Below are positions 1-64,000 of a stretch of 64,000 nucleotides of DNA, in pieces. The notes beneath the pieces were generated by a model that was given only the letters and a program-made list of their open reading frames with translations, did no database searches and was not told where the DNA came from. The translations under genes were made by a program, and so were the position numbers. Each line of letters opens with the position of its first letter. Position 1 is the first letter of the stretch. This stretch comes from a virus: the IMG/VR virus record IMGVR_UViG_3300037466_003456, positions 32,001-96,000 of that record. The stretch is one strand, 5' to 3'.

Positions 1-1
1 G

Positions 2-2614
2 AGAGAATTACCTGGTGGTTCTTATAGCAATGGAGTAACAGCTTTAGCGGGATTATCAGATGTTGATGTCAGCACCCAAGTACCAACCGAAGGAGATCTG
101 TTAAAGTACATTAATGGTAAGTGGAAACCGGGCGCAGCTGCTGCCAGTGGTAGCGGAGGAACGATTATATCTTCTTCAGGTTCAACATATATTGTCGAGT
201 TATCAAAATGGGGAATTGTAGCGGGAATCCCTTCTAAGCCTTATAACAATGCAGCTTATACACAAGCCAACAACAACGTAGTAGGATTCAACAACGCGAT
301 TCAATACGCGGTAAATAATGGCTATACGGATATTGTTCTCCCAAGAGGTCAATATGCCATTTGTTATCCGTCCGTGATTAGCATGGCGAGTTACCTGACG
401 TTCGATTTCAACGGTTCTACGTTGAAAGTAATCTACGATTCCGATAACCGTTCTCCTTATGATACAGCAGGAGCATCGGCTGGTCTATCTCCATGGAAAT
501 TCTATGGAACCAGTATTGCCATGGATAACCTTGTTCATGCACATATTAAAAACCTTACACTCATTGGCTGCCGAGCAGACAGAAGTTTCGCTGACAAGGG
601 AACAGATGGGATTTCCGGTGAACTGTCAATGGAACAAACTTATGGTATCTCATTCGGGAATGGTACACGTCACTGTTCGGTAAAACATTGTGATATCAGT
701 TATTACATGGGTGATAATATCACATTTAGTTCCTTGCCAAACGGAACTCGTTGGGCTGAATTTAGCATGGGACTTACTGTAAATGACATCGATTTTACTA
801 CCGGTCAGCTTATTGCTGCTACTGACAAACTGACCACTATGTTATTCACCCTTCCAGCTGGAACGAAAACATGGGCCATACAAGGGGCGGGATATTCACG
901 GGCAACAAGTGCATATAACAGACACGAGTTTGATGTGTTTTACTACGATGCAAGTGGAAACTATTTAGGAGTTCTTCCTAAAAGACATTTCTATTCTCCT
1001 ATCGACGTTCCATACAATGCGGCCAAATTTAGAGTTGTGTTCTTTAATGAAACCAACACGACTAAAAATATGGGTATGATCTTCGTATTTGGGGATTTCA
1101 ACTACAACAACCTTGTTGAATACAACGTTTTGCATGATTCCCATCGTGGCGGTTTAACGCTTGGCGGAAACCACAATATTGTTCAACGAAATGTCATTAA
1201 AAACAATGGTAAGTATATTGGTAGAATGTTAGACGGAAAACCAGCGTTCAATGATCCTACTCGATATGGTATCAACCAAGAGGATAGTTATGGTGAAGGT
1301 TCGATTATTAGGGAGAATGTCATCTACGGAAGTTTCCATGGTGTCTTGATGGGTGCTTATTCCTCAATCATTGAAAATAACCATATTTATGACTGTGACT
1401 ACTTAGCTATCAATGTTTATACCTTGGATTATCTGCTTATCCGTGGCAACAAGATTCAAAACTGCTTATATAATCTAGGAATTGGCGGGAATGGATTTTC
1501 TGATGGATTTGTGGAAGTTGTTCAAAATAGCTTTTATGGGGGGATGCTTGATATCGGTTGGACAAGTAGCCCAGTTCACTACTTCCATTTTGAGTCCAAT
1601 AATTTTTACAATCCACATGGCTTACAGGATGTTGGCTCTAATGCCACCTTTAAAGATAATCGTATCCGTTTGTACCTAGATGCACCGGGCCAACATGTCC
1701 CGTCTACTGCGGAATACTACGACTACTCCACTTATGAGCCAGTAGTATTTAAGATTCCGAAGATGGATAATTGCGTCATCGAAGGACGGGTAAACAGCGT
1801 ATTTACAGCTAAATCGGATGCGACATTCATTACTGACAGGTTCCTTAACTGTAAGTTATCGAACTTGAACGCAACTTTCACGACCCTTACAGACACAATA
1901 AAGGATAGTGAAGTAGCTTTTCAAGATTGCGAGTTTAACAGTGTTTTCTTTATCAATCATGTAACAAGCAAATCAAGACATGCCAAAGCAACTCGATCTA
2001 CTTTCAATGACACGATAATCAAAATATCTAATGCCGGAGTATCAACGTCTGTAGTAAAGGTAAGTATGGATAAGTGTAAAGTGAATTCCACGCTTTTAGA
2101 CTCTTTCTTCTTAACGAGCTTAGACCAGACAACAGGAGCAATAGATGTAACAGATACAGAATTCACTTACTCCAATGGTGGTATGTTGAATATCGTGAGA
2201 AACTTACAGACGGCAACGAACACTCAGAATACAGCATCGTTTAAGAATTCTACGTTCACTTATACTGGGGCTATTCCAATCGCATTGGGCTATTACAATG
2301 ACAAAAACCCAATGAAGTCGTTTGTTTCTCATAACAACAAATTCGTAAACGTCACTCTTCCGACCCAAGATGCGGGTATCTATATTGGTTATGACCCAAG
2401 TAAACAATATAAGAAGACGGTCACTCTTGCTCAAAATGGTTCGGTGTATGAAGCGACCATCACGCACAATCTGAATACCACTGAACCATATGTATTTTGT
2501 GCGATTTCCAATCAGATTATTTATCCGACTGTAACGGTGATTGATGCTAATAACATTAAGGTGAGCCATACCGCTAGTGGTACCGCGAGTATAGCGGTTT
2601 CTAAGTTTCTATAA
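2..2614 (+). CDS. Tailspike / tail-fibre depolymerase with right-handed beta-helix domain (5'-partial; frame open from window edge)
   Basis: The frame of ORF 374..2614 stays open back to position 2. It begins with the tail-fibre-like repeat LAGLSDVDVSTQVPTEGDLLKYINGKWKP, then a pectate-lyase-3-like start (FNNAIQYAVNNGYTDIVLPRGQY), Asn/Ile-rich beta-helix repeats (NNIVQRNVIKNN, SIIENNHIYDC), and a C-terminal TITHNL domain. Confidence 0.8.
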   Translation, partial: RELPGGSYSNGVTALAGLSDVDVSTQVPTEGDLLKYINGKWKPGAAAASGSGGTIISSSGSTYIVELSKWGIVAGIPSKPYNNAAYTQANNNVVGFNNAIQYAVNNGYTDIVLPRGQYAICYPSVISMASYLTFDFNGSTLKVIYDSDNRSPYDTAGASAGLSPWKFYGTSIAMDNLVHAHIKNLTLIGCRADRSFADKGTDGISGELSMEQTYGISFGNGTRHCSVKHCDISYYMGDNITFSSLPNGTRWAEFSMGLTVNDIDFTTGQLIAATDKLTTMLFTLPAGTKTWAIQGAGYSRATSAYNRHEFDVFYYDASGNYLGVLPKRHFYSPIDVPYNAAKFRVVFFNETNTTKNMGMIFVFGDFNYNNLVEYNVLHDSHRGGLTLGGNHNIVQRNVIKNNGKYIGRMLDGKPAFNDPTRYGINQEDSYGEGSIIRENVIYGSFHGVLMGAYSSIIENNHIYDCDYLAINVYTLDYLLIRGNKIQNCLYNLGIGGNGFSDGFVEVVQNSFYGGMLDIGWTSSPVHYFHFESNNFYNPHGLQDVGSNATFKDNRIRLYLDAPGQHVPSTAEYYDYSTYEPVVFKIPKMDNCVIEGRVNSVFTAKSDATFITDRFLNCKLSNLNATFTTLTDTIKDSEVAFQDCEFNSVFFINHVTSKSRHAKATRSTFNDTIIKISNAGVSTSVVKVSMDKCKVNSTLLDSFFLTSLDQTTGAIDVTDTEFTYSNGGMLNIVRNLQTATNTQNTASFKNSTFTYTGAIPIALGYYNDKNPMKSFVSHNNKFVNVTLPTQDAGIYIGYDPSKQYKKTVTLAQNGSVYEATITHNLNTTEPYVFCAISNQIIYPTVTVIDANNIKVSHTASGTASIAVSKFL

Positions 2615-2615
2615 T

Positions 2616-2650
2616 AAAAAAAACAGAACTCCAAAAGGGTTCTGTTTTTT
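2616..2650. terminator. Bidirectional intrinsic terminator
   Basis: AAACAGAAC...GTTCTGTTT hairpin flanked by A and T tracts, between convergent genes. Confidence 0.8.
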
Positions 2651-2663
2651 ATTGTGCGCTGAT

Positions 2664-3047
2664 TCACTTTTTTTGACGGTTGCTCTCACGTACTGCACAA
2701 TCCAATCGTTCCATTTCTCCGAGTACCCAATCGAAGGTACGCACTTGATTATTATCGTGATCGTCTATGGCTTTTTGTCGCGCCTGTAATGAGGTTTCAT
2801 ATAAGTTTTTAATGGCCTTGATTAACACCGTCACATCATTTCCGTTGTGCTCATATAATTTAATGGCATTGTAGACTATTACATCATTTTTTTCTATGGC
2901 TTCTCTTTTCATTTGTCTTAACTTTTCTTCATTTGTCACTAAATTCACCTCTTTAGTTTTCTTTGGTGCAAAAGGGTCTATGGAATAATCTGACTTACGT
3001 TTGTAAATAATTTTACCTTTCACCTTTTCGCTCTCCTTTTTAGACAC
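2664..3047 (-). CDS. Hypothetical protein (127 aa)
   Basis: ORF track; on the same strand as the neighbouring genes. Confidence 0.6.
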   Translation of the reverse strand: MSKKESEKVKGKIIYKRKSDYSIDPFAPKKTKEVNLVTNEEKLRQMKREAIEKNDVIVYNAIKLYEHNGNDVTVLIKAIKNLYETSLQARQKAIDDHDNNQVRTFDWVLGEMERLDCAVRESNRQKK

Positions 3048-3081
3048 TATATATTCGTATAGCGACTTAATACTTTATACT

Positions 3082-3306
3082 TTATTGTTTTTCCATTTTG
3101 TTTTGAAGAATTTCTTTTGTTTCTTGTAGATCCAATAAATCTTTAAAAACATGATGATTAATAAAGACAGGTTCCCATCTTGAACAATAATTCCTTTGTG
3201 AATGATCTTCCCAAATATAACTAGCTTCTTCTAAAGTAATGTTATATCCTCTTTTCGCAAATTCTTCCTGAATTATTTTGCAATCCTTTAAGATTTCAGT
3301 ATCCAT
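3082..3306 (-). CDS. Hypothetical protein (74 aa)
   Basis: ORF with AGGAG SD. Confidence 0.6.
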   Translation of the reverse strand: MDTEILKDCKIIQEEFAKRGYNITLEEASYIWEDHSQRNYCSRWEPVFINHHVFKDLLDLQETKEILQNKMEKQ

Positions 3307-3344
3307 CTTACTTCCTCCTTTGCTTCGCTATATAGGTCTATTTT

Positions 3345-3851
3345 CTATTTGTTCATCACTGCAAAAAAGTCACCCAGAGGATCGTCTTCAATTTCCTCCA
3401 CGACTTCTTCTTCGCGCTGAGCAGAAAAATCAAATTGAAAATTATCAAGATCATCAAAGCTATCCAGGTCATCCACGTTCTGTAAGCCATTTCCCGTCTC
3501 TTCTTTTTGAGGGGGAATGGGTTCAGGTGTAGGTTTGGTCGGAATCATTTCGGGTACCTTGATTTCCACCGAAGAAGTAGGCTCGCTGAGGAGCTGGTAA
3601 AAGACGTTTCGTATAAGGGTTTCGGTCTGTTCGTGCTTCAGCCATTCTCTTTGTTCCTTGGTCAACGGCTGATGGAGAGGAATGGAGATGCTTTCCTGTT
3701 GAGTGCTAGCGGCAATCCCGTTAAAAAAAATTCCAGTTATTTTCTTTGAAAACTTTCGGCCCTCTGTATCCTTTAGATTCTGTAAGTATTTCAATATGTG
3801 ATCAGGCGTATCAGAAGGCAAACGGAAAGAAAGAACATGACCTCTTTCCAT
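3345..3851 (-). CDS. Putative DNA-binding partition adaptor (ParR/StbB-like, N-terminal ribbon-helix-helix)
   Basis: The N-terminus LSFRLPSDTPDHILKYLQNLK resembles Bacillus proteins I recall next to ParM/StbA actins; acidic C-terminal tail. Confidence 0.5.
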   Translation of the reverse strand: MERGHVLSFRLPSDTPDHILKYLQNLKDTEGRKFSKKITGIFFNGIAASTQQESISIPLHQPLTKEQREWLKHEQTETLIRNVFYQLLSEPTSSVEIKVPEMIPTKPTPEPIPPQKEETGNGLQNVDDLDSFDDLDNFQFDFSAQREEEVVEEIEDDPLGDFFAVMNK

Positions 3852-3873
3852 CTCACCACCACCTTATTTTTGG

Positions 3874-4038
3874 TTAATACCATTCCTTTATAAAAAGAAG
3901 CGTTCCTTCGAAAAATGCCACAACCAAAATGGCAGAATAAAATATTTTTTTCGCGATTGACCGACGTCCCATCAGATAAAGAACAATTGAGACAATAAAT
4001 GCGCTAACCATAAGCCAAAAAATAAGATCTAAAAGCAT
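3874..4038 (-). CDS. Small two-TM membrane protein (54 aa, not in ORF track)
   Basis: Hand translation MLLDLIFWLMVSAFIVSIVLYLMGRRSIAKKIFYSAILVVAFFEGTLLFIKEWY; AGGAGAG SD. Confidence 0.6.
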   Translation of the reverse strand: MLLDLIFWLMVSAFIVSIVLYLMGRRSIAKKIFYSAILVVAFFEGTLLFIKEWY

Positions 4039-4068
4039 TTCATTTCTCTCCTTTTTTAACCACCTATT

Positions 4069-4167
4069 TTAGCCGTATTTCTTCGCAAGTTCACCAATAA
4101 CAGCAAATCCTATAAGGGCAAGAGTAAGGGGAATAAGGTCAATCACCGCATCAATAAAGGCACTCAA
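4069..4167 (-). CDS. Small membrane peptide (32 aa)
   Basis: TTG start after AGGAGG: MSAFIDAVIDLIPLTLALIGFAVIGELAKKYG. Confidence 0.5.
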   Translation of the reverse strand: MSAFIDAVIDLIPLTLALIGFAVIGELAKKYG

Positions 4168-4271
4168 AGAACACCCTCCTTAATGTATGCATATTTGTAT
4201 ACTTACCTAATTATGCAATTAGCATATTATAAAAATATCTAAAGGTCATGTGCCAAAAGTCCTAACATCTA

Positions 4272-4412
4272 CTAATCTTTATAAATCCTGAAATGTTCAT
4301 TGATAAATTTCACTGCCTCTTCCGCTTTTTTCTGTTCTGCTTCGGTTAAATAACCGACAAACTTTATACCACGTATTTCTACCGTTACTTTTTCTTTTAC
4401 TTGATTTTCCAT
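4272..4412 (-). CDS. Small hypothetical protein (46 aa)
   Basis: MENQVKEKVTVEIRGIKFVGYLTEAEQKKAEEAVKFINEHFRIYKD; AAGGAG SD. Confidence 0.55.
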   Translation of the reverse strand: MENQVKEKVTVEIRGIKFVGYLTEAEQKKAEEAVKFINEHFRIYKD

Positions 4413-4426
4413 TGTAAATAACTCCT

Positions 4427-4969
4427 TTATAAATAAAAATCGTATTGCGCCTGGTCGATCTGTTCCTGTGTGATCCCGATGTATCTTAGGGTGACGGAAG
4501 GGGAGCTGTGGTTAAAAATCTCCTGCAGCATCGCCACATCTTTGTTTCGTTTGTAAAAATGGTATCCATAGGTTTTGCGGCATGTGTGCGTCCCGATGTT
4601 ATCGAGCCCCGCTTTCCTGGCTGCCTTATTTAATATTTTATAAGCCTGAACCCGCTGAATGGGTTTGTCGGTTAGGCGGGAAGGAAAGAGATAATCTTCT
4701 TCGCCCATATCAAAGGTATAGTCGTCGATGTCGACCCGCAGACTAGGACTAATGATGTGGGACTTCATCTTTTTTGTTTTCTGCTCGTTGATGTAGATGT
4801 GACTTTTGCCCCGTACGTGTTTGACTTTTAATTGGAGCAGGTCACTGATCCTGAGTCCGGTGTTTATTCCCATGACGAATAAAAACCAATTTCTGTAACT
4901 TTCTTTTTTTAGGATGCGTTTGACTTCTTCGATTTTTTCTGGGTCTCGGATTGGTTGAACGAACTTCAT
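4427..4969 (-). CDS. Tyrosine recombinase (catalytic-domain-only, 180 aa)
   Basis: GINTGLRISDLL (R), HTCRKT (HxxR), FNHSS (H), TLRYIG (Y). Start reassigned to MKFVQPIRD after a GGGAG SD. Confidence 0.92.
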   Translation of the reverse strand: MKFVQPIRDPEKIEEVKRILKKESYRNWFLFVMGINTGLRISDLLQLKVKHVRGKSHIYINEQKTKKMKSHIISPSLRVDIDDYTFDMGEEDYLFPSRLTDKPIQRVQAYKILNKAARKAGLDNIGTHTCRKTYGYHFYKRNKDVAMLQEIFNHSSPSVTLRYIGITQEQIDQAQYDFYL

Positions 4970-5053
4970 TTTAGCGCTCCCTGTGTTTCCTTTTTGTATA
5001 CAAGTATAACCGATATGTTTCCCTATTAAAAATGAAAAAAACGGGAGACTCCG

Positions 5054-5077
5054 AAAACGTTGATTTATCAACGTTTT
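5054..5077. repeat. Perfect 10-bp inverted repeat upstream of the recombinase
   Basis: AAAACGTTGA-TTTA-TCAACGTTTT. Confidence 0.7.
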
Positions 5078-5100
5078 TGGATAGTCGACCTATTGAAAGA

Positions 5101-5128
5101 GAGAAACATAATGTCTCTTTTGTTTCCC
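5101..5128. other. Candidate tyrosine-recombinase core (res/dif-like) site, 11-6-11
   Basis: GAGAAACATAA-TGTCTC-TTTTGTTTCCC; the arms match 9/11 as inverted repeats around a 6-bp spacer. Confidence 0.5.
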
Positions 5129-5185
5129 TTCGGGTCCGTGAGCGCTCTGAACGTTCTTTTGACGATGCTCTACCCATCTCGATGC

Positions 5186-5213
5186 AAAATAAAAACAGTG
5201 CCCCGAAGGGCAC
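5186..5213 (-). terminator. Intrinsic terminator, cUUCGg-loop family
   Basis: Minus strand GTGCCCTTCGGGGCAC followed by a T-rich tract. Confidence 0.75.
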
Positions 5214-5217
5214 CGCT

Positions 5218-5421
5218 TTATACTAGTGTCGTTAGCATGCTTCCATTAATCATTTTAATCTTTAATATTCCATCATTGATCATTTTGCTTAATTGTGTTC
5301 CGATTTCTCGGTTTAATACATTGTTTTTCTTTGCTAATGTTTCGATTACATAAGAACCTCTTACTGCTCCATGTTGTTTCACCATATTCATAATTTGTGT
5401 TTTTATTTCTTGTACTTCCAT
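5218..5421 (-). CDS. Small hypothetical protein, possible winged helix (67 aa)
   Basis: ORF with AAGGAG SD, downstream of a TGTTATAAG promoter motif. Confidence 0.65.
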   Translation of the reverse strand: MEVQEIKTQIMNMVKQHGAVRGSYVIETLAKKNNVLNREIGTQLSKMINDGILKIKMINGSMLTTLV

Positions 5422-5446
5422 TTCTCATCTCTCCTTTTGTTTTCTT

Positions 5447-5462
5447 CACTTTTCTTATAACA
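5447..5462 (-). promoter_or_regulatory. Phage early-type promoter motif TGTTATAAG-N4-GTG
   Basis: TGTTATAAGAAAAGTG; one of 10 copies, all upstream of SD/start on the minus strand. Confidence 0.7.
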
Positions 5463-5471
5463 GGAAAAAGA

Positions 5472-5499
5472 CAAAAAAATAAAGACCCCGAAGGGCCTT
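5472..5499 (-). terminator. Intrinsic terminator, cUUCGg-loop family
   Basis: GGCCCTTCGGGGTC followed by TTTATTTTTTT. Confidence 0.8.
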
Positions 5500-5506
5500 G
5501 CTATAG

Positions 5507-5791
5507 TTAATCAATTTCACTTTGATTTCGTTTGATTGCTGCTTTATTGGCTAAATAGGCACCAGCCAAACCACCTGCAGCTATTCCTCCTTTTAAAAAC
5601 TTAGGAAGATTGTTTTCCATTTCAGCTGTATTTTTCCCTTGCCAATCCATCATATTTAAGGTACCAATTAATCCAGCGAATCCTGCTCCTGCGCCGGCTA
5701 CCCCTCCGCCTAATGCACCTGCCAATGTGGGACCTGGATACACTTGTGATGGTTTCTTTTGTTCTTCCGCGATTTTTGCTAATCCAAACAT
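5507..5791 (-). CDS. Small Gly-rich hydrophobic protein with N-terminal K-x-A motif
   Basis: Start reassigned to MFGLAKIAEE after AGGAGG; two Gly-zipper-like segments. Confidence 0.7.
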   Translation of the reverse strand: MFGLAKIAEEQKKPSQVYPGPTLAGALGGGVAGAGAGFAGLIGTLNMMDWQGKNTAEMENNLPKFLKGGIAAGGLAGAYLANKAAIKRNQSEID

Positions 5792-5860
5792 TTGAACGAC
5801 CTCCTTTTTCATAACTGTATAATTATCATATTAGCATATTAACGACTTTCATATTTAAAT

Positions 5861-5887
5861 AAAAAAAGAAGACCCCGAAGGGTCTTG
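5861..5887 (-). terminator. Intrinsic terminator, cUUCGg-loop family
   Basis: AAGACCCTTCGGGGTCTT followed by a T tract. Confidence 0.8.
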
Positions 5888-5888
5888 C

Positions 5889-6218
5889 TCACTTTGCTTT
5901 ATTCATTCTTACTTTTATTATCAACGGTAGCCATGCTACAACTAATAATGCAAATACCTTTTTTGTTACTCTTTCGTCTAATAAATCGAGTAATTGTTTA
6001 TTTTCTACTACTACTTCATGCTTCTTATCGAATACCATGATCTCATCACGAATCATTGCTTTTTCTTCATACGTTTCTGCCTGATTCTTTTTGTCCAGTA
6101 ATTGTTCCAAACCTTCATCATACTGCTGCTTTCCTTCAACCATAAACTTTGTTGATAACTGCGCGATTACTGTTCCAATCAATAAATATACTGCTAATCC
6201 TATCATCATTCCTGTCAT
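5889..6218 (-). CDS. Membrane protein with N- and C-terminal hydrophobic segments
   Basis: Start reassigned to MTGMMIG after AAGGAG. Confidence 0.65.
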   Translation of the reverse strand: MTGMMIGLAVYLLIGTVIAQLSTKFMVEGKQQYDEGLEQLLDKKNQAETYEEKAMIRDEIMVFDKKHEVVVENKQLLDLLDERVTKKVFALLVVAWLPLIIKVRMNKAK

Positions 6219-6249
6219 TCTTTCCATCTCCTTAATTATTATTATCTTC

Positions 6250-6265
6250 CACCTTTCTTGTAACA
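6250..6265 (-). promoter_or_regulatory. Early-type promoter motif (variant)
   Basis: TGTTACAAGAAAGGTG. Confidence 0.6.
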
Positions 6266-6275
6266 TCTTTTTGAC

Positions 6276-6303
6276 AAAAAAATACAAGACCCCGAAGGGC
6301 CCT
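6276..6303 (-). terminator. Intrinsic terminator, cUUCGg-loop family
   Basis: GGGCCCTTCGGGGTC followed by a T-rich tract. Confidence 0.75.
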
Positions 6304-6309
6304 GCTGTT

Positions 6310-6546
6310 TTATGCTTCTGCTAATCTGCTTTCCAGTTTATCTTTTAAACTTTTCATTTCCTCCATTACCTGGCTGATTCGTTTGATACATTCTTCTGGG
6401 TTATTTGCACCTTTAAGAAATTCTCTGCATAATTTTAAAAAATGCATTGTTGTCGCCTTTACTATATCGCTTGGCTGCTTATATGCTAATTCTGCGATTT
6501 CCAATTGTATATCCTGACATTCGTCTAATAATTGTTCTACCTTCAT
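6310..6546 (-). CDS. Hypothetical helical protein (78 aa)
   Basis: ORF with AAGGAG SD inside a promoter/terminator cassette. Confidence 0.7.
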   Translation of the reverse strand: MKVEQLLDECQDIQLEIAELAYKQPSDIVKATTMHFLKLCREFLKGANNPEECIKRISQVMEEMKSLKDKLESRLAEA

Positions 6547-6571
6547 TTTTCATCTCTCCTTTAGTTTTATT

Positions 6572-6587
6572 CACTTTTCTTATAACA
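6572..6587 (-). promoter_or_regulatory. Early-type promoter motif
   Basis: TGTTATAAGAAAAGTG. Confidence 0.7.
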
Positions 6588-6599
6588 GGAAAAAGATAG

Positions 6600-6627
6600 A
6601 AAAAAATAAAGGACCCCGAAGGGCCCT
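6600..6627 (-). terminator. Intrinsic terminator, cUUCGg-loop family
   Basis: GGGCCCTTCGGGGTCC followed by TTTATTTTTTT. Confidence 0.8.
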
Positions 6628-6631
6628 CATG

Positions 6632-6781
6632 TTATAACCACAATAGGAATAATCCAAATCCTATTACCAACGATATTGCTAATACTTCATTTGCTATTTC
6701 TTCTTTCTCAGTGAAATAACTGTCTTCATCTGATCTTACTCTAAATCCTTTGTCTGTTGTTTCAATTGTATACTTGCTCAT
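6632..6781 (-). CDS. Small protein with C-terminal TM helix (49 aa, not in ORF track)
   Basis: MSKYTIETTDKGFRVRSDEDSYFTEKEEIANEVLAISLVIGFGLFLLWL; AAGGAG SD. Confidence 0.65.
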   Translation of the reverse strand: MSKYTIETTDKGFRVRSDEDSYFTEKEEIANEVLAISLVIGFGLFLLWL

Positions 6782-6812
6782 ACTTCCATCTCCTTAAATT
6801 GTTATTGTCTTC

Positions 6813-6828
6813 CACTTTTCTTATAACA
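6813..6828 (-). promoter_or_regulatory. Early-type promoter motif
   Basis: TGTTATAAGAAAAGTG. Confidence 0.7.
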
Positions 6829-6845
6829 GCTTTTTGGACAAATAT

Positions 6846-7067
6846 TTATCGGAACCGGCTCGCCTTTTTAATCACTTCAACAATCCCAGCACTTAGCAAC
6901 CCGATGCCACCATCAATGAAAAACAGAATGACTAATCCTAATGCCGCGATAATGATGGATGATACGATAATCGTTTTCTTTTTGTTTGGTGGTGGTGTTA
7001 CCCCAGTTGATTCGTTTACACATACCATGCTGTCACCTTGACGCTTAAATCTAAGTTGTCTCTCCAT
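6846..7067 (-). CDS. Small membrane protein (73 aa)
   Basis: AAGGAGG SD; hydrophobic C-terminal half. Confidence 0.6.
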   Translation of the reverse strand: MERQLRFKRQGDSMVCVNESTGVTPPPNKKKTIIVSSIIIAALGLVILFFIDGGIGLLSAGIVEVIKKASRFR

Positions 7068-7119
7068 GATGAAAACCCTCCTTAAAATTAAAAAAGCAGA
7101 ACCTTTTTCGGTTCTGCCT

Positions 7120-7200
7120 TCATCGCTTTGCTAAGTATTCTAATAATCTTATCTTCTGCGTCGCTGTTAAATTTCGCCATACTCTCACTTTAATCATCAT
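7120..7200 (-). CDS. Basic peptide (26 aa)
   Basis: MMIKVRVWRNLTATQKIRLLEYLAKR, between a promoter motif plus AAGGAG SD and a hairpin at 7096-7117. Confidence 0.45.
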   Translation of the reverse strand: MMIKVRVWRNLTATQKIRLLEYLAKR

Positions 7201-7225
7201 TCATTCTCACTCCTTTTGTTTTCTC

Positions 7226-7241
7226 CACTCTCCTTATAACA
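7226..7241 (-). promoter_or_regulatory. Early-type promoter motif
   Basis: TGTTATAAGGAGAGTG. Confidence 0.7.
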
Positions 7242-7264
7242 GGAAAACAAAGGTAGTTAAAAAA

Positions 7265-8494
7265 TTACCTCTTTACGAAAACATCTAAATATGAGAATTC
7301 CTTGTTTGGCGGAATAGGCACACCATTTTTAAATTTATAACCCATTCGTTCCAGTTTCCCACGAACACCAAGAGCCGACCTACCAATCCGTTCCCCGATG
7401 TCTTCCATACAATGACCTTTCATAACCATTGATTCAATTAGCTCCACTTGTTTCGGTGTATATTCATCGACTGGGCGAGCGGTAATATTTAATTTTCTCA
7501 TACGGTTTTTTAGTGAACTCACAGAACGACCAGTCTTTTTTGATATTTCCACGACGGTGAGATTTTCGTTGCACATTTGGATAAGTTTTTGTGATTCTTC
7601 CTCTGTCCATACTTTCCGTGTTTCCTTTTTAGGAAGCTGTGCGCGCAGCTGATCTATTGCCAAACGTCCGCTTGAATCTCTCGTTGGTATATATTCTTTT
7701 AACTGCACTTGAAGTTGGTCATATCTAATTTTGTCTCTGACCGAACCTACAGTCCTTTCAAGAGCAAAGGCCAATTCTACAATATTATATTTATGGTCTT
7801 TCCCCAATTCTAACAGCTGACGAACTTCTTCTTCAGACCAATTTGGACGTTCATGTGCCGATATGATGACGTCATCTGGATAAGCAATATTTGCGCGGAT
7901 TGGTCGAGCTTTTAAGCCGAGATTTTTTATTCTAGCTTTGATTGCTCCTTGACTTCGATTTAGGCGGTCGCTAATCTCTGCGTAGGTATAAATATAAGCA
8001 GACAGCATCCCTTTTAAAATGTTGTCTTCTTCGGTTGTCCATGCCGATTCGTTGCTCTTTTTGACCTTTCTTGCTTTGATATAATCCGCATTCCGTTTTT
8101 CCTTTAGCCAATTGGGTTCCTTGCCCAGTGAGTTCGGTCCTATTTTAGAGAAATCAACCATGTGCTTATTCGCTTCAAGCCATTTCCATAAATCCTTTTC
8201 TTTCACGACCAGAATTCGTTTTTCTGCGGTAAACTTTTTCGTCTTAGCAGGGAAGTCATATCGTTCGACCCAATTCATAATCCGTTTATAATCCACTTTC
8301 AAATATTTTGATAAGGAGTGAAGGGTAAAGCCTTCATAGTTATCAATAGGTCTCCCAAGTCCAAGTCTATTGGCTTTTAGCTTAATAGCATCTTCTGATC
8401 TGCCTAACTTTTTACTGATGGTTGGGAGAGAGTAGGTACCCCACCATTCTTCCAGCGCATCGACTTCTTCTCCCGTCCATTTCTTAACGCCCAT
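7265..8494 (-). CDS. Multi-repeat Myb/SANT-like helix-turn-helix DNA-binding protein
   Basis: Repeats KWTGEE, AWTTEED, NWSEEE, VWTEEE, EYTPKQ, each followed by an I/L-x-x-x-L/T-G-R-S-type HTH. Confidence 0.7.
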   Translation of the reverse strand: MGVKKWTGEEVDALEEWWGTYSLPTISKKLGRSEDAIKLKANRLGLGRPIDNYEGFTLHSLSKYLKVDYKRIMNWVERYDFPAKTKKFTAEKRILVVKEKDLWKWLEANKHMVDFSKIGPNSLGKEPNWLKEKRNADYIKARKVKKSNESAWTTEEDNILKGMLSAYIYTYAEISDRLNRSQGAIKARIKNLGLKARPIRANIAYPDDVIISAHERPNWSEEEVRQLLELGKDHKYNIVELAFALERTVGSVRDKIRYDQLQVQLKEYIPTRDSSGRLAIDQLRAQLPKKETRKVWTEEESQKLIQMCNENLTVVEISKKTGRSVSSLKNRMRKLNITARPVDEYTPKQVELIESMVMKGHCMEDIGERIGRSALGVRGKLERMGYKFKNGVPIPPNKEFSYLDVFVKR

Positions 8495-8726
8495 ACGTTA
8501 CCTCCTAGAAACTGCTCCTTTCATTGTAATAGGGAATGGTTACATTATGAAAGTAGCAAAATAGAAAATTAGAAAAAGAAAAAGAGAAAAGGAGACAATT
8601 TTATAGTTGTCTCCTCATCCCGCTTTGTTGACTTTATTCAGCTGCAATAATTCCCACGTTAAGTTAATGAATTTTTCTTGGTCCTGATCCTCTAATGCCT
8701 GGAGCATCTGGTCAATAACCTCCTCT

Positions 8727-8999
8727 TTAGGCGACTTGTTCTCTATCATTCTTCTCATCCTTTCTTATTTTTCTGCGAGTTTCTATATATTTTTTGATCA
8801 CATCTCGAGTAAATTCTTCTTCCGTTTTGTTGTAGTATTCTAAGGCGTCTTCAAAAGATAGGTCAGTAATGAAATAATGACTAAAATCATCTTTTAATTC
8901 TGAAATGGAAGTGGCTAAGTGGCAATATCCATAAGCGGCAGGGTAACAGGCATCACCGACAATAGTTTCGTAATTATAATCGTAACCAAACGTTTTCAT
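8727..8999 (-). CDS. Hypothetical protein (90 aa)
   Basis: ORF with AAGGAG SD. Confidence 0.6.
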   Translation of the reverse strand: MKTFGYDYNYETIVGDACYPAAYGYCHLATSISELKDDFSHYFITDLSFEDALEYYNKTEEEFTRDVIKKYIETRRKIRKDEKNDREQVA

Positions 9000-9012
9000 A
9001 TTTCATCTCTCC

Positions 9013-9144
9013 TTAAATAAAAAATAACATATCATCGTCATTATTCGGTTGAACCCAATCACAATCTCCACAGCCATATATATCAACACTTTCAACATTT
9101 ACATCAACGACTTGCAATTTTTGATTACAGAATGGACAATTCAT
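9013..9144 (-). CDS. Tiny Cys4 zinc-ribbon protein (43 aa)
   Basis: MNCPFCNQ...YGCGDCDW; GGAG SD. Confidence 0.6.
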   Translation of the reverse strand: MNCPFCNQKLQVVDVNVESVDIYGCGDCDWVQPNNDDDMLFFI

Positions 9145-9146
9145 TT

Positions 9147-9368
9147 TTAACACTCCTCATCTTCATCATCTAATTTAATCACAATCATGGATTTGCTAGT
9201 ATTCTTTCTTTTGTTTAACTTTTTCTGATAGGACGGTGTAGTGTAATACCAAATAGTGTAAGGTTTCATTCCTGTATAGTCTGCACACTCTTCAAGCGTT
9301 CCTAAACAAATAAAGGAGTCGCCTTTATATACGGCGTACTCCTTTACAGTCTGTTCATTCATACTCAT
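9147..9368 (-). CDS. Small phage protein, possibly DNA-binding
   Basis: EYAVYKGDSFICLGTLEECADYTGMKPYTIWYY resembles a common Firmicute phage HTH-like family; start after GAGGAG. Confidence 0.65.
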   Translation of the reverse strand: MSMNEQTVKEYAVYKGDSFICLGTLEECADYTGMKPYTIWYYTTPSYQKKLNKRKNTSKSMIVIKLDDEDEEC

Positions 9369-9372
9369 ATGT

Positions 9373-9492
9373 TCACTCCTCAATCAATTGATCCCAGCAT
9401 TCCTTACAGTATTTTTCTTCTTCAAAAAATATCGTTACTTGGATAGTTAGTTCTGATTCAGGAAATTCATTGTTACAATTACAGCACCTCAT
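9373..9492 (-). CDS. Tiny Cys-rich zinc-finger protein (39 aa)
   Basis: MRCCNCNNEF...YCKECW; ATGA overlap with the helicase stop. Confidence 0.55.
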   Translation of the reverse strand: MRCCNCNNEFPESELTIQVTIFFEEEKYCKECWDQLIEE

Positions 9493-11507
9493 ACCGGAAA
9501 CTCCAACTCAGCCAACAAGGACTCTAAATCACGATCCAAGTCATCCAAATTTATATCCGGAATTTCTTCATAATCCCTTTCCCCAAACATCAAGGCCTGA
9601 ATAATTTCTTCGCCCTTTTGTCGGTCTGTTTCATCCGGGATATTTGCTACTACTGCTTTTAATCCCACAATGTTTAATTCGCCTTCGATGATTCCAGACT
9701 GGAACCGAACGCGATCCGCACCAAATTCCTCTTTCAAGAAGCGCACCCGTTTCCATGCTTGCGATTCGAAGAAAGGAACATTAACATCAAGGACATCAAA
9801 AGATTCACCAATGGAGCCATCCTCACGCATACGAACGGTACGTCCAGCTCTCTGTGGTTCCCGTACTTCTGAACCCCCTGCATTAAAACGGACAATTTTA
9901 GAGGCATTTTTCGCATTGAAACCAACATCAAACACACTGGTTCCAATTAATACTTTAAACTCTCCATTTCGGTAAGCAGCAATCGTATCCTGCCGTAGTT
10001 TCTTTGGCGTATCTCCGTCAATATAATGGATATCATTTTCGTCCATTCCCATTTCTACTAGGATGTTCTTCACGATTTCCCCATGTGCCTTTCGGGTTAC
10101 AAGCGCAAGGACATAATAATCTTTTGCCCATTCCACGACCTTATTACAAAGGAATCGATTACGCACGTCGTTCTGAACAATAAAAATGTCATAGGCCTGA
10201 TGATAGTCCAGCTTCAAATCCTTCATAATCTTTTTATCCATCTTGTGGTCAAATTTCGTAAAATGACCGATGAACTCTGCTAATCTTCCTTTTTCAATCT
10301 GTTCGCCTGCAGAAGACACATAGCGCTGTTCACCTGTCGCAGCTACAATTTGAATCCCTCCGCCATCTGTTCGAACAGGGGTTGCCGAAAGGGTATAGCG
10401 GTAGGGGGCAGGGCAGGCATGAAGAAACTCATTCCACGAATCGGTTCCTAATACTTGGGCTTCATCCACGACAAACAGATCAACGCTTTGAAGGAAAGGA
10501 ATAATTTCGGCATGTCGTTTCAACTGCTTTTCGATGCTGCGGACACGGTTTTGAAACTTCTTTACTTCCTTCTCGCATTCCTTTTTATGCTCTTCATCGG
10601 TAGCAAATTGAAGGCGCTGTTCGGCTAGTTCGAGTTGATAATTCGCCACCTGTTGTTCCTTTGCAGTGGGAGGTTTCAAAGCAACAGAAATGGTTTGAAT
10701 GCTTGCAACCGTTATGTCACCTGGTTCGAATACTCCGTCGCCAATCATGCCAATCTTAATATCGTTGCCAGCAAAGACTTCATCGAAATCTGCTTTGGCA
10801 TCATCCGTCAAAACACGCTGATTCGCAATGAACATGGAACGGACACCTTTCTTAGCGATAAGAGAAGATGCTACGAAACTCGTTTTTCCAAATCCAGTGG
10901 GTAACTTTCCGATGCCACAATTCGCCGCGTCCAGTGCTTCAACGGAGGCAAATTGGTCTTCTGTAGGTTCAAAGGAGAACGTCGTCTTTAAATTGAAATA
11001 AGGTTCAGGATACTCGAATTCTCTTTCTACATGATAAGGAATGTCGTGTTTGTCTAAGATGGAGAGAATCCGTTCCAATAATCCTGACGGAAAACAGCCT
11101 TCTGTCACATTGAACAAATGGACATAGCCGCTCCATGTTTTCCCGTACAGCTTAGAGTTTTTTGCCTTTTTGTCCAAATAAGAAGTCGCTGGAATAATCT
11201 CATTCCAAGGAAGTCCTGCTCCTTGGATGTAACAAGTGGCAGGCATCCATTTGATAAAAATAGGGTTCTTTTTATTTAAAACAAAGTTGTTGGCGAACTT
11301 TTCATAAGAAAGCGAAAAGCCTAGTTGTTCCCGATACTTCTGACTTAACACTTCACGAACCACATTAAAGTGTTCGAGGGATATATAAAAATTGTTTTTG
11401 TAGTCTCTCGATTTAACTTCCTTCATGGCTTGAAGGTCGCCTTTAAATTCCTTAATATCGGCAATCTGGGAGAAGATCAATTCATTATTCTTTAAGTCTA
11501 AGAACAT
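9489..11507 (-). CDS. Superfamily 2 (DExD/H, UvsW/XPB-like) helicase
   Basis: Walker A LPTGFGKT, Walker B VVDEAQ, motif III SATP, motif VI QRAGR. Confidence 0.92.
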   Translation of the reverse strand: MFLDLKNNELIFSQIADIKEFKGDLQAMKEVKSRDYKNNFYISLEHFNVVREVLSQKYREQLGFSLSYEKFANNFVLNKKNPIFIKWMPATCYIQGAGLPWNEIIPATSYLDKKAKNSKLYGKTWSGYVHLFNVTEGCFPSGLLERILSILDKHDIPYHVEREFEYPEPYFNLKTTFSFEPTEDQFASVEALDAANCGIGKLPTGFGKTSFVASSLIAKKGVRSMFIANQRVLTDDAKADFDEVFAGNDIKIGMIGDGVFEPGDITVASIQTISVALKPPTAKEQQVANYQLELAEQRLQFATDEEHKKECEKEVKKFQNRVRSIEKQLKRHAEIIPFLQSVDLFVVDEAQVLGTDSWNEFLHACPAPYRYTLSATPVRTDGGGIQIVAATGEQRYVSSAGEQIEKGRLAEFIGHFTKFDHKMDKKIMKDLKLDYHQAYDIFIVQNDVRNRFLCNKVVEWAKDYYVLALVTRKAHGEIVKNILVEMGMDENDIHYIDGDTPKKLRQDTIAAYRNGEFKVLIGTSVFDVGFNAKNASKIVRFNAGGSEVREPQRAGRTVRMREDGSIGESFDVLDVNVPFFESQAWKRVRFLKEEFGADRVRFQSGIIEGELNIVGLKAVVANIPDETDRQKGEEIIQALMFGERDYEEIPDINLDDLDRDLESLLAELEFPV

Positions 11508-11573
11508 ATTGTTCTCCTTTCATAATTTCGCAGTTTGATAATTCAATATTATCATAACTATAAAATTACGAAT

Positions 11574-11783
11574 TTAAATAATTTCATCACAATGCAGATT
11601 ACAACCGCAATACGTACAATAGTTTAAATGTTCCATCTTGATGCCCTTATCCTGTTTAATGAAGGAGAAAATGCTAACATCATGTTTACGTATTTCTAAC
11701 GCCTTTTGTCTCATTTCCTTCTCCGTCATTCCTTCACAAACGTGAATATAACTTTCTTGAGAGTTTTTATCTTTAATGAACAT
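11574..11783 (-). CDS. Hypothetical protein with C-terminal CxxC
   Basis: ORF with GGGGG SD; YCTYCGC motif. Confidence 0.6.
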   Translation of the reverse strand: MFIKDKNSQESYIHVCEGMTEKEMRQKALEIRKHDVSIFSFIKQDKGIKMEHLNYCTYCGCNLHCDEII

Positions 11784-11844
11784 TGTTTATTCCCCCTTAT
11801 AAAATTAGAAAAAGGGACAATTATGTAATTGTCCCTTCGTGTTT

Positions 11845-12861
11845 TTAATCGAATTGAATTTTCCTTGGATCGTAACCTTCTTTAATCAATTCATTGCCAA
11901 TGATAAAGGCACCCATAATCATTCCAAGATAAGCCAGCATTTGTCCGTTGCCATCAAACTCTCGTTTACCTGCCAGAATCGCCATCATCATCTCAAACGA
12001 AACCATGATACCAAACTTGGTGATAGCCTTTGCTTTGTTTGTTCTGAGCCAGGCCTTTACGTTATGCCACATGTTTTTGAATCGGAATTTCTTTCCGGCG
12101 AACAGTTTCTTATAGTTAGCTGGACGGTCATCTGGTGTGCGATATCCTTTTCCATCCACTGCAGCTTGATAGGCCATATTTTTATCATCATCGAGATTAT
12201 CCCAATAAGCCCTTTTCTTCGCATCCAGATCATCCGCATCGATGACGGTTTCCCGATTGGTTCTTTTGCTTTTATATTGTTTTTCATTCAAGTTTACTCG
12301 GCTTGTGAATCCACTGCTACGGAATCGATAAGAGGTATCCTCGCCCATTACTCTTTGATAGGTCTTTTCATTCTCCTTTTGCTGTTCCGACTTCTGACTC
12401 ATCTGGAGTAATCCTGCTATGACCTTTTCTTTCTTCTCCTTGTATTCTTGGATATTCAGTGGATCCTCTGTATCTACAGTAAATTCTGTCACCTGTTTGA
12501 TTTTCTCGGATGCGTCATATTCAATATTGTCTATCCGTTGTTTTTCAGCCAATTCCAGAGCTTCCTTAGAACCTTCTGTCATTTCCTGAGCGATTTGGGT
12601 AAGCATTTTAGATGGATCATCGATTTCTTCTAAATTGACTTCCTCTTCAAGATCACACCAGGACAGAAATTTTTCTAAGTTCATGGCAGCTTCTTCTTTT
12701 TGGATTTCCTCAAGGGTTCGGTTATCATCCGGTAACGTTCCGTCTTCCGCCTTCTTCATAAACTTTTTCACAAACGCTTCATTGCTGACATCATCAAGCT
12801 GGGCTAATACATTTTCCCTTTGACCTTGATGTTCTTCAGCATCAATTATGATTCTTCTCAT
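11845..12861 (-). CDS. Hypothetical protein with C-terminal membrane anchor (338 aa)
   Basis: Acidic/coiled N-terminal part and two hydrophobic C-terminal segments. Confidence 0.7.
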   Translation of the reverse strand: MRRIIIDAEEHQGQRENVLAQLDDVSNEAFVKKFMKKAEDGTLPDDNRTLEEIQKEEAAMNLEKFLSWCDLEEEVNLEEIDDPSKMLTQIAQEMTEGSKEALELAEKQRIDNIEYDASEKIKQVTEFTVDTEDPLNIQEYKEKKEKVIAGLLQMSQKSEQQKENEKTYQRVMGEDTSYRFRSSGFTSRVNLNEKQYKSKRTNRETVIDADDLDAKKRAYWDNLDDDKNMAYQAAVDGKGYRTPDDRPANYKKLFAGKKFRFKNMWHNVKAWLRTNKAKAITKFGIMVSFEMMMAILAGKREFDGNGQMLAYLGMIMGAFIIGNELIKEGYDPRKIQFD

Positions 12862-12880
12862 TCATTCCACTTCCTTTTTG

Positions 12881-13663
12881 TTAGTCCATTTTAATGTTTC
12901 GCATACATGATTTAAGTTCTTGCCGGCCGAAGATTTCCATTGCTACTCCTATGGCACCGACAAGAACAGCCGCAATGGTGACACCGATACCATCACCTTC
13001 AGACAACTTCTTTCTACCTATCCATGCGCCAATCCCAACGATGACAGCTCCAAATCCGATGGCTATCCGTTTTTGGAAATGCTTATCTTTTAACTTTTCC
13101 TTTGTATTCTGTCTAAAGTTATCTCCTAGCTTTCCTGCGTTTTCTTTGATGCTCTCTTCATATATTTCGCTGGTTTTTGCTTTGGAATTTTCATCGAGGC
13201 ACCTTTTTACATCTAATTCATCAAAAACAGCAATCACCATTTTGTATTCTTTTCCTGGAAGCTCTTCGACCATATCCACTTTACGTCCTTTGTAATAAAC
13301 AGCGACTTCATTACTCATGAAGTTTCTTTTTTCAAAAAGCTCGTTGAGATCAGCCATTTGACGAGAATTAAAGAAACAGGAATGTCTCCCGTCCTTAAAA
13401 CTTCTCTTAATCCTTTCTGATGATTTATTTGGCATCATTTCATTTTGAAAAAGTTCCTCTGCATCAAATTCGCTCACCTCCATTTCTTGTCTAATCAATT
13501 GGTGACCACAATGAAACACTTGATCCCCTGTAACAAGGCCATCCAAAGTAATGGATAGTTCAGGGCTTAGATGATATTCGAGTCCTCCTGTTTCGATTGG
13601 CGATACAAACTCCCATGGCAATTGAATCGGTTTGATAATATGAAAATTAAATTTGAGGTTCAT
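12881..13663 (-). CDS. Hypothetical protein with two C-terminal TM helices (260 aa)
   Basis: ORF with AGGAGAGG SD; IAIGFGAVIVGIGAW and VTIAAVLVGAIGVA segments. Confidence 0.7.
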   Translation of the reverse strand: MNLKFNFHIIKPIQLPWEFVSPIETGGLEYHLSPELSITLDGLVTGDQVFHCGHQLIRQEMEVSEFDAEELFQNEMMPNKSSERIKRSFKDGRHSCFFNSRQMADLNELFEKRNFMSNEVAVYYKGRKVDMVEELPGKEYKMVIAVFDELDVKRCLDENSKAKTSEIYEESIKENAGKLGDNFRQNTKEKLKDKHFQKRIAIGFGAVIVGIGAWIGRKKLSEGDGIGVTIAAVLVGAIGVAMEIFGRQELKSCMRNIKMD

Positions 13664-13716
13664 TGTTCCCTCTCCTTTCTAAAATAAAAAAGGACAGCAA
13701 TATTGCTGCCCCTTTC

Positions 13717-13902
13717 TTAATCCTTTAACACTTTTAGTTTGGTTACTCCTTGCCTTACGCCCATTTCAACCTCTCTTACTACTGCGTTACCTCTTTCTTT
13801 CATTTTGCTTCCTGTATAATTATTCGCTGCTGTCCATGCTCCTAATTCCATCAATTGTGCTGCTGTTTTTAATATCATCATGCCAATTACTTTAATTCCC
13901 AT
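13717..13902 (-). CDS. Small hypothetical protein
   Basis: Start after GAGGTG, downstream of a promoter motif. Confidence 0.55.
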   Translation of the reverse strand: MGIKVIGMMILKTAAQLMELGAWTAANNYTGSKMKERGNAVVREVEMGVRQGVTKLKVLKD

Positions 13903-13938
13903 TCTTCTCACCTCATGTCATTTTTTTTACTTCCTTTC

Positions 13939-13954
13939 CATTATTCTTATAACA
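13939..13954 (-). promoter_or_regulatory. Early-type promoter motif (GTG replaced by ATG)
   Basis: TGTTATAAGAATAATG. Confidence 0.6.
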
Positions 13955-13988
13955 CTTTATAAGCAAAAAAGGAGACAACCTTCCGCCC

Positions 13989-16900
13989 TTAAAACAGGAC
14001 TTCGGCTGTCTCCTTTTTATTTCCGTATTTCACAATTTCCGTTTGCTTGGTGATGAATTGTCGTACATTCAAGGTCCAACGATACCCATTGGTGTTTTTC
14101 TTGTATCCGAACTGACGGATTAATCCATCGTCATTTAAAGTCATGCGTGTTTCAATTCGATGTTTCTTTGTATCAAAACTCTTTCCTAAAACATTTTTCA
14201 TGGCAGTATGGATTTGCTTTAAATTGAAATCCTGAGTGGCGTCCATTTCTTCTGCCAGCACCTTCAAATGAACACTATCAATTTGAAAATTATCTCCCGA
14301 TACGTCAATCGGCTTATCATAAATATGGGAAGTATTTAACACCCAATGGCGTTTGGCATATCCTAAGATTTCTTCTGCAATTGTCACGAAGATATATTCC
14401 AACTTACCTTCTAAGGTGTTCATGGAAATTTCCTTCTTCATTTCCTTCACATTATTCTCGTAGAAAGACATCAAATACTTTTCATAATCGCCACCGCACA
14501 ACCGAGCGATGGTAACGAGAGGTCGTAGAATCTGCGTTAAACGGGCGTTCCCGGTTTCTAAACGTGTATCCGTTTCGAAGATTTGTTCAACATCCGAGAA
14601 ATAGGTCAAAGCGGAAATAGCGGCTCTGGAAGTGATGCTATAGGCTTCCCCTCGACGTTCCCCTTTAAACTTCTCTGGAGTGACCAATTTCTTTAAAACA
14701 GATTCAGGGGCTTGGTGGGTTTCAACATAAATACACCGGTCAGCGATAACATCGTCAACCCCGTTGATATTACTGATTACTTTAGGGCCAAACACTTTGT
14801 AATAGGTGGTAAATCCTGTGTCTGGATCCACACGACCAACTTCCCCTTTGTCGGAATACCCTGATTTTATGACTGCCGCAAGACCAGATTCGTTTACCTT
14901 CTTGGTATCCACTAAATACTCCAATTCATCGAGAATGAACGTGCCGCCGAATTGGTGGATCGAACGGAATAAAGCAGATTCTGTGATGTTAACCACAAAG
15001 GTTGGATTAAAACCTAACAGCTGAATAATTGCATCAAGAGTAGACTTCCCTGTACCCTTCGCCCCATTCAAAACAAGGTAAGGGAATCCACTTGAGAACA
15101 ATGTGTAAAAGTAGGTGGCGTAAATCCACAATGACAGTACCTTAATGACTTCATCGGTGCTGTAATAAATGTTGCGGATGAAGCTTTCGATTTCTTGAAT
15201 GATAATGCTGGGATGATAGGACATTTCATCGATTTCATCGTTAACCCATTTGTGAATCCACTCATACTGCAAGGAAAGATTCTCTACATCCCGCACATTA
15301 GTTTCCACTTCAGTCGGCAATTCGTATTTGTTATGAATGAGCAAAAGGCTTTGCGGAGTTTTCTTTTTAAGAAGATCCAGCCGAATCTCTTCTTTTTTGT
15401 TGCTGATGAGACACGGGACCATCTTAGGGGAATCATCATCCTTCACCATTTTCGCAAAGTACATATAGCCATCTCCTTTTTCCGGGAAAAAGGATTGAGC
15501 CAGTTGAATCTTTTGCGGTGCTCGAAGCAGGTCAACTTCCTCATTCTCATAGCCATTGACTTCTCGTAAAATCTCGGCCACATCAATGTCTGATTTAATT
15601 TTACGCTGGACTTGGCGAACCAGTAGCTCGTACTTCTTTGCAGGTGCGTGGAAAATGTACCAGGCAATCTGCTTAATGATTTCACTTTTAAACTTAGATA
15701 AATGGAAGATGTCGAGAAGTTCATCCATGGTGCGCTGTGGCTCATTTTCCACCCATCGGATGTCATGGTAATAGCTGTTGATTTCGTTGCTTAGAGCGAG
15801 TTTTAAGATGTTTTTATCGGGTGTCAGATTGATAGCCTCAATATCCTTTCCTACCCGTTTTTCATACATCAACTTTCCGTTGTAAAGCAACAAATCCCCG
15901 CTGAATGTGCGGTTTGGTTTCAAATAATCAATTTCATACCGAATGCCAACAAACCGATTTTTAATTTCCCAATGATGACGAGTACCATCACGCCAAATTT
16001 TGTATCCATCAGTTTCTTGTATCTTTGCCATATCAATGGAGTTCTTTAATATTTCAATGGCATTTTCATCGTTTTTCAAAAACTCATCGATATCCTTATA
16101 TTGTTCAGGAAACTCAAGGCTTTTCACCTTCACATCAGGGAGTTCATCGCTCAGCTGCTCTCTGTATTTGTCGCCAGCATCATCATGGTCAAATGCTTCG
16201 TAGATTTCATCAAACTGTCGAAGAAGATCGTTATCAAAAAATCCTTCTGGTGCATTACCACCGATTCCCCAAACCATGAAGTTTTTCTGATAAGAGGAAG
16301 GAAGTTCTAAAAATGCTTCTTTCGTAGATTGCTTGTCATTTTCTCCTTCGACTAATATCAGAGACTTTTTCTTTTTGGATTTTAACTCCTTGGGATGGGC
16401 GAAGAAAACTCCTTCCTTATCCCCACGACTTAAATTGTTAGGAGTCATGGTGTGCCCTGTCATATTCTCGTGGGCCGTCTTTAAGTAATCGTCAAGACTG
16501 TAATAATTTTGATTACAGTCATAGTGATAACCGCCATTCGGTTTCGCTTTACCTCGACAGGTACGGACGAAGATTTTACAGTTTACCCGAACCAAGTTTC
16601 CTTTTTCATCGCAGTAAGGATAGATAAAGTAACCCTCGGGCAACCCAACTAATGCCTGGGCACGGTTGATTTCAAATTCCTCATAGCCTTCTTCAAGTAA
16701 TTTCTTTTTCAATTCTGGCCAGCCACCGGTGTAACCTACTCGATCTTCAATCAAGGTTTCTGCTTTGTGCTTACGTTTTCTTGTTAAGTAATGAAGCGGC
16801 ACAATAATTTCCTCGGAGCCAGAGCTGTAATCCGTATAGGTTACGCTTCTTAACCGGGAATGGTAGTAATCGATGGCTCTTTGACAAATCCGTTGGAAGC

Positions 16901-17231
16901 GGGCATATTGTTCTCTTGCTGCTGATTGGGATGGTTCATGGCTGGCAAAGTTATATTTCTTTCCTGCCCACTCTCCAAGCCTTGTTCTGCCTTCAATTTC
17001 ACCAAGCTGATCTTCTACGATTTTAATAAGGGATCCACTAGCGTCACAAGAAAAACAATGACCTCCATTAAATCCCTTTGTCAGACTGAAACAGTTGTTA
17101 TGTCCGCAATAGGGACAGGGATTTACAAATATGGACTTTCCGGAAACTTCTATATTCGTAGACAAAAAGGTCCTGGCATAATCATCTAAGTTTCGTAGAA
17201 TATGTTCTGTAATGTCTTTAACCCAACTCAA
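13989..17231 (-). CDS. DNA primase (Zn finger + Toprim) fused to a C-terminal P-loop ATPase/helicase-like domain
   Basis: CPYCGHNNCF..CFSC zinc finger; Toprim LVEGEND, FDHDDAG, KDIDEFL; Walker A GAKGTGKST and Walker B FILDE. Confidence 0.85.
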   Translation of the reverse strand: MSWVKDITEHILRNLDDYARTFLSTNIEVSGKSIFVNPCPYCGHNNCFSLTKGFNGGHCFSCDASGSLIKIVEDQLGEIEGRTRLGEWAGKKYNFASHEPSQSAAREQYARFQRICQRAIDYYHSRLRSVTYTDYSSGSEEIIVPLHYLTRKRKHKAETLIEDRVGYTGGWPELKKKLLEEGYEEFEINRAQALVGLPEGYFIYPYCDEKGNLVRVNCKIFVRTCRGKAKPNGGYHYDCNQNYYSLDDYLKTAHENMTGHTMTPNNLSRGDKEGVFFAHPKELKSKKKKSLILVEGENDKQSTKEAFLELPSSYQKNFMVWGIGGNAPEGFFDNDLLRQFDEIYEAFDHDDAGDKYREQLSDELPDVKVKSLEFPEQYKDIDEFLKNDENAIEILKNSIDMAKIQETDGYKIWRDGTRHHWEIKNRFVGIRYEIDYLKPNRTFSGDLLLYNGKLMYEKRVGKDIEAINLTPDKNILKLALSNEINSYYHDIRWVENEPQRTMDELLDIFHLSKFKSEIIKQIAWYIFHAPAKKYELLVRQVQRKIKSDIDVAEILREVNGYENEEVDLLRAPQKIQLAQSFFPEKGDGYMYFAKMVKDDDSPKMVPCLISNKKEEIRLDLLKKKTPQSLLLIHNKYELPTEVETNVRDVENLSLQYEWIHKWVNDEIDEMSYHPSIIIQEIESFIRNIYYSTDEVIKVLSLWIYATYFYTLFSSGFPYLVLNGAKGTGKSTLDAIIQLLGFNPTFVVNITESALFRSIHQFGGTFILDELEYLVDTKKVNESGLAAVIKSGYSDKGEVGRVDPDTGFTTYYKVFGPKVISNINGVDDVIADRCIYVETHQAPESVLKKLVTPEKFKGERRGEAYSITSRAAISALTYFSDVEQIFETDTRLETGNARLTQILRPLVTIARLCGGDYEKYLMSFYENNVKEMKKEISMNTLEGKLEYIFVTIAEEILGYAKRHWVLNTSHIYDKPIDVSGDNFQIDSVHLKVLAEEMDATQDFNLKQIHTAMKNVLGKSFDTKKHRIETRMTLNDDGLIRQFGYKKNTNGYRWTLNVRQFITKQTEIVKYGNKKETAEVLF

Positions 17232-17270
17232 AAAAGTTCCCCCGCCTTCTAAAGAAAAGGTTTTCTATAT

Positions 17271-17981
17271 TTAAAAAGACTCGATCTCTCTCTGTATGGT
17301 CTTTTTCGGTAATGATAAAACGGCCTCTAGTCCTGTTACTAATTGCCTATTCGTAATACTAATTCTATCATGGAAAACAGCAATTGAAACAGTTTTACCG
17401 TTAGAAAATAATTTTAAGGCATGGAGGAAGGTATTGCTATTGACGGTTATAAACAACTCGTCCTTTTCAATCGAATGTCCTGTAGTAAACCCCATTTGTT
17501 CAACTCGAAAAATTTGGTTGTCATGCTTTTGAAAAAGAGCTGCCTCTAAGCGAGCGTTGTGTCTTTTTAATCTTAGCCAGGTTTGATCTCTTTCTCGTTT
17601 CTTTTTGATGGTCTCAAGGAACGTAATAAGACAATCACTCTGAATTTCTATTTCTCTTTCAGGCTCACCTGAAAAGATGAAGGTTAAATCTTTACGGGTT
17701 AATTCATTTTTAGTAAAAAGTGATTGATATTTGCTAGGTCGCTTTTTCATATTTTGATAGGGGAAGGTCACAATCACTTCGCCTTCATCCTCACTATTCG
17801 TAGGGATATAAAAAACAGGGGACGTGGGTTCCTCATGCTTCATCCGAACTGCATAGCTCGTTTCCACCATGTACCCATATTCTTCATCAAAATAAACGCC
17901 TGCCGTATGGTCATCACCTTTCCAATTTAAAAGTGGCCAATGCTGCCTAAGCAGCATCGCCACATCGTATCGCGTTACCAT
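17271..17981 (-). CDS. Hypothetical protein, weakly sliding-clamp-like (236 aa)
   Basis: Start lies inside the terminal motif of the last array gene; GVYFD..MVETSYAVR and ITVNSNTFLHALKLF patterns. Confidence 0.65.
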   Translation of the reverse strand: MVTRYDVAMLLRQHWPLLNWKGDDHTAGVYFDEEYGYMVETSYAVRMKHEEPTSPVFYIPTNSEDEGEVIVTFPYQNMKKRPSKYQSLFTKNELTRKDLTFIFSGEPEREIEIQSDCLITFLETIKKKRERDQTWLRLKRHNARLEAALFQKHDNQIFRVEQMGFTTGHSIEKDELFITVNSNTFLHALKLFSNGKTVSIAVFHDRISITNRQLVTGLEAVLSLPKKTIQREIESF

Positions 17982-18370
17982 ACTTTCCCCACTGGAGGAT
18001 TAATCAATCCGTTGTCTTTTTTCTTTTCATACTCGGAAAATCGATTTCTAAAAGAAAGATGGTTACGATGTAAATAATTGATTAAGTTTTCTAACGTGGA
18101 GTCCGCCTTATTCGTGCGTGACAAAACATCAAAAATCGCACCATGTTCTTCTGACATAACAGCTTTAAACATTTCATCTTCTTCACTACCCCAGCGAAAT
18201 GGATTGTTTTTAATTTCAAGGATGGCCTGACTTTTGCTGGTATGAAAAAAGAGTTCGTCAAAATAAGCAGGACCTGAATCACACAATCCTGAATAAATAT
18301 CCCACATCAATTGATTGTAGTGGGTATCTAGTATATGAGCCAGCTCTTGTTTTGCCTTTAAAGCATCCAT
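17975..18370 (-). CDS. GxVW-array paralog 12
   Basis: Ends LINPPVGKVW; start MDALKAK. Confidence 0.8.
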   Translation of the reverse strand: MDALKAKQELAHILDTHYNQLMWDIYSGLCDSGPAYFDELFFHTSKSQAILEIKNNPFRWGSEEDEMFKAVMSEEHGAIFDVLSRTNKADSTLENLINYLHRNHLSFRNRFSEYEKKKDNGLINPPVGKVW

Positions 18371-18375
18371 GTTCC

Positions 18376-18816
18376 TTACCACACCTTTCCAACGGGTATA
18401 TTTATATATCTTTTTAGAAAGCCATCGAGATAGGACATATTTTTATAATTTAATACTGTCATAATGTCTTGGTACAATAAATTCTCGTACAGACCATCCG
18501 AGTGGTCGCCTGATGCTTTCTTCATTTCATATTTATTTAGCTCACCATGTAAAAACAGAAATCGTTCCCGCTTTGACATCTTTTCGATTATGTCAAAAAG
18601 GTACCGTTCATTTAAATGCTTCTGTCCTAAGAGGGCAGAAAGGAAATATTCAGGTTTATCCCTGGTCAAATGCAGTAAAATGTTTTCAAGGACAGTTGGT
18701 AAACCTTTCCCGTTGTATCTCATGTACGTATCGACCACCTGATTTTCAAACTCTTTTTGAAATGCAGGTATAACGAAGTTTAAATGTAACGGTTCTATTT
18801 TGCTAACTTCATTCAT
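18376..18816 (-). CDS. GxVW-array paralog 11
   Basis: Ends YINIPVGKVW. Confidence 0.85.
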   Translation of the reverse strand: MNEVSKIEPLHLNFVIPAFQKEFENQVVDTYMRYNGKGLPTVLENILLHLTRDKPEYFLSALLGQKHLNERYLFDIIEKMSKRERFLFLHGELNKYEMKKASGDHSDGLYENLLYQDIMTVLNYKNMSYLDGFLKRYINIPVGKVW

Positions 18817-18822
18817 GCATTC

Positions 18823-19191
18823 TCACCATACGCTTCCTACAGGTATATTTCGGCAATCAATATAATGCCGTCTTGTTGGATGGATATCCTTTGCATAGAA
18901 CATGTGTTTAAATTCCAATAAAATCTGAACGTCCTTTCGAATTTCATCTGCGTCGGTAATACGGATTTTGTCTCCTTTATTTCCAAGAAGAACAGAAAGG
19001 TCACTATACGGATTGCCTGTTTCTAAATAATTGTGTCGATAAACAGAAAAATAACTTGCAGCATACGTAAGATCTTTAAGACCATGTACTCCTTCATCAA
19101 AATATGCCCCGAATACAAATTCCTCAAAATCCGATGCCAGCTCCTCTGGAATGAATTGTAGCTGTAACTTTCGTTTAACTAATCCATCCAT
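18823..19191 (-). CDS. GxVW-array paralog 10
   Basis: Ends CRNIPVGSVW. Confidence 0.85.
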   Translation of the reverse strand: MDGLVKRKLQLQFIPEELASDFEEFVFGAYFDEGVHGLKDLTYAASYFSVYRHNYLETGNPYSDLSVLLGNKGDKIRITDADEIRKDVQILLEFKHMFYAKDIHPTRRHYIDCRNIPVGSVW

Positions 19192-19194
19192 CCC

Positions 19195-19572
19195 TTACCA
19201 CACCTTTCCGACAGGGAAATTGATAAACTTTCTATTCTTGAAACTAACGCTCATATGATATTTAAAAATAACGCTAAACAAGTCTTTATCGTACGCCCTT
19301 GAATACTTTTCAACTGCATCGTCCTGCCACTTTAGAATATCTGGTAGTTTGAACCAAGCGAATCGATCTCCGAATTCCAGTAACGAAGCTACCTCACGAA
19401 ATGAATCTACTGATTGGTCATAGATGGTGCCTGCTAAAGGAATAAATTCTGGAATTCCCCACTTAGTCTGTGTATCTGCGACCTTTTCGTAAATATCAAA
19501 TACGTCCATTTCAAATTGACTTCGCGATTCCTCCGGAACTAAAAGAAATGGTTTTTGCTGAACTACTTGCAT
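19195..19572 (-). CDS. GxVW-array paralog 9
   Basis: Ends FINFPVGKVW; TAATG overlap start. Confidence 0.85.
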   Translation of the reverse strand: MQVVQQKPFLLVPEESRSQFEMDVFDIYEKVADTQTKWGIPEFIPLAGTIYDQSVDSFREVASLLEFGDRFAWFKLPDILKWQDDAVEKYSRAYDKDLFSVIFKYHMSVSFKNRKFINFPVGKVW

Positions 19573-19937
19573 TACCAAACCCTCCCGACTGGCAGATTGA
19601 TATATTTATCAAGTAAAAAAGAGTCATAAGACAAATTGTGAAAGTTAAGAACTGCCATTATGTCATTTATGAAATCATCTTCGTTCGCATCTTTGAACTC
19701 CGATAATTCATCAGCTGGATACGGGTTCGAAAAATAATGCTGATCCTCGAATATTTCCAATCTTGCTGTTTTATGCAAATAAGACAAGACACACCCGAAT
19801 ATGTGATGGTCGGTTGGAAGTTGGACAGGATTTTTCATTGCAATTTCAAAATAGGATTTTTCAACATCTCGAATAAAGGAATCTCGAAGCTGTTCAGGGA
19901 CAACAGTTAATTTAAGTTTTTCTCTTTTTGCTAACAT
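19572..19937 (-). CDS. GxVW-array paralog 8
   Basis: Ends YINLPVGRVW. Confidence 0.85.
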   Translation of the reverse strand: MLAKREKLKLTVVPEQLRDSFIRDVEKSYFEIAMKNPVQLPTDHHIFGCVLSYLHKTARLEIFEDQHYFSNPYPADELSEFKDANEDDFINDIMAVLNFHNLSYDSFLLDKYINLPVGRVW

Positions 19938-20336
19938 TTACCACACCTGCCCGATTGGATGATTGATAACGCGGTTATTGTGTGTATGAGACATGTTATA
20001 GTGAAGCAAAACTCTCCTAATATCATTTATAAAACCATCGGTATTATTTTCTTGGCAAATCCCAAAATCCAAAAATTCATTAGCATCCAGTTCATTCGGA
20101 GGACGCCACATTTTAAAAACTTCAAGTGAGCATAATTGTTCAAATAAATCATTTACTTCATACATGTTAATGTCTTCAGGTGTTAGAAAATATAGTTTAG
20201 TTTTTTTGAACAGATAACCTGCAGTATCAAACTGGACGTTTTCGTATCCTTCCTTTACCAGCTCAACGAATTTATCTGACATGTAATCTGGAACAACAGA
20301 AAACTTCGGATACCCATTAACAACTAATTGCTTCAT
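19938..20336 (-). CDS. GxVW-array paralog 7
   Basis: Ends VINHPIGQVW; TAATG overlap start. Confidence 0.85.
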   Translation of the reverse strand: MKQLVVNGYPKFSVVPDYMSDKFVELVKEGYENVQFDTAGYLFKKTKLYFLTPEDINMYEVNDLFEQLCSLEVFKMWRPPNELDANEFLDFGICQENNTDGFINDIRRVLLHYNMSHTHNNRVINHPIGQVW

Positions 20337-20737
20337 TACCACACCTGCCCTACAAAATGATTGACATGTTTTTTGGGATTTTCTGAATTGATATAACTTA
20401 AGTTCAAAAATCTTAGCAGCCGTTCAACATCTCTAAAAGCAAATTCATAATACGGATCGGTAATGGCATATTTTCTTGTGCGTTTTTCTTCGTTGTCTCC
20501 CATTCCTTTCAACACATCGGACCAATAATTGATATTCCTACCGTTGGTTTCCTGATGGGAAGCCACCTTCAGAATGACATCTCTTGTAGCATCTGTAAGA
20601 ACATGTAAATCTGGCAACTCTCCTGATTTATAACCATAATAGGTGTTGAATATAAGATTCATAAAATCAAACGAAAGATGGTCAGGCACCCAAGGGAATG
20701 CCTGACCACTGTAAATGATATCTGCTGTCAATCTCAT
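20336..20737 (-). CDS. GxVW-array paralog 6
   Basis: Ends HVNHFVGQVW; start MRLTAD. Confidence 0.85.
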   Translation of the reverse strand: MRLTADIIYSGQAFPWVPDHLSFDFMNLIFNTYYGYKSGELPDLHVLTDATRDVILKVASHQETNGRNINYWSDVLKGMGDNEEKRTRKYAITDPYYEFAFRDVERLLRFLNLSYINSENPKKHVNHFVGQVW

Positions 20738-20738
20738 C

Positions 20739-21215
20739 TCACCATACCTTTCCAACAGGGAAATTGCGAAATACTGGATTGACGGAAAAGCCATGAATGG
20801 AATAGGATTCCTGGAAGAACATTTTGTTGTGATACAAATACCTTTTCATATCCTCAATAAATCGCAGTTCAATCACCGTTTCATTCTTTTCCAAGAATTT
20901 TCGTGATTGTTCCCAATGGTGGTCATCCTGATATACCCAATTGTGAGGAAATTGATTGGGATCGAATTTAACATTTGCTTCTTTTAAATAATGGTGATTA
21001 TAGATATCCGTGTAATGATCAAGCAGAATGTCTCTTGTAAGTTCGTCCTTAAACATCATATTATTTGTAATTAAAGGAACGAGGTCTTCTGGGCATCTGT
21101 CAGTTGCAGCTAATTCTATATACCAATCTTCCATGTAGCTCTCGAATAATTTTGTCGCTACCTCTGGAACCCACTGATAATTGACCGTTTGTTTCGCTAA
21201 TTGATTACTTTTCAT
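20739..21215 (-). CDS. GxVW-array paralog 5
   Basis: Ends FRNFPVGKVW; TAATG overlap start. Confidence 0.85.
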   Translation of the reverse strand: MKSNQLAKQTVNYQWVPEVATKLFESYMEDWYIELAATDRCPEDLVPLITNNMMFKDELTRDILLDHYTDIYNHHYLKEANVKFDPNQFPHNWVYQDDHHWEQSRKFLEKNETVIELRFIEDMKRYLYHNKMFFQESYSIHGFSVNPVFRNFPVGKVW

Positions 21216-21580
21216 TACCACACCTCACCAGAAAAATGATTGAAATACCTTGTACGAGGATGAGCGTCATCCGTATAGCAATAAAATAGGTGATACGCAT
21301 TTAATACAGAGACCACATCTTCATATGCCTCAACAGAATCCCTATGTTTTCCGAAATGAGCAAAGACATCAATTCCTGTAAACCCAGGATGTTCCTTCAT
21401 TCTGAATAAATTAGGCGGATGTTGGTTTCCATGTAAAATATTTGATTTAATCAAATCCTTTTGATACCACTCGAGCACATCAAATACAAACCATTCAAAT
21501 TGATGTTGATTACCTTGAATTAATTTCATTTGTTCCCGCAATTTTTTTACTCCAGAAACCGTCAGGGCTCCGTTCACCAT
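21215..21580 (-). CDS. GxVW-array paralog 4
   Basis: Ends YFNHFSGEVW; start MVNGAL. Confidence 0.8.
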   Translation of the reverse strand: MVNGALTVSGVKKLREQMKLIQGNQHQFEWFVFDVLEWYQKDLIKSNILHGNQHPPNLFRMKEHPGFTGIDVFAHFGKHRDSVEAYEDVVSVLNAYHLFYCYTDDAHPRTRYFNHFSGEVW

Positions 21581-21972
21581 ATCCCACCTCCATAGGGACA
21601 ATTAATGACTTTTTTACGATCTGCCCCTGTGTAAGACATGTATCTTGTTCTCAAATAATTAAGGACAATGGAATCCGTTTCGCTTTTTTGCATTTCCTGA
21701 AAGGTAAACTCGGAAATGCCTCCCATCGCCGCTTTCGAATGGAATACATGAGGGGCGTATCCATATTTTAGATGGATCCCTGCCGCAACCATTTCATTGA
21801 CCTTTTCTGAACGGGCTTTAAGATTTATTTCATCATGACATCTCTCTAATAATTCACCGATAAACGGGAAACCGGGAGATTTTAAGTTATATGAGTTGTT
21901 CACCAAATGGGCGTAAGTTTGCCATATCTGGTCTTCGTATGGAAAAATCACATACTTTTCAAGTTGGTTCAT
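21574..21972 (-). CDS. GxVW-array paralog 3
   Basis: Ends VINCPYGGGIW. Confidence 0.8.
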   Translation of the reverse strand: MNQLEKYVIFPYEDQIWQTYAHLVNNSYNLKSPGFPFIGELLERCHDEINLKARSEKVNEMVAAGIHLKYGYAPHVFHSKAAMGGISEFTFQEMQKSETDSIVLNYLRTRYMSYTGADRKKVINCPYGGGIW

Positions 21973-22245
21973 TTACCACACCTCTCCTATAGGGAAATTG
22001 ATATAACCGTCACGAAATCTCAAGAAGATATGATGGTCTTGGCAGCATCTAATAACTGAAAACGCGACTTCTTCAAAAGGTTTATCACTTAATATCTTCA
22101 CAGTGACGTCGTTTAGACTTGGAATGAAACCTACTTCTTGTAACAAAAAAGGAGGAGCATGATACGACATCTCTATTACCTCATCGTAATAGGCGTCCAT
22201 CACTTTATTTAAAAACACTTGGTCTTTTCTTTGAATAATATTCAT
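21973..22245 (-). CDS. GxVW-array paralog 2
   Basis: Ends YINFPIGEVW; TAATG overlap start MNIIQR. Confidence 0.8.
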   Translation of the reverse strand: MNIIQRKDQVFLNKVMDAYYDEVIEMSYHAPPFLLQEVGFIPSLNDVTVKILSDKPFEEVAFSVIRCCQDHHIFLRFRDGYINFPIGEVW

Positions 22246-22640
22246 TACCACACCTTCCCTACAGGCATATTGATGTAAGGGTCTTTTATTTTCCATAGTT
22301 CAATAAACTCTTTGCTTTTTATCACAAAAGAATAACCTTGACTTACAAGCTCGTCATAGATGACGGCTTCACCCTTAATAGGAGAATTCTTTATTGTGCT
22401 AACTAAGTGATTAAATTCATCTAGAGATAAATCTTTGCTTTTTAATTGCTCCGTTGCCCGAGTCAATAAATTAAGCATTTTCTGGGTGTATTCATTTTCC
22501 TTATCCAGATTGTGCATCATGTGGTGCATATAGATATTTTCAAAAGTTGGCAAAAAAATAGTATTAGAAGCAGAGGATCGATATGCTTCAAACATATCGA
22601 TCCTCTTAACTGCTGACAAAGAAAAGGTTTCGTTGCTCAC
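22245..22640 (-). CDS. GxVW-array paralog 1
   Basis: Ends YINMPVGKVW; probable GTG start overlapping the upstream TGA. Confidence 0.8.
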   Translation of the reverse strand: MSNETFSLSAVKRIDMFEAYRSSASNTIFLPTFENIYMHHMMHNLDKENEYTQKMLNLLTRATEQLKSKDLSLDEFNHLVSTIKNSPIKGEAVIYDELVSQGYSFVIKSKEFIELWKIKDPYINMPVGKVW

Positions 22641-23731
22641 GGTATCCAAATCCTTCCACGTATATGTTGGTAAGTCGGTGCTATTGCTGCTTCAATCGTA
22701 GGATGTTCATTATGTCCTTCCGCATAAAAATAACCCCCGCTATAGGCATCAGCGAATTGCATCGAGATACGAGGATATCCTTTTAATGTGTTCATTAAGG
22801 CAGAGAAAAGATCTAAGTCAAATGTAAGCATCGGAGCACCTTGAATCCACTTGTCGTTATAATCAGGCATAAATGGATGGTCCATAATATATTTCACGTT
22901 ATTAGTATCACTTTTATTCACCTCATAAGAACCATGACCAGCACGAAGCATACCGCGATCAAAATGCTGAACGGCAATCCGAATACCAGTCTTTAAGGGT
23001 TGCAGCACGTTGCAAGTTTTAACGCCAGCTTGCTTATCTTCGTTCATTGGTCTGATCAAATACACCAATCCCGGACGAATTCTTTCGGCATTAATGATGG
23101 AGTCCTTATCAACAAAACTCTTGACGGTATACAATTTTCCTTTAAATTCAAATTCAGAAACCATGATGATTTCGTTATTTGGTTGTTTCTCAGCCATCGC
23201 GGCTAAATGTCCGACTGGAACTCCAGCTGTAAATTGGATATTAATCTTCCTGTCTTGGTATTGCGGAGAACTTTGAAAACCTGTGAAATGATCATTAACA
23301 AATTCATGGATATCATTCGGACTTAAATCAACATTAAACTTTAACGCTGTTTTCTCCTTCATGGCGTTAATGTAATCAATCGCTTCCTTAGTACGGATTC
23401 TTTCCCGTTCTTTTCCGTCGTTTACATCGTCCCCTAGAATTCCTTCAGTGTCTGCGGTAGTTGTGTCATAGGTCTCTTTTCTATAATGATAGAGGCCGTT
23501 TTCATGCATAATTCCTCTCGGACCGACTCCTAGATCCACTTCTGCTCCTCTTGCATACTGGGCCCTGAAAAACATTACACCTCGATTGGAAACAACTCTT
23601 CTTACTCCACCCACTATACTTCCGTTTTCAACGTCAAAAAACATATACTGATTGTCGCTATCGCGATTCAAAGTAACGATTGGATAAAATAAAGGAATCG
23701 CATGCCCCATTTGTCTTGCTACAGTTTCCAT
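22637..23731 (-). CDS. Hypothetical protein (364 aa), possibly sliding-clamp-like
   Basis: Length is close to a beta clamp; the C-terminus LTFDLDLFSALMNTLKGYPRISMQFADAYSGGYFY...AAIAP recalls clamp domain III. Confidence 0.7.
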   Translation of the reverse strand: METVARQMGHAIPLFYPIVTLNRDSDNQYMFFDVENGSIVGGVRRVVSNRGVMFFRAQYARGAEVDLGVGPRGIMHENGLYHYRKETYDTTTADTEGILGDDVNDGKERERIRTKEAIDYINAMKEKTALKFNVDLSPNDIHEFVNDHFTGFQSSPQYQDRKINIQFTAGVPVGHLAAMAEKQPNNEIIMVSEFEFKGKLYTVKSFVDKDSIINAERIRPGLVYLIRPMNEDKQAGVKTCNVLQPLKTGIRIAVQHFDRGMLRAGHGSYEVNKSDTNNVKYIMDHPFMPDYNDKWIQGAPMLTFDLDLFSALMNTLKGYPRISMQFADAYSGGYFYAEGHNEHPTIEAAIAPTYQHIRGRIWIP

Positions 23732-23797
23732 ACATATCAATCTCCCTTTTTTAAAAATTAAATAAAAAAGACAGCACATCATTGTGCCGTCTATTCC

Positions 23798-24319
23798 TTA
23801 CTTCTTTTCTTCAACTGTTTCTGTTGCGTTGATTACTGCTTCTGCTTCTGCATTAAGCTCTTTTCCTTTTAATGCTGCTGATAAATTGCTGAATTTTTCT
23901 AATTCATCGTTCCATTTTTTCTTGGTCTTCTTTGTCACTAATTTTGTTTCATCAATCATGCGTTTTAATTCTATTTGTAAATCTAATGGGTTTTTCATTG
24001 TTTTATTTGCTAAATCAATTTCTTCTTTATTCCATTTCATCTTTGTATCAGTTGGGTTTTGATCCATATGTGTTGCGATTGCATTCACTTTCGCTAATAG
24101 TTCAAAATACTTTTTTGCTTCCCGTTTTTCCTTAATCCATAATCCACCGAATATGCCGCCTGTTACTGCTGCGCCTGCTCCTGCTCCGATTACTAATCCT
24201 TTTACAAAATCATTACTCTTACTTTCAATTACTTCTACATCTTCAAAACTTCTAAAACCTCCAAAATTTTCATCATATACATTTTCCATTTCTGCTGCTT
24301 GTTCTGCCATTTGTACCAT
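23798..24319 (-). CDS. Membrane protein with Gly/Ala-rich TM and coiled C-terminus (173 aa)
   Basis: LVIGAGAGAAVTGGIFGGLW; AAGGAG SD; promoter motif upstream. Confidence 0.75.
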   Translation of the reverse strand: MVQMAEQAAEMENVYDENFGGFRSFEDVEVIESKSNDFVKGLVIGAGAGAAVTGGIFGGLWIKEKREAKKYFELLAKVNAIATHMDQNPTDTKMKWNKEEIDLANKTMKNPLDLQIELKRMIDETKLVTKKTKKKWNDELEKFSNLSAALKGKELNAEAEAVINATETVEEKK

Positions 24320-24360
24320 GTTTAATCGTCTCCTTTTTATTTCATAAATTTTTTCTTACT

Positions 24361-24376
24361 CACTGTCCTTATAACA
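24361..24376 (-). promoter_or_regulatory. Early-type promoter motif
   Basis: TGTTATAAGGACAGTG. Confidence 0.7.
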
Positions 24377-24443
24377 TGAAATTGGAGATTTTTTACATAA
24401 GAAAAAGCCTACTAGATAGTAGGCTATATGTTCGTATAATTCA

Positions 24444-24665
24444 CTACTTGAAAAATCCGTTTGCAAAGTGATCGAGCCAATCGGAAAACCAAAGAAGACC
24501 AAAGAGAAAAGCAAAAGCAGCCATAACAGACAATGTACCCATAATTGCGAAATTTCTGCGTTCCCTGTTCTCTTTGTCTTGTTTTTGCATTTCAACCGGA
24601 GCTGGAGCTTTTTTATTTAACTTCCCGATTTCAGTGTCATCATAATAACCCATTAAAATCTTCAC
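24444..24665 (-). CDS. Small membrane protein (73 aa)
   Basis: AAGGAG SD; one TM segment; hairpin at 24405-24425. Confidence 0.65.
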   Translation of the reverse strand: MKILMGYYDDTEIGKLNKKAPAPVEMQKQDKENRERRNFAIMGTLSVMAAFAFLFGLLWFSDWLDHFANGFFK

Positions 24666-24786
24666 TCCTTCGCTATATGTGTCTTTATGCTCGAAATGTT
24701 CACTAATGATTATTTTTTAAATTCCTTGTCCATAATTCTTAATAGCCTAATTTGCAATCACTTTTCTATAGAAAGAGGTAAAAACT

Positions 24787-25047
24787 ATGGCATTAAATCC
24801 TCGTTTTAAAATTTCTATCCAGTTTGAAGAAGGACAAGAAGAATCGGTAGAAATAATGAAACAAGAGTTTAAAACTCGCTTAATTAAAGGAAATTATGAC
24901 TATTTTGCAATCATTGATGAAGCAAAAGATAACATGGTGATTAGTTTCATTCCAAGTCGATATGTTAGTCAAAAAGAGTTTCTAGACAGCTTTAAAAAAA
25001 ATGTATTAGAACCAGCAAGAAAAGCTGCTGGGTTAAAACAAGCATGA
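24787..25047 (+). CDS. Hypothetical protein (86 aa), the only plus-strand gene in the block
   Basis: AGAGG SD; overlapping hairpin AAACAAGCA/TGCTTGTTT. Confidence 0.7.
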   Translation: MALNPRFKISIQFEEGQEESVEIMKQEFKTRLIKGNYDYFAIIDEAKDNMVISFIPSRYVSQKEFLDSFKKNVLEPARKAAGLKQA

Positions 25048-25106
25048 TAATTGCTTGTTTTTTTTGTTACACAATTTACGTCATTGACGGCAAATGGTCG
25101 AATTGT

Positions 25107-25217
25107 TCACTCTTTATCTTCACCATCAATCCAACAATCAGAGCATACATAAACACCGTTTGATGTGACTTTAACAGTGACAGAATGGCTTTCACAACGT
25201 TCACACTCATACAACAT
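25107..25217 (-). CDS. Tiny Cys4 zinc-finger protein (36 aa)
   Basis: MLYECERCESH...YVCSDCW; AGGAGG SD. Confidence 0.6.
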   Translation of the reverse strand: MLYECERCESHSVTVKVTSNGVYVCSDCWIDGEDKE

Positions 25218-25261
25218 ATGAACACCTCCTTATGACGTTATATTTGTCTATAACGATATAG

Positions 25262-25441
25262 CTAATTTTTTGTTAACCGATCCATCCCAGTTTTTGTCAC
25301 CAGCCATTTATCTCCGTCTTTTCGTGCTTCCCAGGGGGTAAATCTCCCCCGGTTGCACCATTTATTGACTGTGTTTGTTGCAAGACCCCACTTGATTTCA
25401 GCTCCTCTTGTTGTATAAACCTCAAACAGTGGGGTAATTAC
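25262..25441 (-). CDS. HTH-domain reading frame without canonical start (-1 frame to the upstream gene end)
   Basis: VITPLFEVYTTRGAEIKWGLATNTVNKWCNRGRFTPWEARKDGDKWLVTKTGMDRLTKN resembles small Firmicute HTH proteins. Confidence 0.55.
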   Translation of the reverse strand, partial: VITPLFEVYTTRGAEIKWGLATNTVNKWCNRGRFTPWEARKDGDKWLVTKTGMDRLTKN

Positions 25442-26124
25442 TTTTCCAGCTTTTCAGCGATCTCCGTCATATACTCGTTTACATCACGACCTATTGATTC
25501 CAGGTGATTCTTAACGTCATCAAGGTCCATAATTTCACCGGAAGGCAGAGAACCTTGCCATTGTGACCATCTAACGAGAAGATATTTATCATTAACTTTT
25601 TCGCCATCTAGTTCGATGATTTTTTGGATGTATTGATGCAGTCCTGTGCCGCCAGTAACCATATTCCGTCCATCCCACTCATCAAGATTGACTTCATCTT
25701 CTTCAACTTCTAGTTCATATTCAACCATTTCATCATTGGTGATATCCTTAAAATTGTGACCATCCCAATAACTATAAACCATAACAGTCTCCCAATAGCT
25801 ACCGAAGGCGAATTTATTAGTGTTTGGATCATAAATAATTTTATCTTCGTAATTTTCAACATCTCCGTAAAAATCAGTTCCGGTTACATTAGCTTTAATA
25901 CCAATGCTTGCAAAGAATTCTTCAAGTTCTTCGTTATTATCATGATCTTCCTTGTATGCAGCGAGTTTTTCGTTTAACCAGTCAAGATCTATATCCTTAT
26001 CTGTTGTAAAGTCAACTTCCCAAGGTTCTTCCCCGAAGTTATAGCATTCTTTGATATCTTCTGGAGCTAGTAAATATGTGGTTCCCTCTTCATAACTTGC
26101 TATCCAAAGTACTTTTTTCATCAT
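25438..26124 (-). CDS. Acidic hypothetical protein (228 aa)
   Basis: AAGGAGG SD; long ORF. Confidence 0.75.
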   Translation of the reverse strand: MMKKVLWIASYEEGTTYLLAPEDIKECYNFGEEPWEVDFTTDKDIDLDWLNEKLAAYKEDHDNNEELEEFFASIGIKANVTGTDFYGDVENYEDKIIYDPNTNKFAFGSYWETVMVYSYWDGHNFKDITNDEMVEYELEVEEDEVNLDEWDGRNMVTGGTGLHQYIQKIIELDGEKVNDKYLLVRWSQWQGSLPSGEIMDLDDVKNHLESIGRDVNEYMTEIAEKLEK

Positions 26125-26324
26125 CCATTCCTCCTTAGATTTACTATGCCGTTTCTTTTATTGATAGTTTTATTATAACTCCTTTCTGTCTTGAAAACAA
26201 GACGGTAAGGATATTGTTTTTTGCGAAAATATTCCATTAAGGTCGTTTCATAAATCGAGCCACTATTTTCATAGCTTCTTTTGTTCGTAACCAACGCACT
26301 TCACGACTTCTTTTTCTTTTCATG

Positions 26325-26606
26325 TCAACCAACCATCCTTCCTCTTCTGCTAACAGAACGTTGTATCGTTCCGGGTTTATGATAGTCAGGATCTGCACCT
26401 GGCATATCCCATCCAAACATGGCACCAACCCACATTGCCTTTGCTTCTTCAGATGTCACGCCATGAAGAAAATTCAATTCGTCTGATGATTTCACATTAT
26501 TTTTATCCCAATGATGAAGCCCTCTTTCGCCCAGAATAATCATCATCGTTTTTCCTGTTAATTCAGATTGAGCAAATGCATATAACGGTAAATTGTTTTT
26601 CATCAT
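26325..26606 (-). CDS. Hypothetical phage protein
   Basis: AMWVGAMFGWDMPGADPD motif; AAGGG SD. Confidence 0.65.
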   Translation of the reverse strand: MMKNNLPLYAFAQSELTGKTMMIILGERGLHHWDKNNVKSSDELNFLHGVTSEEAKAMWVGAMFGWDMPGADPDYHKPGTIQRSVSRRGRMVG

Positions 26607-26651
26607 TATCCATCCCTTCTCAAATAAAAAGACCCACCGGAATAAGGTGGG

Positions 26652-27038
26652 TCAACTGATTTTTATAAAGTTGTGTACATCTTCACCGAATACAGTCTTC
26701 AACTTTTCTAAAGAAATCAATGTCCATGGGTCAATATCAACAGGTTTTGTATCCATAATCTCTTCGATTTTAATAGGCGTTCCATCAGCCTTTGCTACAA
26801 CAGAATTTCCCGTTAAGTTTTGCTGATGGATCAAGGTCGCGATTTCTAACTCAACGAACAATTCTCTGGCTAGTTTTTCCCAATGCCTAATGATTTTTTC
26901 AGCCTGAAGCGTTTCTCTAGATAGAATCGCTTCTTCCAACATCTTGGAACCTTTGTTCAATCGAATCAAAGTAGCTTTTGCTTTTTTTAAACTTTCCTGA
27001 TATTCAACGGTGCCTGCTGGGACTTTCACTGTTATCAC
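26652..27038 (-). CDS. Hypothetical protein (128 aa)
   Basis: Last gene of the SbcCD-DnaJ operon; followed by the hairpin GACCCACC/GGTGGGTC. Confidence 0.7.
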   Translation of the reverse strand: MITVKVPAGTVEYQESLKKAKATLIRLNKGSKMLEEAILSRETLQAEKIIRHWEKLARELFVELEIATLIHQQNLTGNSVVAKADGTPIKIEEIMDTKPVDIDPWTLISLEKLKTVFGEDVHNFIKIS

Positions 27039-27043
27039 TCTTT

Positions 27044-27688
27044 CTAGGATGGAATGCTTGAACTAATTCTGCTGACACCATTTACTTTCTCTATATAAAT
27101 AGAGTGGTCAGCTACCTGCATTAATGAGGTGTCATGGGTAATCATAATGTTTTGCTTTTTAAACATGTGTGTAAGTTCATAAATCAATTCGGCAAAGGCT
27201 TGTCTAGAACTTGCTGACACCATTTTACCTGGTTCATCAAGAATGATAGGACCGATTGGGGCGGGATTTAAAATTTTCAGTAATCCGAAACGAAGACCGG
27301 CAGCAATCACATCCACCACGCCACCACCTACGCTATCTTTTGGCTCAGAGCGGACATTTCCTTCTTCGTTCAATACATAGAAGGAAACAGCTGTACTATT
27401 ATGAGATGTATCAATTTCAATTTCAAAAGACATGGAGTCTCCAAAAACGGACTGCAAGCATAATGTAACAATTTGTTCTAAACCAGAAGCAATCTCGGCT
27501 CGTGCTGCTTCTGCTAACTCTTGGAGGAAAATACGAACTTCCTCCAATTTGGAAACTTCTTTTGTTAACTCTTCAAAAATTGATTCATTTCGCTGAATAT
27601 CTCTTTTAAGGTCTTTGTGAGCTTGAATTAATTCTTCATGTTCTTGAATACGTCGACTGGTGATAGACAACAGACTTTCCAGTTCCAT
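27044..27688 (-). CDS. sbcC: SbcC/Rad50-like ATPase, C-terminal half
   Basis: Signature-like SVGGG, Walker B IILDEP, H-loop ITHD; N-terminal coiled coil. Confidence 0.8.
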   Translation of the reverse strand: MELESLLSITSRRIQEHEELIQAHKDLKRDIQRNESIFEELTKEVSKLEEVRIFLQELAEAARAEIASGLEQIVTLCLQSVFGDSMSFEIEIDTSHNSTAVSFYVLNEEGNVRSEPKDSVGGGVVDVIAAGLRFGLLKILNPAPIGPIILDEPGKMVSASSRQAFAELIYELTHMFKKQNIMITHDTSLMQVADHSIYIEKVNGVSRISSSIPS

Positions 27689-27957
27689 TAAACATCCTCC
27701 CCTAAGTCACGAAGGATTTCAGCCATTTGATTTTTCTTCTCTGTAATGGTCTTAGCGATTTCTTTCAAGTGCTCCATGCCCTCTTCATAAGAAGATATCT
27801 CGATTCCAGTTTCTTTTTTGATAGATTGATAAATATGCTGAATCTCACCAGTCAAGGCTTCTTTTTTACCTTGAGCCTGCTGTCCCTTCCGTTTGATTCG
27901 TTCCCCTTTGCTTTTCATATCCTCAATTTCTTTAAAAACTTCATCGAAAGTTGCCAT
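27688..27957 (-). CDS. Coiled-coil protein (89 aa) between the SbcC halves
   Basis: Heptad-rich; TAATG coupling to the downstream half. Confidence 0.7.
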   Translation of the reverse strand: MATFDEVFKEIEDMKSKGERIKRKGQQAQGKKEALTGEIQHIYQSIKKETGIEISSYEEGMEHLKEIAKTITEKKNQMAEILRDLGEDV

Positions 27958-27974
27958 TTATGATTTCCTCCCCT

Positions 27975-29255
27975 TTAAATAAAAAGTGCCTCAACGTGTT
28001 CGTGACTGATAGAATCCGTCTTTTGTCCACATGTAGCACAAATGCCGGCATCATGAAACTTTGCCGCAAGCTCTAGGATGAGCTGTTTAAGCTGTGCTTC
28101 TGTTTCCTTAGTGATTTTTTTGTTGACTTCAATATCCTCTTCGTAACGCTTTATTCCTTCTAAATGGTTGAACAATATTCGGAATGTAGTTAATTCCATA
28201 TCGGGAGTAACGGAATCAAGTTCAGTCAGACGACCGATATAACTGGTATCTATACCTTCTAACTCACTTTCCTTTGTTTCTAATTGCTGAAGCAGACGAG
28301 ATAACTCCCGAAAATTCTCCACTTTTTCATCGATTTCTTTACGTTTGCCATCCCACGCTCGAATTTTATCCTCCGGGATTGTGTGGAGTACAGAAAGTTC
28401 AGCTTGGAGCTGTTCTAAACGATTGATAATGGGACTCAAAAAACGGAATTGTCGGACTTGATCATCGGCTTCGGCTGGCCATTCAGTAATCAAACGGTCT
28501 GCTTTTTCGATGTCTTTTTTAAGTTGAATTAATTCTTCCTGAATATCACATAGCCTTTTTAATTGTTTCGTCATATATTCGTTTACTTCTAGGATCGATT
28601 CAATTCCTTCTTTTAGTTCTTTTAATGTTCCGATTTTCACCTGCAGCCGTTCGATTTCCACTTTCTTTTTCTCTAATTCCAGCTTTAGTTTTTTCAATTC
28701 TTTTTCAACACTATTTTTGGCTTTATTACTGGCGGTATGATCCGAATTGACCTCTGATAATGCACGATCGACCCGAGATAATTCCTCTAAGTTTCCTAAT
28801 ACTTCAGCTCTTTGTTTCGGCTTCAATGACATCATAAAAGGACCTTCGGTTTGTTCGGCTATCTGAAAATAAATGCCGTCCCCCACAGGTGTAATGCCAT
28901 GAGCTTTCACAATCTTTTCAGGTATTTTTTTGCCAAATCCAGAAAACGGATCTAATTTTCCATTCTCGTCTATTAGTTCATAAAAATTGCCTTTCTTTCG
29001 GTCTCTTTTACGGATAATGGTTTTTCCGTTGGAGAGAAAAACTTTTACAATCGCTTCATTGGCCCCGTTTCGAATGAAATCTGTTCCGTCAGGACTATTT
29101 AACAAGCACCAACGGATTGCTCGGATAATCGAAGTTTTCCCTTGGTTGGATTCTCCAACAATGGCATTTAGACCATTAACGAAATCAATCGTAGTGAACT
29201 CGTGAGATTGAAAATTCGTTATTTCCAATCTCTTAATCCAAATATCTTCATTCAT
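27975..29255 (-). CDS. sbcC: SbcC/Rad50-like ATPase, N-terminal half ending at the zinc hook
   Basis: IKRLEITNFQSH, Walker A GESNQGKTS, coiled coil, terminal CATCGQ hook. Confidence 0.85.
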   Translation of the reverse strand: MNEDIWIKRLEITNFQSHEFTTIDFVNGLNAIVGESNQGKTSIIRAIRWCLLNSPDGTDFIRNGANEAIVKVFLSNGKTIIRKRDRKKGNFYELIDENGKLDPFSGFGKKIPEKIVKAHGITPVGDGIYFQIAEQTEGPFMMSLKPKQRAEVLGNLEELSRVDRALSEVNSDHTASNKAKNSVEKELKKLKLELEKKKVEIERLQVKIGTLKELKEGIESILEVNEYMTKQLKRLCDIQEELIQLKKDIEKADRLITEWPAEADDQVRQFRFLSPIINRLEQLQAELSVLHTIPEDKIRAWDGKRKEIDEKVENFRELSRLLQQLETKESELEGIDTSYIGRLTELDSVTPDMELTTFRILFNHLEGIKRYEEDIEVNKKITKETEAQLKQLILELAAKFHDAGICATCGQKTDSISHEHVEALFI

Positions 29256-30289
29256 GTTACTGGCGCACCTTCTTTATTTAAACGTTTAAGTATTTCCTTA
29301 GCATCTTCATCAGTAGCAGTCGTAGGAACATCAATATATAAAGTTCCGATAAACATTCCATATTGCTTACGCTCCGGATCATACAGACCACCATCGGGTA
29401 TATTGATAAGGTTCCTATTTTTTATTCCTTTGTTGATCGGCATCTTCACTTTTTTTCCGTTAGGTAATGAAATGGTGATTTCGCCTCCTAATAAGGCTGT
29501 TTCAAAGGGAACAAGAATCTCTTGTGCCAAGTCATATTTATTTCGAATTACGTAAGTATCATTAACAGATTGCTGGAAAACGATAAATAGATCACCGTTC
29601 TTCCCGCCATTCAATCCTGCGTCGCCCTTGTCCCGAATCCGCATTTGGAACCCTTCTGTCACTCCATCTGGAATCGGAAAGGTTATTTTTACTGCTTCGG
29701 AAACCTTTCCTTTTGTATGACAGGTTTGGCAATCTTCCCTTTGAAAATAACCGGTACCGTCGCAAGTACCGCATTCTTTTTCTGTTTTAATACTTCCAAA
29801 AGGAGTATGGGTATCAGTGAATGTATGGCCAGCACCTCCACAACGACTACACATGTTTGCGATGTCCCTGTGATAGCCGTGGCCGTCACAATCTTTGCAA
29901 TTGGCTTCACGAACAAATTCAATTGTCTTTTCGGCTTGGGTTAATACTTCAGATGCGGTGAAGTATACTTTCATCTCCACGCTTTCGCCTTGTACGGGAC
30001 TATGAGCACCTGTGCGATGGAAATGAAATTTACTTAACAGTTGATCAAACCCAAGGCCTTTTCCAACCGTTTTTAGTAAATGGTCATAGCGTTCCCGTTC
30101 TTCAACATCTTTTAAGATTTCATAAGCGTTCACGACTTCCTGGTAACGCTCGACAGCATCCGGTTCTTTACATATATCTGGGTGCCACTTCTTTGCCTGT
30201 TTTCGATAAGCGACGTTGATTTCTTTTTCGGTTGCTGTTTCTTCAATTTCAAGGACTTCATAAAAGTTAATCATTTCGTGTTTCGTCAA
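29252..30289 (-). CDS. dnaJ: DnaJ co-chaperone
   Basis: J-domain with HPD; four CxxCxGxG-type repeats; C-terminal substrate-binding domain (GDAGLNGGKNGDL). Confidence 0.92.
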   Translation of the reverse strand: MTKHEMINFYEVLEIEETATEKEINVAYRKQAKKWHPDICKEPDAVERYQEVVNAYEILKDVEERERYDHLLKTVGKGLGFDQLLSKFHFHRTGAHSPVQGESVEMKVYFTASEVLTQAEKTIEFVREANCKDCDGHGYHRDIANMCSRCGGAGHTFTDTHTPFGSIKTEKECGTCDGTGYFQREDCQTCHTKGKVSEAVKITFPIPDGVTEGFQMRIRDKGDAGLNGGKNGDLFIVFQQSVNDTYVIRNKYDLAQEILVPFETALLGGEITISLPNGKKVKMPINKGIKNRNLINIPDGGLYDPERKQYGMFIGTLYIDVPTTATDEDAKEILKRLNKEGAPVT

Positions 30290-30303
30290 ATCTATCCCTC
30301 ATT

Positions 30304-31326
30304 TCATCCTATTTGTCTTAAATCCTCAAAACCTAGATATCTGACAACTTCGTTAAAGATTTCTGGTTTGGTTGAGTTTCGATATTCTTCTAGGATGGCG
30401 CGAAGGTCGAGAGATTGAATATCGATGGTTCTAATGATTTCTCGGACATTTCCTTTTGCTTCTTTTAACTTTGCTAAAGCTTCTGCTTTTTTATCTATCT
30501 CTGTTCGGTCCATTACCTCTGTTCCTAACTTAGCGACAGGGCATTGAATCGGTTCGATTTCAGGAGTTCCATCGTCATGGATGGTGATTAAGGCATATTT
30601 CGGCATACGGTTCATTTCCACATGACTAGCATGAACCCTGGCTAATGCACCCGGATTATAAACCAAACCATGGTCTGTTTTAGTGACTGGAAATCCTGTG
30701 TGCTCATGCCCTGTCAATGTCACCGTAGCACGGGTATGTTTCATTTCATCAATGACCGTATGGACAATATCATCCATAATCGGTTTAGGCGTTAACCAGC
30801 CATGCACGATATGAATATGGGGAGTTCCGTCGTATTCCTCAATGACGTAATCCCTTGAACGATGTTCTACAATTTCCTGTGTTTCAGGATCTAAGATATG
30901 TCGGTCTAACTGAGCGTAGGAACTCACGCCACTCAACTTCACCTTTTGCCCGTTTGCCTCAAAAATAATAGGCTGTCGATTTAAGATGACAAGATTAGGG
31001 AAAAAGTTTTGAAACACCCCAATGGAATTTTGATTGACCGTATTCGGGTTCATTCCGTGAATATCATGATTCCCCCAAATTCCATACATCATTTTTCCTT
31101 TTAATCCTTCGCGTATGATATTTCCTAAATGATTTACATACGACGCTGCTATATTTTCTCTATTAAAAAAATCTCCACCATGCAAATAAGCATCTACACC
31201 TAATTCATGACCCAACCAAAAGGAATGGTTAATTTTAGCCTCTAGGGTACTGGGGAAATCATCGATTCGGGATTTTGGATTTTTGTTATCTCCATGCCAA
31301 TCTGTTGTATATATAAATCTAAGCAT
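30304..31326 (-). CDS. sbcD: SbcD/Mre11-like metallophosphoesterase nuclease
   Basis: TDWHG, HGGDFF, GNHD, HIVHG, GHEH motifs. Confidence 0.88.
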   Translation of the reverse strand: MLRFIYTTDWHGDNKNPKSRIDDFPSTLEAKINHSFWLGHELGVDAYLHGGDFFNRENIAASYVNHLGNIIREGLKGKMMYGIWGNHDIHGMNPNTVNQNSIGVFQNFFPNLVILNRQPIIFEANGQKVKLSGVSSYAQLDRHILDPETQEIVEHRSRDYVIEEYDGTPHIHIVHGWLTPKPIMDDIVHTVIDEMKHTRATVTLTGHEHTGFPVTKTDHGLVYNPGALARVHASHVEMNRMPKYALITIHDDGTPEIEPIQCPVAKLGTEVMDRTEIDKKAEALAKLKEAKGNVREIIRTIDIQSLDLRAILEEYRNSTKPEIFNEVVRYLGFEDLRQIG

Positions 31327-31978
31327 CTTCCATGCCTCCGCCTATCGGTAGAACCAAGTTGGAAACTGGCTCTTTCATTATGTTTTTTAACTCATCATCA
31401 AATTCAAATTCCACTACAACATCTTCATCGATTTCATCCAATGTGTCTTCATCCACATCGGGTACCTCTGTTTCTATCAATTCTTTTTCTGTCCTAGAAA
31501 GACGGATGCCTTCTGTAATAGAAACAATTAAACGGTTCACTAATTCTTCTGTTAATACTTTGGTATCATAGGTTACTACAAGTTCTGGATAACCTGGGTG
31601 ATCAATAAATGCTGTATGCATCGGGGCACTTGATTCCTTAATATAGAAATCCATGCACGCCTTAAATAATTGTCTTCCATAAGGGTTAGGAATATGGATT
31701 GGGATGGATACCAAGTTCTTCTTTGGGTCGTAAGGAAATTCGGTTCGATCCCCTACGATGGCGAAACAGACGGTATTTCCAAAGTTATTCAGCAAATCTT
31801 CATTTTTACTGGTTAACCGCCAGTGTTCCGTAAATTCCACTCGAATGGTGAGTAGGTGATTCTCGACTTTTTCCCAGAATTCTAGTTTGTAAATGTGATA
31901 ATCTTGGCATTCCATTTGTACCAATTCCACAGGACATTCCTCCCAAAGACTTAAAAAATAATAGGACAGGAGAACCAT
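31319..31978 (-). CDS. Hypothetical protein (219 aa)
   Basis: ORF overlapping the sbcD start; exact start uncertain. Confidence 0.65.
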   Translation of the reverse strand: MVLLSYYFLSLWEECPVELVQMECQDYHIYKLEFWEKVENHLLTIRVEFTEHWRLTSKNEDLLNNFGNTVCFAIVGDRTEFPYDPKKNLVSIPIHIPNPYGRQLFKACMDFYIKESSAPMHTAFIDHPGYPELVVTYDTKVLTEELVNRLIVSITEGIRLSRTEKELIETEVPDVDEDTLDEIDEDVVVEFEFDDELKNIMKEPVSNLVLPIGGGMEDA

Positions 31979-31999
31979 TTCGGCTCTCCTGTCATTCTA

Positions 32000-32368
32000 T
32001 CATAGTCCTTGATTGATTTTTGCGATATTTTGTTTTTTATTAAATATAACTATTGTTGTCAAACTTGCTACACCAGTTATCCATTTCACACTATCTAATA
32101 TCATTTCTGTCATTTCTCTGCTATGCGCTTTTTCCATTTTTTCTCTTTCTATTTGCTGCGCCACTCTCTTGAACTCTTTGTCGTTCTCGATTTGCATTTT
32201 TTCAATCTCCAACAATCTTGCTTCCTTTGTTGCATGCTTTTTACAAACTGCTTCGACTATCAATCTCACAATTGCTTCATCGTGTTGATTTGCTCCTGTT
32301 TCTTGCTGCACTTCCTTAACTTCTTCCATTACTTCTTTTACTTCGCTTTGTCCTTTTTCCATCTTCAT
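32000..32368 (-). CDS. Coiled-coil protein with C-terminal hydrophobic segment (122 aa)
   Basis: AGGAG SD; promoter motif upstream; hairpin GACAGGAGA/TCTCCTGTC downstream. Confidence 0.7.
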   Translation of the reverse strand: MKMEKGQSEVKEVMEEVKEVQQETGANQHDEAIVRLIVEAVCKKHATKEARLLEIEKMQIENDKEFKRVAQQIEREKMEKAHSREMTEMILDSVKWITGVASLTTIVIFNKKQNIAKINQGL

Positions 32369-32985
32369 TCATCTCCTAAATCGTTATTTACTTCCACATT
32401 CCTTATAACATGGTTTCTGCATTTTCTGGACTCCAGCAAGTTGGGGGTTAATGGCTTAAAATCCGTTTGAATTTTCCTCGGAACAAAGTTAGCTAACGCA
32501 TGACAAAGGCTGGATTCATCGTAATAATTACCTGTCATAAACAAATGGGTCTTAAATACTAGAATGATAAAAACCTTTTGATACTTACCGATGTTTTCAA
32601 TTTCTTTGATAATGGGCTTCGTATTTCGGATGTACACTTTTGGTTTTTCCTTAATTTTGCGAAACATGGATTCTGGATCCCGTTTCATTTCATTCATTGT
32701 AAAAAATAAAGCCCCTCTTACTTCTTTTTGAGTGAGAGGGGCATGGGTCGGTTCGTATACAGACCAATGAGTATTTTGTTTATTAAACCGAAAAACATAA
32801 GCTGCTCTTAAATTTGGAATCGTAACTAAATTTAAGATGCACCGTTTTAAACAAACGTCCATTTCGTCGTTCGTCGCAGTGCAATCAGCAATCGGCAATT
32901 CATAAATTTGCTTGGCATAAGGGTTTTTATTGATGATTGGGAACGGAGACTTCGCCAACACTTTAAGCATCATACCACCTCTCAA
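32365..32985 (-). CDS. Hypothetical protein (206 aa)
   Basis: ORF; its 3' end contains the next promoter motif. Confidence 0.65.
   Translation of the reverse strand: MRGGMMLKVLAKSPFPIINKNPYAKQIYELPIADCTATNDEMDVCLKRCILNLVTIPNLRAAYVFRFNKQNTHWSVYEPTHAPLTQKEVRGALFFTMNEMKRDPESMFRKIKEKPKVYIRNTKPIIKEIENIGKYQKVFIILVFKTHLFMTGNYYDESSLCHALANFVPRKIQTDFKPLTPNLLESRKCRNHVIRNVEVNNDLGDE
32395..32410 (-). promoter_or_regulatory. Early-type promoter motif (inside the 3' end of the upstream CDS)
   Basis: TGTTATAAGGAATGTG. Confidence 0.65.
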
Positions 32986-33187
32986 TCAATCGGATTCTTA
33001 CGCCACAGACACATAAGATGAATTTCAAATCCTTCCGGTAATTTCGGATATACTTCCTTTCGCATGCGGGACACACCAGCGACCGCAATTGTTCTTGGTC
33101 AAAGGATAAATTGATATCTTTGCCTAATTCCTCTAAATCTACAAGTTGATCGCTTCTGCTGCCCAACTTTGAATTCTCGTTAACCAT
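32963..33187 (-). CDS. Small Cys-containing protein
   Basis: CPAC and CVC motifs. Confidence 0.55.
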   Translation of the reverse strand: MVNENSKLGSRSDQLVDLEELGKDINLSFDQEQLRSLVCPACERKYIRNYRKDLKFILCVCGVRIRLIERWYDA

Positions 33188-33477
33188 TTAATCCCTCTTT
33201 CCACTTTTGGTCGAATTGCATCCCGCTTCTTCTTAATTCGTTCCGCTCTCCATACTACATACGCCATGCGCATATCATTGTCCGGCAAAACAATAATCGG
33301 CACATCATTAAAAGCTCGGATACCACAGAACCACATTAATTTTAGGAGTTCCTTCCGATTCATCATCTTAATTTGAAGAAGCTCATCCGGTTCGAAATCC
33401 ATCGTTTCAAACGACTCTCTATCTTTCTCGGTTGCTCTCCCCACCTCCACTATCCTGATGTACAATTTCAGATTCAT
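33139..33477 (-). CDS. Hypothetical protein (112 aa)
   Basis: GGAGG SD; first gene of the minus-strand block. Confidence 0.65.
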   Translation of the reverse strand: MNLKLYIRIVEVGRATEKDRESFETMDFEPDELLQIKMMNRKELLKLMWFCGIRAFNDVPIIVLPDNDMRMAYVVWRAERIKKKRDAIRPKVERGIKWLTRIQSWAAEAINL

Positions 33478-33538
33478 CTTAATCCCTCCAAATAAATAAA
33501 AAATAAGATAGAAATCCTCATGATCCCTATCTTTCTAC

Positions 33539-33554
33539 CACCTTACTTATAACA
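33539..33554 (-). promoter_or_regulatory. Early-type promoter motif
   Basis: TGTTATAAGTAAGGTG. Confidence 0.65.
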
Positions 33555-33614
33555 TTTTTTCCCTCATACTCAGCGTTCTAATTTTGCAATTATGATAGTA
33601 TGAAATTATCAATT

Positions 33615-33637
33615 TAGGACTATAGTCATGCTATACT
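33615..33637 (+). promoter_or_regulatory. Candidate late promoter TAGGACT-N9-CTATAC
   Basis: Same geometry recurs at 41332 and 46924. Confidence 0.45.
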
Positions 33638-33675
33638 TTGAACAGGACAACTTATTTAAAAGGGCGGTGTAGATT

Positions 33676-33849
33676 ATGGTGTATTCCTTAGTCGGCCCGA
33701 ACGTGTATATGGATGTGAAAGGACAATTATTCAAGAAGGCAAGTGATGAGTTTGTTCTAATCAAAGATAAGTACACAGAGGCTGAGGACAGATATGTTGA
33801 AAAGCACGCCAACCGAAGGAGGAATCATGATGAAAAGACGGATGATTAA
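33676..33849 (+). CDS. Small protein with K-x-A motifs (57 aa, not in ORF track)
   Basis: MVYSLVGPNVYMDVKGQLFKKASDEFVLIKDKYTEAEDRYVEKHANRRRNHDEKTDD. Confidence 0.55.
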   Translation: MVYSLVGPNVYMDVKGQLFKKASDEFVLIKDKYTEAEDRYVEKHANRRRNHDEKTDD

Positions 33850-36253
33850 AACGGCATCGGGGATTACCATGGCTGACAGTTCACCCGCTGCCATCGAAGA
33901 GGCTTTAGTGAACCAGTTGCAGGAAGCATTAGGAGAATGGAAAAACGTAGTTAATATTAAGCCATTCATGCAAGTGGATGAAGAAGATGCAGACCTTTCC
34001 GGAAATGTAAAAAATGCTTTTGGAGCCGTTCAGCTTTCCGTACATGGTGTGAATTTATATATTCCGTTTATTGTTGTGGACAAAATGCTTCTCCCGTTTG
34101 ATACCATCCGTATGGGCGGAGAAGAAGTCGCTTATGATTACAGCAAGTTAAGACGTCTCGTGAATGCCATCGAAACAAAGGTTAAAACGTCATCAGAAGG
34201 TGACAATGATCCGTTCCAGACCATGGAGGTGGCACGGTTTGAAGATGTTCAACCGAACAATGGTTTCTTGGGAACCATTATGGGCATTCGTGATACAGCT
34301 CGCATGAGAAACGGTTTAGGGATGGATTCACCTTGGGATGGACCGGGATTTGGCAATATGGACGAGGAACGCATTATGCGTCAAGCGTCCGCTGTCGATG
34401 TTTTAAACGAATTTCACGAGGTTATGGAAAAGATTGCGAACGTAAAAGTTTTCTCTAAACTGCAAATGGAAGAATACGAACAGCATCTGTTAAAACAGGC
34501 AGAAGAGGAACAGGAAGAGGAATTATCCAAAGTGGCCGAAGCAGAAGATACCCTTGAAGCAGCCAGTGTAAGACGAGATATGCTTCAACTGGATGCAGAG
34601 AAACTAGTGAGTGTTCACCGTGTGGCTAGTGGAAACAACATCTCTTTCCCGATATTCGAAGCAGGTCGTTTTGAATACCATTCAGGTCGTGTGTATCGAA
34701 ACTTTGAAAGCTGGTTTAAGAATTCCACTACCTATGCTTCATCCAATAAGCTAGGGGCTTTAGTGATTGATTCTAAATCTGGTTACCGTTTCTTAAAGAG
34801 CGGCGAACCTTTTATGGCGAGCACCAGAGAACCCGGCAACTTCGAATTAGAAACGGAAGTAGCAAAGTCGTTAACGCATGGACATATGTATACAATCGAA
34901 AAAGACCATGCTAACTTGTTCAATCCATTCATTGTAAAAGGTTCTTATTTGCAGGATAAATTGAATAACGGTATTGTCGTGAGTGTTCGTGAAATCGCTG
35001 ACCCTACAAAAAGTCATATTCCTTCCAGAACAGCCAATAGCCTATTCTCTGATTCATTCGAGTGCTATGAATCCATGCCTGGTAACTGGAAAGGTGCTTC
35101 TGCTGATTTTGCGACAGGAAACAAACCGTTCTTTATCATCGTATCGAAAGACCGTAACATCAAAGCGCCAAAGTTCATGAATCAGCAAGAACTAAGAGAA
35201 TATATCATGCAGTATGCGGCTGATCCGCACGATGCCCTATTAGCAAAACAAGTCATTCATATTACAAATGACAACTGTGTCCTTGTGCCTGATTCCCTTC
35301 CGTTCTTTAAACTTGAAAAGAATATTACGTATTTCTACACAAGACCAGATGGGCTATTTAAACAAGGTCCAATGTCTAAGACAGCTGCATATGGAGGTTT
35401 GAACCAAGCAACCTTGTATGTACAGAATGCCCGCAATCCGAAGACGTATGGGGTGAAATGGCAATTCGCTATTCCGACCAAAGTCGAGAATGATATCGAA
35501 GCAACCCAACTACAGAAACGCAATAAAGAAGGAATGAGTGAGGATCAAGCGAAGTCCATGTTGAACAAACTAGGATTCGATTACCGTACTCAGCAAAAAT
35601 TCTTTGAAATCACGAAACGTAACGGACGTTCTGCCACCTTTAATCTGCCGAACCCTACTTTAGCAGCAACGGTGTCAGCTCCTGATGTAGCGACTGAAAA
35701 AGTAAAAAAGAAAATGAAAGGTATTGCGGACTCTCTATTAAACTCACAAAACTTTATGCCTTTGATGGAAAATGCTGTAGCGGATGGACTTTCTGCTTTC
35801 GTTTCGAATGCATTCCCAGGTTCCGTTAATGCCGTCCATAACGTAGGTAACTTCTTCGATATGTCTAAACAATCGATGGAAACCGCTTTGGAAATGGAAA
35901 AAGTGGCTACACGCTTTAATGGTGCCGAGTGGCATGAATTATCCGCTTTGTTGAACATGAAACATCGTTTAGATAAATTGGCTGCCGAAATGGAAGATGG
36001 AAGCTATTTGCAAAATGGTCGTGAAGTGTTTGAAAAAGTGGCTGAAATGAAACCGGTGATCGAGAAGAAAGCAAGTGACCTTATTCAATTTAACCGCGAC
36101 CAGTTAATTCGCACCGACAGTTATTTCGTGGAACCAACGCTTGTGAAGCAAGCACTGGAGCAATTGGATGGACTTTATGTCTATGCTTGCTCCGAAAAAA
36201 AAAAGAGTCCTTTAGAAAAGTCGCTGGACTTTTTGGCGAGGGTGCGGAGTTAA
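33827..36253 (+). CDS. Large putative virion/internal head protein with many K-x-A motifs (808 aa)
   Basis: Start MMKRRMIKTAS after GGAGG; motifs IKTA, LSKVA, MSKTA, MEKVA, LDKLA, FEKVA. Confidence 0.7.
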   Translation: MMKRRMIKTASGITMADSSPAAIEEALVNQLQEALGEWKNVVNIKPFMQVDEEDADLSGNVKNAFGAVQLSVHGVNLYIPFIVVDKMLLPFDTIRMGGEEVAYDYSKLRRLVNAIETKVKTSSEGDNDPFQTMEVARFEDVQPNNGFLGTIMGIRDTARMRNGLGMDSPWDGPGFGNMDEERIMRQASAVDVLNEFHEVMEKIANVKVFSKLQMEEYEQHLLKQAEEEQEEELSKVAEAEDTLEAASVRRDMLQLDAEKLVSVHRVASGNNISFPIFEAGRFEYHSGRVYRNFESWFKNSTTYASSNKLGALVIDSKSGYRFLKSGEPFMASTREPGNFELETEVAKSLTHGHMYTIEKDHANLFNPFIVKGSYLQDKLNNGIVVSVREIADPTKSHIPSRTANSLFSDSFECYESMPGNWKGASADFATGNKPFFIIVSKDRNIKAPKFMNQQELREYIMQYAADPHDALLAKQVIHITNDNCVLVPDSLPFFKLEKNITYFYTRPDGLFKQGPMSKTAAYGGLNQATLYVQNARNPKTYGVKWQFAIPTKVENDIEATQLQKRNKEGMSEDQAKSMLNKLGFDYRTQQKFFEITKRNGRSATFNLPNPTLAATVSAPDVATEKVKKKMKGIADSLLNSQNFMPLMENAVADGLSAFVSNAFPGSVNAVHNVGNFFDMSKQSMETALEMEKVATRFNGAEWHELSALLNMKHRLDKLAAEMEDGSYLQNGREVFEKVAEMKPVIEKKASDLIQFNRDQLIRTDSYFVEPTLVKQALEQLDGLYVYACSEKKKSPLEKSLDFLARVRS

Positions 36254-36570
36254 AACGGGTAAGCGAAGCGATCCAACGATTGAAAGGTGACATTCAAGGT
36301 CTAAATTCGGACTACCGAAATGTTCACTCAAATTTAAGAGCGTCCATGCCTAAAGGATTCTCCTCTGACAAAGTTCAATCTGCTTTCAATGAAACGGAGC
36401 AGGCAGAGCAAAACCTGAATGAAAAAGTGGATGAGTTAAAATCCCTTTTTGGAGAACATGGTGAACTGAAACAAAAAGAAGCCAACAAGAACTATGGGAT
36501 TGCTGCAGGATTCGGAATCCCTGGCTTAGTTGGATTAGGTTATGTGAATGAGCAGGCAAAAAACAACTAA
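36187..36570 (+). CDS. K-x-A / coiled-coil / Gly-rich TM module; probably a -1 frameshift extension of 33827..36253
   Basis: No good SD/start; entered via A-AAA-AAG at 36199-36205; RKVA-GLFG...GIAAGFGIPGLVGLGY. Confidence 0.65.
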   Translation: MLRKKKESFRKVAGLFGEGAELKRVSEAIQRLKGDIQGLNSDYRNVHSNLRASMPKGFSSDKVQSAFNETEQAEQNLNEKVDELKSLFGEHGELKQKEANKNYGIAAGFGIPGLVGLGYVNEQAKNN

Positions 36571-36577
36571 ACCGTAC

Positions 36578-36609
36578 AAAGGAGAGGTCAAATAACCCTC
36601 TCCTTTTTT
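36578..36609 (+). terminator. Intrinsic terminator
   Basis: AAAGGAGAGG...CCTCTCCTTT followed by a T tract. Confidence 0.8.
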
Positions 36610-36654
36610 CAAATAAGTTTTTATGCCCCACACAAGAATAGGAGGATGGTGCAT

Positions 36655-37458
36655 ATGGAACAATTCTATTTTCTTAAAGAAGCATTTGCTCAACAAAAAG
36701 GGAGATTATCCGAGGAAGAGGAATTACATCTATTGAAACAATATCAGGCGGGAGATTCACAATCAGGGGATAAATTAACGTTATCACTCCGTCCCCTAAT
36801 TGAAAAAGCCATAGTGGATGTAAGCCCTGGTGGGAACGATGTCTCCTCTTCCAATCTACGGATGAGGGCTCATGTAGAGTTACCTAAGATTCTACAAAAC
36901 TATGATCAAAACCGAGATATCAAACTAAAGACGTTTGTAACGTCTCAGCTAAAAGGTTATCTTCGCAATGCGGTAGCAGAAAATGTGAGTGGCGCTTACG
37001 TTCCTCGGAATCAGCATACCGATTTAGAGCGGTACCGCCAAGCGGTAAGGGATGCGCAAATGGAATTCGGACACAATCCATCCGAAGACCAGATTCGTTC
37101 GTTTTACCCAGAAGATGAAGCCAGCACCAGTTTCGATAAAATCAAACAATACCATTTAAACAACTATCTGGGTGACGCTACTTTCGGTCAAGGCGAAGAA
37201 AGTGAAGGATTAACGTTCAAAGATCAGTTTGCGAATGATGAGGATACTATTGATCACGATGACCTCTTTTCTTCCCTATATGATGACGAAGAAAATGATA
37301 TAATTGCTAAAAATTTCACAGCTCAAGAACAACAAGTCATCGACAAAGTTAATAAAGAAGGTCAGTCCTTTGTCAATGCTGCCTTATCACTCGGAATCAG
37401 CACAGCCGAAGTCCGAAAAACGATGAGGCGCTGGCACGAAATCACTAAAAATAAATAG
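36655..37458 (+). CDS. Phage sigma-70-family RNA polymerase sigma factor
   Basis: Region 1.2/2 (LSEEEELHLLKQYQAGD..LRPLIEK, FVTSQLKGYLRN..YVPR), region 3 (GHNPSEDQI), region 4 HTH (SFVNAALSLGISTAEVRK). Confidence 0.8.
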   Translation: MEQFYFLKEAFAQQKGRLSEEEELHLLKQYQAGDSQSGDKLTLSLRPLIEKAIVDVSPGGNDVSSSNLRMRAHVELPKILQNYDQNRDIKLKTFVTSQLKGYLRNAVAENVSGAYVPRNQHTDLERYRQAVRDAQMEFGHNPSEDQIRSFYPEDEASTSFDKIKQYHLNNYLGDATFGQGEESEGLTFKDQFANDEDTIDHDDLFSSLYDDEENDIIAKNFTAQEQQVIDKVNKEGQSFVNAALSLGISTAEVRKTMRRWHEITKNK

Positions 37459-37471
37459 TAAAGGGTGTTGT

Positions 37472-38209
37472 TTGATGAAATTTCAAGGTGTAACAGCGCA
37501 AAACATTGGTCAAGCTCATGCTTTAAAAATGCTTACTAGTTCAAAGGATTATGCGTTTTTAACTGGACCGGCTGGAACGGGAAAGACGTTATTAACTGGC
37601 GCAGTTGGACTCGAACAAGTCATTAAACATCCTAAAGATGGATTCAAAAGTGTCATCTACACTCGTCTGCAAGTGCAAACGGGGGCAGACGTTGGATTCC
37701 TGCCAGGTGATTTGATGGAAGGAAAGACCGAACCTTTCTTGGAAGGATTTAAGGATAATTTCAAGGAAATGGATTACGACTTACCTTTCGACCATCTAAT
37801 TAACAAGAAGCTGCAATTCGTGCCAATTCAAACCATGCGAGGAAGGACATTCCCTAATTCGTTCATTATCGTGGATGAAGCTCAAAACCTTGATGAAGAT
37901 ACTATTACAACCATTGCTACTCGATTGGGTATGGGGTCAAAAATGGTCTTCATGGGGAACTTCTCACAAATCGATGACAAAAAAGGATTCTTGAAAAAGC
38001 CTGAGAACAATGGGTTTTATCAATTGCTTAGTCGTTTTTACGAAACCACTGGCGGACACCAATTCTTTGAACATGTCCACCTTACAGAGATTCAGCGTTC
38101 TGGCGGTGCCGCTTTCGTAGAAAAGATGATGCGCAATCATAAATTAGATCCTCGTTTTGTTGATCTTGAGGAATGTGGAATCGTTCAGGAAGAAGTTCTT
38201 TCTGCTTAA
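37472..38209 (+). CDS. phoH: PhoH-family ATPase
   Basis: LTGPAGTGKT, GFLPGDL, MRGRT, IIVDEAQNL, GNFSQID. Confidence 0.93.
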   Translation: MMKFQGVTAQNIGQAHALKMLTSSKDYAFLTGPAGTGKTLLTGAVGLEQVIKHPKDGFKSVIYTRLQVQTGADVGFLPGDLMEGKTEPFLEGFKDNFKEMDYDLPFDHLINKKLQFVPIQTMRGRTFPNSFIIVDEAQNLDEDTITTIATRLGMGSKMVFMGNFSQIDDKKGFLKKPENNGFYQLLSRFYETTGGHQFFEHVHLTEIQRSGGAAFVEKMMRNHKLDPRFVDLEECGIVQEEVLSA

Positions 38210-38213
38210 TAGG

Positions 38214-38239
38214 AAAGTGACCTCATAGGTCACTTTTTT
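38214..38239 (+). terminator. Intrinsic terminator
   Basis: AAAGTGACC-TCATA-GGTCACTTT followed by a T tract. Confidence 0.8.
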
Positions 38240-38275
38240 ATTTATAATAGGACTATCGAACTAAAAAGAAAGAAG

Positions 38276-38959
38276 GTGGCAATCTTGTCGCTTTTCGGTA
38301 ATGACAATTTGGATTCCAAACAAAGAAGAAATGTCCATCTTGCACAGTTAGGCGGTGGTTTAGCGGGCGCAGGAGCAGGATTCTTAACTTCTAAGGTGAT
38401 GGATGCCTCACACGAAAAGTCGCTATTTCAGGCAGGAATGGACGCAACGAGAGATAATGAAAAAGCTGAGTTGCAATGGAAAAGGCTAATGGATTTATAT
38501 TTAGGGAAAATCACCATCCAAGACATTCCGATTCCTGAACGTGATCGTTATTCAAAATGGCTAGAAGAAAATAAAGAAACATTAGAGACTTTTCGCAACA
38601 ATCCAGAGGAGTTTGAAAAATCCCTCAACGAAGTAAAAGGCGGTCGTCTGCAACCGTTATTTGGCCAAAAACCTTCCATCAAAGAACTTCTTTTTAGAAA
38701 GCGTCCGACCCAAGTGGATTTAAGAGGAGGAAATGTGGTTCCTTTATTTTCAGGCGAGAAAGAAGCTTTAATGGAAATTCCACACGAAATCCACAACCCG
38801 AAGGCCTATGGATTAGCTGGAATGTTAGCCGCTGGCGGTTTAATAGGTGCAGGGTATCTAGCGGAAAGGAAATACGAAAAAGAGAATAAGGGCAAATATA
38901 ACGAACAAGACTTAGATCAGCTTCAAAAAATGCTACAGGCATTGAAAGCACGAGGTTAA
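38276..38959 (+). CDS. Hypothetical protein with two Gly-rich hydrophobic segments (227 aa)
   Basis: LGGGLAGAGAGFL and GLAGMLAAGGLIGAGY. Confidence 0.7.
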   Translation: MAILSLFGNDNLDSKQRRNVHLAQLGGGLAGAGAGFLTSKVMDASHEKSLFQAGMDATRDNEKAELQWKRLMDLYLGKITIQDIPIPERDRYSKWLEENKETLETFRNNPEEFEKSLNEVKGGRLQPLFGQKPSIKELLFRKRPTQVDLRGGNVVPLFSGEKEALMEIPHEIHNPKAYGLAGMLAAGGLIGAGYLAERKYEKENKGKYNEQDLDQLQKMLQALKARG

Positions 38960-39033
38960 AGCCTTGATTCGTGAATTATGATACATTATTTATAGGTCAT
39001 TTTTCCTATGTAAATAAAGTGAGGTGGAACTGT

Positions 39034-41271
39034 GTGGATGATTTATTAAACCGTTTGGAAAAGTCGGCGGGTCTCGGTGGCGGATTGTTTAAAGGATTCG
39101 GAAACTACCTTAAAAACGTTTCAAACTATAACGTTCGTAAATTAGAAAAAGCGAATGCCCTTCCGAAAGAAATTACGAACGCTAAAGTAGACCGTAATAT
39201 CGCCCGCGCCGGAACGGCAGGTGTTGGTATGCTAGGTGGTGCTGCATATGGAGGTTATAAAGCCTTTGAAGGTACCCAACAGCAACCTATGGATACGACT
39301 TTGTATGAGCAAAATCAATTTACTCAAAATAACCTGCAACCGAAAATCGCTTCTGAAATGATGGATCGGTTGGAAAAGTCAGCTGGTAGTGAAGATATAC
39401 CGCAATTAAATCATCATTCCCTTCTTAGTGCTGAAGGCGCAATGGCAACAGCCCCTATGGGAGCAATATTGGGTGGTTTAAAAAATGCTTCTAAGTTCGG
39501 GGAACGTGGTGCATTAAAAGGCGGACTCGGTGTTTTGCGCGGCGCGGCTGTAGGAGGTGTTCTAGGTGCTATACCAGGCATGGAAGTAGGTGGAGCGATC
39601 GGTTCTCTTTTAGATGCCAACGAATTAACGAAATCACGCCGTTTGCAAGAACGACAAGCTATTAAGGATGCTATTAAAGAGGAGTTGAGAGAACAAATGG
39701 GGAAAACAGCAGAAACAGACCTGTTGGAGCGTTTAGAGAAAACTGCTGGTATTTTCGGCGATATTGTAAAAGCCACAGGTATTGGAGCTGGACGTGCAGA
39801 AAAGAAATTCAATGAATTCGCTTCCCCTCAAGGGTTTTTACAGCACGAACCAACGATGGGTGCCCAGGATTGGCAACTACAAGCAAATAACCTAAAAAAC
39901 CAAAGTGAACGAGCGGGGTTAGAACGTGATGTTGCACGTAAGAATCTTGTTGGCCCTGGTCTTGTAACAGGCGGTATAGCTGCACTTGCTGGGTCGATTG
40001 GTTTATCCGTTCATGAGATGCAACAACTTCATCAAGAAGCTTTGGCTGAATTGCAGGCAGAACAAGCACAAGGAGTACAAGCACAAGGGGTACAAGGAGA
40101 TGATTATATGAAAGAGGCAAATGAATTACTAGAGCGATTAGAAAAAACAGCTTCTCTAAAGGAAGTTCAGGCAACAGACGAAGATTTATTTGCTCGTTTA
40201 GAAAAAACAGCAAATCCTTTTGAAGAGAAAGAAAAAAAGGACGAAGGTGAAGAAGAACAAAAGGCTCCGCAACAATCTAAAGAGGATTCTGAGCCGAAAC
40301 AGTCACAAGCTCCAAAGCAAGAACAACCAGCACAACAAGCACAACCAGAACCACAAGCACAGACGGCACAACCGGAGCCAACACCAGAGCCAACACCAGC
40401 ACCTCAACAACAACAGGTGCCATTAGCAGCTCAACAACCACTTCCAGAACAAGCGCCAGATCCGCGTTTATTAATACTTCAGCAGATTTTAGCTGACCAA
40501 CAACAAGGAGCGGCTCCAACGCCTGTTGAACCTCCAGTTCAGGAAGTCCCGCAAGAAGTAGCTGCTCCGGCTCCACAAGATCCTCATTTGGAGTTGCAAC
40601 AATTGCTTGCTCAACAACAAGCGGCAGACCCGACTCCAGTGGCAGCTTCATCAATGGCAGGGTATGGAGCACTCGAAACTGGTGATGCTTCTCAAGAAAG
40701 CCCTCGTCAAGGTGCAGGCTCTGTATCTAATGCCCCTGCTGGTGTAGATAAGACTGCTTCTTTATTTGAGAGTTTAGAAAAAACAGCAGCAGGCATTCCA
40801 GGACTTGGTTCTGTAGTCAATGCAGTTAAACCTAAAGCTACAAATCTAGCTATTAAAGGTGCACAAAAAGCCGGAGATTTCACTAAACAAATCGGTGGCG
40901 GAGATTTCAAAGCTGGCTTAAAGAGAATTGGAACAGGTTCTGCTCTTGTTGGAGGTGGAGCTATTGCGGGTGCAAGTGCTCAAGCGTCTCATGACAGCAA
41001 CATGAGTAAAGCGGCGGCTGAGGAAACACCAGCCGAACAAAAATCCATCGCGGATAAATCTGAAAAAGAATGGATCGACTTCATGCACAAAGTGGAAAAA
41101 GAAGATGGTGTGAAGGCAGAAGAAAAGCCTGAGAATCAATCAAAAACCGCTTCAGAAGACGATGATATGTTAAACGGATTATTTAAAGAAGCCGCAGCCG
41201 CTATCATGGATATGCACTTTCCGGAAGTAAGACAGCATGTTGATCCAATCAACCGTATTACTTTCAACTAA
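39034..41271 (+). CDS. Putative virion polyprotein with six L-x-x-L-E-K-[ST]-A repeats
   Basis: GTG start after GAGGTG; Gly-rich hydrophobic modules and a P/Q-rich linker between the repeats. Confidence 0.75.
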   Translation: MDDLLNRLEKSAGLGGGLFKGFGNYLKNVSNYNVRKLEKANALPKEITNAKVDRNIARAGTAGVGMLGGAAYGGYKAFEGTQQQPMDTTLYEQNQFTQNNLQPKIASEMMDRLEKSAGSEDIPQLNHHSLLSAEGAMATAPMGAILGGLKNASKFGERGALKGGLGVLRGAAVGGVLGAIPGMEVGGAIGSLLDANELTKSRRLQERQAIKDAIKEELREQMGKTAETDLLERLEKTAGIFGDIVKATGIGAGRAEKKFNEFASPQGFLQHEPTMGAQDWQLQANNLKNQSERAGLERDVARKNLVGPGLVTGGIAALAGSIGLSVHEMQQLHQEALAELQAEQAQGVQAQGVQGDDYMKEANELLERLEKTASLKEVQATDEDLFARLEKTANPFEEKEKKDEGEEEQKAPQQSKEDSEPKQSQAPKQEQPAQQAQPEPQAQTAQPEPTPEPTPAPQQQQVPLAAQQPLPEQAPDPRLLILQQILADQQQGAAPTPVEPPVQEVPQEVAAPAPQDPHLELQQLLAQQQAADPTPVAASSMAGYGALETGDASQESPRQGAGSVSNAPAGVDKTASLFESLEKTAAGIPGLGSVVNAVKPKATNLAIKGAQKAGDFTKQIGGGDFKAGLKRIGTGSALVGGGAIAGASAQASHDSNMSKAAAEETPAEQKSIADKSEKEWIDFMHKVEKEDGVKAEEKPENQSKTASEDDDMLNGLFKEAAAAIMDMHFPEVRQHVDPINRITFN

Positions 41272-41302
41272 TAAAACTCCCCAGTATTAGTTATTTTCTT
41301 TG

Positions 41303-41327
41303 ACACCCCCTTTGTAGGGGGTGTTTT
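41303..41327 (+). terminator. Intrinsic terminator
   Basis: ACACCCCC-TTTGTA-GGGGGTGT followed by TTT. Confidence 0.75.
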
Positions 41328-41331
41328 CGTT

Positions 41332-41354
41332 TAGGACTTTAGTTCTACTATAAC
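41332..41354 (+). promoter_or_regulatory. Candidate late promoter TAGGACT-N9-CTATAA
   Basis: Directly after a terminator, upstream of the terminase operon. Confidence 0.5.
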
Positions 41355-41408
41355 CCCTCTTTTTAAAGTACAATAGTACTACATAATCCGCTGAAAGGAG
41401 GGGTTGAA

Positions 41409-42581
41409 ATGGTGATTATACAGTATAACAAAGTCACTCCCGAATATCGTGATTTAGTTAGGTCTATTGAATCGAAAAGCTATGTTGGGTACATACGATA
41501 CCTATTGCTGAAACGATGGCCGTATGAACGGGTCAGAAAAGAACTAATGCGGATGGGCTTAGCCTGGAATGAGCAAGAAGACTGTGAAGTGTATTTTCGG
41601 GAAGTCATTTACCCTCTCATTCAAAAATTCAAATTAGAAAAATACTATAAAAAATACCGGTTCGGCATGAAAGACGAAACGTTGTCCATTAGTTCCTTTG
41701 GCGGTTCAGAAACAGATCGAATTGCTTTTGTGGATTTAGTGAAAACATTAGAAATTGAGCAGTTCTTTGCTGAGGAAATCGTGAATTTCTATGGAGGGAT
41801 GTTAAACATCCCCTTGCACCCTCAAACAGGAGAACCGATTATCGCACGAGAAAGACCAGTAGACCTTATCGAACTTCTGCAAAACGAGAGACGATATGCC
41901 ATTGAACATATGTTGGTCGAAGGGTATTCTCCGAAGCAAATTAGTGAGCACTTGTTTCAACGATACGATATGGAGGTTACTCCTCACGAAATTAAAACAT
42001 ATGCCAAGTCATTTTTTAACGTTAAGCGCCATGATATTCAACGTCTGCTGGATTCTTTAACAGATGAAAAAGATGCGTTGGAGGAAAAACTATTTGAGGT
42101 GAAAAGACGTCCTCCTGATGATTTCAGCTATGGCGAAAGATTTGAGATTGTTTCTGCGATTAGCAACAAAATCAAGGAACTAAATTCCATGTTGAAAAAA
42201 TTAAGCGGCGTCCACCTTGGAGCCACTTTTAACTCGGCAGTATTGGAAGTAACCGACATGAGGGAAATGTTTAAAGACGTGATGGTTCGAACACATCGTA
42301 GATTCCGAGAATTAGATGAACGGACAGAGGATGAAATGGTCCATCCCTTAAACTCCCTCGTTAATATGATGGCAAAAGCAACCGATAAGATTATCGGTAT
42401 TGATGATGTCTTGAATCAAAAAGCAACTAAAACAATCAATGAAGAAATGCTCGAAGTTATTATGCCGTCTCTTGATCGTATTGAGAAAGAAGAAAAAGAA
42501 GCGATGTTCCTTTACAAGCAAACTCTCAAAGAATCTAACGATGATGAAGATGATGACAATGGCATCATCGGCTTAGATTAG
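41409..42581 (+). CDS. Hypothetical helical protein; candidate terminase small subunit / DNA-binding protein
   Basis: Immediately upstream of terL; HTH-like MLVEGYSPKQISEHL; coiled C-terminal half. Confidence 0.6.
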   Translation: MVIIQYNKVTPEYRDLVRSIESKSYVGYIRYLLLKRWPYERVRKELMRMGLAWNEQEDCEVYFREVIYPLIQKFKLEKYYKKYRFGMKDETLSISSFGGSETDRIAFVDLVKTLEIEQFFAEEIVNFYGGMLNIPLHPQTGEPIIARERPVDLIELLQNERRYAIEHMLVEGYSPKQISEHLFQRYDMEVTPHEIKTYAKSFFNVKRHDIQRLLDSLTDEKDALEEKLFEVKRRPPDDFSYGERFEIVSAISNKIKELNSMLKKLSGVHLGATFNSAVLEVTDMREMFKDVMVRTHRRFRELDERTEDEMVHPLNSLVNMMAKATDKIIGIDDVLNQKATKTINEEMLEVIMPSLDRIEKEEKEAMFLYKQTLKESNDDEDDDNGIIGLD

Positions 42582-42592
42582 GAGGTTGCAAG

Positions 42593-44248
42593 ATGGCTTC
42601 TTTAAAAGAAGTAGAAGGTCAGCTGACCCCGATGAGGTTCGCAGAATCAATGTATATGTTGGAAGGTTCCCCGTTACGATTTGGACCAGGGCGGAATTAT
42701 CTGAAAGCCATACATAATGCGGACATCGAAGAATTGCTGATGATGACAGGTCGTCAGGTAGAGAAATCCACCTCGATCTCTGTAAAAATAGCCAACAACA
42801 TTCTATTAAGAAGTTTCAGCCGGAATCTTTACGTCGCACCCCTAAACGAACAGGTGAAAGTATTCTCTCGTGGTCGTCTGGATAAATTGTTCCGATACTC
42901 ACAAAAGGATTTAATTCGGAAACGGTACCAGAGTAATGACTTGGTAAATCAGGTATTCCATAAAGAATTTATGAATGGTAGTGAAATTTACCTTCGGAAC
43001 TGTTTTGAAGAAGCCGACAATATTCGTGGACTATCTGTCAGTGACATCTTTATCGATGAAATTCAGGACATCCTAGTCGATGCCCTACCCGTAATCTTAG
43101 AAACTCAAACACGCGCAAAAAAGAAGCGTAGAATCTATACGGGAACTCCCAAGTCGTTTAGTAACACGATACAACAACAGTGGGAGAAAAGTAGTCAAGC
43201 AGATTGGGTGATTCGTTGCTCCCACTGTGGGAAGCACCAAGTTATGGGGGTCGATTCGGTTACTGCTGCTTCATATGTATGCCGAAATCCTCGATGCCGT
43301 AAACCGATTGATGATATCGTTCGGGCCATGGGTCGCTGGGAACACCGTTTTCCAGACCGCCGGATGAAGGGTTTCCGTGTCACGCAAATGATGGTTCCTG
43401 ACATTAAGTCTGCGGATCTCCTGCAGAAGATTGAAACCTACCCTATCCTCCGTTTGAAAAATGAGGTTTTAGGAGAATCCTATGAAAATGCGGATAAACC
43501 ATTCACCCGTCAATTTATGATGGATATTACTGATCACGAATTCTCGATGATGAACGGAATCGTCAATACCCCATTCGCCAACACCCCAACATTCTTGGGT
43601 ATTGACTGGGGCGAAGGCGAAAAGAATGGGCAAGCTGGAACAGGTTACACTGTTATGACAGTCGGAGCCTATAATTCCGAAGGAAAGTTCCAAATCCTTT
43701 ATGCCAAGCGATTTGAACGTGGCGATGAGTTAGATCCTGATTATCAGATTCGTAGTCTTCTTAATCTAGTAAAAGTCTTTAACTGTCGTTTTGTCGTCGC
43801 TGACTATGGAGCAGGGGTTAAAGAGAACAAGAGAATTCAAAAACAGTTGGGAAAAATATTTGCTCAAATTCAATACGTCGGACAGCAAAAAAAGAAACTT
43901 AACTATGATGCGGGTGAGTTTAAGTTTCTAATCGAGCGTTCCGACTGGATGACCGACTTTATTGATTTCGCCCACGATGGAAACCTTCGTTTCTTTGGGA
44001 AAAATCATGAAGGGGCATTGGATTGGATTTACGATAATTTTTGTGCCATTTATTCCGAATACCGTCCTGCTTCCAATGGGCTGTCTGAGAAACTATTTTA
44101 CGGTCACGATGTCTCCCAGCCAGACGATGCATTTCACAGTGTTTTTTATGCGTGGTTTGCTTCCACGATGTATAAGAATGGAAACTCTAACCCGCAAAGG
44201 AATACAGGTCAAAAGAAATATTTTGCCTCTGTCAAAGCGGGATACTAG
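42593..44248 (+). CDS. terL: Terminase large subunit (GpA-like)
   Basis: Walker A-like GRQVEKST, Walker B FIDEIQD, TGTPK, CSHC/CRNPRC zinc motifs, nuclease GIDWG, ADYG, PDDAFH. Confidence 0.88.
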   Translation: MASLKEVEGQLTPMRFAESMYMLEGSPLRFGPGRNYLKAIHNADIEELLMMTGRQVEKSTSISVKIANNILLRSFSRNLYVAPLNEQVKVFSRGRLDKLFRYSQKDLIRKRYQSNDLVNQVFHKEFMNGSEIYLRNCFEEADNIRGLSVSDIFIDEIQDILVDALPVILETQTRAKKKRRIYTGTPKSFSNTIQQQWEKSSQADWVIRCSHCGKHQVMGVDSVTAASYVCRNPRCRKPIDDIVRAMGRWEHRFPDRRMKGFRVTQMMVPDIKSADLLQKIETYPILRLKNEVLGESYENADKPFTRQFMMDITDHEFSMMNGIVNTPFANTPTFLGIDWGEGEKNGQAGTGYTVMTVGAYNSEGKFQILYAKRFERGDELDPDYQIRSLLNLVKVFNCRFVVADYGAGVKENKRIQKQLGKIFAQIQYVGQQKKKLNYDAGEFKFLIERSDWMTDFIDFAHDGNLRFFGKNHEGALDWIYDNFCAIYSEYRPASNGLSEKLFYGHDVSQPDDAFHSVFYAWFASTMYKNGNSNPQRNTGQKKYFASVKAGY

Positions 44249-44287
44249 TAAAATCATTATATAGAAAACTAAAAGGAGGAATAGACC

Positions 44288-45202
44288 ATGATCCCTGTTA
44301 GAAATAAGAATACCGACATTAGTTCTGATGTGGCAGCGGGTAAGAAACTTCAGGATAAAATCAAGAAGTTAGCTGAAACGGCGGCAAATCAAAGCATCAA
44401 TGACGGCAAAGATTTGGATGTCGTGCTTGCCGAGATAAGCAAACGGGAAAAGTTTAACCGGTTGCAGATTCAGAGGTTGGTAGAAGAATCAAATACGGTG
44501 GCTTACAATAAAAGGTATGACAAATTACGAAATCAAAAGGACAGGCGAATCGATTTCCCTCTCGCCTCTTTATCAGGAGTGATTAATGAAATGGGTAATG
44601 ATGCACCAGCAGAAATCAAAAATCCAAATTTAAAAGATGGCGGTCAAGGGACTGGAGAACTCTCTAAAGCGGCATCCGTAGAGGAATTCACATATATCCA
44701 TACTCCCAATGCACGTTTAAAGGAAAGAGAAGAACGATACCTTTCCAAAGTAGCTTCCGTCCAACAGCGCCAAGACGAACGGGAAAAATCAAGACAAGAA
44801 AAAGATCACCAAAGTTCTCTCTTTAAAATTGCCAATTCTATTGTGATGTCCGAGCGCCAATATAAAAATGGGAATGAAGTGTTCAATACTCTTCTTTCTG
44901 ATGTTTCATTGGCACAGGATGACATTGATGGCATTAAGAAGAAAGCCTCTGAAATCGGTGATGCATTGGTTAAAACGAAACGAACCCATTCTGGCTTTGT
45001 GGTAACCTTAAAGGAGAATCCGATTGAGAAAGTCGCTAGTCATGTTCTTGGAGAATACAGCCTTTTAAAGGTTGCCGAGAGCAATGATAAGGTCAAAGTA
45101 GTAAAAGTCCAACCTACGGCAGATGTATCGGATTTTAATCAATTAGTCACTTTAGCCAGGAAGCTACAACAACAAGCAAGCACTGGGAATGAGGTGAATT
45201 AA
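44288..45202 (+). CDS. Putative virion protein with K-x-A motifs (304 aa)
   Basis: IKKLA, LSKAA, LSKVA, FKIA, IKKKA, IEKVA, LLKVA; located between terL and portal. Confidence 0.7.
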   Translation: MIPVRNKNTDISSDVAAGKKLQDKIKKLAETAANQSINDGKDLDVVLAEISKREKFNRLQIQRLVEESNTVAYNKRYDKLRNQKDRRIDFPLASLSGVINEMGNDAPAEIKNPNLKDGGQGTGELSKAASVEEFTYIHTPNARLKEREERYLSKVASVQQRQDEREKSRQEKDHQSSLFKIANSIVMSERQYKNGNEVFNTLLSDVSLAQDDIDGIKKKASEIGDALVKTKRTHSGFVVTLKENPIEKVASHVLGEYSLLKVAESNDKVKVVKVQPTADVSDFNQLVTLARKLQQQASTGNEVN

Positions 45203-45203
45203 T

Positions 45204-46856
45204 GTGTCGAACTACTTTGAAGAATTAGAGAAGATTGCCAATGACCTTACATTGGTGGATGATCTTGCTGCAGAGCCAATGGTTCCCGATTATGCACCTC
45301 AGATTCCTCCAGAGGAAGTGGAAGCGATTCAAGCCAATCAACCTGATATGGTCGATACCGAAGCTGGAATGGAAGGGCAAGAACCCGTTTCCCAGGAAGA
45401 TATAGAAGCTTATGATCAGGCAATCGAGCAAGCTCAAATGCAATTGGAATCTGCTAAAGAAACGTTGGCGAGTGCCATGGAAGAATACAATGCATTCGAA
45501 AAAACCGCTCAAGAACTAAATGATGCTCTTCCGACCATGGGAGCATTGGCTAAGTTAATTGAATACTCCACAAGCGAAACCATCGACGATGACCTTCGGA
45601 AACAGGCAAGCGACCGTTTAGTAATGGCGCTTGAAAGTGAAGAAAGTTTTGTAGAAGTCATGGATAAAACAGCAAACGAGCTATTTGAAGACCAAGAAGA
45701 TAAGGATGCCCTATACTCTCCTGAAGGAAGGGAATATGTCATTGAGCGTCTTGCTTTGTTCGCTGAGGATGAGGAGTTAGAAAAGACAGCGGCTGATTTA
45801 GGTGGATTCGTGAATGACGCTCGTAAATGGGCCGCAGAATCCCTTGATGCAGCAAGGAAATTCCACAAATTACGTGCTGATGTTAAACAAACACAAGCTG
45901 AGGTTGACCGTTTAGAATCAATCATGAAAGAAAAAGTAAATGCATTGAAAGATGCGCAAAGCTTAAATGATGATGACTTGGTGGCTAAATTAGAACCAGA
46001 GGCCTTTGGAGCAAGGGATGACCACACTCGAATGAAAGGTCAGCTTTTAGATGAGCAGATACAACGAGACCGAGGAAGGAACTTATTGATCGGCGGGGCG
46101 ACAGGACTGGTTGGTGGTTCTTTATTTGCAGGTAAAAAAATAGCCGATGCCTTCAATAATCATGGTGAAAACCAAGGTGAAAATGAATTGGCAGAGAAAA
46201 CGGCTAGTGATACAATAAAACAAGATTATGTATTTAAAGAAGGAGGCAATATTAACATGGCAGAATCAATCGTAAAAGATTTTCTTAAAATCGCGGGAGC
46301 GGCTGTTTTATTAGATGTGGCAAACGATGAGGGTGCTGAAGAGGCAATCCGCAAAGAAGCAGCTGAAGCTTTTAACGGTATCGCTCGCATGGGGCGTAAG
46401 GATATGGAGGAAGCTCTTGTAAAAGTTGCTACTCAAATGTATTCTGAAGACCAATTACACGAAATCGTTTCAGGCAAACATAATGAAGAGTTATTCGGTA
46501 AGGTTGCATTCTTCACTAGCCTTAACGACCTTTCTGTGGACGAGCTTGAAAAAGTTGCGGCTGCTGAGTCTGTTGCAGCTAAAGGTGTTGGCGGCGCTCT
46601 TACTGACGCTAAATCAAACATCGAAGCAAAAGTAGAAGGCGACAAAAAGAAAACCGAAACAGTGGCTAACGGCGAAATCGGCACTAAAAAGGCTGACGAT
46701 ATGCGCGGTTACAATGTAATCAATAGCCCTGGTGAATACAAGGTTGAAAAAACTGCGGCTACACAAACTATGCTTGAAGAAGCTGAGCTTCGCAAAGAAG
46801 CAGCATACAAAGCATTTGTAGAAGCTGATACTTTCATTAAAAACAATTCTAAGTAA
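45204..46856 (+). CDS. Putative scaffold/internal head protein with K-x-A motifs (550 aa)
   Basis: Acidic and helical; LEKIA, FEKTA, MDKTA, LEKTA, AEKTA, FLKIA, LVKVA, LEKVA, VEKTA; one Gly-rich TM-like segment. Confidence 0.7.
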   Translation: MSNYFEELEKIANDLTLVDDLAAEPMVPDYAPQIPPEEVEAIQANQPDMVDTEAGMEGQEPVSQEDIEAYDQAIEQAQMQLESAKETLASAMEEYNAFEKTAQELNDALPTMGALAKLIEYSTSETIDDDLRKQASDRLVMALESEESFVEVMDKTANELFEDQEDKDALYSPEGREYVIERLALFAEDEELEKTAADLGGFVNDARKWAAESLDAARKFHKLRADVKQTQAEVDRLESIMKEKVNALKDAQSLNDDDLVAKLEPEAFGARDDHTRMKGQLLDEQIQRDRGRNLLIGGATGLVGGSLFAGKKIADAFNNHGENQGENELAEKTASDTIKQDYVFKEGGNINMAESIVKDFLKIAGAAVLLDVANDEGAEEAIRKEAAEAFNGIARMGRKDMEEALVKVATQMYSEDQLHEIVSGKHNEELFGKVAFFTSLNDLSVDELEKVAAAESVAAKGVGGALTDAKSNIEAKVEGDKKKTETVANGEIGTKKADDMRGYNVINSPGEYKVEKTAATQTMLEEAELRKEAAYKAFVEADTFIKNNSK

Positions 46857-46882
46857 GATAGCAATAGCTTGAACTAAAAATG

Positions 46883-46915
46883 AGAAAAGCGTCCTATGTG
46901 GCGCTTTTCTTTTTT
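46883..46915 (+). terminator. Intrinsic terminator
   Basis: AGAAAAGCG...CGCTTTTCT followed by a T tract. Confidence 0.75.
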
Positions 46916-46923
46916 GTATTATA

Positions 46924-46953
46924 TAGGACTTAAAATCTAGTACAATAGAACTA
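46924..46953 (+). promoter_or_regulatory. Candidate late promoter TAGGACT-N9-GTACAATAGAACTA
   Basis: Directly after a terminator; shares TAYAATAG-N-ACTA with 38243 and 41369. Confidence 0.5.
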
Positions 46954-46993
46954 TCGAATAAAACGAACTTATGGAGATAGTAGGTGAAACCTT

Positions 46994-48436
46994 TTGGCAA
47001 AGAAAAAAGAGATGTATGAAGATCATTTAGGAAATCTTTCTTGGAAAGATTCTTGGCTTCAAAACACTGTCCAATTGGCAGCCTTGGGTGGAATCGTGGC
47101 GGGAGCGAGCAGTTTAGCCATTAAGGGTGACTTAGGAGATGCGTTCAGAACCGGTAAGTCTGCCTTTAAACCTGTAGGTAAGGTGTTTGATAAGTACGTG
47201 AAAGACAGAGCTGGCATGCCAGTTAAATTCGGGTACCAGGTGTTCAAAAATATGTATAACAACATGAGGAAATTGACACCTGAAGAAAGAGATGTCTTCG
47301 AACGAGGTTTCTATGGCCGAGTAGACAACGCGGTAGACAAAGTAGATACCGATCCCGAAATTCAAAATCGTATTTGGAAAGAAGTGGAACGGAGATTTCC
47401 GACAGAACGAGAAAGACAGAAAGTAAGAGACCGACGTAACGGAACCAATAATTTTTCCCAAACAAGTGACAATGAAGCGATTGACCAGATTTATGAACAA
47501 GTACGCTCTGAAGAACGGGATAAGTTGATTTACGGCAACAGCAATGGAGGACAACGAAATAACCGAAACAACCGGAATAACAATACTTTCAATAACCATA
47601 ACAACAATCGACCGTTGTTCGACAAGAGAGATTTAGCCCAAAAGTTCATTGCAAGTGGCGTGATGGGATTAGGTACGGGAGCTGGTCTTACAGCCTTCCA
47701 TTACATTGACCGATTATCGAAAGACCCGAGCTCCCAACAAAGATTGGAGAACACATTTCAACATGCTGGTTCGTTCTTAAATCCTCAGAAAAAGGATGAT
47801 GATAAAAAGATGGATAAACAAGCGAGTGTACTAGGATTTTACAACGCTGTAAAGGATGCACCTAAAAAACTACCTGAAGCTCTTTTTGCCGGCGCAGGAT
47901 ACACAGGTCTTACATTAGGTACTGCCAAGTTACTACATGGCCATGACCCGCGTAAGACAGAACCACAAGCAAATGAGGAACCGGCGTCCGCAGGACCACG
48001 AGTCATCATTGAACTAGGAAACCCCACTGAAGAACAACAGCATGCTGGCATGCCACTCGGTTTAAGTGGTCTTCCTAAATTGGCAGGTTTCAGAAACTTT
48101 TTAAATGACTTTAACGGGCATGAAGCGGAAATTGGTAGATTGCAAAACATTCACCATGCAGATGTAGCGGCAGAAGCACTAAAGAATGAAAACGTCGAAG
48201 ACCTTCTTCATCAGCAGTATGGGCATTTGGTCAACGATAAAACTCAAGCGAATTTCACCAATCGCCTTTTCGAAAGCAGAGCAGCGCAGTCTAAACAGGA
48301 AGCGGATGAAAGAATCAGACAACTTCAAGAACAAGAAGCAAGAGCAAAACTAACTGTTTACGGTGGCGGCATTGGCGCTGCTGGTTTAGCTGGAATGGGT
48401 TATGCCCACCACAAAAAGGAGCAACCAAATGTATAA
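46994..48436 (+). CDS. Putative virion membrane-active protein (480 aa)
   Basis: Four Gly/Ala-rich hydrophobic segments; MDKQA and LPKLA motifs; N-rich linker. Confidence 0.7.
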   Translation: MAKKKEMYEDHLGNLSWKDSWLQNTVQLAALGGIVAGASSLAIKGDLGDAFRTGKSAFKPVGKVFDKYVKDRAGMPVKFGYQVFKNMYNNMRKLTPEERDVFERGFYGRVDNAVDKVDTDPEIQNRIWKEVERRFPTERERQKVRDRRNGTNNFSQTSDNEAIDQIYEQVRSEERDKLIYGNSNGGQRNNRNNRNNNTFNNHNNNRPLFDKRDLAQKFIASGVMGLGTGAGLTAFHYIDRLSKDPSSQQRLENTFQHAGSFLNPQKKDDDKKMDKQASVLGFYNAVKDAPKKLPEALFAGAGYTGLTLGTAKLLHGHDPRKTEPQANEEPASAGPRVIIELGNPTEEQQHAGMPLGLSGLPKLAGFRNFLNDFNGHEAEIGRLQNIHHADVAAEALKNENVEDLLHQQYGHLVNDKTQANFTNRLFESRAAQSKQEADERIRQLQEQEARAKLTVYGGGIGAAGLAGMGYAHHKKEQPNV

Positions 48437-48728
48437 CTTGCCCGTTGATCAGCACCCCACCGAAAGATGGGCAACTATTGTGGAAGGGGCCAGAACCCAA
48501 CGCGTTATTGCCCTCCGATACCGGGATAAATCGTTCGAGGTGTCCGAAAGATTGGTTGAACCCTACGAGATCAAACAAGGAAAACTGTTTGCCCACTGTT
48601 TAACGAAAAACGGAATGAGAGCATTTATCCTCGACAACATTTTAGCGGCAGCAGGTACAAACACCGAGTTTGTTCCTCGCTTCCCTGTTGTCGTGGAATC
48701 CTTCCAGTCCTTGAAAGCAAAACAATAA
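48429..48728 (+). CDS. Stand-alone WYL-domain protein
   Basis: IALRYRDK...ERLVEPYEI..GKLFAHC....MRAFILDNI; start after AAGGAG, overlapping the upstream stop. Confidence 0.8.
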   Translation: MYNLPVDQHPTERWATIVEGARTQRVIALRYRDKSFEVSERLVEPYEIKQGKLFAHCLTKNGMRAFILDNILAAAGTNTEFVPRFPVVVESFQSLKAKQ

Positions 48729-48752
48729 GCACCTCCCATAGGTGCTTTCTTC
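48727..48752 (+). terminator. Intrinsic terminator
   Basis: AAGCACCT-CCCAT-AGGTGCTT followed by a T/C tract. Confidence 0.65.
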
Positions 48753-48777
48753 CATATAAAAGAGGTGAACCTTTTTA

Positions 48778-50667
48778 ATGATTAAAATTTCGTCTTTTCT
48801 CGTCAATGACAGAGCAACAAGAGTATATGCCGATTATGTTGAAAAAGTCGCATTTCCAATAGGTGCTGACGCTGGTTTGATTATGGGTTCGATTGCTGCT
48901 GGACTAACAATGAATCACTTCTCCAGAAAAGCAAAAGAGCAACAGCAACAACAAAACGCACAGCCATCTCCTAGCATTGAAAATGGTGCGTACACCCAAA
49001 TTGAAAATATGTTACGTGATCTTAAAATTGTTTTCACACCGATTAGCGTCATTTATTCGGTGAATGGGCAAGTATTTGAAATCATCAGTACCGAAGAAAT
49101 GAATGCTTATATGAGGCAAGCGTTCATCCAAAAAGATGCTAATTATTTTCGTGACCTTCTCTTAAACAAAATTAATATGGAAACACAATTAGCCGAGCAA
49201 GCCTTTGCCCAGCGCCTTTTGACCGCAAACGGAGTGGGTGAACAGCAAAAGCAGGCAAACTTCCTGGAAAAACAAGAATACCTTTTGAAACTTTCGGAAG
49301 AAGAAAGCGATGTTTTGGTGAAAAAAGCATCGCAAGGATTGGATGGAGTAAAAATCACCATCGACCCAACTTTTGATTCTCTCCGTCCCTTCGATCATTC
49401 CATCACTTTTTGCAACCCGAGGGAATTGGAAAAAGTGGCAGGCATTTTTGAATTATTCCAAGGCGATCAAGTTCAAGATGTCGGAGTTCATCAATTAAAC
49501 AGTCAAGTGAACGTCGGATTCCTTCCTGACAGAGTGGTGTTCTTGTGGAATGGACAACTGATTGACCAGCTTACCCTCCTTCACATGAATGAAGAAGGTT
49601 TTGAAGCATTCCGGAACCGAGATAAACCATTTTTTATCGACTTATTTAAGCAATATACCAAAGAAGTAACGGAGGGATTACAGGAATCTCCATCGGAACC
49701 AAATCATATTGAAGCGCCTGAAGAGGAAACCCATGAAGCTTCTGTATCCGACATTCTGGAACGGCTAGAAAAGACTGCTGAGGGCTTTGAGGACATCCTA
49801 GATGACTTTACTCCTGTTATTGAAAGAGATCATATAGAGCTATTTGAAGATCCTGATATCCATCCGATTGTGTACGACAAAGTATTGTCTCACAAGTACA
49901 GCAATTCATGGCACAGACACGAAATGGAATCAATTATGAAACAGATTGAGGAGGACTTCCACCTATCTAAAGGGATAGAGGAGAATCCACTTAATAAACT
50001 TTCCATCATTCATGCCATTTCGAATCCTGACCACGCCATGTACACATCACCATTTACATTTGAAAAGTACATGCGTGGTATGAATTCCAAATCCGTTTTA
50101 TTTGAGGATTTTCAAGGCAATCTCTCTTTCGAGGAAATCATGTTTGGTTTGGAATTAGCCAAACTCTATAACGGAGAGGAAGTGTTTTTTGAGTTCCACT
50201 CCAATGTTGCTGCTTATGTAGCAGAAGAAATCATGAATGATGGAGTTCGATTTGTTTCTAACGTGCTATACGACGAAACGAATCCATCTGAAAATGATTT
50301 CTTCCGTACAGTCAATGACTTACTGATGAGGAAATGGAAAGAAGAAGATTCACTGGGATACAGGGATAACGAGGGCGTTCGCCATCGACATACATTAACG
50401 GAACAGATTGTTGAAATCGCCGATGACATCTTAAAACATTACAATTCTTTGTTGGATGTTGCGGATCCCTACAATTCTACCCGAAATATTTTGCGAAGTG
50501 AAAACTTACTGGATGTTGTTTCTTCACAAGACCAAACAAGTGTGAGAAACATGGTGGTTCAGAATGTTGTGGCTCATGTCACCACTTCCTTGTTTTTAGA
50601 TTATAAACGTGAAGAATATGAACACTCCATCTCATTGTTACAGAAAGAAGGTGTGCTAAATGGATGA
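48778..50667 (+). CDS. Putative virion protein with K-x-A motifs (629 aa)
   Basis: VEKVA, LVKKA, LEKVA, ILERLEKTA; internal duplicated segment (TPISVIYSVNGQ / LPDRVVFLWNGQ); overlaps the portal start. Confidence 0.7.
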   Translation: MIKISSFLVNDRATRVYADYVEKVAFPIGADAGLIMGSIAAGLTMNHFSRKAKEQQQQQNAQPSPSIENGAYTQIENMLRDLKIVFTPISVIYSVNGQVFEIISTEEMNAYMRQAFIQKDANYFRDLLLNKINMETQLAEQAFAQRLLTANGVGEQQKQANFLEKQEYLLKLSEEESDVLVKKASQGLDGVKITIDPTFDSLRPFDHSITFCNPRELEKVAGIFELFQGDQVQDVGVHQLNSQVNVGFLPDRVVFLWNGQLIDQLTLLHMNEEGFEAFRNRDKPFFIDLFKQYTKEVTEGLQESPSEPNHIEAPEEETHEASVSDILERLEKTAEGFEDILDDFTPVIERDHIELFEDPDIHPIVYDKVLSHKYSNSWHRHEMESIMKQIEEDFHLSKGIEENPLNKLSIIHAISNPDHAMYTSPFTFEKYMRGMNSKSVLFEDFQGNLSFEEIMFGLELAKLYNGEEVFFEFHSNVAAYVAEEIMNDGVRFVSNVLYDETNPSENDFFRTVNDLLMRKWKEEDSLGYRDNEGVRHRHTLTEQIVEIADDILKHYNSLLDVADPYNSTRNILRSENLLDVVSSQDQTSVRNMVVQNVVAHVTTSLFLDYKREEYEHSISLLQKEGVLNG

Positions 50668-52693
50668 AAACATGAAAGCCGACATTTCCCGCATGGAAGA
50701 AAAGATGGCGAACTATCTTGATAAATTAACAGGTCATTCCGATGGAATGTTTAAAACGGCGGCTGCTACTGGGATGATGTATAACTCCAGCTACAAACAA
50801 TATCGTTCCAGCTTTTTAACCCTCGGAGATATGCAAATTCCTGATGATTATCGGGAGATTTTTAGATGGTGCCGATACTTTTTTAAGTTTGATAGTTTGG
50901 TTGGGGCGGCAGTTCGTTCACTAGCCACCTTCCCGATAACAGATTGGGTGTTAGATGATACGGAGAATTCCGACGATGAGGATTCAGAGGATCAATCAGA
51001 GGATGAATCAGAAGAACCCTCTGAAACTTACAAATTTTACGAGAGTATCTTAAATGACATCAAGCTATACAGCCACATGATTGAGGTTGGCTACGATTAC
51101 TTCTTGTACGGTAACTGTGTCATATTTGCCGAGCCGGGAGTCAAGAATATCAAACGTCGTGACCCTGACACCGGACAAGTATCCGAAAGAAAAGAAGTGG
51201 TTTGGAAATCGATTCAACGATTGGATGTTACCCGTCTTCGGATTGACCGAGACCCAAAAACAAATGAAAAACAATATTACTATGACATTCCTTTGGAATT
51301 AAAGCGTGTCATTCAAACGCAGAAACCGAAGGAAAAATACGATAGAATACCAGAAATTTTCAAAAAGGCGGTTAAAGCAAAAGGATTGGTCAAACTAAAA
51401 TCCGACTACATCTATCATTTGCAGATGCCTTCTGAAAGCGGAGATTCAGGATTATGGGCCACACCACCGGTGTTACATGCCATGAAGCTTATCTTGTATT
51501 CGAACGTGTTGAGACAAGCGCAAGAAGCGATTGCCTATGAACATATCATCCCTAAGCGGATCTACTATTTCCAAGAAACGCAGGAGTATTCGCCAAACAT
51601 GGACTTTGCTTCCATCGCTTCCGAGTTCGCCCTTGAATTAAAACGTCAGCTCGATGATCCAAACTACCAGGTCATTAGCCCGTTCCCAATCAATCAGCTC
51701 ATGCATGGCGGACAGGGTAAGGCATTGATGCTCGTTCCTGAATTGGAACAGCTGCAAGAAACCATCTTAGCGGCGATGGGTACTCCACGTGAATTCGTTT
51801 TTGGAGGAGTTTCCTATTCTGGCAGTACAACGAGTCTACGAATCTTGGAAAACCAATTTATCACGTACCGTACCAATTTACTGGACTATATCAATGATTT
51901 CTTAATTAAGAGATTGGCAGAAATCCGAGGTGAATGGGAAACCATCGACGATGATAAAAAGCTCGTAAAAGTTCAGTTTGCCGAGCTCAAGATGCAAGAT
52001 GATATCCAACAAAAGCAACTAATGTTGCAACTCAATGAAGCGGGTAAACTGCCGGATGAAGTGTTGTACGAAAAGGTATTGGGCCTCGATGCCAGCAAGA
52101 CGATTAAGCAATTGCAGGCAGAACGCATCCGAAAACTAAAAGAGCAAGCAGAACTGCAAATTAACCAAATGGAAATTGAGCAGGAAATGCAAGATGAAGC
52201 GATGCAGAGGGGATTAATGACTCCACCTGTTCCTGTGAATGGTCCTGTTATTCCTGAACCTGCAGCAGGCGCATATGGTCAGGCAACCGAGGGAGACCCG
52301 ATGATGGCTGAGGCTGGCGGTGATATGGCTGGCGATCCTACAGGAGGAGCTCAACCGACTTCGGACAGTAGTCAATCTTCTTCTGGTTCAAGTAGCGGAA
52401 GTAACTCATCATCAAAATCGGACAAGTCATCATCCGATAAAAAATCCGGTGAATCGGGTGGTAAGTCGGGACGTGAGGAACGCGATGCCTTAAAGATGGC
52501 TCAGCAAATGGAACTAATGACTGAAGCACAAAAGGCGAATCTTATCCGCAAACTTCCTCAGAAGGAAGCGCAACGGATTCTCCTATACTACAACCAGTTA
52601 AAGGCAGAACACGGTTCATCCGATTCTGGAGAAACCGACATGAGACCATACCCTGAACAGCGCCCACCACGTAGAACGGTCGGTGGTGTGTAA
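50660..52693 (+). CDS. Portal protein
   Basis: IFRWCRYFFKFDSLVGAAV, DYFLYGNCVIF, LQETILAAMGTP..F, SYSGSTTSLRIL; size, acidic low-complexity tail and location near terL fit. Confidence 0.75.
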   Translation: MDENMKADISRMEEKMANYLDKLTGHSDGMFKTAAATGMMYNSSYKQYRSSFLTLGDMQIPDDYREIFRWCRYFFKFDSLVGAAVRSLATFPITDWVLDDTENSDDEDSEDQSEDESEEPSETYKFYESILNDIKLYSHMIEVGYDYFLYGNCVIFAEPGVKNIKRRDPDTGQVSERKEVVWKSIQRLDVTRLRIDRDPKTNEKQYYYDIPLELKRVIQTQKPKEKYDRIPEIFKKAVKAKGLVKLKSDYIYHLQMPSESGDSGLWATPPVLHAMKLILYSNVLRQAQEAIAYEHIIPKRIYYFQETQEYSPNMDFASIASEFALELKRQLDDPNYQVISPFPINQLMHGGQGKALMLVPELEQLQETILAAMGTPREFVFGGVSYSGSTTSLRILENQFITYRTNLLDYINDFLIKRLAEIRGEWETIDDDKKLVKVQFAELKMQDDIQQKQLMLQLNEAGKLPDEVLYEKVLGLDASKTIKQLQAERIRKLKEQAELQINQMEIEQEMQDEAMQRGLMTPPVPVNGPVIPEPAAGAYGQATEGDPMMAEAGGDMAGDPTGGAQPTSDSSQSSSGSSSGSNSSSKSDKSSSDKKSGESGGKSGREERDALKMAQQMELMTEAQKANLIRKLPQKEAQRILLYYNQLKAEHGSSDSGETDMRPYPEQRPPRRTVGGV

Positions 52694-53028
52694 TGCTTCG
52701 TGCCTATGATCTTTCTTCCATGACGGAAAAAGCAAATGAATTATTAAATGATCCATCCTTACGGTTAATTAGCTTAAATATTTCCTGTTCTGCTGAAACG
52801 GCCTACACGGTTGCAAGCATGCGTCTTGCGCCGTGTCCTGCTAGGGAAACGAGATTCAACCGCTATTTGGAACGATTCATTTTGCTTGGAGGAAGTGGGA
52901 ATCATGATTTAGATAGAAAATTAGCCGATAAAAATGTTCGATTGCTGAAACAGCATATTTTCCCGACCAGCGAAGGGACGATCGTGGTCATCGATTATCA
53001 GGTTAAAAAAGGAAGGACGGTTGACTAA
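52693..53028 (+). CDS. Hypothetical protein (111 aa) coupled to portal and RNAP
   Basis: TAATG overlaps at both ends. Confidence 0.65.
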   Translation: MLRAYDLSSMTEKANELLNDPSLRLISLNISCSAETAYTVASMRLAPCPARETRFNRYLERFILLGGSGNHDLDRKLADKNVRLLKQHIFPTSEGTIVVIDYQVKKGRTVD

Positions 53029-56000
53029 TGGAACAGTTCAATCATCAGCAAGCGGTTGAAAACCTACATGCTAAAGTAAAAGCTATTTTTGATCAATACT
53101 TCCCATACGAAAGAAATGATTATCGTTTTGAGGTGAAGAACATCCACTTCGAAGATCCTTCCATTTCGCATGCTAGCCAAGAACAGGCTTTCTTAAATGA
53201 CTCCAGCATTGAATCCCTTGTTCGTGGTGACGTAGAAGTTTACCACAAAGGGCAGTTGGTGAAGACACACACTAATCAAATTCTAGTCCGTATCCCTTAC
53301 CCAACGGAAAGAGGTACATACATTGCAGCAGGAAACGAACTGGCTGTTTTAAATCGTATGTCGAGAAGGAATGGAATCTACATTCACCCTGTTAGGGATA
53401 TTCGGCATACGCAAATCCTTACAGCAGAAGTCCGTTCAAAAGGCTCTCGTTTCGAAATCAATTTTGATACAAACAGAGGTCAAATCAAGATTGAGAAATT
53501 AGGAGATTTCGGTAAAAGCAGTCCTGGTTCCATTGATTTAATCTCATTCCTTCATGTATTAGGTGTAACGGATGCGGAAATCAAGTCCGCTGTGAATGAT
53601 AAGGAATTGTCAGATACCCTTCTTGCCAATTCAACCAATGCGACTACACAAAAAATCTACACCGCTATTTTTGCCAAGGAATATCCGGGAGCAGAAGAAG
53701 CAAAGCAACAAATTATTGATTTCGTCAATGGTCGCTTAGTCTTTGATCAAGACGCCCAAAAAGTGAATAATCAAACCATTGGTTCTCCTATCAGCGTATT
53801 TGATGCCAGCGCCTTTTTACAGACACTTTCCCAGCTTAGTAAGGAATACCGAAGTCCGGGAACAACGGTGGAGCCTGACGATTTCCGTTTTAAAGAAATT
53901 AAGGCACCAGAAGACACCGTTTCTGAATTTGTCCGCAGAGGGATTAAGGAGTGGGTAGACAAAAGGCTCCGTCCGATTACTTATTCCGATTACAATGACC
54001 GAAAAACCATCAATGCCAAACCAGACCAATTCATTTACAGACCTATTAAATCACTCTACAACAGTGATATTGCGGAACTAGTAGATAGCGCAAATCCTCT
54101 GGATGTGCATCAAAAACTCTATAAAGTAACACAGGTCGGCACTGGAAATATGAACAAGAAATCGGTAACGAACTATAACCGTAATATTCAGGACACAGCA
54201 TTTGCGAAAGTCGATGCCCTTGAAACTCCACAAAGCTACAGTATGGGATTGGTGCAGCATTTCGCTTCGGGAGCCAAAATTAAGGATGGCCGTGTCTATT
54301 CGAAGTTTTATCGGGTGAACAATGGAAAAATCGATACAAGCAAAGTTATCGATGACATTGACCCTCTCGACGAGTATGAAGAGTTTATCGGATTTAACAC
54401 ACCCGCAGAATTAAATAAGGATGCAAGTGGCCATATTACTTCTTTCAAAAACGATCAGGTTCGAGTCCGTCATCACGGGACCTTCATGACCGTTCCGAAA
54501 AATCAAGTAACCCTAATTGATACCAGTTCTTCTGCACATATGAGCCATGCCTTGAGTTTAATTCCATTTGGTGCAAGCAATGATGGCGCGCGTATGCTGA
54601 TGGGAGCATCGATGCAAAAGCAATCGTTAAATCTCGAGAATCCTGAAGCTCCACTTGTGCAAAGTATATCCGATCCTGTAACCGGAAAAACAGTTGAACA
54701 AGAAATGGCAGACCGAGCTTCTTATATCCTTCGTTCCCCTGTCAGCGGCACGGTTAAGCATATTGGAGAAAACTCCATTGATATCGATACGGGAGATGGT
54801 GTTCATAAGGTTGACAAGCTAAATTATTTTGTCACAGGCAAAGCAGGTGGATTTATTCATCACAAACCAACAGTGAAAGTCGGAGATACCGTTCAGAAGG
54901 ATGATTTGCTTGCTGACGGCTGGCAAAGTAAGAACGGACAGTTGGCATTGGGTAGAAACATCACCGTCGCTTACATGCCGTTTAAGGGCTACAATTTTGA
55001 GGATGGAGTAGTAGTTTCAGAGAGTTTCGCTAAAAAAATGGCGTCGGAAGAAGTAAAACCTCTTGAGATTATCCTAGAATCACAGAATGGCAGAGTTTTA
55101 TTCAATGACCCTAAAGCAACGTCCATCCTTAATGGGTTACACGTGTCTCCTGCCCTGTTATCTAAGTTGGATTCAAACGGAATCATCAAGAAGGGCGAGG
55201 AAGTTCATGCTGGCGATATCCTTGTCGCAGCGGTAAAGGAAATTGAAAAAGAAGATTTATCAGCTGGACAAAGAGATTTGAAGAATTTACTGCGTGGGAA
55301 GATCGTTCAAAGCGAAGCCGATAATTACAAAGATGTTTCCCGGAGAGCAGTCGGTTACCAGAAAGGAAAAGTCATCAATGTGCAAGTGACCAATACCGCA
55401 GAAGGACAAACTAAAGTAACGATTCTTCTTTTATCCTTCAAACCCATGGAATTGGGAGATAAACTATCTGGAAGACACGGAAACAAGGGTACGATTACTA
55501 AAATACTTCCTGACGATCAAATGCCTCATACAGAGGATGGAAAGCCAGTTGAATTGATTTTCTCCCCTCTTGCGGTGCCGTCGAGAAAAAATCCGGGGCA
55601 GCTTTATGAAGTGAATGCCGGACTGGTCGCACAGAAAAAAGGAATGGATGTTTACAAGGTTCATAACTTTGATGCCAATGAAGTGGATAAGCTGAAGAAA
55701 CACCTTGAAGACATTGGCATGCCAGATGGAAAGCAAACATTGATTAATCCCGACACCGGAAAACCTTATGAAAATAAGATTACTGTGGGTCCCATGTTTA
55801 TTTTAAAACTGAAACATAAAGTAGAAAGCAAGATTACGGCAAGAAATATAAACGGTTCTCAGGATCCTCTCAAATTATCGCCAAGAAAAACATCAGGTTC
55901 CATTGATGGGGATCGCCACAATCCGCAATCTGTGGGGGGAATGGAGTTCTGGAGCCTAACAAGCGCCGGCGCTGTTCATAACATTCACGATATGACCACT

Positions 56001-59000
56001 CTTAAATCCGATGGAGCTGGAGATAAAAAACGACGGAAAGAAATCTTTGATGCGATAAGACGTGGGATGCCGATTCCTGAACCTGTCACTCCTCAGAGTG
56101 TGAAGATATTAGGAGACAAACTATTATCCGCAGGGGTGCAAATGACTCCTCTTCGTGAAGATAAACAAGTTTCTCTCGATGATAAGTTTACGGAACTTAT
56201 GCTCAATCCATTAAGAAAAGACGACCTTATGAATCTGGCAAAAGACAAGGTAACTTCTTCTAAGGGGATGATCGCAAGAACCAAAAATTTCGCTCCTGGC
56301 GGTATTTATGACCCTGAGATTTTTGGTGCAGACGGTTCACAATGGGCAAGGATTGATTTAGCGGAACCAATGCCAAATCCGTTATTCCTTGAAAACAATA
56401 CGGGACCTCGCCCATATGAAGCGATGTTGTTTTCGAAAGGATATAAACAAACGGACATTAAAAATCTAGTGAATGGTGATATGTTCCTTGTAGAAGACCC
56501 GAAGGATTCAGGATTAAAACAAGGAGAATTGGTCAATTTAAAACAGTTAGACGACCTAATGGCAGAAGGAAAAAAACTAGTGACTGATACCGGAGGTAGA
56601 GCCCTTTCAAAGTTATTAGAAAAGGTTGATATAAAGGAAGAGTTAAAGAAAGCAGAAAGCCGTTTAAGTGAAGCAAAGACGCTTGCTCAACGCTCAAAGG
56701 CTGAACAACAAGTATTAGTATTAGGGAAAGCCTTAGATCAAAAATTGAAGCCGACAGACTTTATGATGACTTCTGTTCCTGTCCTCCCTGTTAAATATAG
56801 GGAACCTAAGCTCGACGGAAAAGTGTTTACCGAGGATGGAATCTCCAAACTCTATAACAACTTAATCAAAAAGAACGATGAATATGAAAAATTCAAAGAG
56901 GCACATAACGGAGATCTTTCCAATTCGGACCGTTCCGCATACGCAGGAGCGATGGGAGATTACTACGATGGTCTTAAGGATATTATCGGCACTAAGCTAA
57001 AACCTGTAGTAGACGATAAGACTGGTCAGCCATTGAAAGGTATCATGCACACCTTAAAGTCCAAACAAGGATTTCTCCGTTCCAACATGCAATCGAAAAT
57101 GCAAGATTACTCAGGACGTTCCGTTATTATCGTTGATCCTACTCTGAAGCTGGATGAAGTGGCCCTGCCGGAAGACATGGCAAGCGAACTGTTCCTCCCT
57201 CATGTCATGGGTGAGCTACAACGATTACGCTACTCTCCGAAAGAAATCGAACATTTTGTTACGCATAAGACGAAAGAATTCCGAGATGCCTTGGAGAAAG
57301 TAACCAAGAATCATCCTGTCATTTTAAACCGTCAACCTTCTTTGCACCGCCATAGTTTACAAGCCTTCTACCCTAGAATTAACTGGAATGGGGATAAGGT
57401 AAAACATCGTGCAATCGGGCTAAATCCCGTTGTTACGACAGGGTACAACGCTGATTTTGATGGTGACACGATGTCTGTACATGTGCCAATCACACCTGCT
57501 GCCATCGAAGAAGCAAAGAACAAATTGCTTCCAAGTCAGAATCTACTCAACCCGACAAACAATGGCATCATCACTGACCTAAAACACGAAATGCAACTAG
57601 GAATCTTCTATATGACACGGGATATTCTACCTCAAGGAAAGCCGGAGGAGTTCTCCAATTTCCGAGAATTAGAGGATGCTTATAATAAAGGCCGCATTAA
57701 AACCTATGAATCGGTTCGGATGAATGTTCCTGGTATCGGTTTGGTCACAGCAACAGCAGGACAGCATCTATTTAACCTTTCTCTACCAATGGGATTCCAA
57801 GATTATGAGGGCAACAAAAACGTCAACAAAGGCAAGATGGAGAAGATTCTTTCTAAGATCATCAATGCTCCGAATGGCGGCGCTCAAAAAGCAGTTCAAG
57901 CGATCAATGCCTTACAGACGATTGGGTTCCAAACCGCCACATATTCAGGGATGAGCATTGGGGCAAAAGACTTTGAACCAGTGCTTCAGGAGAAACAAAA
58001 CCATCTTTTAGAGGCGGCAGAAAAACAATTCGGTAAAGCAGAGAACCGATTAGCCGCAGGATTATTGGATGTACGACAGGTGTGGGATGAGGAGAAAGCA
58101 AAGCTCGCCAAGAATCATCTAGTCGATTACATTAAGACTTCCCTTGACTCTAACAATCCTGTGGAAATCATGCAGCGTTCAGGAGCTCGTGGTAATGCCG
58201 GACAGATCAATGCGATGGCGGGTATTATCGGGGTTGGTAAAGACGTCACAGGTCGGGAAACACGTGCGATTACCGGCTCTCACCTAGAAGGTTTAAGTCC
58301 TGACCAATTCTGGGATTTAGCTTACGACAGCCGTAAAGGGATTCTGGATAAATCCATCTCTACTCAAGACCCAGGTGCTTTAACACGAGAAATCTGGATG
58401 ACGAATAAGCAAACTGTCATTTCGGAACGTGATTGTGGTGATACGCAAGGTATCTGGCTGGATATGACAAACAGTAGTGATAAACAAACCATTAAGGGGC
58501 GTGTGTTATTACATGATGTTCCCCTTTCAAAAGGCGGGGTTGTACGTGTCACTCGACGTCCTTTGACCGTTCATGAGGAAGAATTGATTATGTCTCATGC
58601 AAAAGGAAAAGTGAATGTTCGCAGTCCGTTAAGCTGTAAATCCACAAGTGGAGTCTGTCAGATGTGTTATGGAAGAAAGCCAGGAGGCGTGACGAATGAT
58701 TTCATTCCAATTGGTGACCCTGTTGGAAGTATCGCAGCTCAGGCGCTGGGCGAACCATCCACTCAGGCCATCTTGAAGGCATTTCACGTCGGCGCGGCCA
58801 ATGCCGCTGCTTCAAATGCGTTTGAACGGATTCAAGAAGCTCTCCGGATTCCACAGCATTTGAAAAACACTTCTAAAGAGGCAGTCATTGCAGAGGAAGA
58901 TGGTGTGGTAACAGATGTTGAACATCATCCGATTACCGGAACCGTTGTAAAAATCGGAAGCAAGAAATACAAATTGCATCACAAAGTATTATCCGATTTC

Positions 59001-59753
59001 GTCAAAGCAGGTGCCCATATCAATAAGGGAGATTTGTTGACCAAGGAGTTTACAGATAGTGGCGATCGTTTGGTTATCCGAAATCCACATGATGTCTTAA
59101 AATTCCAAGGAGTAGATGCAGCTCAGGATTATATCATGAGAGCCATTGAAGATGGATACCACGCGGCGGATATTAAAGATACAGACCGCAGACACTATGA
59201 GGTCATCACCCGTAATATGATGGATCATGCAGTCATCAAAAACCCTGGCACTTCCCCTTATACGTCAGGTCAGGTCGTTCCGCTTAGCACGGTGGAAAAA
59301 TATAATCAGTTGGCCGGAAGAGTTCACTCTGTTGCGATGGATTACTCTAATCGGATGAATGTCATTGGAGCTGTGGCGGCACAGGATTACAATGATCCAA
59401 TCACCATGAAGCCAATTGTCCATAAAGGTGAAGTTATCACGGAACCTATTTGGGAACAACTGAAAAACAGACAGCATATCAAGGTTCAGAAAAAACCGCT
59501 TGAGTACGAGCGAAAACTTATCGGGGTTAATACTAAGAGCTTAAAAGGTAACAATTGGTTAGATTCCGCTGGTTTCGGGGATGCAACCCGATTAATTGGC
59601 GAAGCGGCTGTCCTTGGCATGAAGGATAAGTTGGATACACCTCTTTCTCGTCAAATGACAGGACTAAAAGGTAACTTCTCTGACGGGTATGAACCGCACA
59701 AAGAGAAAGAAAAAGAACATGGAATTATGGCGTTTGTCCATGGTTTCTTGTAA
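53028..59753 (+). CDS. rpoBC: DNA-directed RNA polymerase, fused beta-beta-prime subunits (2241 aa)
   Basis: Beta motifs: LETPQ, LIPF..NDGARMLMGASMQKQ, GYNFEDG, GDKLSGRHGNKG, MFILKLKH. Beta-prime motifs: DYSGRSVI, LNRQPSLH, YNADFDGD (57444-57467), SGARG, RSPLSC..GVCQMCYG, AQALGEPSTQ. Confidence 0.97.
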   Translation: MEQFNHQQAVENLHAKVKAIFDQYFPYERNDYRFEVKNIHFEDPSISHASQEQAFLNDSSIESLVRGDVEVYHKGQLVKTHTNQILVRIPYPTERGTYIAAGNELAVLNRMSRRNGIYIHPVRDIRHTQILTAEVRSKGSRFEINFDTNRGQIKIEKLGDFGKSSPGSIDLISFLHVLGVTDAEIKSAVNDKELSDTLLANSTNATTQKIYTAIFAKEYPGAEEAKQQIIDFVNGRLVFDQDAQKVNNQTIGSPISVFDASAFLQTLSQLSKEYRSPGTTVEPDDFRFKEIKAPEDTVSEFVRRGIKEWVDKRLRPITYSDYNDRKTINAKPDQFIYRPIKSLYNSDIAELVDSANPLDVHQKLYKVTQVGTGNMNKKSVTNYNRNIQDTAFAKVDALETPQSYSMGLVQHFASGAKIKDGRVYSKFYRVNNGKIDTSKVIDDIDPLDEYEEFIGFNTPAELNKDASGHITSFKNDQVRVRHHGTFMTVPKNQVTLIDTSSSAHMSHALSLIPFGASNDGARMLMGASMQKQSLNLENPEAPLVQSISDPVTGKTVEQEMADRASYILRSPVSGTVKHIGENSIDIDTGDGVHKVDKLNYFVTGKAGGFIHHKPTVKVGDTVQKDDLLADGWQSKNGQLALGRNITVAYMPFKGYNFEDGVVVSESFAKKMASEEVKPLEIILESQNGRVLFNDPKATSILNGLHVSPALLSKLDSNGIIKKGEEVHAGDILVAAVKEIEKEDLSAGQRDLKNLLRGKIVQSEADNYKDVSRRAVGYQKGKVINVQVTNTAEGQTKVTILLLSFKPMELGDKLSGRHGNKGTITKILPDDQMPHTEDGKPVELIFSPLAVPSRKNPGQLYEVNAGLVAQKKGMDVYKVHNFDANEVDKLKKHLEDIGMPDGKQTLINPDTGKPYENKITVGPMFILKLKHKVESKITARNINGSQDPLKLSPRKTSGSIDGDRHNPQSVGGMEFWSLTSAGAVHNIHDMTTLKSDGAGDKKRRKEIFDAIRRGMPIPEPVTPQSVKILGDKLLSAGVQMTPLREDKQVSLDDKFTELMLNPLRKDDLMNLAKDKVTSSKGMIARTKNFAPGGIYDPEIFGADGSQWARIDLAEPMPNPLFLENNTGPRPYEAMLFSKGYKQTDIKNLVNGDMFLVEDPKDSGLKQGELVNLKQLDDLMAEGKKLVTDTGGRALSKLLEKVDIKEELKKAESRLSEAKTLAQRSKAEQQVLVLGKALDQKLKPTDFMMTSVPVLPVKYREPKLDGKVFTEDGISKLYNNLIKKNDEYEKFKEAHNGDLSNSDRSAYAGAMGDYYDGLKDIIGTKLKPVVDDKTGQPLKGIMHTLKSKQGFLRSNMQSKMQDYSGRSVIIVDPTLKLDEVALPEDMASELFLPHVMGELQRLRYSPKEIEHFVTHKTKEFRDALEKVTKNHPVILNRQPSLHRHSLQAFYPRINWNGDKVKHRAIGLNPVVTTGYNADFDGDTMSVHVPITPAAIEEAKNKLLPSQNLLNPTNNGIITDLKHEMQLGIFYMTRDILPQGKPEEFSNFRELEDAYNKGRIKTYESVRMNVPGIGLVTATAGQHLFNLSLPMGFQDYEGNKNVNKGKMEKILSKIINAPNGGAQKAVQAINALQTIGFQTATYSGMSIGAKDFEPVLQEKQNHLLEAAEKQFGKAENRLAAGLLDVRQVWDEEKAKLAKNHLVDYIKTSLDSNNPVEIMQRSGARGNAGQINAMAGIIGVGKDVTGRETRAITGSHLEGLSPDQFWDLAYDSRKGILDKSISTQDPGALTREIWMTNKQTVISERDCGDTQGIWLDMTNSSDKQTIKGRVLLHDVPLSKGGVVRVTRRPLTVHEEELIMSHAKGKVNVRSPLSCKSTSGVCQMCYGRKPGGVTNDFIPIGDPVGSIAAQALGEPSTQAILKAFHVGAANAAASNAFERIQEALRIPQHLKNTSKEAVIAEEDGVVTDVEHHPITGTVVKIGSKKYKLHHKVLSDFVKAGAHINKGDLLTKEFTDSGDRLVIRNPHDVLKFQGVDAAQDYIMRAIEDGYHAADIKDTDRRHYEVITRNMMDHAVIKNPGTSPYTSGQVVPLSTVEKYNQLAGRVHSVAMDYSNRMNVIGAVAAQDYNDPITMKPIVHKGEVITEPIWEQLKNRQHIKVQKKPLEYERKLIGVNTKSLKGNNWLDSAGFGDATRLIGEAAVLGMKDKLDTPLSRQMTGLKGNFSDGYEPHKEKEKEHGIMAFVHGFL

Positions 59754-59784
59754 AATAGAGGAGTAATCATTTAATTCAAGGAAG

Positions 59785-59955
59785 AACTTTCAACTTTTGG
59801 GGAATTGCTTTTCTTTCCCCTGAAGCCTTGCACTAGGGGTCAAGTCTTCGAAAAAGGTTGAAGTAAAGGAAAAGAGTGAACCTCGAAGCGTTTAGGCTAG
59901 AAAAGTCCGTTGTTCGCTGTGACGTCCCCGATTCGGTCGCAGGCTCGATTCTTCT
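59785..59955 (+). ncRNA. Candidate structured non-coding RNA
   Basis: Nested stems in a gene-free gap: TTCAACTTTT/AAAAGGTTGAA, GGGGAA/TTCCCC, GAAG/CTTC, AAGAGT/ATTCTT, TGTGAC/GTCGCA. Strand assumed. Confidence 0.3.
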
Positions 59956-59961
59956 TCAAAC

Positions 59962-59998
59962 AAAAAAACAGAAGACCCCAAAGGGTCCTCTGTTTTTT
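59962..59998. terminator. Bidirectional intrinsic terminator
   Basis: AAAACAGA.GACCC-CAAA-GGGTC.TCTGTTTT. Confidence 0.8.
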
Positions 59999-60001
59999 GT
60001 T

Positions 60002-60310
60002 TTATTCTTCAATGCTTGCTACTGCTTCTTTAAGTCCAATAAATTGACCTCTATCATATTCTTCTTCGAATGCTAATTCATGTGCTTCCTCAATATCTGC
60101 TACACGTGTTTTTGCTACTGCATCAATTTTGAAATTCTCTTCTAATGCTAATTCGCGTGCTACTTCAACATCTGTAATGCGCGTTGCTTGCTCTTCTGTG
60201 ATTTGTACACTTGATTGTTTTTCATTAGCTGCTAAATATGCTAATCCAAATCCTACTCCAAATCCTACTAAACCTAATATTACTTTTGTTCCTTTTTTCA
60301 TCAATACCAT
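60002..60310 (-). CDS. N-terminally membrane-anchored acidic protein with internal duplication
   Basis: VILGLVGFGVGFGLAYL; repeat TRITDVEVARELALEENF / TRVADIEEAHELAFEEEY. Confidence 0.7.
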   Translation of the reverse strand: MVLMKKGTKVILGLVGFGVGFGLAYLAANEKQSSVQITEEQATRITDVEVARELALEENFKIDAVAKTRVADIEEAHELAFEEEYDRGQFIGLKEAVASIEE

Positions 60311-60333
60311 CTCCTAAAATTGTTATTTACTTC

Positions 60334-60349
60334 CACTTTGCTTATAACA
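60334..60349 (-). promoter_or_regulatory. Early-type promoter motif
   Basis: TGTTATAAGCAAAGTG. Confidence 0.7.
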
Positions 60350-60393
60350 TGATTATTTACATAATTTGCGAATCAATAAAAAAAGAGACCAGC

Positions 60394-60582
60394 TTATTTG
60401 CTAGTCTCTTTGACTGGTAAAACTTCACTTACTGGTATTTCTTCACCTGTTCGTCTATCCACGATGTATAGGTGCGCACTCCCATAAGCACCACCTCTGG
60501 CCACGAAGGAAACCGCATATCTCTCTTCGATTTCCTCTAACTCATGGACAGCAAGCGCGGCTCGATATTTCATATCTTTCAC
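60394..60582 (-). CDS. Hypothetical protein (62 aa)
   Basis: GTGA overlap with the helicase stop. Confidence 0.55.
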   Translation of the reverse strand: MKDMKYRAALAVHELEEIEERYAVSFVARGGAYGSAHLYIVDRRTGEEIPVSEVLPVKETSK

Positions 60583-62651
60583 CCCTCTAGTTGTAACGAT
60601 TGGATATATGCTGCCACGTCTTCCCAGTTCTTTGTTGCCTTAATTTTAAAGTCGAATGAATTAAATATCCTGTTTTTGTAGCTTGCGGAGGATAGCCTTC
60701 CTTCATAGCAAGCAAAAATTCCTTTATCGGTTGCCGTTCGGTTCAGTCGTCCAGAACCTTGCTTCAGGCTGATAATCGCTTCTGGCAAACTAAACGTATA
60801 GAATCCTCTTGGCTCCGACATGAGGTAATCGTTAATTGGATCAGCAACCATCGGAAAAGGTAGTTTATCTATCAAGACAGCTGATAAGTTCTGACCTTGA
60901 ATATCAATACCCGTAAACAGAGATTTCGTTCCAAGAACAACTGTATCCGGATGTTTTTTTAAATGATCGATGATTTTCTGCTTCGGCCATTTCTCTTGTG
61001 AAATCACTTGAATGGATTTCGGCAATACTCGAGTAAAATAGGTTTCTGCTTCTAATAGGTTTTTCCTTGATGTGAACAAACACAACGTGCGACCGTGCAA
61101 AAGATTAATGACCTTTTCCATCTGCACCAGAACAAAGGGCAAATGTTCCTTATCGGTACCTGCAGGTGTGCCAGGCGGCAAATACCAAAGAAAATTATTC
61201 TCTAAATCAAATGGGGAGCTAACGATGATTTCCTTCACAGGAAAGCGTTCTTGGTCACTCTCAATGCCGAGATCCGACTTAATATGTTCAAACGACTGAT
61301 TGGCAGAAAGGGTAGCGGACATCACAATCGGAATATATCCTTCTTCTCTCTTTTCAAACAATCGTTTGGTGAGTGCTGCTCCTGTAGTTGGTTTGGCATG
61401 AAGACTAACCATATCGTTTAGCGGTTGGAGCCAAAACAAATCCGTTCCATCATCCTGGTTTTCTTCATAATGAAAGATATATTCCAACAGGTTTGCTTTT
61501 TGTTCCAGCAGTTCCATTAAACGATAGACAATGATAAACCACTCTACCGAATCATCCCCATACATTTCAGCAGTCGCATGGATACTTTCCATGGAAAAAC
61601 CAAACTTTCTTAGGTAGTTTTCTGCTACCCCCGCAGAGAAACGTAGCGCCTCGATATGGGCGGTTGCATACTTTTGGAGACGAGTACGCTCAGGCACCTC
61701 TATTTGCCAAAAATCACGGGTGTAGTGACCTCTCACGACCCTTTTATATTCATGTGTCAGACCGACAAACATATCCGTCAAAGTTCCGTTTACCTGGTCT
61801 AACTCCATATCTGTAAAAATATTTATTACAGTTTCTCCTACTTCTGAAAGTTCTGCTCTTTGCATGGCTTTGGCGAATTGGTCAAAGTGGTTTTTAAGGA
61901 TACTGATGCTGTATTTTCTCTCTTGAAAGTCTCGGGCGATCGTGCTGACCTCGTGCCCTTCGTCACATATAAGGACTCGCGCTTTTGGAGGCAGCATATT
62001 TACTTCATCCAAAGCAGAGAAGAAGTAGTGGTAATTACAGACGACTAATTTGGAAGTAGCCACTTTCTTTCTTTCTCGATAATAATGACAAGTGTCGTAA
62101 AACGGACATTGTTTTCCGGTACACTCATTATTATCCAAACAAGCGACCTTCCCCCATACAACGGCGCTTGGATTGAAGTCCATTTCGGATTTGTCACCTG
62201 TTTTGGTACTGACTGCCCACTTCATGACACTATCATACTCTTCCGCATAATCGGGAGAGGAGAATCCAACTTTTCCACTTAATGCATCATTCAGTTTTTT
62301 AGGACATAAATAATTGTTTCGCCCTTTGATAAGAACTGGCGTTGCTTGGAAATTATACAGTTTCTCTAGTGTCGGAATATCTTTATTAATATACTGTTCT
62401 TGAAGGATGATCGAGCTAGTGGCAACTATCACCGGTTCATCCGTTTTCATAATATGTTCGAAAGCTGGCACAAGGGCGGCTAAACTTTTGCCGACCCCTG
62501 TAGGAGCTTCTCCTAACAATGCTGACTCGTCTTTGATGGCTTCTTGTATCTTTTGAGACAGTTCCACTTGTTGAGGTCTCTCTTTGTAATTTGGAACAGC
62601 CTTCGCTAATAACCCCTGTTCACCGAACGTTTCGGTTACTAAATCCCTCAT
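60579..62651 (-). CDS. dinG: DinG/YoaA-family Fe-S cluster helicase
   Basis: Q-motif RPQQ, EAPTGVGKS, four Cys (YLCP, ACL, ECTGKQCPF, TCH), CDEGH, MSATL, QGSGRLNR. Confidence 0.92.
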   Translation of the reverse strand: MRDLVTETFGEQGLLAKAVPNYKERPQQVELSQKIQEAIKDESALLGEAPTGVGKSLAALVPAFEHIMKTDEPVIVATSSIILQEQYINKDIPTLEKLYNFQATPVLIKGRNNYLCPKKLNDALSGKVGFSSPDYAEEYDSVMKWAVSTKTGDKSEMDFNPSAVVWGKVACLDNNECTGKQCPFYDTCHYYRERKKVATSKLVVCNYHYFFSALDEVNMLPPKARVLICDEGHEVSTIARDFQERKYSISILKNHFDQFAKAMQRAELSEVGETVINIFTDMELDQVNGTLTDMFVGLTHEYKRVVRGHYTRDFWQIEVPERTRLQKYATAHIEALRFSAGVAENYLRKFGFSMESIHATAEMYGDDSVEWFIIVYRLMELLEQKANLLEYIFHYEENQDDGTDLFWLQPLNDMVSLHAKPTTGAALTKRLFEKREEGYIPIVMSATLSANQSFEHIKSDLGIESDQERFPVKEIIVSSPFDLENNFLWYLPPGTPAGTDKEHLPFVLVQMEKVINLLHGRTLCLFTSRKNLLEAETYFTRVLPKSIQVISQEKWPKQKIIDHLKKHPDTVVLGTKSLFTGIDIQGQNLSAVLIDKLPFPMVADPINDYLMSEPRGFYTFSLPEAIISLKQGSGRLNRTATDKGIFACYEGRLSSASYKNRIFNSFDFKIKATKNWEDVAAYIQSLQLEG

Positions 62652-62664
62652 TGTCAAGACCCCT

Positions 62665-62970
62665 TTATTCTTCGTTAACGAACGCTTCCGCCCAAATGCC
62701 TTCATCCTCTGTATAATTTAACTCGATAACGGTGACATTTGGATCGAACGAATGATATCGTTCAAGGAAACTTTGGATTCCTACTAAGATGTTCTCAGTC
62801 TCTAATTCTTTTTTATATTTAGATCTGTAAACTGCTATAGCCGAGAACTCGCCACCTATGTGGTAATTAATTTCTTTTACATCCACATATTCAGGGTCTC
62901 CGTCATATTGATCCGCTACGTATACACAGATGCCGTCAATTATTTCTTGTTCGTTCAATTCAAGTTTCAT
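62665..62970 (-). CDS. YxcD-like (DUF2653-like) protein
   Basis: LNEQEIIDGICVYVA...PEYVDV.EINY....FSA...GIWA resembles Bacillus YxcD as recalled. Confidence 0.6.
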   Translation of the reverse strand: MKLELNEQEIIDGICVYVADQYDGDPEYVDVKEINYHIGGEFSAIAVYRSKYKKELETENILVGIQSFLERYHSFDPNVTVIELNYTEDEGIWAEAFVNEE

Positions 62971-62972
62971 TA

Positions 62973-63608
62973 TTAAAATCTCCTCTTGTATACAACTTTT
63001 CTAGGTGAGCATGCTCGAATAATCGCAATCACAAGGACAATTAGAATGATTAACACAATCAAATCCACAATCCAGGCTAGCGGCGATGGTCCGTATGTAG
63101 TGTAATGACCTCCTACATAATAGATGTGACCCCATGGGTGCATCATGCTTCCCATAAACATACCTGTAGTGAAACCGTTGTAGTAACCGAACCATCCATA
63201 CGGTGAGTACCCCGCGTGATAATAATGGTTGACCGAAACAGAACGTCCGTTGTAATAAGCCTTCGTTGATCTGCTGGTGTAAGTCTTACCTTTAGTTTTT
63301 ACAGTAGATGTCTTACCTGAAAAACTCCCTTTAGTCTTGGTTGTTTTGGTAGAGGTTCTACCGGAAAAACTTTTGGATTTGGTTGTAGTTGGTTTCTTGG
63401 TCGTACTTGAAGATTTGGTGCTACTTGATTTACTTGAACTCGACTTTGAAATAGATATCTTTGGTGATGAACTTTTCACACTGAAACTAGAACGGGAAGA
63501 GTGTGAAGAAAAGGAAGAACGCCCTCCACTAAATCCTCTTGCCTCCGCTAAACTAGGTACAATTAAAGTAAAAGTTAACAATAAGGCGAATATCGCTTTT
63601 GATTTCAT
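62973..63608 (-). CDS. Signal-peptide-bearing Ser/Lys/Thr-rich membrane protein
   Basis: Signal peptide ending AEA-RG, S/K/T low-complexity region, Y/G-rich segment, C-terminal TM. Confidence 0.75.
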   Translation of the reverse strand: MKSKAIFALLLTFTLIVPSLAEARGFSGGRSSFSSHSSRSSFSVKSSSPKISISKSSSSKSSSTKSSSTTKKPTTTKSKSFSGRTSTKTTKTKGSFSGKTSTVKTKGKTYTSRSTKAYYNGRSVSVNHYYHAGYSPYGWFGYYNGFTTGMFMGSMMHPWGHIYYVGGHYTTYGPSPLAWIVDLIVLIILIVLVIAIIRACSPRKVVYKRRF

Positions 63609-63988
63609 TTTTCTACATCCTTTTGAATTTCTGTTGTAAGTAAATGATAAAAAACTGCTAATGAATCCGATTCATCCATGGTCATATTGGAAAAATCAAT
63701 TAACCTCGGATAATGGGCTTCAAAATAACTGCGCAATCTACAATGAATCTCCCACTTTGTATCAACTGCCATTTCGTCTGTTCCCTTTTTGAACAGGGTG
63801 AAATCTTTAATATCTCGTCGTATCTTTGCTCGAACTGTTGCCTCGTCGAAATCGTATATAGGGACTTTTCTTAAACCAGAATAGAAATACAAACCGCCGA
63901 TGATTTCCGCAAGAAGTTTTGTCGTTAAAATCCCATTAAACGATTTATTCTTTTCTACAGCTATGATGTTTGGCCTAATGGAATCCAA
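63605..63988 (-). CDS. Hypothetical protein (127 aa)
   Basis: ORF; ATGA overlap with the downstream gene. Confidence 0.6.
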   Translation of the reverse strand: MDSIRPNIIAVEKNKSFNGILTTKLLAEIIGGLYFYSGLRKVPIYDFDEATVRAKIRRDIKDFTLFKKGTDEMAVDTKWEIHCRLRSYFEAHYPRLIDFSNMTMDESDSLAVFYHLLTTEIQKDVEK

Positions 63989-64000
63989 ATAGAATCCTAC

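Follow-up and report, generated by a model that had tools for sequence, protein, structure and literature searches.

A single-chain beta/beta-prime RNA polymerase, probably carried in the virion, from a family of portal-linked phages

Introduction

The nearest cultured relatives of the RNA polymerase (RNAP) described here belong to Salmonella phage Arash (gp206 and gp216; OQ632216) and the Vibrio phages D69, D148 and D181, which fall in the same beta-prime clade. In Arash and D69, as in our phage, the portal gene, a small ORF and the RNAP gene follow one another, beta is fused to beta-prime without a linker, and the RNAP is low in cysteine; these phages also encode a sigma factor of their own, as ours does. 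Mass spectrometry (MS) of Arash virions detected gp206 more than any other protein (128 unique peptides, 3,516 spectra), together with gp216 (1,210 spectra), the portal (877 spectra) and a sigma factor, in a preparation of 116 ‘virion’ proteins that included ribonucleotide reductases and for which the authors allow carry-over of abundant proteins (PMC10585845). The Arash and D69 fusions differ from ours in being partial. Arash gp206 and its D69 counterpart hold beta and the front half of beta-prime, ending at a point equivalent to about residue 1565 of our protein, and a second gene, 0.6 kb away in D69 and about 4.8 kb away in Arash, encodes the back half, whereas our chain is uninterrupted. 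Identity to our RNAP is about 26%, and the hosts of Arash and D69 are Gram-negative.

An alpha-dimer scaffold is generally considered necessary for bacterial-type RNAPs, and cellular RpoBC fusions of the Helicobacter and Wolbachia type work with alpha and omega. These fusions (NF007172, NF011417) share with our enzyme the single polypeptide and the order beta then beta-prime, but they are bacterial enzymes of the ordinary kind, about 2,800-2,900 aa long, and have a zinc-binding domain; our RNAP reaches about a tenth of their cut-off score and is phylogenetically separate from them.

Other phage systems are more distant or differently built. The RNAPs of phiKZ and AR9 are two-barrel enzymes that lack alpha, as ours appears to be, and one of their RNAP sets is packaged in the virion for early transcription (PMC7598289, PMC7824862). 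They consist, however, of four or five polypeptides in two paralogous sets, have no sigma-70-type factor and are much more diverged; our phage has one uninterrupted ORF, one RNAP match in a contig that is about 80% complete, and a sigma gene. In the multisubunit-RNAP-encoding Caudovirales (mReC; Weinheimer and Aylward, 2020), beta and beta-prime have recognisable cellular homologues and branch outside the cellular clades, as does our RNAP, but the table rows compared from that paper give beta and beta-prime as separate proteins of about 900-1,520 aa, one further entry being a 1,563-aa beta, and fusion is mentioned for crAssphage only (PMC7481178). Comparison of our loci with the mReC contig lists matched reference entries only. 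The large terminase also differs, being PF03237 in mReC (alongside a T4-like major capsid protein) and PF05876 in our phage (PMC7481178). N4 vRNAP, crAss-like gp66 and the tape-measure-fused RNAP of P23-45 are large single polypeptides delivered with the DNA, a functional analogy only: N4 vRNAP is T7-like, and the enzymes of crAss and P23-45 have two barrels but are highly diverged and show no recognisable beta/beta-prime domains.

Here we analyse an RNAP gene in a stretch of 64,000 nucleotides (the window) of an IMG/VR virus record, a 121.7-kb contig that is about 80% complete. The source is an uncultured soil phage with a Bacillus/Priestia-type host.

Results

A complete catalytic core in one chain

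The RNAP gene and its parts lie as follows:

53028..59753, plus strand: single-chain beta/beta-prime RNA polymerase gene (P0001), 2,241 aa, the final gene of the head operon
53028..56165, plus strand: beta-like part, residues 1-1046, with beta1/beta2 lobe and protrusion (1-343), fork and C-terminal clamp segment
54993-55007, plus strand: NFEDG, residues 656-660, beta-like part
55455-55490, plus strand: GDKLSGRHGNKG, residues 810-821, beta-like part
56133..56207, plus strand: beta/beta-prime junction, about residue 1046/1047, from the family alignment with E. coli and C. difficile
56166..59750, plus strand: beta-prime-like part, residues 1047-2241, including the clamp helices
56295..56381, plus strand: site of the missing beta-prime N-terminal zinc-binding domain (E. 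coli C70-C88 region, 33 aa), from alignment
57447-57467, plus strand: NADFDGD, residues 1474-1480, beta-prime-like part
58299-58409, plus strand: bridge helix, residues ~1758-1794, beta-prime-like part
58434-58667, plus strand: second zinc site (C1803, C1870, C1877, C1880), beta-prime-like part
58707-58859, plus strand: trigger loop, residues 1894-1944, beta-prime-like part
59313-59474, plus strand: 54-aa insertion in the phage protein, missing from E. coli and C. difficile

An earlier note, made from the sequence alone, had described one uninterrupted ORF with beta and then beta-prime motifs, including NADFDGD, a bridge helix and a trigger loop. All of this holds: the frame has zero internal stops, the three elements are at the positions listed, and Pfam places Rpb2 domains 3, 45, 6 and 7 at residues 352-1040 and Rpb1 domains 1-5 at residues 1194-2075. 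The AlphaFold model of residues 1-350 (pLDDT 90.6) resembles the beta1-beta2 (protrusion/lobe) domains of bacterial beta, for example those of 4kbm_A (TM 0.71/0.65). Because of this match and the Pfam order, the whole chain is collinear with beta followed by beta-prime, and alignment with E. coli and C. difficile shows that one passes into the other essentially without a linker.

The Mg-binding triad of NADFDGD is present in its double-psi barrel (Rpb1_2, E=1.6e-29), and the beta barrel carries the conserved lysines (GDKxxGRHGNKG) together with the ED pair at 656-660 (Rpb2_6, E=4.8e-71). The bridge helix and trigger loop align to E. coli beta-prime 769-805 and 913-942/1131-1150, respectively. 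Full length and motifs are kept among relatives from 90% down to 26% identity. As read from these motifs and alignments, the gene product is a two-barrel RNAP whose single polypeptide combines the equivalents of beta and beta-prime and retains all catalytic elements intact.

The same note had called the enzyme compact, which is only partly right. At 2,241 aa, the chain falls about 160 aa short of the combined C. difficile beta and beta-prime (2,399 aa); compared with these, about 28 N-terminal beta residues, a lobe insertion of 115 aa and the beta-prime zinc-binding domain of 33 aa are missing. No SI3 was found in the alignment of the beta-prime-like part. At the site of the N-terminal Cys4 zinc-binding domain there is a 33-residue gap, and no aligned family member has a cysteine there. 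The entire RNAP contains four cysteines (0.18%), each a ligand in the second zinc site, compared with 17-24 in cellular beta plus beta-prime; most of the family members examined also have four, and the remainder have 5-8. Loss of the beta-prime N-terminal zinc-binding domain and reduction of cysteine to the four second-zinc-site ligands were found to be hallmarks of the family. Among the phage's own proteins, mean cysteine content is 0.46% for the plus strand and 1.1% for the minus strand.

Separately, the rifampicin pocket is substituted at four E. coli positions, H526 (K), S531 (T), Q513 (E) and R529 (K), which suggests that the phage RNAP may be insensitive to the drug.

The RNAP gene closes a head operon

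The surroundings of the gene are:

42593..44248, plus strand: terminase large subunit (PF05876), in the same head block as the RNAP gene
46882..46990, plus strand: putative terminator-like hairpin, followed by an intergenic region containing TATATAGGACT
50660..52693, plus strand: portal protein gene, 677 aa; its homologues are Arash portal gp204 and the gene found upstream of RNAP in related loci
52693..53028, plus strand: 111-aa gene between the portal and RNAP genes, with TAATG stop/start overlaps on both sides
59955..60000, no strand assigned: A-tract, GC hairpin and T-tract, a bidirectional terminator-like site that closes converging plus- and minus-strand units

All structural genes are on the plus strand, and the RNAP gene ends this block ahead of the terminator-like site. 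The TAATG overlaps couple it to the 111-aa gene and the portal gene, and the transcription unit that it closes likely starts at 46882..46990. As judged from its position in this operon, the RNAP gene would be expressed late, at the same time as the portal and head genes. The record is viral and contains a large terminase and a portal, which supports the earlier description of a phage-encoded enzyme. The intergenic stretch 3′ of the gene contained no tRNA and no credible Rfam family.

The 111-aa protein is conserved in close relatives (58-83% identity) and is modeled as a small alpha/beta fold. We considered it as an omega-like subunit and rejected this, given the alpha/beta model and the lack of any Foldseek match at E<=0.001; VIA returned generic ACT-like half-domain matches only (Z ~5). 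It has no similarity to Arash gp205, and the small upstream ORFs of Arash and D69 are not detectably related to its gene.

Sigma factor and candidate promoter

Searches of the contig found neither an alpha nor an omega homologue; with about 80% of the genome covered, the remainder could still contain an alpha-like gene or a second RNAP. Among the phage genes is one for a 196-aa sigma-70-family protein, and the clamp helices of the beta-prime-like part can be aligned with bacterial ones. Sigma70_r2 had no match in three distant relatives, and the phage's own sigma showed no pairwise similarity to the Arash sigma candidates.

There are 17 copies of the motif TGTTAYAAG, all of them on the minus strand and most of them between genes. 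The motif is strictly conserved upstream of the minus-strand (non-structural) genes, which makes it a candidate promoter. It resembles the sigma-A extended -10 element (TGnTATAAx), and host RNAP might therefore read the early genes. All 17 copies, however, have G at the last -10 position, where sigma-A needs a nearly invariant T.

A large phage family outside the bacterial enzymes

The RNAP is about 30% identical to any bacterial enzyme and falls far below the NCBIfam cut-offs for rpoB (388 bits vs 801, TIGR02013; 448 vs 896, NF001616), rpoC (565 vs 963.5, TIGR02386) and fused rpoBC (588 vs 5,372, NF007172; 562 vs 4,632, NF011417). In beta-prime trees it lies outside all bacteria, which form a group with 100% support, while the cellular fused proteins P0066 and P0068 are placed inside bacteria. 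The branch that parts the phage fused clade, with Arash and D69, from all other sequences has support of 94 (SH-like, FastTree) and 99 (SH-aLRT, IQ-TREE); this answers the phylogenetic check proposed in the earlier note, since the enzyme does not fall within bacterial RpoBC. Phages with a separate beta-prime (RHph_TM30 and Vibrio 1.031.O) are outside the fused clade in both trees. One fused subclade has Arash and D69 as its sister, and the window's subclade branches outside that pair, so that, with a root beyond the fused clade, Arash and D69 fall inside it. Megablast of phage records gave zero matches. A plasmid-borne copy was also considered and rejected: tblastn of plasmids returned only chromosomal rpoBC filed as plasmids, and no Priestia plasmid carries the gene. 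Gene context, trees and scores mark the gene as a phage gene and not cellular rpoBC.

A fused phage enzyme had been thought unusual; it instead characterises a large phage family, so far unstudied by biochemistry, of about 80 clusters (at 90% identity) of fused 2.0-2.3-kaa proteins, and isolates of Priestia megaterium carry a 65%-identical copy, for example WP_098793433.1 on a contig of 180 kb. The fusion of beta to the start of beta-prime in our phage matches the Arash-like, portal-linked family. In loci that include this flank, the portal gene lies upstream of RNAP, adjacent or a few genes off, in 14 of the 14 examined (12/12 from IMG/VR, plus Arash and D69), a linkage that spans very distant phages. 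Each genome, among them a relative of 175 kb that is 95% complete, yielded a single RNAP catalytic center. The literature searched contained no description of a full single-chain fusion and no biochemical characterization of any family member or close relative. The possibility, raised in the earlier note, that close relatives are already characterized is therefore not borne out for biochemistry; the partly fused Arash enzyme has been published with virion proteomics (PMC10585845).

Discussion

We propose that this is a single-chain, alpha-independent RNAP that is probably packed in the capsid and delivered with the DNA, and we put the probability of this reading at roughly 0.6. The covalent link between beta and beta-prime plausibly stands in for the assembly scaffold of alpha dimer and omega, as neither is encoded by the phage in the contig at hand. 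The gene would be transcribed late, along with the portal and head genes, and the protein most likely packed and carried into the next host, where it would transcribe the phage early genes independently of host RNAP, with promoters probably chosen through a phage factor such as the 196-aa sigma-70-family protein. We infer packaging from the portal linkage, the MS of Arash virions, the low cysteine content and the single RNAP catalytic center per genome. Virion presence in the family comes from MS on Arash, the fully fused relatives being known from their genes. The portal linkage and likely virion location are additions to the earlier reading of this locus.

A rather unlikely alternative is that the polymerase is made during infection and transcribes middle or late genes only, leaving the early genes to host RNAP, much as for the non-virion RNAPs of phiKZ and AR9. 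The likeness of TGTTAYAAG, upstream of minus-strand genes, to a sigma-A extended -10 is in keeping with this, and the phage sigma could redirect the host core enzyme instead. The RNAP also has zero K-x-A head-protease-type sites, unlike the other head-block proteins, which the motif marks; about 3 are expected at the genome-wide rate and about 1.7 by a rough estimate from composition, a deficit that is not significant, and zero sites would be explained equally well by exclusion from the prohead and by avoidance of the motif. Against a non-virion enzyme, its place at the end of the head operon would have it made with or after the genes it should transcribe, and in cysteine content it resembles virion proteins and differs from the intracellular enzymes of the phage. 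Portal linkage across very distant phages, the Arash virion MS and the G in place of the last -10 T in 17/17 motif copies also speak against it.

That the protein is a catalytically dead relic, kept as a structural or ejection protein, would suit its location among virion genes but is very improbable: the Asp triad, beta lysines, bridge helix, trigger loop and second zinc site have all been kept while the family diverged to 26% identity. Less probable still is an rpoBC fusion of cellular origin, whether taken up from a host in the recent past or part of a bacterial fragment wrongly binned as viral. Although the top hits in PDB and Pfam are beta and beta-prime of bacteria and such fusions exist in cells, this origin is refuted by the tree and by gene context (phage head genes as neighbors), and the low bacterial identity, fused-rpoBC score and missing zinc-binding domain also count against it.

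A packaged, single-chain RNAP would have several consequences. An enzyme that is natural and widespread, with all of its catalytic core on a single chain and no gene for alpha or omega close by, would offer a minimal model for assembly, sigma recognition and engineering. If it is packaged and ejected, a cellular-type polymerase of about 250 kDa must pass through, or accompany, the DNA from the capsid, which raises the same questions of exit that are now being solved for N4 and phiKZ. Arash, D69 and the Priestia megaterium isolates provide cultivable entry points to the family. More tentatively, the fused chain and the small phage sigma may form a two-protein holoenzyme that needs neither alpha nor omega, is packed in the capsid, with its zinc-binding domain lost and its free cysteines removed, is ejected with the DNA, and reads the minus-strand early genes from TGTTAYAAG without host RNAP. 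Such a holoenzyme, if true, would be the simplest bacterial-type RNAP known and would represent a novel form of injected transcription machinery.

The polymerase chain

The gene at 53028-59753 (+) is a single open frame of 2,241 codons, as the earlier note had read it, and its product (P0001) is indeed an intact RNA polymerase (RNAP) with beta and beta-prime in a single chain, encoded by a phage. The beta-then-beta-prime order claimed there is borne out by Pfam and by an alignment of P0001 with 18 other family members and the E. coli and C. difficile enzymes, in which NADFDGD, the bridge helix and the trigger loop were all located. Residues 1-350 have no Pfam match; their confidently predicted fold (pLDDT 90.6; TM 0.71/0.65 vs 4kbm_A) is that of the beta1-beta2 protrusion/lobe module in the bacterial beta subunit. 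Given the Pfam order and this N-terminal fold, the chain is collinear with beta then beta-prime along its whole length.

Features of the RNAP chain (residues; source)
352-1040: beta domains Rpb2_3, Rpb2_45, Rpb2_6, Rpb2_7; Pfam
656-660: NFEDG; alignment
810-821: GDKLSGRHGNKG; alignment
1194-2075: beta-prime domains Rpb1_1 to Rpb1_5; Pfam
1474-1480: NADFDGD; alignment
about 1758-1794: bridge helix; alignment
C1803, C1870, C1877, C1880: second zinc site; alignment
1894-1944: trigger loop; alignment
F-loop: present; alignment

The beta/beta-prime junction, at about residue 1046/1047, is essentially linker-free. Aligned with the E. coli and C. difficile enzymes, P0001 is missing about 28 N-terminal beta residues, and it lacks the proteobacterial lineage-specific insertions, SI3 and the 115-aa clostridial lobe insertion of C. 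difficile; its 54-aa insertion (residues 2096-2149) is absent from these two enzymes. The beta-prime zinc-binding domain (33 residues) is missing from every family member aligned. Because the motifs are kept across deep divergence, the prediction that the enzyme is catalytically competent is well supported.

In relatives, inteins (LAGLIDADG / Hom_end) sit exactly within NADFDGD (proteins P0023, P0054 and P0026; phage loci L011/L013). L011 has two inserts. P0026 stops at '...NADCA'; its record may be truncated, or the gene may be split where the intein sits in others.

A portal-linked family

A search for related proteins yielded fused proteins in about 80 clusters, at identities between 90% and 26% and 2,006-2,350 aa long (longer where inteins occur). 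A homologue of the window portal adjoins the fused gene, or lies a few genes away, in 12 of 12 IMG/VR loci; P0001 belongs to a large and uncharacterised family linked to the portal gene. Fused copies at 65% identity occur in at least five Priestia megaterium isolate assemblies (P0009, P0011, P0122-P0124), which points to a host of Bacillus/Priestia type. Four of these copies lie on contigs of nearly equal length (174.5-180.1 kb), suggesting that cultured strains contain the whole phage genome, as an extrachromosomal element or otherwise carried.

The phylogeny proposed in the earlier note was run on beta-prime (FastTree, 51 rows; IQ-TREE quick, LG+G4, 35 rows) and places P0001 outside the bacterial sequences, a 100%-supported group with two natural cellular rpoBC fusions inside it. 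One branch separates all fused proteins plus Salmonella phage Arash and Vibrio phage D69 (support 94 in FastTree, 99 in IQ-TREE), and the separate-beta-prime phages RHph_TM30 and Vibrio 1.031.O fall outside this clade. Against NCBIfam models, P0001 scores about half the rpoB and rpoC cut-offs and about a tenth of the cellular fused-model cut-offs.

Arash and D69 are the nearest isolates. Both have the order portal, small ORF, then a protein of 1,525-1,546 aa in which beta is joined to the front half of beta-prime; the rest of beta-prime is a separate gene, whereas the window RNAP is uninterrupted. The pair groups as sister to one of the fused subclades, and that of P0001 branches outside this grouping. 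The split therefore looks secondary, given a root outside the fused clade; the trees are rooted by midpoint only.

Jumbo-phage reviews describe split enzymes only (PMC7598289, PMC7824862), as the earlier note states for phiKZ and AR9. The paper on multisubunit-RNAP-encoding Caudovirales (mReC) tabulates beta and beta-prime as separate proteins in the rows covered here and names a fusion for crAssphage only (PMC7481178), and in the Arash paper the labels are 'beta' and 'beta-prime', with the fusion unremarked (PMC10585845). Our literature search found no paper on a full beta/beta-prime fusion of this phage family, and the August 2025 collection of cultured phages holds none. The fused enzyme, called unusual in the earlier note, is no rarity: it is shared across the clusters found here. 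It is a variant of an established kind, the phage multisubunit-type RNAPs.

Genomic context

The source is an IMG/VR virus record of 121,681 bp (about 80% complete by CheckV), of which the window covers 32001-96000, and the RNAP gene closes a head block that includes the large terminase and portal, which upholds the reading of the enzyme as phage-encoded. Structural genes (tail/fibre and head blocks) are all on the plus strand; the remaining genes, including replication-type helicases, HTH regulators and a sigma gene, are on the minus strand.

Features around the RNAP gene
42593-44248 (+): large terminase, head block
46882-46990: terminator-like hairpin, then AT-rich region with TATATAGGACT
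50660-52693 (+): portal, head block
52693-53028 (+): 111-aa gene
about 59955-60000: bidirectional terminator-like site, 3' of the RNAP gene
genome 102953-103543, outside the window: sigma-70-family protein, 196 aa, passing Sigma70_r2 and TIGR02937 cut-offs

TAATG stop/start overlaps couple the portal gene to the 111-aa gene and the latter to the RNAP gene. From the terminator-like sites on both sides, 46994-59753 is likely a late transcription unit. Each genome examined has one RNAP catalytic centre, and no alpha (PF01000) or omega (PF01192) homologue was found in the contig (about 80% complete).

Proteins of several Myb/HTH (sigma region-4-like) repeats are encoded at window 7265-8494 (-) and genome 102021-102953 (-), the latter immediately 3' of the sigma gene. 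A DinG/XPD-like helicase gene (DEAD_2 + Helicase_C_2; 60579-62705, -) is convergent with the RNAP gene. In Arash, D69 and YerA41, too, helicase genes flank those for RNAP; by virion mass spectrometry (MS) the gp217 helicase of Arash is abundant, and no sequence similarity to it was found in the window helicase. Several head-block proteins (33794-52693) have the motif K[TVIQSA]A[SAGNE] 5-16 times per 1,000 aa, and it occurs not once in the RNAP or the 111-aa protein.

Candidate promoters and operators

TGTTAYAAG has 17 copies in the 121.7-kb contig, every one on the minus strand, mostly intergenic and upstream of minus-strand genes, often with AGTG four bases beyond. In form it is close to an extended -10 element, but the last -10 base is G in 17/17 copies; such a G argues against host sigma-A. 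TGTTAYAAG may act as a promoter of early or middle genes. TAGGACT, often as TATAGGACTA, has 20 copies in the contig (14 intergenic), several of them upstream of head-block genes or units. Its copies are of mixed orientation, some in inverted pairs, and could serve as operators instead of late promoter elements.

Motif positions in the window
TGTTAYAAG (-): 5462, 6265, 6587, 6828, 7241, 13954, 22145, 24376, 32410, 33554, 60349
TAGGACT: 33615, 38248, 41332, 46924 (+); 4264 (-); others elsewhere in the contig

Probable virion location of the enzyme

The late head operon, portal linkage, Arash MS and low cysteine content are indirect evidence for this phage and together suggest that the RNAP is a virion component. 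The portal linkage is retained between relatives that share as little as 26-30% identity and whose hosts belong to different phyla. No protein of the Arash virions is detected more than gp206 (beta joined to the front of beta-prime; 128 unique peptides, 3,516 spectra), with 1,210 spectra for gp216 (the rest of beta-prime), 877 for the portal, and sigma also present, in a preparation that is not clean (116 proteins listed) (PMC10585845). P0001 has four cysteines in total (0.18%), every one a zinc ligand; this compares with 17-24 in beta and beta-prime together from bacteria and with 16 in the stand-alone beta-prime of RHph_TM30, encoded among replication genes. Mean cysteine content in the window's phage is 0.46% for plus-strand and 1.1% for minus-strand proteins. 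Virion delivery is the best-supported mechanism for this enzyme, at a probability of roughly 0.6: the RNAP would be carried as a component of the virion and delivered with the DNA.
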